Below, piece after piece: positions 1-33,554 of a DNA stretch of 33,554 nucleotides. Origin of the DNA: an uncultured Candidatus Saccharibacteria bacterium (GTDB lineage Bacteria > Patescibacteriota > Dojkabacteria > SC72); NCBI GenBank assembly GCA_964408765.1, contig CAYPAR010000001.1, positions 1-33,554 on the forward strand, written 5' to 3'. Below the pieces are notes generated by a model, which had not been told where the DNA came from, searched no databases, and saw only the letters and a program-made list of their open reading frames with translations. Numbering within the stretch: the first letter of the stretch is position 1; every line of letters starts with the position of its first letter. A program made the translations under genes and the position numbers.

Positions 1-159
1 ATATATTTTCTGAGGTGTTGTATATACGGTTGTACTCTGATCTGTGAGGGATGTGTCAAACTTTTGAGTTTCTGTTGAATACGAAGAAAATGCAATTACT
101 GGTAATGGAATCAGCAAAATGAAAAGTGTAAGTAATACTATACCGTTAAAATTTTTCAT
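1..159 (-). CDS. Partial CDS (first 53 codons; continues beyond the left window edge): exported protein of unknown function
   Basis: Not in the ORF track because it is below the length cut-off. The reverse complement of 159..1 reads ATG AAA AAT TTT ... = MKNFNGIVLLTLFILLIPLPVIAFSSYSTETQKFDTSLTDQSTTVYTTPQKIY and stays open to the edge. It has a hydrophobic core followed by VIA|F, which is signal-peptide-like. It lies on the same strand, 42 nt downstream of the preceding gene. Confidence 0.45.
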   Translation of the reverse strand, partial: MKNFNGIVLLTLFILLIPLPVIAFSSYSTETQKFDTSLTDQSTTVYTTPQKIY

Positions 160-201
160 AGAAAGATTGTACCAAGAAATTGTACCTAACACAAAATAAT
201 G

Positions 202-1200
202 CTAATCAGGGGGAGGAGTTAAGAAATTTGTATTTTTTGTAATATACTGTCCATCTATTGCTAGAATGTACAGTTGTGTTTCTGTAATATAGGTTGTTTT
301 TTCCCAATCTTCATACACTGCATTACCATCTACTATATAGATAGGAAAAATATACCCATATGTGAAATCTTGAAAAGTGTAAGAACTTGATAGTTGCTTT
401 GCATCAAAAGTATTTAACTTAACGGAAACCCTTAAATGTGAACCTTTGCTAGCATACTTTTTATCCCAAGTAAGATTTTTAATTATAAACTTTTTAGTAC
501 TAACTATCTGTCTACTATCAATAGGAGAATAAAGAGAATAGAAATTAACACTAGATGGATTGTATAGAAATACTGAAAACTCCGTAATATTGCCTTCCGA
601 AGATACGTTAATAATAAAAGAGTATGATTCTAAATATATAGAGCCAAATGAGAAATCTTCTAAGTTATATTTCCCTCGATATGACAAGCCACCATCAGAA
701 AGTTTTTTAGTAATGATTTTATCCTTTGTTGCTTTATACCCAACAAGCTTCTCTACAAAGGAAATAACATCCTCCAAATTATTTATAGGATGAGAATTTA
801 GTTGATCGAGGACTTTATATATCAATACTCCTGTATCTTTGTTGTATGTTATCATTGAATTAGATGATTTCCAAAATATTGCAAGATCGGAACTAGATAC
901 CTCTTCTGCTTGTTCATCTAGTTTCTTTACAATATTTAATATATCTTCTTTGTATGGGAGAATCGTAAATACTTTAACTTTCTGATTCTCAGATAAGAGA
1001 TATGAATTTCTTGGTAAAGACCAGTTAAAACTATTCAAATTGTCCTGAAATGGAGTTGGTAAAGGTTTGTTCTCGGCTAATTCTACCTTTTGATTCTTAT
1101 TAAAATTAACAACAAGAATCCAAATTAGTAGTCCAATAACTAACCCAATACCTAATCCAATCAAAATATATTTTTTATATGTTTTTAAAAATTTTTTCAT
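202..1200 (-). CDS. N-terminally membrane-anchored (bitopic) protein, unknown function, Cys-free ectodomain of about 300 aa
   Basis: 332-aa ORF with an ATG start. Residues about 11-33 (YILIGLGIGLVIGLLIWILVVNF) form a single TM helix after a basic N-terminus. The rest is a mixed alpha/beta-looking soluble region. Only 11 nt separate it from the upstream gene, so it is an operon member. Confidence 0.75.
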   Translation of the reverse strand: MKKFLKTYKKYILIGLGIGLVIGLLIWILVVNFNKNQKVELAENKPLPTPFQDNLNSFNWSLPRNSYLLSENQKVKVFTILPYKEDILNIVKKLDEQAEEVSSSDLAIFWKSSNSMITYNKDTGVLIYKVLDQLNSHPINNLEDVISFVEKLVGYKATKDKIITKKLSDGGLSYRGKYNLEDFSFGSIYLESYSFIINVSSEGNITEFSVFLYNPSSVNFYSLYSPIDSRQIVSTKKFIIKNLTWDKKYASKGSHLRVSVKLNTFDAKQLSSSYTFQDFTYGYIFPIYIVDGNAVYEDWEKTTYITETQLYILAIDGQYITKNTNFLTPPPD

Positions 1201-1211
1201 TTTTAATTACC

Positions 1212-3776
1212 TCACATTCCATTATTTCTAATAGCAGAACTTACTATATCCCAACATAAAGATCCTGATTTACCAAGTGCCACATCTTCTAAATCTTGGT
1301 CTGTACAGCCTTGAGAAAGAAAATAATCCCTAGTTTCAGTTGCTTTGACTGCAGGCCCACCATTAACAGAGAAAGTATAACCACCCGCATTTCCAGAGAG
1401 ATAATCTGCTCCCCATTCTCCTATATGGAAGTTATAGTTACCATTTTGAATTATATGAATGACTTCATGTCTAAACAATCGAGACAAATATTCAGAAGAT
1501 GCTCCTATAACCTTATCTGCCTTGCAATATACTGGGACACCACTTATACACCACCAACCACCTTCTTTATACCTAGGATCAGAAGGATCTATCAACTCTA
1601 GATATGTACTTATTCCCATAGAAGCAGCTACCTGGTCAAAAATCTCTTGAACCGTTCCATCAAAAATTAAAATTCCTCCTATGAGATCTCCTTCTCCAAA
1701 AGAAGAACCCCCATACGGTACTTTGAAATCTGTTTCTCCTAAAACAACTTCACCAGGAGCTACATGTGCATACTGATTCTTCATAACAACACTAAGAACA
1801 GAGGGTACCATAACAATAGTAGCAATAATCCCAACAATCGTAAGAACAAAGACTGTAAGAGATGTCTTTATAACTGGTTTTGCAATCTTTACCCCTATAT
1901 TTATAGCTATACTAGCTGCAACATCTACCAAAAAACCAACTACAGCTCCAGCTCCTGCTGTAGTTACACCTAAGGCAGCTATAACAGCCGTCTTAATTCC
2001 TTCAAGTAAAACTTTAAACCCACCAACACGCATCCATTTCCCGATAAGCTTCTTGGCAGGACCATCTTTTATCATTAGTAACAACCGTTTTCCTATCTGT
2101 TGCCTTAGTTTCTGCATAGAACCTCCTAATCGATCAGTAATCAACTTAGTAAACCTGCTCTTAGCCCTACCAAGCGCACCAAATCTAAATGCCATCTTCT
2201 GTAATTTCTCGTTTTTTTTCACAAACTTGAGTAATTTATCAAATTTCCCTTGGTCTAGAACATTTGTGAAAGAATGTAGATATGCTTCACCATTCTCACC
2301 AAATAATTGATCTAGATTTACCCTATCAAGCCAGCCTTCTTTCTCCATCAATTTTAAGAATTTTTCCTGTTGCTTAAATGCTCTATATGCAAAACCCTCT
2401 CCTGTTGCTAATGTCTTAATCCAAACACTTGGTGTATTGTAATACGCTTCGGTCATCATTCTGTAATATTCATTCATGAACTTACTACCTTTACCTGTAA
2501 CAACTCTAGGTATTTTGAATTTAGGTATTTCATCCCTATCTGTCTGAATAAATCTACCTATACCCAACACCTCTTTTTCCTGAACTGGCAAGAACTTTCC
2601 TTCAAATATAGTATTCTTTCTTTTGTCAAAGAAATCACCTGACAATATTGCAGGAAGTAACTGACCACCCATTGTATATTCCCAAGCAGAAGATGTAGAT
2701 GATAAAATACCATCCCATTTTCCAAGTTTTTGAGCTACTTTCTGAGCATTAAACATCCTTAATTCTTTGTTTGTGTCAGATATCTTTGATCTAAGATTTT
2801 TAATAAGATTTTTGTCAGGATTACTAGATTTTAACAGTGTAGATAAGTCTTCTTTGTATTGTTTTAATTCATCTTTTTTCTTTTCTAAATACCTATCCCT
2901 GAGATTCCTCTGCGCAAAAAGATCAACACCTTTCTGTGCACTCTTGTATTTATCTGCAAGCTCAGTATCACCAGCAGCTCTTGCTCTAGCCTCTTTTGTA
3001 GCCATGTTATGACTTTCAAATACTGGATAAAGTGTTTGGTAGTTGTTATCAGAGACATTATCTAATACTGAAGAAATCTTACTGTCGTCTGATCCTTGCC
3101 TGACCTCATTGTCATATGCCCTAAAAGCCTCCTGCAATTTCTTGTATACTTCAGCTCCCCTTTCATTCCCCAGAGACCTTTTAAGAGAACTCTCAGAAAT
3201 ATTTCTGTAGTTTCCAAATTCTCCCTTTACAACTTTTTCTAAATAATCTCTATTTTTTGCCCATGCTCCTAACTTTTCTTCTAGTCTTTTAGAACTTTTA
3301 TCAAGGAAAACATCTTCCCCACCCATGTTAAACAATGCATTTTGAGTTTCTAAATCTAAGCCATATTTTTTTGCCCAAGTAGCAGCAACAACTCCAGATA
3401 ATCGTTCTCCAGCCCAAGCCATTTTTCCAAGTTTCCTATTTATCTCTAACCTCTCAAATTGTTTATCAACAAAAGATAGATCATTATTTAGGACTCCCTT
3501 GATATCTAGGAGTCTGAACTTTATTTGTTCTTCTGGACTAAGATTAACAATTGCTACCTCAGTATTAACTACATCATTGAAAGCATCAACAGCTGTTTTG
3601 TTTACAAATTGTCCAGGATTTTCAAGGACTGCGGCTAATGCATCAATATACTCACTGGTACCATCAAAACCTGTAATTTTTACAGGTTTCCTTTTATCAG
3701 GAGGTTTTTGAGATTCTGTGAATATAAAGTCAAAAACCGACCCGAGAGCATCTTCATATTGCTTCTGTTTTGGCAT
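1212..3776 (-). CDS. Large membrane protein: a soluble, coiled-coil-rich N-terminal region of about 595 aa, a hydrophobic Gly/Ala-rich TM block, and a C-terminal HExxH (HEVIHIIQ) metallopeptidase-like domain
   Basis: 854-aa ORF with an ATG start and TGA stop. There is no signal peptide. The hydrophobic block spans aa 596-666 (AVIAALGVTTAGAGAVVGFLVDVAASIAINIGV ... TSLTVFVLTIVGIIATIVMVPSVLSVVM; nt 1779-1991). The motif HEVIH lies at aa 770-774 (nt 1455-1469, verified as CATGAAGTCATTCAT on the minus strand), followed by IIQ and GEWGAD. All 4 Cys of the protein lie in the last 190 aa. Confidence 0.8.
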   Translation of the reverse strand: MPKQKQYEDALGSVFDFIFTESQKPPDKRKPVKITGFDGTSEYIDALAAVLENPGQFVNKTAVDAFNDVVNTEVAIVNLSPEEQIKFRLLDIKGVLNNDLSFVDKQFERLEINRKLGKMAWAGERLSGVVAATWAKKYGLDLETQNALFNMGGEDVFLDKSSKRLEEKLGAWAKNRDYLEKVVKGEFGNYRNISESSLKRSLGNERGAEVYKKLQEAFRAYDNEVRQGSDDSKISSVLDNVSDNNYQTLYPVFESHNMATKEARARAAGDTELADKYKSAQKGVDLFAQRNLRDRYLEKKKDELKQYKEDLSTLLKSSNPDKNLIKNLRSKISDTNKELRMFNAQKVAQKLGKWDGILSSTSSAWEYTMGGQLLPAILSGDFFDKRKNTIFEGKFLPVQEKEVLGIGRFIQTDRDEIPKFKIPRVVTGKGSKFMNEYYRMMTEAYYNTPSVWIKTLATGEGFAYRAFKQQEKFLKLMEKEGWLDRVNLDQLFGENGEAYLHSFTNVLDQGKFDKLLKFVKKNEKLQKMAFRFGALGRAKSRFTKLITDRLGGSMQKLRQQIGKRLLLMIKDGPAKKLIGKWMRVGGFKVLLEGIKTAVIAALGVTTAGAGAVVGFLVDVAASIAINIGVKIAKPVIKTSLTVFVLTIVGIIATIVMVPSVLSVVMKNQYAHVAPGEVVLGETDFKVPYGGSSFGEGDLIGGILIFDGTVQEIFDQVAASMGISTYLELIDPSDPRYKEGGWWCISGVPVYCKADKVIGASSEYLSRLFRHEVIHIIQNGNYNFHIGEWGADYLSGNAGGYTFSVNGGPAVKATETRDYFLSQGCTDQDLEDVALGKSGSLCWDIVSSAIRNNGM

Positions 3777-3801
3777 TTGACTTAAATATTACAATTAATT
3801 A

Positions 3802-5139
3802 CTACTTCATCATTCCTCCAAGCAAAGGAATTTTGGCCAAATTCTCTTTAATTATTTTTCCTGTTTCTGTTTTAGGTACGGTTGCTGGAATTATGGCTTT
3901 TACTATCTCGGGTGCTGTTGCAGCTACATAAATAGCAACAATCTTACCAACATTAATTACCAACCATGGTACTAGTGTAGAAGTACTAGTACTAGTACCA
4001 ACAAGTGTTTCTGGGAATACCAATCTAATTCCTCTACCCTCAAATGCATATGGAAGATTCACTATTGCAAAAGCTACTGGGAAAATTAGAACATTTCTAG
4101 CTACAGACTTAAAAGTATTAAGCATTGAAGCTTCATTACCAGGAAGAGCACCAAAGAGAATTGTAAAAGGTGCTACTATTAAATTAACTAAGATACCAAA
4201 ATATGCTTTTAATAATACAATCCAAAGCTTGATTGCTCCGATAAGCACGATAGCTACAATCACGAGTGCAAATATACCCAAAATAACACCAACAGGGCCC
4301 AATTTAACAAAACCAGCTATCATCAGACCTAATCCTAAACCCCCACTAATACCAGTTGGAGGAGACTTTAGGATAAAATTACCTAACAGTGTCAACGGAT
4401 TATGAACCTCTATCGCAGAAATAGGATTTTCTGGATAGAGTAAGTTGGCAATGATATTTCTAATCACTCCACCGATATCTATAATTATCCCTATAATCGC
4501 AAAGCTAAATGTGACAAGAAGAAGTGATAAAACTAATTTCGGAATAGAGTTCCCTAATGTTACCATAACTTGCCCCCCTATCTTGTTTCTAAACATAATC
4601 ATAAAGCCAATAACTATCATAATCACCACATAGAATACATATGCGATATTCCTTGTATGAGACCATAGATCTACAATACGAGTCTCTTCTAAATCATCAA
4701 AACCACTAGCATATACGGAGTTGGCCTGTTTATATCCAGGAACCCACTCCTCTGCAAGGTGGGCAACAACATCTATCTTCGGTTGATTATCAAATGTAGC
4801 TACTAATCCTTGATCAACTCTTTCAACTAAACCCATCTTCAATTCATCTGGAAGTTCTTCTGAGTTCTCAAAACATGTTGGACACATACCTTGTAGCAAA
4901 CTCATAGAATGCCCTAAGATTGCTTTGGCTGATCCTTTCTCAACATTCTGAGATTTAGTCTCATTTTGATTAATGGTATCTGATACCGTTGCAGCATCTT
5001 CATAAACTTTAGTATTATCTATAAGTTTTACTTCTACCTCTTCTCCAAAATCCTCCTGTGCTATTACATTAAAAGGCAAAAACAGGAAAAAGAGGGAAGT
5101 AGCAACAGCTGTAATTGATAAGAATCTAAGTCTTTTCAT
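3802..5139 (-). CDS. Polytopic integral membrane protein (signal peptide plus about 6-7 TM helices) with an exported N-terminal domain carrying a CPTC motif; its topology resembles VirB6/TrbL-type channel proteins (unverified)
   Basis: 445-aa ORF with an ATG start. The signal peptide is MKRLRFLSITAVATSLFFLFLPFNVIA|QE. An acidic exported region of about 135 aa follows, then repeated long hydrophobic segments (IAYVFYVVIMIVIGFMIMF, LVLSLLLVTFSFAIIGIIIDIGG, GLGLMIAGF..GVILGIFALVIVAIVLIGAI, and others). The only two Cys are C86 and C89 (CPTC, nt 4873-4884). Confidence 0.8.
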   Translation of the reverse strand: MKRLRFLSITAVATSLFFLFLPFNVIAQEDFGEEVEVKLIDNTKVYEDAATVSDTINQNETKSQNVEKGSAKAILGHSMSLLQGMCPTCFENSEELPDELKMGLVERVDQGLVATFDNQPKIDVVAHLAEEWVPGYKQANSVYASGFDDLEETRIVDLWSHTRNIAYVFYVVIMIVIGFMIMFRNKIGGQVMVTLGNSIPKLVLSLLLVTFSFAIIGIIIDIGGVIRNIIANLLYPENPISAIEVHNPLTLLGNFILKSPPTGISGGLGLGLMIAGFVKLGPVGVILGIFALVIVAIVLIGAIKLWIVLLKAYFGILVNLIVAPFTILFGALPGNEASMLNTFKSVARNVLIFPVAFAIVNLPYAFEGRGIRLVFPETLVGTSTSTSTLVPWLVINVGKIVAIYVAATAPEIVKAIIPATVPKTETGKIIKENLAKIPLLGGMMK

Positions 5140-5160
5140 TTTTTAATATTAATAATTTAT

Positions 5161-6642
5161 TTAATCGATTTCGTACTTCTTAGCAGATAATTTCATAGAT
5201 TGAACTACAGAATTCCAGTAAAAACCGAAATTTGCAGGAAAATCCCCTTGATTTGGTGCCTTATCTTTCTCTTGTAGATTGAAGTTTGATAGTATAGGGG
5301 ATGCATCCCACAAACACAATACTGGTACATTTCTACCATCTATTCTTAAAGCACACTCTGTTGCTACAAAAAACATAATAGATGTTTTGGGATTACCTGA
5401 CATTTTTAGACCACCAGATTCCGAAGGAGAGAGGGTTTCCCTATATGCTTGTGTCAAAAATGCATTTGCACAAAGTTCCTTTTCACAGTTATCTGGTTCT
5501 CCAAATATTGGAGTCATCTTAATTCCTAAAGATTTAGGATCTACACATTCTCCTGATTTTTCTGTTTTTATAATAGTTTCTCCAGTTTCAGGATTTACAC
5601 TTTGAACTTCCTCCCCAACTGTACACCTCTTCCATTGAGAAAATCCGAATGTTGCCATAAATCGCCCACTAATAATCGCTAACACATTTATACAAGATGT
5701 TACAACACCATCCTCATTCTCTATCTTCTTGTAATCCTTACCCTCTACAAGACATTCAGAGTTATCAGATATTACTTTTTCGTCCCCTCCTGGAGCTTGA
5801 GCGCCAAGATATCCACCATATTTTTCATCAGACGCAATATAGTTTGACTTGCCAACATTATAATCAGATATTGCTAGCTTTGGCTCACAAGTCTTTCCAT
5901 AAACTGTACACTCTGGTTGATGAGATCTATCTTCAACTTGGTATTTACCTTCAACATCGTTTAAGTCTTCTACATCTCCTATATTCATCTTAATTTTTCC
6001 TTCAACAACAAAAGGTTTTTTCTCAGTACCAGAAATAGATTCATTAAACTCTATAGCTTCTTGAGGCGATAAGGTTCTTGAAACTATTTCCGGATCAATC
6101 TGTTGTCCATTAGATCTAGTTTCTGGAGAATTCTTTCGTATCTGTTTATTACTATCTATAAATGTATATTGTCCTTTCCATAAAGCTAATGGATAAGTTA
6201 CTTTTGTTATCTCAATCTTAGAGTCTTTACTTACAATAACACCCTGTCCGCTAGATCCAGATTCCTGACCTTCTGAGAAATCAATTGCACCACTACCCTG
6301 TGTAGAGCAAACATACCTTTTTGATGAGAGGAAGTTTGCAGGATCTATTCCCTGACAGTCGGAACCAGAAATACCTAAGACTGATGAATCAGAGGAATCC
6401 AGTAATGTTACAGTTTGTGAATTATCTAATAGAATATAGTTTATAGACGCATTCTCATCTATCACCTCTTCTATAATCTCACCTGTCTGACAATTTGTAC
6501 ATTCTGCTGGTTGAGATACAGGAAGTTGTGGTTCTGTTTTACTAAAATCTATTTTTGAGAAAATATTTACCATCCATAACGAAAAAAGGGAGAGTCCAAT
6601 GAGAAAGAACATAGCTTTTGTATTTATAGGTTTTTTTCTCAT
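5161..6642 (-). CDS. Secreted or N-anchored cysteine-rich protein (14 Cys), unknown function
   Basis: 493-aa ORF. The N-terminal hydrophobic segment is AMFFLIGLSLFSLWMVNIF. I counted 14 Cys by hand, all after the hydrophobic segment. Its ATG overlaps the upstream stop codon in an ATGA arrangement (nt 6639-6642), which implies translational coupling. Confidence 0.8.
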   Translation of the reverse strand: MRKKPINTKAMFFLIGLSLFSLWMVNIFSKIDFSKTEPQLPVSQPAECTNCQTGEIIEEVIDENASINYILLDNSQTVTLLDSSDSSVLGISGSDCQGIDPANFLSSKRYVCSTQGSGAIDFSEGQESGSSGQGVIVSKDSKIEITKVTYPLALWKGQYTFIDSNKQIRKNSPETRSNGQQIDPEIVSRTLSPQEAIEFNESISGTEKKPFVVEGKIKMNIGDVEDLNDVEGKYQVEDRSHQPECTVYGKTCEPKLAISDYNVGKSNYIASDEKYGGYLGAQAPGGDEKVISDNSECLVEGKDYKKIENEDGVVTSCINVLAIISGRFMATFGFSQWKRCTVGEEVQSVNPETGETIIKTEKSGECVDPKSLGIKMTPIFGEPDNCEKELCANAFLTQAYRETLSPSESGGLKMSGNPKTSIMFFVATECALRIDGRNVPVLCLWDASPILSNFNLQEKDKAPNQGDFPANFGFYWNSVVQSMKLSAKKYEID

Positions 6643-8462
6643 AAGTTTCTAGACATTTTACCATTTCCCTTCGTTCTTTTCCTAGAGGAGATATATAGTA
6701 ATACTCCTAATATTACTAGAGAGATAGAGAATAAGATTATACCAACAAGATTATCCATTATACCTGTATTTGGTGTTGTGGTTGTCTCTGTCATAGTAAT
6801 AGCATTTGGGTCATTTGTAATTCCATAATTGCTCAGTTGTGAGATAGATTTGGTAGATTCTGTTGATGGTAATGATTCAAGAGCTATTTTAATATCACGT
6901 TTATCAATACTATCCATACTCTCTTCATGGGTAGATGTTCCAAATGTCGTATATGGTTTAAGAACTAACTTATCCTCTGAGGTATATTCAAAGTATGAAT
7001 CTTTACTGTTAGATCTCATATCTCCGATAGATAATACCCAACCACCTGAATCATCCGCCAAAGAAGAAACCTCATAACTTTCCCCTAAGGTTCCTATTTC
7101 ATCTCCATCCTTTATACTACCGATAACAATAGTTTCTCCATGTTCAGGCATGTTAGTAAATTTCCCAGTTACAGAAACAAAAGGAGGAGCACTGTCGATG
7201 GTATTTAAAGTTGTTACAGGATATTTTCTCTCATTATTATTGTAAGTATCATCTCCAGAGATTATTTCAAAGTAATATTTTGTTTCAGGTTGTAAACGAT
7301 CTACCTTTACAGAATGAAGGTAGAAAGATCCCTTTGGAGATATGCCATCTCTCTGATCATATGCTGTATTGGACAAATTCTCCGCTGAAATTCCATACTT
7401 AACACTTCCTATTTCTTTTTTTTCTGATACCCAAAGTACTGTAAAGCCACTATCTGTTAGATTAGTTACTTTTACACTTTCTGGACCGACATTAGTAGAT
7501 ACTCTACTTATTTCAAGTAATTCCTTCCACTGTAATTGATGTACTATCCTGTATTCTCTATTTGTAAACTCTTCTTCAGGAGTCTTTTCTTCTTCAACAG
7601 GTATTACTGGTACTACCGGTTGAACAGGTACTACTGGGCTTACTGGCGGTGTGGGTTCTTCAGGAGGATTAGTAGCCAAAACCATTAGTTTTGCAGCATC
7701 TGGGATTTTGGGATATATATCTAAGTCTGTACTTAATGTTAACTGATTTGCTTCTTTTAGTGTACCACTACTATCAAAAAGACTAGAATATGTACCTATG
7801 AGTTCGGCTCCACCAATATTACCACCTGTTGCTAATATTGTTATCCCAGTATCATCTTTTACAGTTGCTCTTGATTTATCTGCAATCTTTAATAAAGCTG
7901 AAAGATCTGTAATCCAGGTTTTACTATTACCTAAAGTAGCAGAAACTGGATATGTACTCTTATCACTTAAGAATATATATATTAAAACATCATCTGTTGT
8001 TGCCATTGCTATCTCTCCACTAGCTGGATTTACAGAAGGGAGATCTGCTGATATTGGAGCGGTAGTAAATGTTAAATCTTTGCCTTCACTAGATGAGTAT
8101 TTGGTATTATTTGATTTAAGCTTGAAGTTATATTGTGTATTTGGTTCTAAGTTTTCAACCTCTACATAGTGTGTATATCTTCTATCACTGCCTCTTGCAT
8201 CTCTAATTTCGGATTTCTCTTGATTATTCTCAAGTAGAATTAAAGTACCATATGTTTTGGTATCTGTAGTCCAAGATATTGTGGCCATTGTTGTTGTAAT
8301 ATTGCTTATAACAACATTCTTAGGATCTGTATCTCCAGATGCTTTAGATACTATTTGAACAACCTTATACGCTGCAAATAGAAGAAGAGGCAATCCTATA
8401 ATCAGAATTGCCATTATAATACTCTGTCTTCTTTTTCTTTGAGGTAATTGAGCTATCTTCAT
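6639..8462 (-). CDS. Surface protein with an N-terminal TM/signal anchor, two FN3-like (purple-acid-phosphatase-N-type) modules, a Pro-rich linker, and a C-terminal LPXTG-like sorting signal (TPNTG + TM + basic tail)
   Basis: 607-aa ORF with no Cys at all. The FN3-like signatures are VVISNITTTMATISWTTDT...YTHYVEVENLEPNTQYNFK and VKVTNLTDSGFTVLWVSE...YLHSVKVDRLQPETKYYFE. The linker is NPPEEPTPPVSPVVPVQPVVPVIPVEEE (nt 7572-7670). The C-terminus is TPNTG-IMDNLVGIILFSISLVILGVLLYI-SSRKRTKGNGKMSRNL (nt 6642-6776). Confidence 0.85.
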   Translation of the reverse strand: MKIAQLPQRKRRQSIIMAILIIGLPLLLFAAYKVVQIVSKASGDTDPKNVVISNITTTMATISWTTDTKTYGTLILLENNQEKSEIRDARGSDRRYTHYVEVENLEPNTQYNFKLKSNNTKYSSSEGKDLTFTTAPISADLPSVNPASGEIAMATTDDVLIYIFLSDKSTYPVSATLGNSKTWITDLSALLKIADKSRATVKDDTGITILATGGNIGGAELIGTYSSLFDSSGTLKEANQLTLSTDLDIYPKIPDAAKLMVLATNPPEEPTPPVSPVVPVQPVVPVIPVEEEKTPEEEFTNREYRIVHQLQWKELLEISRVSTNVGPESVKVTNLTDSGFTVLWVSEKKEIGSVKYGISAENLSNTAYDQRDGISPKGSFYLHSVKVDRLQPETKYYFEIISGDDTYNNNERKYPVTTLNTIDSAPPFVSVTGKFTNMPEHGETIVIGSIKDGDEIGTLGESYEVSSLADDSGGWVLSIGDMRSNSKDSYFEYTSEDKLVLKPYTTFGTSTHEESMDSIDKRDIKIALESLPSTESTKSISQLSNYGITNDPNAITMTETTTTPNTGIMDNLVGIILFSISLVILGVLLYISSRKRTKGNGKMSRNL

Positions 8463-8516
8463 TAAGAAATATGATACCTAGAAGAAGGAATTATTACAAT
8501 ACAACAAGATATATTC

Positions 8517-8807
8517 TTACTCTTCCTCTTTACTCTGTTCTCCTGTTAGACCTGATATGAAACCACTTACAGCAGATATTCCAGATCCTATACCTCTGAT
8601 TGGTTTTACTATGCTTTCATTTACTTCTTCTACTGTACCTTTCACTGTAGACATTACAGAGTGAGCATCAGAGGTAATATCTTCTACATTCTTTAATGTT
8701 CTTCTAGAATCTTTTATAAACATACCTAATTCAAATAGTATGAAAGATAATAGAGATGCTAGTATACCAACGACTATCATCCAATATATTGGAGGTATTG
8801 TTTCCAT
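8517..8807 (-). CDS. Small N-terminally anchored membrane protein, DUF948-like (TM helix plus a helical, Gly/Ser-rich tail)
   Basis: 96-aa ORF with an ATG start. It has one TM helix (IYWMIVVGILASLLSFILFELGMFI). This is followed by KDSRRTLKNVEDITSDAHSVMSTVKGTVEEVNESI, which resembles the DUF948 pattern as I remember it. It sits 20 nt downstream of the giant gene. Confidence 0.6.
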   Translation of the reverse strand: METIPPIYWMIVVGILASLLSFILFELGMFIKDSRRTLKNVEDITSDAHSVMSTVKGTVEEVNESIVKPIRGIGSGISAVSGFISGLTGEQSKEEE

Positions 8808-8827
8808 ATGTTTAACTTTAAATTTAA

Positions 8828-11800
8828 TTACTTATCACACTGTCCGTTGTAGTTTCCACCTGGATTCCACCAAAGAGTTTTACAAGATGGATCTTTTGGA
8901 TTAAATTCACTTATTCTTACAAAATATCCATTTAATGGACTTATGGGATAATCTTGTCCATATGATTGTCCATTTATTAACTGATAACCTTGATACATAC
9001 CTCTTGATGTAGGCCACCATGTTACATTGTCTGATTTAAGACCTTCTATAGTATTAATACTTTCTATTAATGTTCTAGCTGTATATGCTGTACTATATCC
9101 ATGTATACCTACTAGGTTCCAACCACGAGAGAAGGCTACGGGAACTGATTTGTCCAATTTAAGCCCAGGAATGGAGATTGTAGTATCTTGTTCAGCTATT
9201 ACTACATAACCTCTCCCAAAAACCAGGTCAAAGACAGTACCTTTAGTTTCCTTTGTATTAAAATCATATGTTGTGCCACCACTCCATTTTCCAGCTTCAA
9301 AATATGATATTGCTGAAACTTTATTCTCTCCCATATTAACTAATTCTAAGAATTCAACAGAGTTTAATTTTGGTTCATTACCTCCCTTCGATGGCATAAA
9401 GCCAAAAGAGATGATATTAATACCACGTTTTAAAGAATACTTTGTTGTTATTGCTGTTTGAGAAGAAAATAGTACTACAGATTTTGGAAGTATCATATCT
9501 TCACTTTCTTTTGGATTATTAGGATCTTGTGGAGCTTGATAACCAGGGACTCCATCGTTATCTTTATAAAAGAAGTAAGATATATCATCCTCACCTATTA
9601 ATGATATTTTACGACCTCCAGCAATTGTAACTTCATACATACCCTCTCCTGGATAGTATAGTACTTGATTTGTTGTTTCCTCCTCTTGAGTATTGTCCTC
9701 TTCATAGGTACTATCATCTGCAAGAGATTTGAACAAAGCTTTATTGAAAACACTTGTTGAACTCTCACTGCTGGGGACCTCAATATTGTAATACTCCATT
9801 TCCTTCAGGAGAGATTCTTCAGCTAAGCATTTTTCCCAATCTTCTATGAATTCTGATGGACAATTGTCTAGACTATATTTATTTGTAGCATCATTATGAC
9901 AACAATACTTACCATTAACAGATGTTTTACCCTTTTTGATAGGAGTACTATTTTCACATACATCTCGGGGACTAGAAGTAGAGAGAGAAACTACAGGAGT
10001 TACCTCCTCATCCTTATCTCCTAAACAATACACTACTTTCAAAGACAAATTACACTTACTAGTAGAAGATGCTTCGCAACTTGTTGAGAAGTTGTATCCT
10101 GCAACAGGGGACGTCTCACTTGCATATGGACAACACTTTAAATTGTTAATATCTTTATGAGATAACTCTCCCGAGACTTCTACAGGAATAATATATTCTT
10201 TTTTAGGACAATTAAGGTAACCTGAGGATGTAGTTCCAACATCTCCTTCTTCATCATATACCCTATAATTTTGTACATACAATGGCAACTTTTCTAGAAA
10301 AGAAGAACAGTGCTTTTTAAATTCATTAGCAGTATCGCTACGCAAACAAACTATTTGATTCTCATTTTGGTTTTTCTTAGTTGAAACAGCTTCTTGGTAT
10401 TCCCCACATCTAGTATCATGATGATATGTATCGCGAAGAAAATTCTCACACTCGAAGGGAGAGGAGAATCGCATAGAACCTAAATATCTTTCAACTGCAC
10501 TCTTTGCCGCAGTACTAACAACAGAAGGAACCGTCTCACACTTTTTTCCAGGTGTAATATAATATTCCTTCGTACATCTATCATCCTCAGGAACACAATC
10601 ACAAAAATCAGAATAATATCCTTTACTCTTATCACACAGGGTCCCTTTTATTGTCTCTCTACTACAAATATTATTTTTCTTATGATAACAATAGACAGTA
10701 TCTTCAGAAGGACATGAAAGAACACCAATTCTACGAGTAGAAGATCCTGGTTCGTAGTATAAAAGCGTACTTTTACTTTCTTCATCGTTTTTACAACCGT
10801 TTTCAAAGTATTCTGCCTCTTTACTAAAAACACAAACTCTCTCTAATCGATTTCCTATAAACACGCTTATTACTTCAAATCCTTTTTGACATTCTTCACT
10901 CATTACCTCTATCTGTGAATTAGCAGCTGGAAGCTTGATATCTCTATACTCTTCACATTGTTCTTTAGTTAAGCATGTTAAGTGACCAGAAGTACAAACA
11001 CCAGATTGGTAATTTGGCAATTCTATACATTCTCTTTTATCTGTGTCATATGTAAATCTTTTCTTAGGAACCATAATCCATTGATCTCCGTCTGCCACTT
11101 TTTCTAAATCTCGATCTCCTGGGCGACTGTATACATTCATACACTCTGGAGGTCTACAATGTTGAACTTTTGGATCTGGTGAAGTATATCCACATACATA
11201 ACCAGTTCCACCTATTCTGTACCTCCAATGACATGTTGCATGTTCATCACACCCAGATGCTGCAAACGGTTCTTTCAATGTTGAAGGAATACATCCTGTA
11301 GTTGAGTTAGAGGTGTTGTTTGGTTGGGTATTTGTTGTTCCAGTATTTGTCGAGTTACCTGTTTGATTTTGACTATTACTATTAGTGTTTGCTGATTTTC
11401 CAACATTTCTTCCTAGAGATTTATTATTGGATTGTTTTGAAGCAGCATTAGTTTTACTAGTTAATTTACTATGTAACCATGACAGAGCTGTATTCTCATC
11501 TGCATCTTCCTCTACCTCCCAATCTTCCTCTCTATTACCCAGTAAAGATAAGGGGAATATATCCTCTTTATACACTAGACTCCTATCAATATTTAATGGT
11601 ATTGCATTATCAACTTGCGGAATAAATTCCAGAGTCAAGCCCTCAATAGATACTGGTTGATTTTGGGCATCCCGTATATTTGCCAAATCTATAGACCACC
11701 CTCCATCGGAGTTGCTTACAGAAGAAAGTAAAGGATAATTATCTACATTTACATCAAAAGATCGTAAGAAAATTATAGAGTCAAAATTCTCTTTCTTTGC

Positions 11801-12445
11801 CATCATTCCAAATTTATCAATATACATATTGTAAGATGTTCCGTATGCAGGGTTAGGTGCTTCCACTTTGGTAATCACTGGCAATGTCTTAGATTTAAAT
11901 TCTGATATAGCTGGCATCTCCCTTTCTGCAAATGTTCCCCCATAACTCTTCCCATAACTAACAACCCCATCACCTACTCTAAAGAAATACTCCTTCTCTG
12001 CATCTAAGTTCTGTACTGTAATATGATGGGTATAGTACTTACCATACTTCCATACCTTAACATCATTACAATTAAAACCACTAGCATCTACTGTAAAATT
12101 AGCATCCTTAGTCTTAACTGCCTTCTTATTAAACTTACTAACACACTCACTCATAGCATCAGAACTATCCCTATCATCTACTGCCTTCTTCTTACCTATC
12201 CATGCTAAAGGTCCAGGAAGAAATGTATCTTTCTCTCCATAGTAAACAATACCAGTCATAGGAGTATCTGTTATCCAAGATACAGTAAATGCACTATCTG
12301 TTACATTAGTAACTCTCACCTTATACGGCTTATACCTAACCCCCATATATACTACATACCCAATATATCCTAAGAGAAATAATCCTGTTAGTAGAAGAAC
12401 TATTTTAGATATAGTTCTTAAGACCTTTACCTGTTGTAAATTCAT
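8828..12445 (-). CDS. Giant exported surface protein: TM/signal anchor, FN3-like module, N/S/T/Q low-complexity linker, Cys-rich core of about 490 aa (36 Cys), acidic linker, and a beta-rich C-terminal domain
   Basis: 1205-aa ORF with an ATG start. The TM helix is at aa 14-34. The FN3-like module is VRVTNVTDSAFTVSWITDTPMTGIVYYGE...YYTHHITVQNLDAEKEYFFRV. The linker at aa 331-384 (nt 11294-11455) reads KTNAASKQSNNKSLGRNVGKSANTNSNSQNQTGNSTNTGTTNTQPNNTSNSTTG. The Cys-rich core is aa 385-873 (nt 9827-11293). Isolated Cys pairs occur at 101/126 and 1188/1203, giving 40 Cys in total by hand count. Confidence 0.9.
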   Translation of the reverse strand: MNLQQVKVLRTISKIVLLLTGLFLLGYIGYVVYMGVRYKPYKVRVTNVTDSAFTVSWITDTPMTGIVYYGEKDTFLPGPLAWIGKKKAVDDRDSSDAMSECVSKFNKKAVKTKDANFTVDASGFNCNDVKVWKYGKYYTHHITVQNLDAEKEYFFRVGDGVVSYGKSYGGTFAEREMPAISEFKSKTLPVITKVEAPNPAYGTSYNMYIDKFGMMAKKENFDSIIFLRSFDVNVDNYPLLSSVSNSDGGWSIDLANIRDAQNQPVSIEGLTLEFIPQVDNAIPLNIDRSLVYKEDIFPLSLLGNREEDWEVEEDADENTALSWLHSKLTSKTNAASKQSNNKSLGRNVGKSANTNSNSQNQTGNSTNTGTTNTQPNNTSNSTTGCIPSTLKEPFAASGCDEHATCHWRYRIGGTGYVCGYTSPDPKVQHCRPPECMNVYSRPGDRDLEKVADGDQWIMVPKKRFTYDTDKRECIELPNYQSGVCTSGHLTCLTKEQCEEYRDIKLPAANSQIEVMSEECQKGFEVISVFIGNRLERVCVFSKEAEYFENGCKNDEESKSTLLYYEPGSSTRRIGVLSCPSEDTVYCYHKKNNICSRETIKGTLCDKSKGYYSDFCDCVPEDDRCTKEYYITPGKKCETVPSVVSTAAKSAVERYLGSMRFSSPFECENFLRDTYHHDTRCGEYQEAVSTKKNQNENQIVCLRSDTANEFKKHCSSFLEKLPLYVQNYRVYDEEGDVGTTSSGYLNCPKKEYIIPVEVSGELSHKDINNLKCCPYASETSPVAGYNFSTSCEASSTSKCNLSLKVVYCLGDKDEEVTPVVSLSTSSPRDVCENSTPIKKGKTSVNGKYCCHNDATNKYSLDNCPSEFIEDWEKCLAEESLLKEMEYYNIEVPSSESSTSVFNKALFKSLADDSTYEEDNTQEEETTNQVLYYPGEGMYEVTIAGGRKISLIGEDDISYFFYKDNDGVPGYQAPQDPNNPKESEDMILPKSVVLFSSQTAITTKYSLKRGINIISFGFMPSKGGNEPKLNSVEFLELVNMGENKVSAISYFEAGKWSGGTTYDFNTKETKGTVFDLVFGRGYVVIAEQDTTISIPGLKLDKSVPVAFSRGWNLVGIHGYSTAYTARTLIESINTIEGLKSDNVTWWPTSRGMYQGYQLINGQSYGQDYPISPLNGYFVRISEFNPKDPSCKTLWWNPGGNYNGQCDK

Positions 12446-12550
12446 ATTAAAAAATATTAACTTTATATACTTATATCAAACAAAAATAACTGTAAGATGT
12501 CAAGTTAGTAAGAAAAAATTTTTCAATATTATTGTAATTTAAATACAAAG

Positions 12551-12572
12551 ATGTTAAACTTATGTTTAACAT
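12551..12572. promoter_or_regulatory. Perfect 9-bp inverted repeat with a 4-nt spacer (ATGTTAAAC-TTAT-GTTTAACAT) in the divergent intergenic region; candidate operator or hairpin
   Basis: Read directly: 12551-12559 is atgttaaac, 12560-12563 is ttat, and 12564-12572 is gtttaacat. It lies between the divergently oriented surface operon (start 12445) and the toxin-antitoxin pair (start 12761). It overlaps the ATG of the small ORF at 12562. Confidence 0.25.
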
Positions 12573-12723
12573 GAGAAAGAGAAATACAAGAAAAAAAGAC
12601 AGAGAGATCTTACAAGGCATAATCGGTATTCTCAAAGTTAAAAACAAAGACAATTTTGACTACAAGAAAGAATACAGAAAACTATTAGAGAAAAAGTATG
12701 GTGAAAAACAAAGTTATAAATAG
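12562..12723 (+). CDS. Possible small ORF (53 aa) carrying a solo copy of the antitoxin C-terminal motif; could be a functional mini-antitoxin or a gene remnant
   Basis: Not in the ORF track because it is under 60 aa. Hand translation gives MFNMRKRNTRKKDREILQGIIGILKVKNKDNFDYKKEYRKLLEKKYGEKQSYK*, with a TAG stop at 12721-12723. The segment DNFDYKKEYRKLLEKKY matches the C-terminus of the next gene (DDFDVDKEYRRLLEQKY) at 12 of 17 positions. Confidence 0.3.
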   Translation: MFNMRKRNTRKKDREILQGIIGILKVKNKDNFDYKKEYRKLLEKKYGEKQSYK

Positions 12724-12760
12724 TAAGAATTTTGTAAAAACTATATGAAATAATTTAAGT

Positions 12761-13222
12761 ATGAAGATAAATATGAAAAACAAAGAATATACAAAAATTA
12801 ATCTAAGAGATTTTCGACATAATTTAACACAGTTAAAGGATTCATTGGTGAGAATATATGAGAAAGGTATTCCCATTGGCTACTACATCCCAGAACAATA
12901 TGAGGTCAAGATAGAGAGCAAACAAGAAATTAGAAGAGAACAGATGAGAAAAGCCTTGCAACTCCCTCTAGGGCATCTTGCCACACAGAAACACAAGAAC
13001 ATTGATGCAAATGAAGAATTTAAGAAAATTATGATTGAGAAATATAAGAAAAGGAATAAGAGGTTGTCAGGAAAAAGACATCGTTCTAACCAGAAAAAAG
13101 AACAGAATGTTAAGGAGTGGGAAGAAATGCTCTCTATGCCAATTGAGAAATCTAAACTACCTGATGATTTTGATGTGGACAAAGAATACAGAAGATTACT
13201 TGAGCAAAAGTATAGAAAATGA
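12761..13222 (+). CDS. Type II antitoxin: Phd/YefM-like N-terminus plus a basic region and two copies of a D-x-D-x-x-KE[YF][RK][RK][LI][LM]xExKY motif
   Basis: 153-aa ORF. The N-terminus KINLRDFRHNLTQLKDSLVRIYEKGIPIGYYIPEQYE fits the Phd/YefM pattern. The stop overlaps the PIN gene start (ATGA at 13219-13222). The true start could be M1 (12761) or M5 (12773). Confidence 0.7.
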   Translation: MKINMKNKEYTKINLRDFRHNLTQLKDSLVRIYEKGIPIGYYIPEQYEVKIESKQEIRREQMRKALQLPLGHLATQKHKNIDANEEFKKIMIEKYKKRNKRLSGKRHRSNQKKEQNVKEWEEMLSMPIEKSKLPDDFDVDKEYRRLLEQKYRK

Positions 13223-13632
13223 AAAAGATATTCTTAGACACAAACATATTAGCGGATTTAGTAGGAGAAAGGACACAATATGATAGTGGTATAGAACAGT
13301 TAATTGATGCTGAGTACTTTCCAATTATTTGTATATCAGCTTTAAGTGTTCCAGTTATACTATATGTTTTCAAGATAAAGATGGATTCTGAAGAATTTTT
13401 AAGATTCTCAGAAATTATATCTACAATGGATATACTACCGCTAACAAGTAAAATTATTATAGATGCCACAAAACATATATCACCTGATTACGAGGATTCA
13501 TTGCAATATCTAACAGCCATAGAAAACAATTGTGATTACATCCTAACAAGAGACAAAAAAGATTTTGAAAAGATAAAGAAGGTAATACCTTCTAAGATTA
13601 AAATAGTAACAAACATATCCCAAATCAAGTAA
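13219..13632 (+). CDS. vapC: PIN-domain ribonuclease toxin (VapC family)
   Basis: 137 aa. It has the IFLDTNIL N-terminal acidic motif, DYEDSLQYLTA, and ILTRDKKDF, which together form the classical PIN acidic set. It has a 4-nt overlap with the upstream antitoxin gene. Confidence 0.85.
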   Translation: MKKIFLDTNILADLVGERTQYDSGIEQLIDAEYFPIICISALSVPVILYVFKIKMDSEEFLRFSEIISTMDILPLTSKIIIDATKHISPDYEDSLQYLTAIENNCDYILTRDKKDFEKIKKVIPSKIKIVTNISQIK

Positions 13633-13651
13633 TAGTAAGGTATAATTAAAT

Positions 13652-14389
13652 ATGCAAAAATACTTTGTAAAACATAAACTCTCTGTTGAAGATATTACCT
13701 ATCTTTCCGATTCAGACAGCAGAAATATCATAGAACAAGGGAAGTTGAAAATAGAAGAGTATATTGAAATAGAGACATATGAGAGAAGATTCCTCGCTCA
13801 GATATCTGATATCCTACCTGCCTCTGTTGAAGTACAAATTATTGAGGATTTAGGTGAAAGAGAATCTGAACATATCCCTGATATTACAATTATTCAATCA
13901 CTAAGTAATGATACAAAGTTTAACTATTTCATTGAAAAGAGTGTAGAGATTGGTATTGAGAAGATAATACCTGTTGAATCTAAGTACTCTCTAAAAAAGA
14001 AGAACAAAGCGATTAAGGATACTGGATATTGGAACAAGCTAGTTAGAGATGCAACTGAGCAATCTAGAAATATATTTCCAACCATAATTGAAAGACCTTT
14101 GTATATTAAAGAACTAGTTAATTACAACTTTCCAAATGATTCTGTAAAAATTTGTCTAGCTACAGAGGTTCATGATGCTAAATATTTACAAGATGTTTTA
14201 AGAAATATTAATAGTAAAAAACCCGTCATAGTTGCAATTGGTCCAGAGAAAGGATGGGATATTTCAGATTTAGAAATTTTCAAAGAATTAGATTTTGAAT
14301 TTATAAAGCTAAAAGGAAATATACTACGAACAGAGACAACTGGATTAGTAATTGGTAGTATTATTAAATATCTTAAAGGAGAGGTATAG
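13652..14389 (+). CDS. rsmE: 16S rRNA (uracil1498-N3)-methyltransferase RsmE
   Basis: 245 aa. By eye it aligns to E. coli RsmE blocks: KFNYFIEKSVEIGIEKIIPVES, WNKLVRDATEQSRNIFPTI, VAIGPEKGW..DLE and NILRTETTGL. Confidence 0.85.
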   Translation: MQKYFVKHKLSVEDITYLSDSDSRNIIEQGKLKIEEYIEIETYERRFLAQISDILPASVEVQIIEDLGERESEHIPDITIIQSLSNDTKFNYFIEKSVEIGIEKIIPVESKYSLKKKNKAIKDTGYWNKLVRDATEQSRNIFPTIIERPLYIKELVNYNFPNDSVKICLATEVHDAKYLQDVLRNINSKKPVIVAIGPEKGWDISDLEIFKELDFEFIKLKGNILRTETTGLVIGSIIKYLKGEV

Positions 14390-14391
14390 CT

Positions 14392-15423
14392 ATGAAAAAG
14401 AAAAAACGATCTAGTTACAAAAAGAGAAGAGAAGCTTTTACAAACAGACCTGTTAAGGATAGGTTCTACACAAAGGATGATATCTTTATCTCAAGAATGG
14501 CGAGTATATTGATGGTACCTAAAGGTAGAATACCTTGGATATTCTCTCAAAGACCTATTACAACAATCAGATTGAATTCTTTAATGGCTGATGTTGAAGA
14601 AACAAAGAAGGAGCTATTGAAAAAAGGATACGAACTTGAGGAGATTCCTTGGTCAAAGGATACATATTTTGTAATGAATAAGGATAAGGCAGAGGTTTCT
14701 CAAACAGAATTGTATGATGATGGTAAATATTACATTCAGAATCTTTCTAGTATTTTAGCTACATTGATACTAGACCCAAAGAAAAATGAAAAGATTTTAG
14801 ATATGTGTGCTGCCCCTGGTAGTAAGACTACACATATTGCAGATATAGTCAGTAACAATGCAGATATCATTGCAAATGATATTGATATGAACAGGATATC
14901 AGACCTTCAAAGTGTAGTAGATCAATTCGGAGCTAAAGCAAAGGTTACACTTAGTGATGGAAAAGAATTTGGACAGAAATATCCTGTATATTTTGACAAA
15001 GTTCTTTTAGACGCTCCATGTAGTGGTGAGGGTTTGATATATTTCAAAGGTCCTAAGCCATTGAGATTTTGGAGTATGGATAAGGTAAAGAGGAGTGTGT
15101 TTGTTCAGAAGGAGTTAATTGTTTCTGCATTTAAGACATTAAAGCATGGTAGCTATATGGTTTACTCTACTTGTACATTGGAACCGGAAGAGAATGAGGG
15201 TGTACTTACTCATCTTCTGAAAACATTTCCTAATGCAAAGGTGGAGAAGATTGAACTTAGAGATGAGATTGTTAAATCAATGCCAGAGTTAGAAGAGTAT
15301 ATTAAACCTGGTATTAGAAAATGGAGTGGTAATGTTTATGACAACCAAGTAAAGAATGCTATTAGAATTATTCCTAACAAGATGATGATGGGTTTCTTTA
15401 TTGCAAAAATATCTAAGGAGTAA
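14392..15423 (+). CDS. rRNA (cytosine-C5)-methyltransferase, NOL1/NOP2/Sun (RsmB/RsmF) family, without the NusB-like N-domain
   Basis: 343 aa. The SAM-binding motif is ILDMCAAPGSKTTHIA. The catalytic motifs are LLDAPCSGEG and MVYSTCTLEPEENE. AAGGAGAGG, a Shine-Dalgarno-like sequence, lies about 8 nt upstream of the ATG. Only 2 nt separate it from rsmE. Confidence 0.85.
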   Translation: MKKKKRSSYKKRREAFTNRPVKDRFYTKDDIFISRMASILMVPKGRIPWIFSQRPITTIRLNSLMADVEETKKELLKKGYELEEIPWSKDTYFVMNKDKAEVSQTELYDDGKYYIQNLSSILATLILDPKKNEKILDMCAAPGSKTTHIADIVSNNADIIANDIDMNRISDLQSVVDQFGAKAKVTLSDGKEFGQKYPVYFDKVLLDAPCSGEGLIYFKGPKPLRFWSMDKVKRSVFVQKELIVSAFKTLKHGSYMVYSTCTLEPEENEGVLTHLLKTFPNAKVEKIELRDEIVKSMPELEEYIKPGIRKWSGNVYDNQVKNAIRIIPNKMMMGFFIAKISKE

Positions 15424-15753
15424 CTATTCCTTTTTTGTTTTCTTAGATTTAGATTTTGGTTTAATAGGTTTCTTAGCTTCTTTTTTCTGTTTAAGAGATT
15501 TAACTATAAAGAATATAACCATAATTACAGCAATTGGTAAAACAACAAGAGAGAGAAATGCTCTTAGTATATTCGATAATATTTCTCCTGGAGTAGGAGT
15601 TGCAACCCCACCAAGAGGCATATCCTGTAAGGAATCACTCGACAATCCTCCTTCTGCCCTAACAGGTAAAACATTTAACAAGAATGAAACGAGGGATATT
15701 AAGGTGGTAACAAATAGATTTTTAATATTTCGAGTTTTCATACCCTCTATCAT
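15424..15753 (-). CDS. Small exported membrane protein with a Lys-rich tail; resembles CPR-type T4SS pilin-like proteins (unverified)
   Basis: 109 aa. The signal peptide is LFVTTLISLVSFLLNVLPVRA|EGG. The mature part, PLGGVATPTPGEILSNILRAFLSLVVLPIAVIMVIFFIV, is followed by KSLKQKKEAKKPIKPKSKSKKTKKE. I prefer it over the antisense ORF 15401..15775, which looks non-protein-like. The start may be M1 (15753) or M5 (15741). Confidence 0.6.
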   Translation of the reverse strand: MIEGMKTRNIKNLFVTTLISLVSFLLNVLPVRAEGGLSSDSLQDMPLGGVATPTPGEILSNILRAFLSLVVLPIAVIMVIFFIVKSLKQKKEAKKPIKPKSKSKKTKKE

Positions 15754-15791
15754 TAATTTAATATATTTAAGATAGTATATAATCTATACAT

Positions 15792-16763
15792 ATGTCAAGA
15801 ATTATCGATTCAATATTTAACTCATGGGGTAACAGTCTAATATCTAAATTACATAACTTAAATACTTTCTTCATTGAAATTAATTCTACTTGTAATCTAA
15901 ATTGTCAACATTGTTACATTCCTCAAGGAAGCAAAAACAAGGAATTACCACTAGAGAAAATAGAGGAAGTGTTGAAACAGATAAAAGAAGAATGGGGAAC
16001 AAGTGTTGGTATTGCTCTAACAGGAGGCGAACCTCTGTTACATAAATCTTTTGGGGAAATCGTAGAGTATCTTAAAAAGGAAGGTTTTGGATGGTCATTA
16101 GCAACTAACGGAATCTTCCTTAATGAAGATAATATTAAGAAATTGAAAAAGCTTAAATGTGGAGCAATCACTATTAGTATAGATGGAGACTATGACACAC
16201 ATACTAAACAGAGAGGCGAAAAGAGTCAATTAGACCATCTGATTAACAACATTAAGTTGTTGGTTTCAGAGGGCTTTTACAGTATATACATAACCTCTAC
16301 TATTCATAATGATAATGTTAAATCTTTAAAATTTTTAGGTGATTTAGTACTGAAGTTTGATAAAAAAGTTAAATGGAGAATTAACCCCCTACTTCATTGT
16401 GAAAATGCAGTACAGAATAATTTAAAAATATCTCCAAAGACATATGAGAAAATATGTAAGTTTCGGGAAGATTTTTTAGAGAAGAACAAAATTGACATTA
16501 TGATTGGAGAAAAGAACCCACTATCATTAAAAAACAAGGAGTATCTGTATAGTGATTTAGATTACTGCTTAGCTGGTATTACAACTTTTGGTGTTTTGGC
16601 TAATGGTGATATTGTTAACTGTATGATTTGTAGAGAAAAAACATTAGGCAATATTTACAAAGATTATTCTTTAGTTAAAATATGGGAAGAACAAAATCTT
16701 TCAAGAAAAGGCCTTTGTGAGAAACATTTGGAATCCAAGAATTCACTTTGGAAAGTAGCATAA
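15792..16763 (+). CDS. Radical SAM enzyme with a C-terminal SPASM/twitch-like auxiliary-cluster domain; substrate unknown
   Basis: 323 aa. It has the CNLNCQHCY (CxxxCxxC) motif, LTGGEPLL, and ITISIDG. The C-terminal segment CLAGITTFGVLANGDIVNCMICREKTLGNIYKDYSLVKIWEE matches the SPASM/twitch pattern C.aG....i..dG.v.pC....lGNi...sl..iW. Confidence 0.85.
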   Translation: MSRIIDSIFNSWGNSLISKLHNLNTFFIEINSTCNLNCQHCYIPQGSKNKELPLEKIEEVLKQIKEEWGTSVGIALTGGEPLLHKSFGEIVEYLKKEGFGWSLATNGIFLNEDNIKKLKKLKCGAITISIDGDYDTHTKQRGEKSQLDHLINNIKLLVSEGFYSIYITSTIHNDNVKSLKFLGDLVLKFDKKVKWRINPLLHCENAVQNNLKISPKTYEKICKFREDFLEKNKIDIMIGEKNPLSLKNKEYLYSDLDYCLAGITTFGVLANGDIVNCMICREKTLGNIYKDYSLVKIWEEQNLSRKGLCEKHLESKNSLWKVA

Positions 16764-16780
16764 AAACTAGGTATACCTCT

Positions 16781-17695
16781 TTAACCACAACCAATCTTAT
16801 AGTTAAAATCCTCCCTAACAAGGGTAATAAATTTACCAAATGGAGACAACCAAAACAACACAGGATAACTCTTCTCAAATTGTTCAAAAGTATAAGGGTT
16901 TTCATCATCTTGGGTAATCAAGTTATCCCATATTCCATAAGTCTCTATATAGTAATCATAGAGATCTCTTACCGTTTCTCTATCTTTATATTGATAAATT
17001 GGATCTCCATTGGATAATGTTCCCACCTTCTCTAAAGATGATGTTTCTAAATCTACAAGGTTTATCTTATGAGAACAAAGATTTAAATAGCTATAATTTG
17101 CTGAAAAATAATCATTTTCACTAATCTTAAGCCTTAACTGGTTAGATGAATTATAGAGTTCAGAACCAAATGGTGGTCTATATCTTAGAGTTGAATAAAT
17201 ACCATCTTTATTTTTTACATAAAAGAGACCTCCTTCGTTTTCTGTTAAGCTATATATATTATGACCTATTACAGTATCTACTATTTTTAAAGAATCCCCT
17301 GGGAAATTACTAAAAAGAGATAGATTCTTGTACTCATGTTTATTATCACTCTTAAAAACAGCTTCTCTCTCAAAGATAGGATCACTAAATATTCCTGAGG
17401 AATAATCTCTTACGAAAACAAAATTAGAATTGAACTCTCCATGTCGGTAAATTTGCATGAAGTGAGGATCTTGTTCAAGAACATATATTATATCTTCATT
17501 CCCATTATATATTATACGGGAATTAAACTCTGTTATAAAATAGGAAGAGCAACCAACTAGACTAGCTTCTGAGTCACCAATCATTCTAACAACACCTTGC
17601 CTTACAACACCTGTCTTGTAAACTTTATAAGAGTTATCTAGTTCTTCATCATAATCACCCCCATCTTCTTTTATATCAGTCATTTCGTTAAGCAT
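16781..17695 (-). CDS. Hypothetical cytoplasmic protein, last gene of the rpsO-pnp transcription unit
   Basis: 304-aa ORF with an ATG start, 31 nt downstream of pnp on the same strand. It has no signal peptide, no TM helix and no motif I recognise. It has an acidic N-terminus and a Tyr/Asn-rich composition. Confidence 0.65.
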   Translation of the reverse strand: MLNEMTDIKEDGGDYDEELDNSYKVYKTGVVRQGVVRMIGDSEASLVGCSSYFITEFNSRIIYNGNEDIIYVLEQDPHFMQIYRHGEFNSNFVFVRDYSSGIFSDPIFEREAVFKSDNKHEYKNLSLFSNFPGDSLKIVDTVIGHNIYSLTENEGGLFYVKNKDGIYSTLRYRPPFGSELYNSSNQLRLKISENDYFSANYSYLNLCSHKINLVDLETSSLEKVGTLSNGDPIYQYKDRETVRDLYDYYIETYGIWDNLITQDDENPYTFEQFEKSYPVLFWLSPFGKFITLVREDFNYKIGCG

Positions 17696-17726
17696 ACTTA
17701 AATATACATTAACAAAGAAACACTTT

Positions 17727-19805
17727 CTACTTTATCCCCTTAATACTCAACTTTATCTTCCCTGCTCTATCAATATCGATAATCTTCACCTTTATTATCT
17801 CCCCTTCATTAACAAATTTCTTAGGATCTTTTACAAAGCTATCTGCCATTTCAGAAACATGAAGAAGACCTGAGATACTTGGAGTTAAATCAACAAATGC
17901 ACCATATGGCATAATTGAAGCAACTTTACCTTCATAGATCTTCCCAACTTCAGGAACAAAGTTGTAAACGCTAATTACTTTTGATGCTTCATCTATTGAC
18001 TCTTGAGATGAACTATAGATATTAACTGTACCATCCTCATCTATCTCAATCTCTGCTCCTGTCTTTTCAGAAAGCTCTCTAATATTCTTTCCCCCTGGTC
18101 CAATAATTTCACCAATCTTGTCCACTGGAACTTTAATCTGTACAACTCTAGGTGCATACTGAGACATCTCTGCTCTAGGTTCTGCAATTGCCTCCTTCAT
18201 CTTTGCAATTACAATCTTTCTAGCTTCTTTAGATTGTGCAAATGTCTGTCTTACAACATCCATACTTAAACCTTTTGTTTTTGTATCCATCTGTACTGCA
18301 GTAACACCAGACTCTGTTCCAGTAATTTTGAAATCCATATCACCATAGAAGTCCTCTACACCCTGCATATCTGTAAGTACTTTGAATGTTCCGTCCTCAC
18401 CTGTAACCAAACCACAAGCAATACCTCCAACAACATCCTTGATTGGAACTCCTGCAGCCATCAGAGCCATAGAAGAACCACACGCTGAAGCCATAGAGCT
18501 AGAACCATTCTCACCTTGAATCTCACTCATTACTAACATTGTATATGGAAAATCTTCTTCTGATGGAATTACTGGCCACAAACCTTTCTCTGCCAACATG
18601 CCATGACCTATAGCCCTTCTGCTTGGCATTAACTTAACCCTATCAACATCACCATACGCAAATGGCAAATCATTGTAAAAATGCATATACCTCTGTTCTC
18701 TCTCACCCTCCATATCATCAACAAGTCTTACATCCCTAAGACTTCCTAAAGTAGCAATTGTTAATGTCTGAGTCACACCTCTAGTGAAAAGTGCAGAACC
18801 ATGAACTCTAGGGAGTAAATCAACTTCAGTTGCCATCTCTCTAATATCTGTAATTCCCCTACCATCAACCCTTTTATCTTCATCCAAAACAATCTTTCTT
18901 AACATCTTCTTCTGAAGTTTCTCGTATGCCTCACTTATAGCTGCCTTAGAGTACTTTCCTTCCAATTTAGCAAATAATTCCTCCCGACTCTCCTCATGCA
19001 TCTTCGCATCACCTGCCTCAAGATTTTTTCTAATTGTTTCTGCTCCTAACATCTCTTCTACTGCCACTACAACTTCATCTGCTAATCCTGCTGACTCATA
19101 TGCCTTATCCTTTGCTTCTAACTTCTTCATGAACTCTTCTTGGGGTTTAATCCACTTCTTCATCATTTCTAAAGATTCCTCCATAGCCTCTAAAATCTTC
19201 TCTTCTGAAACAATATGTGTACCTGCATCAATCATAGTAAATGTCTTTCCATCACCAGCTACAACATAGTTCATCTTTTCATCCTCTGATGTAAGATCTA
19301 TCGCTTTATACAGTGGAATAACTTCATCTCCATTCAAACCTAATCTAACTGCACCAATTGGTCCCTCAAAAGGAGCAAAGGAATTCATTAAAGCTACAGA
19401 TGTTGCATTAATTGCTAAAAGTGCAGGATCATTTTCACCATCATATGACATGACAGTAACAATTACACTTACCTCATCCTTGTAATCTTCAGGAAATCTT
19501 GGTCTAATTGACCTATCAATCATTCTTGCTTTAAGAATCGCATCATCACTTGGAAATCTCTCTCTCTTTACAAATCTAGATCCACTTATCTTTCCAGATG
19601 CATAGAATTTTTCAATATATTCTACTGAAAGAGGAAAATAGTCACTCTCTCCATCTGATTTCTTTGAGTTAACATTCACTGTAATAACAGTATCTCCCAT
19701 TCTTGCAAGAATAGAGGATTGAGATTTTAATGCTAGTTTCCCTGCTTCAAAGGAACATTTTCTACCATCTATCTCAAACTCATGTTTAATTTCTTTAAAC
19801 AACAT
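17727..19805 (-). CDS. pnp: Polyribonucleotide nucleotidyltransferase (PNPase)
   Basis: 692 aa with two RNase PH-like halves (..DGRKCSFEAGKLA.., ..VDGRGITDIR..LPRVHGSALFTRG). It has a KH motif (IGPGGKNIRELSEKTGAEI) and an S1 domain (GKIYEGKVASIMPYGAFVDL). It shows the canonical rpsO-pnp linkage. Confidence 0.97.
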   Translation of the reverse strand: MLFKEIKHEFEIDGRKCSFEAGKLALKSQSSILARMGDTVITVNVNSKKSDGESDYFPLSVEYIEKFYASGKISGSRFVKRERFPSDDAILKARMIDRSIRPRFPEDYKDEVSVIVTVMSYDGENDPALLAINATSVALMNSFAPFEGPIGAVRLGLNGDEVIPLYKAIDLTSEDEKMNYVVAGDGKTFTMIDAGTHIVSEEKILEAMEESLEMMKKWIKPQEEFMKKLEAKDKAYESAGLADEVVVAVEEMLGAETIRKNLEAGDAKMHEESREELFAKLEGKYSKAAISEAYEKLQKKMLRKIVLDEDKRVDGRGITDIREMATEVDLLPRVHGSALFTRGVTQTLTIATLGSLRDVRLVDDMEGEREQRYMHFYNDLPFAYGDVDRVKLMPSRRAIGHGMLAEKGLWPVIPSEEDFPYTMLVMSEIQGENGSSSMASACGSSMALMAAGVPIKDVVGGIACGLVTGEDGTFKVLTDMQGVEDFYGDMDFKITGTESGVTAVQMDTKTKGLSMDVVRQTFAQSKEARKIVIAKMKEAIAEPRAEMSQYAPRVVQIKVPVDKIGEIIGPGGKNIRELSEKTGAEIEIDEDGTVNIYSSSQESIDEASKVISVYNFVPEVGKIYEGKVASIMPYGAFVDLTPSISGLLHVSEMADSFVKDPKKFVNEGEIIKVKIIDIDRAGKIKLSIKGIK

Positions 19806-19904
19806 TATTTTAATTATTTAATTTATATACAAAAATATTTAGCCTTAAAAAGACTACTGTATTTTAATGGGAAAGTTTTTACAAAGGAAGAGGGAAAGAA
19901 AAGA

Positions 19905-20168
19905 CTATATCTTTAGCTTTTTTGCTAAAGCATTATACCTTTCCTCTTCGCTATCTTTAAGATATTGAAGCAATCTTCTCCTCTTACCTACAATTTGAAG
20001 TAAACCTCTTCTGGAGTGATTGTCTTTTTTATGAACCTTTAAGTGTTCGGTAAGTTCGTCTATCTGTTTAGTTAACAAAGCAATCTGAACTTCTGGTGAA
20101 CCAGTGTCACCTTCGTGAAGTGCAAATTTCTTTACTACTTGTGCTTTTTCTTCTGTATTTAATGCCAT
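19905..20168 (-). CDS. rpsO: 30S ribosomal protein S15
   Basis: 87 aa. [51 protein letters not shown] is the typical S15 sequence. Confidence 0.97.
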
Positions 20169-20232
20169 ATATATTAACAGGTTATCATTATATATTAATA
20201 ATTACAAGGGATTTTCCTGTTGTGTAAGCAAT

Positions 20233-20262
20233 ATTGTACTATACTTATAGGCTATATGTCAA
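20233..20262 (-). promoter_or_regulatory. Candidate sigma-70-type promoter for rpsO-pnp: -35 TTGACA, 18-nt spacer, -10 TACAAT
   Basis: On the minus strand the -35 TTGACA is at 20262..20257 and the -10 TACAAT is at 20238..20233. It sits about 65 nt upstream of the rpsO ATG (20168) and just downstream of the RuBisCO stop (20272). A perfect -35 hexamer is uncommon in DNA this AT-rich. Confidence 0.45.
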
Positions 20263-20271
20263 CAAATATAT

Positions 20272-21696
20272 TTACATGACAGGTTTATCCTCATCTGCTT
20301 CAGAAGTACTCTCTATTTTTTTCTTTCCATAGAATTCAATTGCTAACCTCAATTCCTCTTTATCCTGAGCATATTCTTCTAGAGGAATCTTTTGCACCCA
20401 TGCATCATATGCTTGTAATACTGCTGTTGCACCAGCTTTTGTACCCATTGGATGAGAATGTACTCCACCACCCATTGTTGTTATAAAGTCTTGTGTTCCA
20501 ATAACATCTAGGAACTTTCCGATAAGGGTGGGATTTAGACCTCCTGAGATAATAGGAGCAGTCTTTTTAACCATTCTCCAATATCCAAAATCAGAATAGT
20601 CTTCTCCTTCTTGTTCTTTCTTAATTGCATCTACCAAATCTGTATCTTTCTCTGGTATTTCAGACCATATTTGATTAAAGAAATCACCTTTTGAGAAGAG
20701 TCTCAAAGCATGATTTGCAGCCATGATATCTTCTTTTGGAGATCCTGCCATTTTACCAACACCAGCTGTTCCTGTATGAATACCTGATGCTCCTGCTAAT
20801 CTTGCAAATTTTGTTAAGACAGGAACTGTAAAACCAAATGGAGCTTCTTCTCTTGTAAATGCACCATGTCCAGCTCTATGAAAATGTAAGAATACATCTG
20901 GATATCGCCTCCTAACTGTTTGTACCGCCATCCAGCCAGCAGTTATTCCATCTACCAAGAATGCATAGCTATTCGGCTTCATTATTGATTGAATTAAACC
21001 TGCTCTTTCTATCATTGTATCAAAGTTAGCTGAAGAGATATTAAAGGAATGTACTTTTGTTTTACCTGTTTCTTCCTCTACTCTGTCCATTGCTAATCTA
21101 ACATCTCTGACCATGAACTCAAAAGGTGCAAAATCTTGATCTGCTTGGGGTTCATCGTTTTTTACAAAATCACCACCACCTGACCAGAAGTCATAACAAA
21201 CCTCTGCGTATTCTGAAGATGTTAGCCCTATTTTTGGTTTAATGATAGTTCCAAAGATAGGTCTTTTCTCAATACCTAGATACTTTCTCATATCATCTAT
21301 TGTGTAATTTGGACCATCATATTGCACAAGCATCTGAGGAGGAAAATATACATCTAGTAGTTTGCACACCTTTACACTACTCATACCAAAGACATTTCCG
21401 GCAATAAAGGTCATAATATTTTGGACATTTCCACCTCGGTCAAAAATCCTCCATGGATATGCTATCCAAGCAAGGTTTTGTTCTTCATCTACTCTATACA
21501 CTACTGCATTCATACTCTCTGAGAACGAAGTAGATATCTTGATTTTAACATTTGAACCAGTAGAAGACTCTGCTGCTACTTCACTAGCTATGTCTTCAAC
21601 AGTAATACCTTCATCTCCTTTTACCCTAAAAACTGCAAGAAGGTATTGTCCATTGAAAACATCCTGATTACCTATTTGGATGTATTGTTTTTGCAT
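20272..21696 (-). CDS. rbcL: Ribulose-1,5-bisphosphate carboxylase/oxygenase large subunit, form II/III-like (bona fide RuBisCO, not an RLP)
   Basis: 474 aa. The conserved active-site blocks are present: AAESSTGS, AGNVFG, IIKPKIG, GGDFVKNDEPQ (carbamylated Lys = K179), LHFHRAGHG, GIHTGTAGVGKMAG, PIISGGL and MGGGVHSHPMG. The segment between GKMAG and PIISGG is 62 aa long. Confidence 0.93.
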   Translation of the reverse strand: MQKQYIQIGNQDVFNGQYLLAVFRVKGDEGITVEDIASEVAAESSTGSNVKIKISTSFSESMNAVVYRVDEEQNLAWIAYPWRIFDRGGNVQNIMTFIAGNVFGMSSVKVCKLLDVYFPPQMLVQYDGPNYTIDDMRKYLGIEKRPIFGTIIKPKIGLTSSEYAEVCYDFWSGGGDFVKNDEPQADQDFAPFEFMVRDVRLAMDRVEEETGKTKVHSFNISSANFDTMIERAGLIQSIMKPNSYAFLVDGITAGWMAVQTVRRRYPDVFLHFHRAGHGAFTREEAPFGFTVPVLTKFARLAGASGIHTGTAGVGKMAGSPKEDIMAANHALRLFSKGDFFNQIWSEIPEKDTDLVDAIKKEQEGEDYSDFGYWRMVKKTAPIISGGLNPTLIGKFLDVIGTQDFITTMGGGVHSHPMGTKAGATAVLQAYDAWVQKIPLEEYAQDKEELRLAIEFYGKKKIESTSEADEDKPVM

Positions 21697-21772
21697 ATCT
21701 AGGCAGATTTACATTAATCATATCTAAGAATATACCTTTCCTAAGTGGAAGTCTAGGATTACAGACAAATTA

Positions 21773-22111
21773 CTATCTTTTCACTCTTGCAATTAGTTCC
21801 TGGGCTAATAGTTCGAAATCTTTATTTTGTAGCCATCCAAACCTTACTATGTTCTTATCAACCGCATCGCCAGACTTAAGCCCTGGTTTATTACCACTCT
21901 CACTTGAATATGTATCAATTTGAATATAGCCGTTGTTAAGAATTGGAAAAGATTTCGTAATTTCTACACCTGATATTGCAGAATATGCTATCAATTTCTC
22001 GCTAAGAAAATTTCCCTTACCAATAATGCTCCCAACAATACCTGGTTTTATCCTTACACCATTTTCTTCTAAATAAATAGTTGCTGTTAAACCATAAAAA
22101 ACTTCTTGCAT
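21773..22111 (-). CDS. Hypothetical small protein (possibly a bacterial PH-like fold), located between infB and RuBisCO
   Basis: 112-aa ORF with an ATG start, on the same strand as its neighbours. It has no TM helix or signal peptide. The pattern TIYLEENGVRIKPG...IAYSAISGVEITKS...NGYIQIDT loosely resembles bPH/DUF4429-type domains, but this assignment has low confidence. Confidence 0.55.
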   Translation of the reverse strand: MQEVFYGLTATIYLEENGVRIKPGIVGSIIGKGNFLSEKLIAYSAISGVEITKSFPILNNGYIQIDTYSSESGNKPGLKSGDAVDKNIVRFGWLQNKDFELLAQELIARVKR

Positions 22112-22183
22112 GTTTGTATAAAATATAAATTAGTTTATTAAACTAATTTAACATATATTATGAAATCATGGAATTGCTACATA

Positions 22184-23737
22184 CTATATTTTCTTATAGC
22201 AATAGATACTATCTCCTTCCTTAGCTTCTATTGTATCAACTAACTGTATACCACATTCAAAACCATTTTTAACTTCATTTACCTGATCTTTGTTAATTCT
22301 CAAACTCTTTATCTTACTCTCACCAATTATCTCATCATTTCTTACAACATATACCTTACAATCTCTTTTTAACATCCCTTTATCTACCTTACTTCCTAAA
22401 ACCTTTGAACCATCTGAGAGGACAAAAATTGTTTTTACTGTTGCATTACCTATCTCTTCTTCTGTCTCTTGTGGTAAAGACATCGCTACAAGAGCTTCTT
22501 TAATCTCTTCAAAGATTCTGTAAATAATATCATAGGTTTTTACCAACACCTTATTCTTCTTGGCATAATCAGCAACACCCGCTTCTATCTGTACTTCAAA
22601 ACCAAGAATAATAGCTTTTGAAAGCATGGCAAACTCAACATCCTTCAATGTAATATTTCCAACACCTGAATCCAAGATTTTTACTGAGAAATCATCCTCC
22701 ACAATCTTCTCTAATGTATTCTTTATAGCTTCTAAAGAACCTTCTGAAGAGCTCTTTATAATCACATTCAACGAACCACCCTCTTCATTTTCCTCCTCAT
22801 TGGGAGCAAAGAAATCTTCAAAACTAAATTCCTCTTTCTTTTTTTCCTCCTCTTCTTTTATCTTCAACACCGATTCTAAAAGCCCTTTATCATTCTTTTC
22901 TAAAATATATCCTTCTGTACCAAGATCAAGAAGATTTGAAAGACCAATAATTTTACCTCCACAACCACATTCAAGAGAACAGAGATTTCCTCCATCCTCT
23001 GTAATTAAACCCTTAATTTTCTCAATGTAAAGTTTTTCATTAAACTTGTAACCAAACCAATTACCTTGACAGAGATTACCCTGAATCAGAACGACTGAAG
23101 AAACATTACCCTTAGATTTATCTTTTACCGATTCTAAGATAAATGCTTTGCCTGAGATTCCTTCTGGCAATTTAATATCTTCTCTTAAACCTTCAACTTC
23201 TGAAACCAAAAGAATCAAATCTAAAAGTTCTTTGATTCCTACACCTGTTTTGGCTGAAACTTCAATAACTGGAATTGTTCCTCCAAAACCTTCAATCTGC
23301 AGACCATTACTTACAATATCTCTCTTTACTTTCTCTATGTTAATATTTGGTAAATCAACCTTGTTAATGACAACAATCGGTTTTACATTTGATGCGTTAA
23401 TGATTTCAATAGATTCTTTTGTCTGAGGTTGAACACCATCATTGGCAGCAACAATTAACAGAACAATATCTGCAATAGCTCCTCCTCTTGACCTCATTAA
23501 ATCAAAAGCTTCATGTCCTGGTGTATCAACAAAGGTTATCTCTTGATCTTTTCCTGGAATTTGAACTGTAAATACAGATACTTTTTGAGTAATACCACCT
23601 GCTTCAGAGCTTTGGACATCAGCCTCCCTTATTCTATCAAGAATAGTTGTTTTACCATGGTCGACATGGCCAAGAATAGTGACAACTGGTGTTCTTGACT
23701 TACCCTTTTTAATTGTACTTTTAGTACTCTTAGCCAT
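22184..23737 (-). CDS. infB: Translation initiation factor IF-2 (compact form that starts at the G domain)
   Basis: 517 aa. It has G1 [10 protein letters not shown]3 DTPGHEAF and G4 NKVD, with C-terminal IF-2 domains. It lies 21 nt downstream of nusA, the canonical linkage. Confidence 0.95.
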
Positions 23738-23758
23738 TTAACTATGTTGTTATATAAA

Positions 23759-24931
23759 TTACTCTTCCTTTGGACTTTCATCTTCTTTTGGTTTTACTTC
23801 TTCTACTTCTTCCTCAACAACCTCTTCTTTAACCTCTTCATCTTTCTTTTCCTCTGTTTGTTCTTCAACTTTCTCTTCCTTTTCAAGTGCATCTGGATCT
23901 GCAGGTAAGATATCAATCTTGTATCCCGTTAATTTCCATGCAAGTCTTACATTCTGACCTTCTCTACCAATTGCTAATGAAAGCTGATCATTTGGTACTG
24001 TAACTGTTGCTGTATCACCTTCTACTTTGACATCATCTATCTTTGCAGGACTTAATGAATTTGCAATGAACTTTTCAATATCTTCATCCCATTCAATGAT
24101 GTCTATCTTTTCTTCTCCTAACTCATTCATTACATTCGCAATTCTAACTCCTCTTTGACCAACACATGATCCAATTGCATCAACGCCATCCTGATGAGAA
24201 ACTACTGCCATTTTACTTCTAGAACCAGCTTCTCTTGCTACACCTTTAACTTCAAGTACTCCTGACTCTATCTCTGGTACTTCTAATTTAAAAAGACCAA
24301 TTAAGAAATTAGGATCTGATCTAGAAACAACCATCTGTGAGTCAACAATATCTTTTAGTAAAACTTTATACCTATCACCTAATCTGTAAAACTCATTAGA
24401 AATCTGCTCCTCTTGTGGCATATATGCTGTAGCCTTACCCACTTCAAAAACAACTTGACCTTTTTGCATTCTCTGCATTAAAGCTGTAAATATCTCACCA
24501 ACCTTGTCACTATACTCACTGATAACAGCTTCTTTCTCAGATTCTCTAATTTTCTGTAAAATCACCTGTTTTGCTGTTTGAGCTGCAATTCTTCCAAAAT
24601 CTTCAGAAGGCATTTCTATTTGTATAGAGTCACCAACCTCAATATTAGGAGAAATCATCTCTGCTTCGGAGAGAGAGATTTCCTTCTCTGCATCCTTAAC
24701 TTTCTCAACAACCTCTTTAGATGCAATTAATTTAAATTCTCCACTCTCTCTATTTAACTCTACAGACCAGTTAGAAAGTTCATCTTCTTCAGGAACTTCA
24801 AGACCGTATCTCTCTTTTTTGTATGCAACCAATATTGCCTCTTCTAGAGCAACAAAAATCTCCTCTTTATCTATACCTCTTTCAGCTGCAATTTGATTAA
24901 TAGCTGCTATAAACTCGGATGTCATTGACAT
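23759..24931 (-). CDS. nusA: Transcription termination/antitermination factor NusA (with an acidic E/K-rich tail in place of AR1/AR2 repeats)
   Basis: 390 aa. It has an N-terminal RNAP-binding domain, an S1-like region, and KH motifs (GSCVGQRGVRIANV, LAIGREGQNVRLAWKLTG). The tail is EKEEKVEEQTEEKKDEEVKEEVVEEEVEEVKPKEDESPKEE. Confidence 0.95.
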   Translation of the reverse strand: MSMTSEFIAAINQIAAERGIDKEEIFVALEEAILVAYKKERYGLEVPEEDELSNWSVELNRESGEFKLIASKEVVEKVKDAEKEISLSEAEMISPNIEVGDSIQIEMPSEDFGRIAAQTAKQVILQKIRESEKEAVISEYSDKVGEIFTALMQRMQKGQVVFEVGKATAYMPQEEQISNEFYRLGDRYKVLLKDIVDSQMVVSRSDPNFLIGLFKLEVPEIESGVLEVKGVAREAGSRSKMAVVSHQDGVDAIGSCVGQRGVRIANVMNELGEEKIDIIEWDEDIEKFIANSLSPAKIDDVKVEGDTATVTVPNDQLSLAIGREGQNVRLAWKLTGYKIDILPADPDALEKEEKVEEQTEEKKDEEVKEEVVEEEVEEVKPKEDESPKEE

Positions 24932-24962
24932 GATTAGTAATAATTACAAATATTATGTATAC

Positions 24963-24991
24963 ATTTTACCGTTTTAACGGGGAAAATACAA
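24963..24991 (-). promoter_or_regulatory. Weak candidate promoter for nusA-infB: -35 TTGTAT, 17-nt spacer, -10 TAAAAT
   Basis: On the minus strand TTGTAT is at 24991..24986 and TAAAAT is at 24968..24963. It lies about 32 nt upstream of the nusA ATG and downstream of the dnaJ terminator. Such matches occur by chance in AT-rich DNA. Confidence 0.3.
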
Positions 24992-25022
24992 CTTTAGGAT
25001 GTTTTTCTAAAACATTGTTTCT

Positions 25023-25049
25023 AAAAAAAAGGTGAGTCTTATCCTCACC
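25023..25049 (-). terminator. Rho-independent terminator downstream of dnaJ
   Basis: The minus-strand RNA reads GGUGAG-GAUAAGA-CUCACC followed by UUUUUUUU (plus strand: aaaaaaaa ggtgag tcttatc ctcacc). It lies 65 nt after the dnaJ stop. The stem is GC-rich against an AT-rich background. Confidence 0.55.
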
Positions 25050-25113
25050 CTTTCCTTTGTATAACTTTCCAAGAGAAGTATAACACATTTCAGAGAGGAA
25101 AGCCAAATGAAAA

Positions 25114-26196
25114 TTATCCACCGCTCTTTAGTTCTTCCCAAAGCTCTTTCTCTTCCCTACTTAACCTTGTAGGAATATCAATATTAATTCTTACATAATG
25201 ATCACCTCTCTCTTTTTCTGAATTAAGAACATGTGCTCCCTTACCTCTTAATCTAAATATTGTTCCAGGTTGTGTACCTTTTGGTATTTTTAATTTAACA
25301 TCTTCAAAAATTGTTTTTACAGGAACTGTATCTCCTAAAACAGCAGTATAGACAGAGATAGACATCTCAGAGTAAATATCATTCCCCCTCCTCTCAAATT
25401 CATTTGAAGCTTCTACTTCAATCTCAATATACAGATCACCAACTGAACCACCATTTCTTCCAGCATTACCACCTCCTCTAAACCTCAAAACCATACCATC
25501 GTATGCACCAGCCGGAACTTTAATGTTAAAACTCTCTTCAATATTTTCAATACCACTTCCTTTACATTTGTCACATGGGTCATCTACTACCTCTCCTGAA
25601 CCACCACAATTCTGACATGTACTCATCATTGCCATCTGACCAAATATTGTATTTCTCACCTGTTGCTGTTGACCACTCCCTTTACATACAGGACATTCTT
25701 TCTTCTTTCCTGATTTACTTCCTGTACCATTACATTTACTGCACCTTTCTTCTCTTTTAATTTTAATCTTGTACTCACCACCTTTCATCGCTTCCAAGAA
25801 ACTTAACCTAATCCTATACCTAATATCTGAACCGATATCTTGTCTAGGACCTCTCTGTCCACCAAAATCAAAACCAAAACCACTATTTCCACCAAAGAAA
25901 GTACTGAAAATATCACCCATATCAAAAGGGGTTCCTCCAAAGTCAGTATATCCACCAGCTCCAGGATTAAATCCAGCTGTACCAGCATGACCATACTGAT
26001 CGTATGCCGATCTTTTAGAGTCATCAGAAAGAACTTCATATGCTTCCTGTATCTCTTTAAACTTCTCCTCAGCACCTGATTCTTTGTTTACATCTGGATG
26101 ATATTTTTTAACCAATTTCCTGTAGGCTTTTTTTATCTCTGCTGAAGAAGCTTTCTTATCTATCCCTAAAATTTCATAGTAGTCTCTCTTTTCCAT
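25114..26196 (-). CDS. dnaJ: Molecular chaperone DnaJ (type I)
   Basis: It has a J-domain (DYYEILGI...KKYHPDVN), a G/F-rich linker, and four CxxCxGxG repeats ([32 protein letters not shown]). The ORF-track start at 26214 is a TTG codon. The ATG at 26196 ([11 protein letters not shown]) is the more plausible start. Confidence 0.95.
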
Positions 26197-26265
26197 AACG
26201 AAATATTTTAGCAAACAAACAGGGTAATTGCTAGCCTTTTCTCAAAATATTAGCTTTAGAAAATA

Positions 26266-26736
26266 TTACCACCTAAAATGTGCAAATGCTTTGTTCGCTT
26301 CTGCCATCTTTTCTACTTCTTCTTTCTTCCTTACAGCATCTCCTTCGCCTTTGTACGAATCTACCAACTGATCTTTGAGAATCTCATCAAAGGATGTTCC
26401 ACTCTTCTTTCTAGATACTTCTACAATCCATCTGACGGCTAATGTCTCTTGTCTCTTAGGTGAAACGGGCATAGGTACTTGATAGTTAGCTCCACCCACT
26501 CTTCTTGCTTTAATCTCAAGTGCTGGTCTAACATTGTCAATAGCTTTACTTACAAATGCAACAACATCTTTTTCTTTAACTACCTCTGCACCCCCTTCTA
26601 TTGCGTTATATACAAGCTCTTCTGCTAAGGCCTTCTTCCCATCCTGCATTACTTTACAAATAAATCTTGCAATAATTGGATTGGAATACTTCCTATCAAC
26701 TTTCACTGTTCTTCTTTTTGCTCTTTTTCCTCTCAT
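26266..26736 (-). CDS. rpsG: 30S ribosomal protein S7
   Basis: 156 aa. It has the typical S7 N-terminus (RGKRAKRR...) and C-terminus (ANKAFAHFRW). It shows the canonical rpsL-rpsG linkage. Confidence 0.97.
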   Translation of the reverse strand: MRGKRAKRRTVKVDRKYSNPIIARFICKVMQDGKKALAEELVYNAIEGGAEVVKEKDVVAFVSKAIDNVRPALEIKARRVGGANYQVPMPVSPKRQETLAVRWIVEVSRKKSGTSFDEILKDQLVDSYKGEGDAVRKKEEVEKMAEANKAFAHFRW

Positions 26737-26758
26737 ATATCTATTAATTAATTAAAAA

Positions 26759-27181
26759 CTATTTTTCAGCTGATTCTTCTTTCTTAACTCCGTACTTAGA
26801 TCTTGCTTTCTTTCTACCCTTAACCCCAGCTGCATCATACTTTCCTCTTACAACTATATATTTTACACCTGGTAAGTCTCTCTTTTTACCTGCTTTAAGC
26901 AAGACAACAGAGTGTTCTTGTAGATTATGTCCTTCCCCTGGAATGTAAGCAGTTACTTCCATTCCATTAGACATTCTAACTCTTGCTACTTTTCTAAGTG
27001 CTGAGTTAGGCTTTTTAGGTGTCAGTGTTCTTACCTGAAGACATACACCCCTTTTAAATGGATTTGCTGCCTTCTTGTATCTATTCTTTAAAGGATTGAA
27101 GTCTCTAGCAAGTTGAATATGCTTGGTCTTCTTCTTTACAGATTTTCTAGGTTTTCTTACTAATTGGTTTATTGTTGGCAT
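26759..27181 (-). CDS. rpsL: 30S ribosomal protein S12
   Basis: 140 aa. Recognised motifs are [39 protein letters not shown] and KRDLPGVKY. The N-terminal segment is about 10 aa longer than in E. coli S12 as I recall it. Confidence 0.97.
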
Positions 27182-27206
27182 AGTGCGTATTATATAACAA
27201 AATCAA

Positions 27207-30200
27207 TTAAACTTGAAGCTCTTCTAGCTCATATATATTTTCTATCTCAGCTTCATCTCCAACTGGGATAAGTCGTCCAATGATAACATTTTCTTTCATA
27301 CCTCTTAAGTAGTCTGTTTTTCCTAATATAGAAGCATTTGTTAAGACTCTGACTTGCTCTTGGAATGAGATAGCAGAGAGGAAACTTTCAGTATTTAGGG
27401 AAGATGTCTTAATACCATAAAGCTTTGGAATAACTAGAGCTTTATTCTTATCTTCCTTTACTAGTATGTCATTCTTTACAGCAGCCATAAATCTGTTAAC
27501 CGAAGAACCTACTAGATACTCAGAATCACCTGCTTCCAAAACTCTACCTAATCTAACCATCTGTCTTAAAATTATCTCTATATGGATATCATCAATTGGA
27601 ACACCTTGCTCATTAAAGACCTTTTGTACACCATCTAGAATATATTTCTGTGCTGTTAATATATCAGCTACATCTGCCAATTTCTTAGGATCAAGAGATC
27701 CTTCTGTTAGCTGTGTTCCCGCTTTGATAGTTGAATTATCTTCTACTAAAATTTCCATTCCTGGAAGAACATAAATCGTTTCTTCTGCTTTCATTTTCCC
27801 TCTGATTGTTAAAATTCCCCCTTCAAGAGATACTACCCCATCAAATGGAGCCTGCTTCTCAGTTTCATCAGAGTCTATGTACAAGACCTGACCCATCTTA
27901 ATTTCTTGATTATCCTCAACAAGAACTTTCTTTGCATTTGAAACAGAATAATGTCTTTCCATTCTCTTCTCACCAGAAATTAAAATTGTCGCAGACTCAT
28001 CTTCCGCAATATCAATATGTACTTTTCCATCAATTGATGCCATCTCAGCTTCTGCTTTTGGTGTCCTAGCTTCAAATAGCTCTTCAATTCTAGGTAAACC
28101 TTGAGTAATATCAACTTTTTGAACACCTCCTTTATGAAATGTCTGCATAGTCATCTGTGTTCCTGGTTCTCCAATACACTGAGCCGCAATCACACCAACT
28201 GCCCTTCCCATACCTATCTCTTTGTTATTCTCAAGATTTAGTCCATAACATTTCTTACAGATACCCAAAGGTGATTTACATAATAAAGGAGTTCTTACAA
28301 ATACTTCCTCTACTCCTGCCTCATCTACTTTTTCAGCAATTGCTTGTGTAATAATTTCATTCTTTTTTCCTACTACTTCTTTGCCAATCTTGATATCTTG
28401 TGCAAGAACTCTTCCAAAGATTCTCTCCTTGAAATCAATTCTTCTATCATCAGTTCTTCTAATTGCTAAACCATCTCCCTCGTAACCACAATCATCTTGT
28501 CTGATAATTACATCATGTGCAACATCTACAAGCTTTCTAGTAAGGTAACCAGAAGACGATGTCTTAAGAGATCTATCTGCAATACCTTTCCTACCACCAT
28601 TTGCAGCTACAAAATACTCAAATGCACTTAAACCATCTCTGTAGTTACTCTTAATCGGCATAGCGACAAGATTACCTCTGGAGTCTCTAACAACACCTTT
28701 TATAGTTAGAACCTGCCTTGCTTGAATCTTACCTCCATTACCACCAGATTCGACCATTTGGAATATTGAGTTACTTTTAGACAATGCTAACCATGCCTTC
28801 TCTGATATCTCTTCTGCAAAATCATCCCACATATTTGTAGAGATATTTACTTTCTCCTTCTTTGTCATTAAACCTTGTAAGTAATTCTCCTGTAACTGTT
28901 CATCTTTCTCCTCTATTTTCTTGATTTCAGATTTGATATCAAAATCAACATTACAATCTTCCATTGCAAAAGAGAATGCTAAATCTGTAGCATACTTAAA
29001 TCCAAGAGCTTTCATATTATCAAGAAGCTCTACTACTACAGATAAGTCTTCTACATTTTTAATTTTATCTATAATTTTCTTAACACTCTTGTTATCAATT
29101 CTTTCATTAATGTATGGGTAATTATCCGGAAGAATACTGTTAAAGATAACTCTACCTACAGATGTTTTAATTGCTTCACCATTAATACCTACAACAATTT
29201 CCTCATTAATACTAATATCATCTCTTTCATATGCTTTAATAGCCAAATTCAGGGTTGCAAATATTCTTGGATTTTCAGATTCAATTAAATCTGTCATCAT
29301 GTAAAAACCGATCAACATATCTTTAGCTGGTGATGCTAATACTTGACCATTAGAGATATTTACAATATTTAGAGATGACATCATCTCCTTCTTTGCTTCT
29401 TCAATTGCTTCATCTGTCAAAAGGATATGAACAGCCATCTGGTCTCCATCAAAGTCTGCATTGAACGCTTTACATACTAATGGGTGAATTCTAATTGCCT
29501 CTCCTTCAACAAGTCTTGGATAGAATGCTTGTACACTATATTTATGTAAAGTAGGTGCCCTGTTTAATAATACTGGTTTGTTTTTAATAATTTCTTCTAA
29601 CAAGTCCCAAATAATGTCTGTTTCTTCTTCTAACATCTCTTTAGCAACTCTTACATTTGGAGCTAATTCTCTGTCAAGAAGCTTGTGAATGACAAATGGT
29701 TTAAACATTTCTAATGCAACTGACTTTGGAATACCACATTGATCAAATTTAAGACTTGGGTCTCCATCAATAACGGCTCTACCTGAGTAGTCGACCCTTT
29801 TACCTAAAAGATTCTTTCTAAAGATACCTTTCTTCCCTCTTAAATCATCTGTTAATGACTGATATGGTAATCTCTTACTATTCATCATTGGCTTAGATGG
29901 TCTATGAGAGTTATCAATCAATGCGTCAACTGACTCCTGCAACATCCTCTTTTCATTTCTTAGGATAACATCAGGAGCACCAATCTCAATTAACTTCTTT
30001 AATCTATTGTTTCTATTAATAATTCTTCTGTAAAGATCATTCAAATCAGAAGTTGCAAATTTACCACCTGATAGAGGAATAATTGGTCTTAACTCAGGAG
30101 GAAGGACTGGAAGTGTTCTAATAACCATCCATTCTGGTTTAATATCATTCTTTAAAAATCCCTCTAAATATTGAATTCTTCTAATAGTTGCTAGTTTCTT

Positions 30201-31088
30201 CTCACCTTTCTCCTTTTCAAGTCTGATTCTTAATACAGCTAATTCTCCTCCTAAATCTAAATTCTCCAAAAGTTTTTCAATAGCCTCTGCTCCCATCATA
30301 GCTTCAAAGAACACTAAATCTCTCTCAACTAAGTCAGAATACTCATCTTCTGAGATAACTGTACCAACAGTCATTTTTTCAATCACCTGATTTAACTTAG
30401 AGTAGAATGATTCAATTTCTTCCTCTTTTTCTGCATAATCTCTCCTTACCTTAGCCAATGCTTGCTTTCTCTTATGTTCACTCTGACTCATCTTTAAATC
30501 AACCCCTTTATCTTTAGATTTCTTAAGCTCTTTAATCTCTGCATCAAACATCTCTGTTGTTATATTTAACTCATCCTCTAGCTCTGCATGCAACTTCTTA
30601 ACCTCTTCATCCTTAAGTGCAACAGCCTTTTCTATAACTTCTTTCTTTTTGTCCTCATCAACAGAGACTGCTACATATCTTGTATAGTAAACAACTGAAA
30701 GGATTTTCTTGTGAGAAATATCTAAGATAATGGACATCTTATTTGGAATACCAAATGCATACCAAACATGTGCAACTGGTATTGCTAAATCAATATGTCC
30801 CATTCTCTCTCTTCTTACATCAGAAGTTGTAACCTCAACTCCACACTTATCACAAACAATTCCTTTATACCTAATCTTCTTATACTTACCACAGTAACAT
30901 TCGTAGTTTTTAGTAGGACCAAAAATCTTCTCGCAGAAAAGACCATCTGGTTCTGCTCTAAATGTTCTATAGTTGATAGTCTCAGCTTTTGTAACTTCAC
31001 CATATGACCAATTTAATACTTGGTCAGGAGAAGCCAAAGTAATTTTTAAGACATCAAAGTTGTCGAATTTACTTTTATTTCTCTTCAT
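27207..31088 (-). CDS. rpoC: DNA-directed RNA polymerase subunit beta'
   Basis: It has the catalytic NADFDGDQMAVH motif, the N-terminal Zn-binding motif CYCGKYKKIRYKGIVCDKCGVEV, and trigger-loop/bridge-helix regions. The ORF-track start at 31097 is TTG. The ATG at 31088 (MKRNKSKFDNF) is more likely. Either start overlaps the end of rpoB. Confidence 0.97.
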   Translation of the reverse strand: MKRNKSKFDNFDVLKITLASPDQVLNWSYGEVTKAETINYRTFRAEPDGLFCEKIFGPTKNYECYCGKYKKIRYKGIVCDKCGVEVTTSDVRRERMGHIDLAIPVAHVWYAFGIPNKMSIILDISHKKILSVVYYTRYVAVSVDEDKKKEVIEKAVALKDEEVKKLHAELEDELNITTEMFDAEIKELKKSKDKGVDLKMSQSEHKRKQALAKVRRDYAEKEEEIESFYSKLNQVIEKMTVGTVISEDEYSDLVERDLVFFEAMMGAEAIEKLLENLDLGGELAVLRIRLEKEKGEKKLATIRRIQYLEGFLKNDIKPEWMVIRTLPVLPPELRPIIPLSGGKFATSDLNDLYRRIINRNNRLKKLIEIGAPDVILRNEKRMLQESVDALIDNSHRPSKPMMNSKRLPYQSLTDDLRGKKGIFRKNLLGKRVDYSGRAVIDGDPSLKFDQCGIPKSVALEMFKPFVIHKLLDRELAPNVRVAKEMLEEETDIIWDLLEEIIKNKPVLLNRAPTLHKYSVQAFYPRLVEGEAIRIHPLVCKAFNADFDGDQMAVHILLTDEAIEEAKKEMMSSLNIVNISNGQVLASPAKDMLIGFYMMTDLIESENPRIFATLNLAIKAYERDDISINEEIVVGINGEAIKTSVGRVIFNSILPDNYPYINERIDNKSVKKIIDKIKNVEDLSVVVELLDNMKALGFKYATDLAFSFAMEDCNVDFDIKSEIKKIEEKDEQLQENYLQGLMTKKEKVNISTNMWDDFAEEISEKAWLALSKSNSIFQMVESGGNGGKIQARQVLTIKGVVRDSRGNLVAMPIKSNYRDGLSAFEYFVAANGGRKGIADRSLKTSSSGYLTRKLVDVAHDVIIRQDDCGYEGDGLAIRRTDDRRIDFKERIFGRVLAQDIKIGKEVVGKKNEIITQAIAEKVDEAGVEEVFVRTPLLCKSPLGICKKCYGLNLENNKEIGMGRAVGVIAAQCIGEPGTQMTMQTFHKGGVQKVDITQGLPRIEELFEARTPKAEAEMASIDGKVHIDIAEDESATILISGEKRMERHYSVSNAKKVLVEDNQEIKMGQVLYIDSDETEKQAPFDGVVSLEGGILTIRGKMKAEETIYVLPGMEILVEDNSTIKAGTQLTEGSLDPKKLADVADILTAQKYILDGVQKVFNEQGVPIDDIHIEIILRQMVRLGRVLEAGDSEYLVGSSVNRFMAAVKNDILVKEDKNKALVIPKLYGIKTSSLNTESFLSAISFQEQVRVLTNASILGKTDYLRGMKENVIIGRLIPVGDEAEIENIYELEELQV

Positions 31089-33554
31089 TTTCTGCAACCT
31101 CCTCTTCTGTTTGATTTGAAATTAAATCAATATTTAAGCCAAGGGCATTAAGCTCTTTGACTAGTACCTTAAATGACTCAGGTACATTTACACTCTCAAT
31201 TTTATCTCCATGAATAATCGCTTTATACGCAGCTGATCTTCCCTTAATATCATCAGACTTAATTGTTAACATCTCCTGAAGTGCAAAAGGTGCACTGTGA
31301 GCTTCTAGTGCCCAGACTTCCATTTCTCCAAATCTCTGTCCACCCATCTGTGCTTTTCCACCCAATGGTTGTTGAGATACAGCTGTGTATGGACCTGTTG
31401 ATCTTGCATGTACCTTTTCATCTGAGATATGCTTTAGTTTCAACACATATTTCATACCAACTGTTACTTTATTTGGGAACTTCTTGCCTGTTCTACCGTC
31501 ATACAAATCAACTCTCTGAGACATATCTTTATCCTGTTTCTTCATTTCGTTCTTTAACCATTCCATATTTTCACCTTCAAAAATTGGGAATGCTAATTTT
31601 TGATTCAAATCTTTAGCAAATTTACCAAAGTGAACCTCTTCTGCCTGTCCCATATTCATTCTCTTTAAGAATGTTGGGGTCAAGACGATATCTACTGGTT
31701 CACCATCTTCTGTGAATGGCATATCTTCAATTGGTCTAATTGCTGCAACCGTATTCTTATCTCCATGTCTTCCTGCAATCTTATCTCCAAAACCAATTTT
31801 CTTTGTATTTGCAACCCATACCTTTACTTGATGTAATACTCCTGGAGGTAATTTATCTCCCTTATCTGTAGAAAGCATCAAACTTCTAATCACAATTCCT
31901 TCTTCTCCATGTGGAATTCTCAAAGAGTTATCTCTAACATCACTTGCTGACTCTCCAAATATTGCTCTAAGCAATCTCTCTTCTGCCGTAAGTTCTTTTT
32001 CACCTCTTGGTGCAACAACTCCAACCAAGATATCTCCTGCTTTTACATGCACGCCAGATCTAACAATGCCCTGAATATCTAATTTCTGTAAGATTCTGTC
32101 ATTAACATGAGGGATATCAGCAGTTATCATCTCTGGCCCTAATTCTGTATCTCTAATATCTACTGAATGCTCTCTAATATGAACAGAAGTAAGTAAATCA
32201 TCTCTAACAATTCTATCTGAAATGATTACAGAATCTTCATAGTTGTATCCCTCATAAAACATTAAAGCTGCTCTAAGATTAATACCAATTGAGAATTCTC
32301 CATCCACCATAGTAGGACCATCAGCTAAAATATCACCCTTTTTAAACTTATCCCCAGCCCTTACTACTGGTTTTTGTGTAAATGATGTATTCTCATTGCT
32401 CCTGTAGAATGATACTAAGTTGTAATCTTTGACACCTTCTTTTTTGTACTTAACAGAAACTTTGTTTGCGTCAGTATAAAGAACTTCTCCATCATCTTCT
32501 GCAAATATTCCCCACTCTGACTGTCTTGCAACAATCTCTTCCATACCTGTACCTACAAATGGAGATTCCTGCTTTACTAAAGGAACCGCCTGCCTCTGCT
32601 GGTTAGCTCCTGTTAAGGCTCTCATAGCATCATTGTGAGACACAAAAGGAATCAACGCCATACCCAAACCTGCTTGCTGACTCGCCAAAGCATCTACATA
32701 ACCAACTAAATTAACATCTTCAAGCAAGAATTCTCCTTTGTACCTAACAGGAAGTAGCGTATCAGTAATATTGCCAAACTCGTCTTTTGAAAGAGTTGCA
32801 GAACCAATATGGTACTTCTCCTCCTCCATAGCATCTAAATATTCTACTTTATCTGTTACAAATGGTTTAACCGAAACCTCTTTGATAGATTTTTCCTTAG
32901 CAATCTTCTCTGCTAACTTTGCATCTACCAATGTACCTGCTTTTGCAATTTTCTTAACATCTTCTGCCAATATCCTATTTAGTAAATCCTTCTGCGTATT
33001 TTTAACCTTGTTTTCAACTTTTCTGTATGGAGCTTCTAAGAAACCAAATTCGTTAATCCTTGCCAATGTTGCTAACTGAACAACAACACCAATATTTGCA
33101 GACTCTGGACTTGTTACAGGGTCAAACTTTGAGTAATGAGAATTATGTACCTCTCTAATAGAGAATGTCGCTCTCTCTTTTGCAATACCACCTGGACCAC
33201 CAGCTGTAACTTTTCTCTTGTTTTCCAACTCAGATAAAATATTAATCTGATCCATAAAGCTAGATAGTGCATTTGTACCAAAGAATGATTGAATTGCAGC
33301 AGCGATTGGTTTTGTACTTGCAAGCATAGAAGGTGTAACCTTTGCGTCTTGTCCATACAAACTCATCTTATCTTTAATATTCTTCTCCAATCTTCTAATT
33401 GCAGCATTTAACTGTCTTTCTAAAATTTCCCCTACACTTCTGATTCTTCTGTTTGAGAGGTGATCAATATCATCTGGTTCTACTACACCATTATTAATCT
33501 GAATCAGCTTTCTAATTATCAACACCATATCCATTGGGTACAACACAGTCTGCT
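31075..33554 (-). CDS. rpoB: DNA-directed RNA polymerase subunit beta (partial; the N-terminal part lies beyond the right window edge)
   Basis: The frame is open to the window edge. The 'M' at 33546 in the track is an internal GVG-type GTG codon, not a start. Conserved blocks are NRRIRSVGE, FFGTNALSSFMDQ, GRHGDKNTVA and GGQRFGEMEVWALEAH. The stop is TAA at 31075-31077. Confidence 0.97.
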   Translation of the reverse strand, partial: QTVLYPMDMVLIIRKLIQINNGVVEPDDIDHLSNRRIRSVGEILERQLNAAIRRLEKNIKDKMSLYGQDAKVTPSMLASTKPIAAAIQSFFGTNALSSFMDQINILSELENKRKVTAGGPGGIAKERATFSIREVHNSHYSKFDPVTSPESANIGVVVQLATLARINEFGFLEAPYRKVENKVKNTQKDLLNRILAEDVKKIAKAGTLVDAKLAEKIAKEKSIKEVSVKPFVTDKVEYLDAMEEEKYHIGSATLSKDEFGNITDTLLPVRYKGEFLLEDVNLVGYVDALASQQAGLGMALIPFVSHNDAMRALTGANQQRQAVPLVKQESPFVGTGMEEIVARQSEWGIFAEDDGEVLYTDANKVSVKYKKEGVKDYNLVSFYRSNENTSFTQKPVVRAGDKFKKGDILADGPTMVDGEFSIGINLRAALMFYEGYNYEDSVIISDRIVRDDLLTSVHIREHSVDIRDTELGPEMITADIPHVNDRILQKLDIQGIVRSGVHVKAGDILVGVVAPRGEKELTAEERLLRAIFGESASDVRDNSLRIPHGEEGIVIRSLMLSTDKGDKLPPGVLHQVKVWVANTKKIGFGDKIAGRHGDKNTVAAIRPIEDMPFTEDGEPVDIVLTPTFLKRMNMGQAEEVHFGKFAKDLNQKLAFPIFEGENMEWLKNEMKKQDKDMSQRVDLYDGRTGKKFPNKVTVGMKYVLKLKHISDEKVHARSTGPYTAVSQQPLGGKAQMGGQRFGEMEVWALEAHSAPFALQEMLTIKSDDIKGRSAAYKAIIHGDKIESVNVPESFKVLVKELNALGLNIDLISNQTEEEVAENEEK

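Follow-up and report, generated by a model that had tools for sequence, protein, structure and literature searches.

A syntenic eight-gene cluster of Candidatus Dojkabacteria as a candidate T4SS-related envelope and host-contact module

Introduction

What is built by a set of adjacent genes whose products all lie in or beyond the membrane, and do such genes work as one unit? The question is raised by a cluster of eight co-directional minus-strand genes at positions 1–12445 of the window, as we term the whole 33,554-nt stretch of DNA analyzed here; all eight products are membrane or exported proteins. A sequence-only reading had seen in these genes a candidate undescribed, T4SS-like apparatus of a CPR-type organism, and the organism is indeed an ultra-small member of Candidatus Dojkabacteria (WS6, Patescibacteria). 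On balance, and with some caution, we favor the view that Dojkabacteria encode here their own form of the envelope and host-contact portion of the Patescibacteria T4SS, with the ATPase encoded apart.

Results

Cluster layout and neighborhood

All gene coordinates given below are ORF calls on the minus strand. Recomputation returned exactly the gap lengths first reported (20, 54, −4, 21, 25, 11 and 42 nt), and because there are seven gaps the gene count is eight, not nine. By a hydropathy scan, the 1205-, 96-, 607-, 493-, 445-, 332- and 391-aa products each have a hydrophobic segment at the N-terminus, so that the proposed eight of nine with a signal peptide or anchor becomes seven of eight; the exception named at the time, the 854-aa product, does have only an internal hydrophobic TM block (residues 596–667, window 1776–1991, minus strand). 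Cys counts of 40, 14 and 2 for the 1205-, 493- and 445-aa proteins were correct on recount, and there are a further four in the 854-aa protein, all in its outer domain, and two in the 391-aa protein. As the sequence-only reading had it, no cytoplasmic enzyme, regulator or ATPase was found among the products with Pfam and NCBIfam, and no terminator-like site between the genes in a consensus scan; promoter-like and terminator-like sites do not exceed their frequency in shuffled sequence. The sole long non-coding gap is a divergent intergenic region of 315 nt lying 5' of the first gene (12446–12760), which is likely the promoter region; it contains three sigma-70-like matches (best 12557–12528, 10/12), matches of a kind no commoner than in shuffles. 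Chance would not be expected to put eight exported or membrane products in a row beside genes of purely housekeeping function (0.3^8, or about 7e-5, as a rough estimate assuming some 30% exported/membrane proteins).

The right border had been described as a TA pair followed by housekeeping genes, and Pfam agrees: a PIN toxin gene with a small ORF upstream is followed by genes for RsmE/RsmB-type methyltransferases. To the left, the gene cut by the window edge encodes 391 aa in full; a UvrD/PcrA helicase gene lies 13 nt beyond it on the same strand, and then come genes for a G5 protein (opposite strand), a TPR protein, EF-G and EF-Tu. This extension contains no gene for VirB4, VirD4, PilB or a sortase, and the VirB4/VirD4-type ATPase reported as missing from the window is missing from the extension too. 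At none of the Dojkabacteria loci read does the cluster, or the 10 kb around it, encode VirB4, VirD4, VirB3/PrgI or T4SS_pilin.

Conservation of the neighborhood in related genomes had been proposed as a check, and the gene order is retained across the class, being common to about 60 species-level Dojkabacteria loci; relatives of the 445-aa protein are encoded in 327 species genomes. The flanking housekeeping genes are as syntenic as the cluster within Dojkabacteria, and since the entire neighborhood is syntenic, conserved order alone is no proof of functional coupling. A second Dojkabacteria locus near dnaA is a paralogous module, with two 445-family genes and, after them, a gene for a protein whose beginning resembles that of the 854-aa protein, so that an 854-type gene follows a 445-family gene at both loci.

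The polytopic 445-aa protein

The 445-aa protein (3802–5139) comprises a signal peptide, a helical outer domain with a CPTC motif, and a bundle of TM helices. When its AlphaFold model (pLDDT 72) was compared by Foldseek with 350,542 PDB chains, the top four matches were TrwI/VirB6 (prob 0.97–0.99, E 0.06–0.16; TM 0.27–0.48), aligned over some 290 columns, nearly the entire TrwI chain, whereas the best target outside the T4SS stalk chains reached a prob of 0.12. Pfam TrbL matches three of 76 family members weakly (E 2.7e-3 and 5.4e-4). With hhalign, the 445 family gave one local match to the VirB6 profile (E 0.0012, prob 20%), falling on the VirB6 segment that carries an invariant Trp; alignment A1 gave no match to VirB6, and prob was at most 20% overall. 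Full-length sequence similarity between the 445-aa protein and TrwI/VirB6 was not found, and every one of these statistics (Foldseek, Pfam TrbL, hhalign) lies below the usual thresholds.

The family is large (3,892 clusters at 50% identity), and in five of five more distant relatives sampled a T4SS pilin gene array precedes its gene, the order in each (L098, L099, L100, L102, L103) being T4SS_pilin array, large Cys-rich exported protein, 445-family member. L100 alone encodes PrgI (PF12666, PrgI/VirB3) and a TraC-like VirB4 (PF26593) within 10 kb of the 445-family gene. It also encodes a 984-aa protein that lacks a signal peptide and has a hydrophobic block in mid-protein and an M23 domain at the C-terminus, as well as a 334-aa bitopic protein, and so repeats the order VirB6-like, hydrolase, bitopic protein found in the cluster. 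The VirB6/TrbL parallel drawn earlier is thus favored by the top fold match, the weak TrbL matches and the pilin-array context, and tempered by the Foldseek E-values.

A predicted wall hydrolase and its neighbors

The 854-aa protein (1212–3776) begins with a helical part of about 595 aa, which is probably cytoplasmic because it lacks a signal peptide and precedes the TM block; the outer domain follows (residues 675–854, window 1215–1754, minus strand). Among orthologues the N-terminal 80% is conserved and the outer domain is swapped: of 55, 27 have M23, 14 (this protein included) an HExxHxxQ type, and two CHAP. From these domains we predict a membrane-anchored wall hydrolase with an exchangeable outer domain, and the M23 and CHAP orthologues bear out the earlier description of a large membrane protein with a hydrolase-like domain outside. 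The HExxHxxQ...EWGAD domain is a putative zinc metallopeptidase; its HEVIH motif lies at residues 770–774 (window 1455–1469, minus strand), and its H, E, H, Q and E recur without change in 14 of 14 orthologues. The domain weakly matches eCIS_core (3/14, E 0.016) and the HExxH helix of collagenase (E 0.065).

The 332-aa protein (202–1200) is bitopic, with an N-terminal anchor (TM segment 8–36) and an outer part of some 290 aa. An ORF of 313–363 aa occupies its slot in nearly all loci, retained despite fast evolution (identity 14–32%). No match was obtained against protein families or the PDB, and the profile comparison was negative for this product, which had been called VirB8/TcpC-sized. The 391-aa protein, whose first 53 codons lie in the window (1–159, minus strand, ATG at 159), is exported and comprises a PGRP/Amidase_2-like domain, an Ig-like part and SH3b; its profile matches PGRP-SD (E 1.2e-4) and autolysin SH3b (E 1e-5) in the PDB, Pfam SH3_3 is matched at up to 1e-11, and the protein is predicted to bind the wall through the PGRP-like and SH3b domains. 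We note that a cell could put wall hydrolases and wall binders to use just as well in its own growth, a consideration that goes against a T4SS reading.

Surface proteins

The 1205-aa protein (8828–12445) has an N-terminal membrane anchor (TM segment 6–36), an FN3/purple-acid-phosphatase-N domain (Pfam Pur_ac_phosph_N, E 1.4e-7), a middle with 40 Cys and a conserved C-terminus. The Cys- and disulfide-rich middle (residues ~300–950, window ~9596–11548, minus strand) is hypervariable and strain-specific, being unrelated between strains that elsewhere agree at 93–99%: alleles range from 1029 to 1218 aa among strains and are 4–46% identical there, and the DNA flanking it is 93–99.8% identical between the same strains. 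Of 43 species loci with the upstream rsmE gene, 18 gave no match to this protein. The 607-aa protein (6639–8462) has two FN3-like domains (Pur_ac_phosph_N 1.7e-16, fn3 9.8e-13) and a Pro-rich linker, and it ends in a sortase-type sorting signal (6642–6776, minus strand), in which TPNTG (residues 563–567, window 6762–6776) precedes a hydrophobic transmembrane segment and a basic K/R tail, in keeping with the wall-anchored adhesins of the sequence-only reading. The arrangement [TI]P[KNQE]TG, TM segment and K/R tail is conserved across the long-form clade; with 12.4 bits, the NCBIfam LPXTG_anchor model stays under its cut-off of 15.9. The 96-aa protein (8517–8807) is small and membrane-anchored (N-terminal TM segment 2–33), and DUF948 matches 43 of 44 orthologues (best E 1.8e-6); it is not PrgI/VirB3. 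The exported 493-aa protein (5161–6642) contains 14 Cys, and the start of its gene and the stop of the 607-aa gene share 4 nt; it has no known domain and no match in Pfam, NCBIfam or PHROG, and its syntenic orthologues are 21–86% identical.

Discussion

Three of the four proposed parallels to a T4SS (VirB6, outer hydrolase and adhesin) find support here, and no ATPase lies in cis. To call the apparatus undescribed was an overstatement, as T4SSs of Patescibacteria have been published for Ca. Southlakia epibionticum ML1 and Ca. Nanosynbacter lyticus TM7x (PMC12102498; PMC12857230). Shared with these are host dependence in a monoderm cell; a VirB6-like protein of polytopic build, with relatives that adjoin VirB2-like pilin arrays and VirB3/VirB4; an adjoining peptidase-type wall hydrolase; and a chromosomal location, off mobile elements and without a relaxase. 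In contrast, the Dojkabacteria cluster and its 10-kb surroundings lack VirB4, VirB3, VirD4 and a pilin array, and the cluster has FN3, sortase-anchored, hypervariable Cys-rich, DUF948 and PGRP/SH3b proteins instead.

A further parallel is the Prg/Pcf system (MPF_FATA) of Enterococcus faecalis pCF10, likewise of a Gram-positive type of envelope, in which the LPXTG adhesins PrgB and PrgC are followed by VirB6-like PrgH, then PrgK, an 871-aa wall hydrolase, and PrgL, a bitopic VirB8-like protein. There, however, PrgI (VirB3) and PrgJ (VirB4), missing from our cluster, lie between PrgH and PrgK, and PrgK has an N-terminal anchor with LytM, SLT and CHAP, whereas the 854-aa protein combines a long helical part at its N-terminus with only one outer domain. 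No sequence similarity of the cluster proteins to PrgH, PrgK or PrgL was found, nor of the 854- and 332-aa proteins to the L100 proteins, and the likeness of these two is one of architecture alone. R388 TrwI/VirB6 (PDB 7o3v, 8rt9), the closest structure to the 445-aa model, stays below TM 0.5 and above E 0.05; the 445-aa protein differs from it by a signal peptide and by an outer domain that is larger (~135 aa), and no VirB5 partner was recognized.

Could the cluster serve the cell's own wall? In such an ATPase-independent complex, the wall would be remodeled or split in growth or division by the 854-aa hydrolase together with the bitopic protein and the PGRP/SH3b protein, the polytopic protein would be their regulator and the FN3 proteins ordinary wall proteins. 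In favor of this, the M23, CHAP and PGRP/SH3b domains are of kinds typical of autolysins, and the cluster, which holds no ATPase, occurs throughout the class amid housekeeping genes. A coiled coil joined to a lineage-variable M23, CHAP or NlpC/P60-type domain, cooperating with a polytopic membrane protein, also recalls the FtsEX-controlled hydrolases EnvC, PcsB, RipC and CwlO. Yet neither an FtsE ATPase nor an FtsX-like fold was detected in the cluster (Pfam, NCBIfam), and the helical part of the 854-aa protein, ahead of its TM block, is probably on the inside, unlike that of EnvC or PcsB; moreover, the 445 family elsewhere adjoins T4SS pilin arrays and VirB4, and a strain-specific hypervariable surface protein would be unexpected in a housekeeping wall machine. 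We regard an own-wall role as unlikely, though it is the likeliest of the rivals. An adhesion organelle from which nothing is translocated, with the VirB6-like platform and the hydrolase co-opted for assembly, seems to us a little less probable still. VirB6 is an assembly platform for the pilus. Titles of PDB entries 7o3v and 8rt9 describe a stalk complex of R388 VirB6 and VirB5, adhesin-like proteins (FN3-rich, sortase-anchored, Cys-rich, hypervariable) dominate the cluster, and neither ATPase, coupling protein nor pilin gene is present in cis. Such an organelle is a subset of the T4SS reading rather than its contradiction, and the sole point that separates the two is the published VirB4 in Dojkabacteria genomes.

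Long helical proteins with a hydrophobic block and a terminal M23/CHAP-type peptidase domain are also found among phage tape-measure proteins, such as Pb2 of T5. A domesticated tail remnant would make the 854-aa protein tape-measure-like, with a lysin domain, and its neighbors tail fiber or receptor-binding proteins, which the cassette-like variability of the 1205-aa gene resembles; the Foldseek matches in a viral library are mostly tape-measure proteins, but at prob ≤0.33 and TM ≤0.16 they are generic for long helices. With no meaningful PHROGs match for any of the eight proteins, with capsid, terminase, tube and baseplate genes all absent, and with the locus fixed in the core genome of an entire class, we consider this origin most improbable. 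Hardly more credible is that these are unrelated envelope genes, adjacent merely through frozen gene order in tiny genomes. The flanks are indeed equally syntenic, and consensus scans cannot show an operon; against this stand the tight gaps (−4 to 54 nt), a translational overlap at one of them, the lack of any intergenic terminator-like site, the 445/854 gene pairing at the second locus, and the recurrence of the VirB6-like, hydrolase, bitopic order in L100, an unrelated lineage.

The reading that we favor thus remains a T4SS-related envelope and host-contact module. Dojkabacteria genomes have been scored as VirB4-positive (PMC12102498 Table S1), and near virB4 in Patescibacteria, VirB1, VirB8 and adhesins are poorly detected (PMC12102498). 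We would picture the 445-aa protein oligomerizing in the membrane as a channel or platform, to which the 854-aa protein would dock and open the peptidoglycan locally; the 332- and 391-aa proteins may scaffold this opening and tie it to the wall, and energy would be supplied by a VirB4 encoded elsewhere in the genome. As such the cluster would be a variant of the described Patescibacteria T4SSs, its genes annotated only as hypothetical. The FN3 proteins of 1205 and 607 aa would project outward, and the variable head of the former would contact the host or partner cell, a task that in other Patescibacteria may fall to VirB2-like pilin arrays.

An eight-gene envelope cluster of the Dojkabacteria

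The left end of the window is taken up by minus-strand genes, all of which encode proteins with a predicted membrane or export signal. Seven are complete, at 8828-12445 (1205 aa), 8517-8807 (96 aa), 6639-8462 (607 aa), 5161-6642 (493 aa), 3802-5139 (445 aa), 1212-3776 (854 aa) and 202-1200 (332 aa), and an eighth, which starts with the ATG at 159, runs past the window edge. The distances between them (20, 54, -4, 21, 25, 11 and 42 nt) are exactly those of the sequence-only reading, which had counted nine genes; because the reading frames listed leave these seven gaps, there are eight. With the same correction its description of the products holds: in a hydropathy scan seven have an N-terminal hydrophobic segment and the 854-aa protein has an internal block (residues 596-667). 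The even cysteine counts that it gave for the 1205-, 493- and 445-aa proteins (40, 14 and 2) are correct, and the 854-aa protein has 4 Cys, all past its membrane block.

As had been supposed, Pfam and NCBIfam reveal no cytoplasmic enzyme, regulator or ATPase among the products, their sole matches being FN3/purple-acid-phosphatase-N domains in the 1205-aa and 607-aa proteins; over all eight proteins, Pfam, NCBIfam and PHROGs together yield FN3-type, DUF948 and SH3 signals only. No terminator-like site falls between the cluster genes, in line with the earlier claim, and neither promoter-like nor terminator-like sites exceed their frequency in shuffled sequence. Rfam has no match in the whole window. 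The rest of the window is housekeeping (a PIN toxin, a radical SAM protein, PNPase, RuBisCO large chain, IF-2, NusA, DnaJ and RpoC). The RuBisCO large-chain gene (474 aa, 20272-21696) and the compact IF-2 gene (517 aa, without a long N-terminal extension, 22184-23737), which had prompted the guess of a CPR/Patescibacteria organism, are both present, and the guess was right: named homologues belong to Candidatus Dojkabacteria (WS6). Between the cluster and rsmE (12761-13632) lie a 153-aa reading frame and a PIN-domain toxin gene; the same border carries an additional AbiEii-type gene pair in the related locus L013 and no toxin gene in the related locus L011. Because the toxin genes there differ among the three, we regard this border as a small variable island.

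Many public contigs carry the exact 332-aa protein, and on these the edge-cut gene encodes 391 aa in full. It is followed 13 nt on, on the same strand, by a UvrD/PcrA helicase gene (12231-14237 in L001, a locus that extends leftwards past the window edge), which holds this place in all Dojkabacteria loci read, at 64-95% identity, and may share the cluster transcript. In another Patescibacteria class, T4SS loci are reported to adjoin DNA-recombination genes (PMC12102498). Past uvrD the contigs encode, in turn, a G5 protein (on the opposite strand), a TPR protein, EF-G and EF-Tu; the VirB4, VirD4, PilB or sortase gene for which a leftward extension was to be searched is not among them. The G5-domain protein (311 aa; L001 14239-15174, opposite strand) keeps its position across the class at 33-100% identity, and the G5 domain is one found in wall-associated proteins.

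Conservation was scanned with one genome per GTDB species, of which 327 encode a relative of the 445-aa protein; 80 of these loci were read. The neighbourhood proved conserved, with rsmE on the opposite strand, the 1205-aa gene where present, then the 96-, 607-, 493-, 445- and 854-aa genes, a slot of about 330 aa, the 391-aa gene and uvrD, followed by the G5 gene on the opposite strand and the TPR gene. Of the 43 species loci with an rsmE gene, 18 give no match to the 1205-aa gene, and the slot of about 330 aa is almost always occupied, by sequences only 14-32% identical. Identity to the orthologous locus L011 is 23-55% for the envelope genes, compared with 74% for uvrD and 71% for rsmE; the envelope genes therefore evolve much faster than their flanks. 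Because the housekeeping flanks are equally syntenic, gene order alone is no proof of coupling. Rather, a single unit is argued for by the close packing of the genes, one of which overlaps its neighbour, and by the recurrences at a second locus and in loci of distant relatives.

The 445-aa family and its T4SS context

The strongest evidence that the 445-aa family is linked to T4SSs is its genomic context, a linkage that holds for relatives of the 445-aa protein and not for the window locus. All five distant family members sampled sit downstream of arrays of PF18895 T4SS_pilin genes, with a large Cys-rich exported protein (1178-1450 aa) encoded between the array and the family gene. In one of them, L100, the same 10 kb holds PrgI/VirB3 (PF12666) and the start of a TraC-like VirB4 (PF26593), together with a 334-aa bitopic protein and a 984-aa protein that lacks a signal peptide, has a hydrophobic block mid-protein and ends in an M23 domain. 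The series VirB6-like protein, hydrolase, bitopic protein of about 330 aa is thus common to L100 and the window. We also note that these loci from other lineages (L098, L099, L100, L102 and L103) share a conserved unit made up of an ECF sigma factor gene (in 3/5), 3-8 T4SS_pilin genes, the Cys-rich exported protein, the 445-family gene and, encoded on the opposite strand, a 1080-1444-aa protein that lacks a signal peptide; three of the five also encode giant M23 proteins nearby (984 to about 1685 aa).

The 445-aa protein itself has no Pfam, NCBIfam, PHROG or PDB sequence match. When its AlphaFold model, built from 34 homologues (pLDDT 72), was compared with 350,542 PDB chains by Foldseek, the four best matches were TrwI/VirB6 chains from the T4SS stalk of R388, aligned over about 290 columns with prob 0.97-0.99, E 0.06-0.16 and TM 0.27-0.48 (0.38-0.48 on the target). 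The best target outside the stalk had a probability of 0.12, and nothing was found at E <= 0.001, so that this modelled fold match is a specific lead and not a significant one. By exhaustive profile search the family, with lengths of about 450-880 aa, comprises 3,892 clusters at the 50% identity level (E <= 1e-3), 933 of them at E <= 1e-30. The window protein does not match Pfam TrbL/VirB6 (PF04610) even at E <= 10, and the curated threshold is not reached; weak matches to that model occur in 3/76 relatives (1/34, E 2.7e-3, and 2/42, best 5.4e-4), and a weak TrbC/VirB2 match in 4/76. A profile of nine proteobacterial VirB6 sequences (R388 taken from NC_028464), aligned by hhalign to the diverse family alignment A6, gave one local match of 43 columns (E 0.0012, prob 19.7%), which covers the VirB6 segment bearing the invariant Trp and Asn; against the narrower alignment A1 there was no match (prob 0.3%). 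Neither did hhalign match the cluster families to single sequences of TrwI, PrgH, PrgK or PrgL, and PDB sequence searches with the 445-aa and 332-aa family profiles and the 854-aa protein returned nothing useful.

A second, paralogous module adjoins dnaA and dnaN in the Dojkabacteria genome JBMNHA01 and on a contig of a metagenome in which the window's species is also present (7349-14709 of L097 and 7479-14501 of L101, both Dojkabacteria loci). Its first product is an exported protein of 233 aa, rich in Cys; then follow two paralogues of the 445 family, whose outer inserts are Cys-rich, and a protein of 660-684 aa. This last protein begins like the 854-aa protein (YDSVFDFIF vs LGSVFDFIF); its only transmembrane segment is near residue 600, and it has no hydrolase domain. 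Because this module holds both, the pairing of the 445- and 854-aa families recurs. There is no ATPase at the second module, and the Walker A motif G....GK[ST] is absent from the six L097 proteins checked. A PilM/FtsA-like gene lies there on the other strand.

Predicted wall-directed and other proteins of the cluster

Homologues of the 854-aa protein have in common the N-terminal 80%, a helical part without signal peptide followed by the membrane block; what varies among 55 syntenic orthologues is the outer domain, which is Peptidase_M23 in 27/55 and CHAP in 2/55. The window's own protein has no M23 match (zinc motifs HxxxD and HxH) and carries instead an outer domain with HEVIH, which belongs to a third type, found in 14/55, with an invariant HExxHxxQ and EWGAD and conserved Cys. 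This domain of about 180 aa spans residues 675-854 (window 1215-1754, minus strand), and in its alignment, A7, the residues H96, E97, H100, Q103 and E113 are invariant in the 14 orthologues. It reaches the threshold of no Pfam family; profiles match it weakly, namely eCIS_core/DUF4157 (PF13699) in 3/14 (E 0.016), Peptidase_M1 in 1/14 and the active-site HExxH helix of clostridial collagenase M9 (E 0.065). We suggest that it may be an undescribed wall metallopeptidase domain. From the shared N-terminal part and the differing outer domains, the 854-aa protein is therefore predicted to be a wall hydrolase that is anchored in the membrane and whose catalytic domain can be swapped, and its M23 and CHAP orthologues, which carry these domains outside the membrane, would act as dedicated VirB1-like hydrolases. 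PrgK, TraG and CwlT have this same role in Gram-positive T4SSs (PMC12102498), although PrgK has no detectable homology to the 854-aa protein.

The length and helical character of this protein also bring to mind a phage tail tape-measure protein. A PDB fold search with its AlphaFold model (pLDDT 59.6; less than 50 in the outer domain) returned generic coiled-coil and helical matches only, and the tape-measure matches in BFVD were of low probability (prob <= 0.33, TM <= 0.16), for which reasons we reject the phage-tail reading. PHROGs returned nothing for the protein, and there are no phage genes nearby.

The 391-aa family profile matches PGRP domains in the PDB at residues ~54-133 (best 2rkq, E 1.2e-4) and autolysin SH3b domains at its C-terminus (E 1e-5), and two distant orthologues weakly match Amidase_2. 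At the expected place of the first His ligand, itself inferred and not taken from an alignment, the consensus reads ITQVTT, which suggests that the PGRP-like domain is a non-catalytic binder; the protein is, by prediction, a wall binder. The 607-aa protein has the pentapeptide, hydrophobic segment and basic tail of a sortase-type signal, with TPNTG at 563-567, a transmembrane segment and the C-terminal SRKRTKGNGK. [TI]P[KNQE]TG is kept in the long-form clade of its orthologues, and the NCBIfam anchor model scores just under its cut-off (12.4 vs 15.9 bits); no sortase gene lies within 10 kb. The orthologues come in a long form (about 590-670 aa, with the xPxTG signal) and a short form (520-545 aa, ending in ...LSDYG[IV].. 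without an anchor), each of which appears confined to its own species group.

DUF948 is recognised in 43/44 orthologues of the 96-aa protein and T4SS_pilin, weakly, in 3/44; as this DUF948 protein is the sole small protein of the cluster, no VirB3/PrgI was found there. The 493- and 332-aa proteins have no recognisable domain. In topology, size and gene position the 332-aa protein would suit a bitopic VirB8-like protein with an NTF2-like fold; it matches neither PrgL nor any PDB sequence, and a homologue search with its family alignment recovered 4 proteins only.

A hypervariable surface protein

The 1205-aa gene was compared among strains in loci L104-L113, fetched through the identical 96-aa protein. 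On both sides of the gene the DNA is 93-99.8% identical to the window; inside it, similarity ends at window ~11443-11918 and ~9310-9671. The first 150-300 and last 100-250 residues of the alleles are 92-100% identical; the Cys-rich middle, at 4-46%, is unrelated from allele to allele. There are at least five alleles, and those of full length (1029, 1050, 1089, 1109, 1205 and 1218 aa) have 32, 30, 34, 34, 40 and 40 Cys, always an even number. In L105, a low-coverage contig, the gene is broken into three reading frames. A local diversity-generating retroelement is not supported, because there are neither long repeats around the variable part nor a reverse-transcriptase domain among the window proteins scanned with Pfam. 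Such variation is, as judged from sequence, the pattern of a putative contact surface under diversifying selection. Because its middle is replaced between near-identical strains, the 1205-aa protein is a natural candidate for a host-specificity determinant.

A proposed host-contact module

Patescibacteria T4SSs are known; they are related to monoderm MPF_FATA, without relaxases and with arrays of VirB2-like pilins (PMC12102498; PMC12857230), and Dojkabacteria genomes have been scored VirB4-positive (PMC12102498 Table S1). In Ca. Southlakia epibionticum, the sole species tested genetically, growth on the host requires the T4SS (PMC12857230, citing Wang et al. 2023). In a survey of the group, VirB6 was scarce in some classes, VirB1 was seldom near virB4, VirB8 was rarely found and adhesins were not detected (PMC12102498).

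We posit that the cluster, on balance, probably serves a T4SS-type machine of Dojkabacteria as its envelope and host-contact module, separated from the ATPase. The likeness to a T4SS first proposed from gene architecture has gained the pilin-array context, the hydrolase domains and the sortase signal; against it stand a VirB6 assignment below threshold and the lack of similarity to PrgH, PrgK and PrgL. No VirB4-family or other ATPase domain is found in the eight proteins (Pfam, NCBIfam), nor do the Pfam tables of the Dojkabacteria loci consulted show an ATPase within 10 kb to the left or right, and none of the eight matches the pilin families PF18895 or PF04956. Because the defining ATPase is absent and VirB6 membership lies below threshold, we do not class the cluster as a T4SS; it would work like the Patescibacteria T4SS, to which it is linked by family context. 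The main rival would take the same predicted hydrolase and wall binder for a complex serving the cell's own wall, which we consider unlikely. We keep a related reading, control of the hydrolase of the FtsEX type, as a rival only; neither FtsE nor FtsX was found, and the topology is at odds with it.

Returning to a T4SS-type host-contact module, a bolder form of this proposal is possible, and we put it forward tentatively and with more doubt than belief. Dojkabacteria would run a split, pilus-less T4SS, and its envelope module would supply a divergent VirB6, a VirB1-type hydrolase, a protein in the VirB8 position and adhesins, all of them parts that published screens of Patescibacteria could not detect near virB4. 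Sortase-anchored FN3 stalks, tipped by a disulfide-rich head, would stand in for the VirB2-like pilin arrays, and the head, swapped like a cassette, would set host range at the level of strains. If this were true, the 445-aa family, with its roughly 3,900 clusters, would be the radiation's main VirB6 lineage, so far unannotated.

A large share of bacterial diversity belongs to the Patescibacteria, which depend on host cells. The envelope parts and adhesins of their T4SS are largely unidentified (PMC12102498), and the cluster offers concrete candidates for the missing parts in one whole class, among them an unannotated and very large family of membrane proteins that is linked to T4SS pilin loci, a predicted wall hydrolase with a lineage-swapped catalytic domain and a putative new HExxHxxQ wall-peptidase domain. 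Two features are worth following, this wall domain and the hypervariable 1205-aa protein, the latter as a candidate marker that may tie uncultured strains to their hosts.

Follow-up and report, generated by a model that had tools for sequence, protein, structure and literature searches.

The cysteine-rich core of a 1205-residue surface protein of Dojkabacteria appears to be a disulfide-scaffolded, exposed and replaceable recognition head, a reading to which we assign a probability of about 0.6. Dojkabacteria (WS6) are tiny, uncultured bacteria that are abundant in wastewater systems, are presumed to live on other cells and are probably host-dependent. To our knowledge, no host of Dojkabacteria has been identified, and nothing is known of how they recognize a partner. 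The gene and its surroundings were analysed in a contiguous stretch of 33,554 nucleotides (hereafter the window), and the features discussed below are collected in Table 1.

Table 1 Features of the surface protein gene and its surroundings. Positions are those of the window; aa, residues of the 1205-residue protein
Feature	Position	Strand	Remarks
Gene of the 1205-aa membrane-anchored surface protein	8828..12445	-	Surface operon gene 1; intact ORF in at least 6 independent assemblies
N-terminal signal anchor (aa 13-36)	12338..12409	-	Kyte-Doolittle; in family consensus
Conserved N module (aa 40-310)	11516..12328	-	FN3 / purple-acid-phosphatase-N-like sandwich plus second beta domain ('DGGW')
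N/S/T/Q low-complexity linker (aa 331-384)	11294..11455	-	pLDDT <50
Variable cassette (aa 335-925)	9672..11442	-	blastn borders; sliding nucleotide identity
Cys-rich core, 36 Cys	9827..11293 (aa 385-873)	-	
Conserved island in cassette (aa 391-420, incl. CDEHATCHWRYRIGGTGYVCGY)	11186..11275	-	92% nucleotide identity between alleles
Distal Cys subdomain (~aa 695-880)	9806..10363	-	13 Cys, including both CC pairs
Acidic S/E/T linker (aa 874-926)	9668..9826	-	pLDDT <50
Conserved C-terminal domain (aa 927-1205)	8831..9667	-	106 homologues; AF2 model
Six downstream co-directional operon genes	202..8807	-	Synteny in L005 and distant L007
96-aa TM protein	8517-8807	-	
607-aa double-FN3 protein, C-terminal sorting-signal-like tail	6639-8462	-	
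493-aa secreted protein, 14 conserved Cys	5161-6642	-	
445-aa polytopic protein	3802-5139	-	
854-aa protein	1212-3776	-	
332-aa protein	202-1200	-	
Radical SAM/SPASM gene	15792-16763	+	3.3 kb away; NCBIfam similarities include peptide maturases, far below cut-offs

The protein, whose sequence is that of P0120, contains 40 cysteines, which are located at positions 101 and 126, within residues 385–873 (36 cysteines) and at positions 1188 and 1203. The nucleotide and residue borders of the core correspond exactly, and a recount agrees with the initial annotation on the 36 core cysteines and on the isolated pair on either side. Cysteine accounts for 7.4% of the core and for 0.84% of the other 21 open reading frames of the window (binomial P ~2e-22). 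The CC and CxC pairs that had been noticed lie at 771/772 and 848/849 and at 615/617, respectively, and neither CxxC nor CxxxC spacing occurs in the middle of either allele. The core shows no internal periodicity, in line with the initial annotation, which had seen no obvious one: its best off-diagonal Smith–Waterman score is 43, as compared with 39 ± 5 in shuffled sequences, and a repeat-bearing relative used as a positive control scores 161. The cysteine totals, which had been read as the even numbers expected of disulfide pairing, are even in this protein but not as a strict family rule, being even in 72 of 107 members.

The signal anchor is the sole strongly hydrophobic segment of the protein; the maximum of a 19-residue Kyte–Doolittle window is 2.18 at residue 15, and every other window remains at or below 1.6. 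The N module matches PF16656 (Pur_ac_phosph_N) of Pfam at residues 43–160 (E 1.4e-7), is modelled by AF2 with a pLDDT of 70–89, retrieves tandem FN3 structures in Foldseek and is homologous to two modules of the 607-residue operon neighbour. The cysteine pair 101/126 lies within this module and the pair 1188/1203 within the C-terminal domain, and the columns of both pairs are at least 90% conserved throughout the family. The two low-complexity linkers do flank the core, as originally described, and both are predicted to be disordered; allele 2, which is described below, carries a Gly/Ser linker in place of the N/S/T/Q linker. The C-terminal domain is all-beta plus two helices (AF2 pLDDT 86.1, pTM 0.79) and is internally duplicated, residues 1005–1086 matching residues 1105–1180 (hhalign self-match probability 83%, E 9e-6). 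No fold match to it was found in the PDB or BFVD, and as a lone query it retrieves only fragments of its own family. The protein is probably extracytoplasmic, and it would be a type II membrane protein built from a signal anchor, an FN3-like stalk, a disordered linker, the cysteine core, an acidic linker and a beta domain, with the core as an exposed head that is self-contained in structure.

The only homologue of the core among 5.8e9 proteins is the second allele (P0002). No further core homologue was found among 1.84e9 representatives by full HMMER searches, nor, beyond allele 2, in viral contigs or GTDB species genomes, and HMM iteration within the family added no core relatives at E 1e-4. 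Composition-corrected BLAST gave weak matches only, all to the distal half of the core. A match to a well-known cysteine-rich domain family, which would have made the core less interesting, was not found in Pfam, NCBIfam or the PDB. At E values up to 1, Pfam contains no family for the core, five other members or the distal-subdomain sequences, and the core matches none of the EGF, TSP, furin-like, knottin-type, uromodulin D8C and other cysteine-rich families of that database. A search of NCBIfam at E up to 1 was equally without result for the 1205-residue protein and four relatives, the Myxococcus cysteine-rich repeat model being among those that did not match, and the PDB gave no core match by sequence or by profile at E up to 10. 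The protein contains no recognizable adhesin, lectin or other ligand-binding domain. In the full-length AF2 model the core is of low confidence (pLDDT 26–85), and Foldseek matches of this model are confined to the FN3 part. The distal cysteine subdomain is common to a clade of family members at 22–25% identity; its only invariant columns among eight sequences are nine cysteines and one glycine, and its profile has no match in the PDB or Pfam. A candidate family 'entry' motif, C-x-C-x-CG[WYF], was dropped because it occurs in 14 of 106 members as compared with 5 in shuffled sequences.

Comparison of the two alleles reveals a sharply bounded cassette. In the strain that carries allele 2, the flanking DNA is 96.1% and 98.5% identical (blastn) on the two sides of a diverged segment of 1.8 kb. 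Sliding nucleotide identity drops from ~98% to ~47% at residues 334/335 and recovers at 926/927, so that the alleles share ~50% nucleotide and ~40% protein identity within the cassette as compared with 97–100% in the protein flanks. In the alignment, 35 of the 36 core cysteines coincide and the remaining one is shifted by one residue; the chance probability of such retention at 40% non-cysteine identity is ~3e-13. Whether homologues conserve the cysteine positions had been proposed as a check on the initial annotation, and they do. Synonymous divergence (dS) is 1.06 in the core and 0.07 in the flanks, a 15-fold difference, and dN/dS is 0.49 in the core as compared with 0.03–0.16 in the flanks, the core value being rough because dS is near saturation there. 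Among six full-length sequences of allele 1 and four of allele 2, within-allele variation amounts to 12 sites in the N domain and one in the core; one partial allele 1 sequence contributes a second varying core site, and a V/I polymorphism at residue 6 segregates in both alleles. Contigs from seven DNA runs span the core with 0–1 differences and do not branch at the cassette borders, and the two alleles were seen together in none of the seven. Depth differences in run X5, considered as alternative cassettes, arise from coexisting Dojkabacteria that share short conserved stretches. Contigs from RNA runs match the core without any difference, and the gene is thus present in metatranscriptomes. 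The habitat is aerated activated sludge and biofilm.

The C-terminal domain defines a family of at least 106 homologues (E 1e-187 to 1e-50), which is found only in Dojkabacteria. Its members share a TM anchor, an FN3-like module, a variable and mostly cysteine-rich middle and the duplicated C-terminal beta domain, and PF16656 is present in 100 of these 106 relatives, or in 101 of all 107 proteins listed. The middles range from 279 to 1144 residues and contain 4 to 95 cysteines, with a cysteine content of at least 5% in 87 of 106. Pairs of members with ends at least 85% identical have middles that are anywhere from 6 to 100% identical, and a single clade of 15 members contains five core types. 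When 26 core types are placed on the tree of the flanks, 25 changes are required. Because this is the minimum, with no homoplasy that would betray lateral swapping of core types, the tree gives no positive evidence of exchange across distant lineages. Replacement of the middle runs across the whole family: the middle is swapped, enlarged or shrunk, whereas both ends and the operon are kept.

The gene is the first of the operon and adjoins RsmE/RsmB. Its synteny is retained in loci L005 and L006 and in the distant L007, and operon synteny persists down to 42% identity of the C-terminal domain. The window and the examined syntenic loci each contain one family gene only, and a tandem pair is present in one other MAG. 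The 445- and 854-residue operon proteins have no relatives in the PDB, Pfam or NCBIfam. No thiol oxidoreductase of the DsbA, MdbA or VKOR type is found among the scanned open reading frames of the window, and the operon encodes no conserved CxxC protein; a CPTC motif in the 445-residue protein, considered as a sign of an operon oxidoreductase, is not conserved. An MdbA-like thiol oxidoreductase family, often encoded beside VKOR, is enriched in CPR bacteria (10.1101/335083), and one disulfide-forming protein is present in Peribacteria genomes with cysteine-rich proteins (PMC4736985).

The initial annotation left the chemistry of the core open between an extensive disulfide network, metal binding and thioether formation. 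The first is the best supported at the sequence level, and the other two gained no support. A disulfide network is suggested because the cysteine count is even, all 36 cysteines are kept at 40% identity, CxxC and CxxxC spacings are lacking, histidines are few and differ in number between the two alleles (10 and 4), and the outlying cysteine pairs hardly vary among family members. The 36 cysteines would most likely form ~18 intramolecular disulfides. Such disulfides may fix the fold, thereby allowing the loops between the cysteines to diverge almost freely.

Intermolecular disulfides might instead join copies of the protein to one another and to the 493-residue protein in a rigid envelope lattice, and the variability would then simply mean that the loops are weakly constrained. 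Such a lattice would have an analogue in the chlamydial cysteine-rich outer membrane complex. Consistently, cysteines are the sole strictly conserved residues of the core, and all 14 cysteines of the 493-residue operon product are conserved at 64% identity. However, the long disordered linkers around the core are typical of a displayed domain, and a cysteine framework that stays complete through a sharp allelic replacement suits a folded module better than a cross-linker. Furthermore, 13 of 106 members have middles with less than 3.5% cysteine, down to 1%, so a lattice role is not essential to the family. We consider cross-linking of this kind unlikely.

It is less probable still that the core cysteines bind Zn or Fe–S or are redox-active, with a catalytic, electron-transfer or metal-scavenging role. 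The high cysteine density and the two histidines beside cysteines in the conserved island (CDEHATCHW) would fit such a role, but CxxCH spacing is as absent as CxxC and CxxxC, so that the middle of both alleles lacks the signatures of multihaem cytochromes, Zn-ribbons and Fe–S proteins (CxxCH, paired CxxC). Cysteine spacing is irregular and non-repetitive, the histidine count differs between the alleles, and no metal-binding family of Pfam or NCBIfam matches at E up to 1. That the core cysteines undergo thioether formation or other cross-linking by a radical SAM enzyme is very improbable: a radical SAM/SPASM gene with distant similarity to peptide maturases does lie nearby, but it sits among housekeeping genes (RsmE, RsmB, PNPase) on the other strand, is missing at that position in the syntenic locus L007 and encodes an enzyme without a signal peptide, whereas the 1205-residue substrate would be an exported protein and the SPASM maturases known so far modify short precursor peptides in the cytoplasm.

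The presence of anciently diverged versions in near-identical genomes points to homologous recombination in the conserved flanks, as judged from two alleles; a donor lineage was looked for and none was found. The middle of ~1.8 kb, linkers included, would thus act as a replaceable cassette. Diversity-generating retroelements (DGRs) are common in CPR bacteria, and a DGR or similar local mutator would confine divergence to one segment, as is seen here. Such an origin is nevertheless highly improbable, because none of the 22 scanned open reading frames of at least 120 residues matches a reverse-transcriptase family, the 33.5-kb window contains no template-like or other repeat of the cassette, the divergence covers 1.8 kb internally with indels and with synonymous sites equally affected, whereas DGR variable regions span ~100–150 bp with adenine-specific changes, and each allele hardly changes from sample to sample among the many covered.

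Flagellins and M proteins have constant ends and a hypervariable exposed middle that is swapped by recombination. Like them, the Dojkabacteria protein has conserved ends and a variable middle with sharp borders, and its alleles are discrete and occur in backgrounds that are nearly identical. However, there is no homology, flagellins and M proteins lack the disulfide-type cysteine scaffold, and the Dojkabacteria protein is membrane-anchored, being neither a filament subunit nor a coiled coil. Myxococcus TraA is likewise a polymorphic surface protein with a cysteine-rich region and is thought to set the specificity of cell–cell recognition. Its variable part is a PA14-like domain and its cysteine-rich repeats form a conserved stalk, whereas the cysteine-rich part itself varies in Dojkabacteria. 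The variant-specific surface proteins (VSPs) of Giardia also combine a variable cysteine-rich ectodomain with a conserved anchoring part and surface variation. They are eukaryotic, are rich in metal-binding CxxC motifs and come from a large family of genes whose expression is switched; in contrast, the middle of the Dojkabacteria protein lacks CxxC, and its variation is allelic. Conotoxins and knottins share the principle only, namely an invariant cysteine framework with hypervariable loops and highly conserved flanking sequence; they are small secreted animal or plant peptides, whereas the core is a non-repetitive module of ~490 residues in a bacterial membrane protein.

The closest precedents are large, strain-variable extracellular proteins of CPR Peribacteria with ~7% cysteine, for which a role in attachment has been proposed (Anantharaman et al. 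2016, PeerJ, PMC4736985). Because such proteins were reported in 2016, the general kind is already known; the initial annotation was right about the dense cysteine content, but its view that this is unusual for a bacterial surface protein holds only with reservations. The likeness extends to the origin from a CPR bacterium, the large size, the predicted signal peptide or extracellular location, the cysteine content of ~7% and the variation among strains. The Peribacteria proteins belong to a different phylum and form a 14-gene paralogue cluster, some members resembling FG-GAP or Myxococcus cysteine-rich repeats. Compared with their description, the Dojkabacteria protein is encoded by a single syntenic gene, has FN3-like and duplicated beta ends and matches neither repeat in Pfam or NCBIfam.

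The protein would most likely serve to recognize a partner cell or surface or to attach to it. Because the alleles are 40% alike with every cysteine kept and occur in near-identical strains, the core is a good candidate for partner recognition, and its diversification may be driven by partner specificity, by phages using the protein as a receptor, or by both. We put forward only tentatively the more specific proposal that the head, as a non-repetitive and hitherto undescribed disulfide fold of ~490 residues on a lineage-specific seven-gene envelope apparatus, is the determinant of partner specificity in Dojkabacteria, with discrete, anciently diverged alleles that recombination moves between strains deciding which host, surface or phage is engaged.

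The locus offers a concrete candidate for partner recognition: one syntenic gene, whose constant ends mark out a phylum-wide family and whose exposed middle differs blockwise between strains otherwise 96–98.5% identical. That the 36-cysteine framework is fully kept at 40% identity implies a new and sturdy disulfide scaffold without a relative in Pfam or the PDB, and the confidently modelled C-terminal domain is likewise without a fold match. If the specificity reading is true, the two alleles in near-identical backgrounds would represent a natural specificity-swap experiment. Both alleles could serve as probes for the bound partner in sludge communities.

The 1205-aa protein (identical to P0120) is a phylum-specific surface protein with constant ends, and its Cys-rich core (aa 385–873) forms a variable head scaffolded by Cys residues. 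A script count places the 40 Cys residues at 101 and 126, at 36 positions within the core and at 1188 and 1203, in agreement with the initial annotation, and the core maps exactly to nt 9827–11293. Cys residues make up 7.4% of the core. In the 21 remaining ORFs of the window they account for only 0.84% (77 of 9214 residues; binomial P ~ 2e-22). The CC and CxC pairs recognised earlier lie at 771/772 and 848/849 and at 615/617, respectively, and neither CxxC nor CxxxC spacing occurs anywhere in the middle region. The impression that the core lacks an obvious periodicity also held: the top off-diagonal Smith–Waterman score is 43 compared with 39 ± 5 in shuffled sequences, so that no internal repeat is detectable, whereas a repeat-bearing relative used as a positive control scores 161.

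The only strongly hydrophobic segment, aa 13–36, is predicted to act as a signal anchor. It is followed by a conserved module (aa 40–310) consisting of a PF16656/FN3-like domain and a second beta domain, which AF2 models with pLDDT values of 70–89, which Foldseek matches to tandem FN3 domains and which is homologous to two modules of the 607-aa operon neighbour. When the last 280 aa were modelled on their own using 62 sequences, the result was a confident all-beta structure (pLDDT 86.1, pTM 0.79). This C domain is internally duplicated (hhalign probability 83%, E 9e-6). Fold searches with it gave no significant match, the best E values being 0.13 in PDB and 0.01 in BFVD. The linkers at aa 313–385 and 872–927 are predicted to be disordered, and the core itself is poorly modelled by AF2 (pLDDT 26–85).

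Among 5.8 billion proteins, the sole other match to the core is P0002 (1218 aa), which represents a second allele. No further core homologue turned up when 1.84 billion representatives were scanned with full HMMER, nor in viral contigs or GTDB species genomes. The two proteins are 97–100% identical in aa 1–334 and 927–1205 but only about 40% identical in between. The Cys positions proved to be conserved in this homologue: 35 of the 36 core Cys residues align exactly and one is shifted by a single residue (chance probability ~ 3e-13, given 40% identity at non-Cys positions), and all four outer ones are aligned. At the nucleotide level, a diverged 1.8-kb block sits between an upstream 3.4-kb region including neighbouring genes (96.1% identical) and a downstream 1-kb region (98.5% identical). 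Identity drops from ~98% to ~47% at aa 334/335, over a single step of 30 codons, and climbs back at 926/927; a conserved island at aa 391–420 retains 92% nucleotide identity. The core has a synonymous divergence of 1.06 and a dN/dS of 0.49, compared with 0.07 and 0.03–0.16 in the flanks, and G+C content does not differ between the diverged block and the flanks. Because synonymous divergence is uniformly high and the borders are sharp, the sequence comparison points to an old allele acquired through recombination. Selection on amino acids alone as the cause of the divergence does not fit this combination. No reverse-transcriptase domain was found among the 22 scanned ORFs of at least 120 aa in the window, nor any template-like repeat there that would point to a DGR.

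The two alleles are discrete and stable. Full-length proteins from different assemblies (six distinct allele-1 and four allele-2 sequences) show 12 variable sites in the N domain and a single one in the core; one partial sequence contributes a second variable core site. Residue 6 is polymorphic (V/I) on both alleles, a pattern consistent with recombination events that fall between N domain and cassette. Of the words sampled from the locus, 96–100% occur in each of at least 20 DNA runs from activated sludge, wastewater and 'soil'. Seven of these runs give core-spanning contigs with 0–1 differences and no branching at the cassette borders. Extra flank depth and loose ends in one run were traced to other coexisting Dojkabacteria. 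Part of the core is present in 18 RNA runs, and RNA contigs from four runs match the core and the operon, with DNA carry-over possible; their pieces within the core show 0 differences each, and one spans the right-hand border. One abundant contig in three RNA runs (depth up to 473) touches both window 1183–1200 and 5760–5779 with 36 other letters between the two stretches; it most likely stems from a highly expressed RNA of another organism that matches these short stretches by chance.

Searching with the C domain retrieved 106 relatives of 680–1760 aa, each of which has both the N and the C domain around a middle of 279–1144 aa with 4–95 Cys residues (median 6.9%; at least 5% in 87 of the 106 and below 3.5% in 13). 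The middles of pairs with at least 85% identical N and C domains are 6% to 100% identical. In one subgroup (L003 220–3513; L005 1–3393, an activated-sludge contig; P0010–P0022), the middles are tandem units of ~45 aa with six Cys each, exemplified by ISDFTTVC..C.C......C...C.....C, and the copy number differs between near-identical proteins to give 36, 42, 48 or 54 Cys residues. The distal core (~aa 695–880) is common to a clade of members at 22–25% identity, with nine Cys and one Gly as invariant columns. No PDB entry is found with the profile of this subdomain at E up to 10, and none of the member sequences matches a Pfam family. In a tree built from the concatenated end domains, a 15-member clade around the window protein contains five core types, and overall 26 core types require no more than the minimum of 25 changes. 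Replacement of the middle is thus frequent, as judged from this tree, and no sign of exchange between distant lineages is seen on it. One MAG locus labelled Candidatus Saccharibacteria (L002 2–5251) carries two family members in tandem whose Cys-rich middles differ; the later one is split into two overlapping ORFs (2020–4314 and 4268–5251) owing to a frameshift or assembly error. Because all other named members are Dojkabacteria, this label may be wrong.

The core Cys residues are predicted to form intramolecular disulfides, which are favoured because the location is predicted to be extracytoplasmic, the Cys count is even and invariant in both alleles, the conserved residues are almost all Cys, CxxC/CxxxC spacing is wholly absent, His residues are few and unconserved, and the habitat is aerated. 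Furthermore, MdbA-like oxidoreductases, often encoded beside VKOR, are reported to be enriched in CPR bacteria (10.1101/335083). The outer pairs 101/126 and 1188/1203 reach at least 90% conservation across the family. The expectation of even Cys totals holds for the window protein but for only 72 of 107 proteins family-wide, being a tendency rather than a rule. The 445-aa operon protein is no dedicated oxidoreductase, because the CPTC formed by its sole two Cys residues is a shifted CxxxxC in the L005 homologue and is missing at the site in that of L007, a distant family member. The radical SAM/SPASM gene sits in a housekeeping block, its NCBIfam matches are all well under their cut-offs, and it is missing from this position in the syntenic locus of L007.

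Features of the window around the surface-protein gene
Feature	Coordinates (nt)	Strand	Remarks
Surface protein	8828-12445	-	1205 aa, 40 Cys; first of the co-directional genes
Operon protein			96 aa, TM
Operon protein			607 aa, double FN3, sorting-signal-like tail
Operon protein	5161-6642		493 aa, secreted, 14 Cys
Operon protein	3802-5139		445 aa, polytopic
Operon proteins			854 aa and 332 aa
PIN/VapC-type toxin and upstream partner	12761-13632		partner 153 aa; between surface-protein gene and RsmE
Radical SAM/SPASM protein	15792-16763	opposite to surface-protein gene	323 aa, 10 Cys
RuBisCO large-subunit homologue	20272-21696		474 aa

Genes of rpoB/C size lie in the window (G+C ~35%), together with those for ribosomal proteins S7 and S12, DnaJ, NusA, IF-2, PNPase, RsmB and RsmE. 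Relatives of the surface protein carry the annotation Candidatus Dojkabacteria (WS6). RuBisCO large-subunit homologues have been reported for some CPR lineages, Dojkabacteria among them. Beyond FN3, the downstream operon products have no significant relative in Pfam, NCBIfam or PDB. The gene order adjoining RsmE/RsmB recurs in L005 and in L007, whose C domain is only 42% identical. All Cys residues of the 493-aa secreted protein align in the L005 homologue (64% identity) and eight in that of L007 (23% identity); this protein is probably also disulfide-bonded. Because RsmE directly adjoins the surface-protein gene in L007, the PIN/VapC-type pair has the appearance of an insertion in the window's lineage; the allele-2 strain (L001) has it as well.

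Large, strain-variable extracellular proteins with ~7% Cys have been described in CPR Peribacteria, with attachment proposed as their role (PMC4736985). The general kind is hence already known. No description of the window protein's family, its folds or the two-allele natural swap was found in the literature searched. The Cys framework most likely preserves the fold while the loops diverge almost freely, and the head is probably replaced as a block through recombination in the conserved flanks. The most likely role of the head would be recognition or attachment, and partner specificity, phage pressure or both would then drive its diversification.
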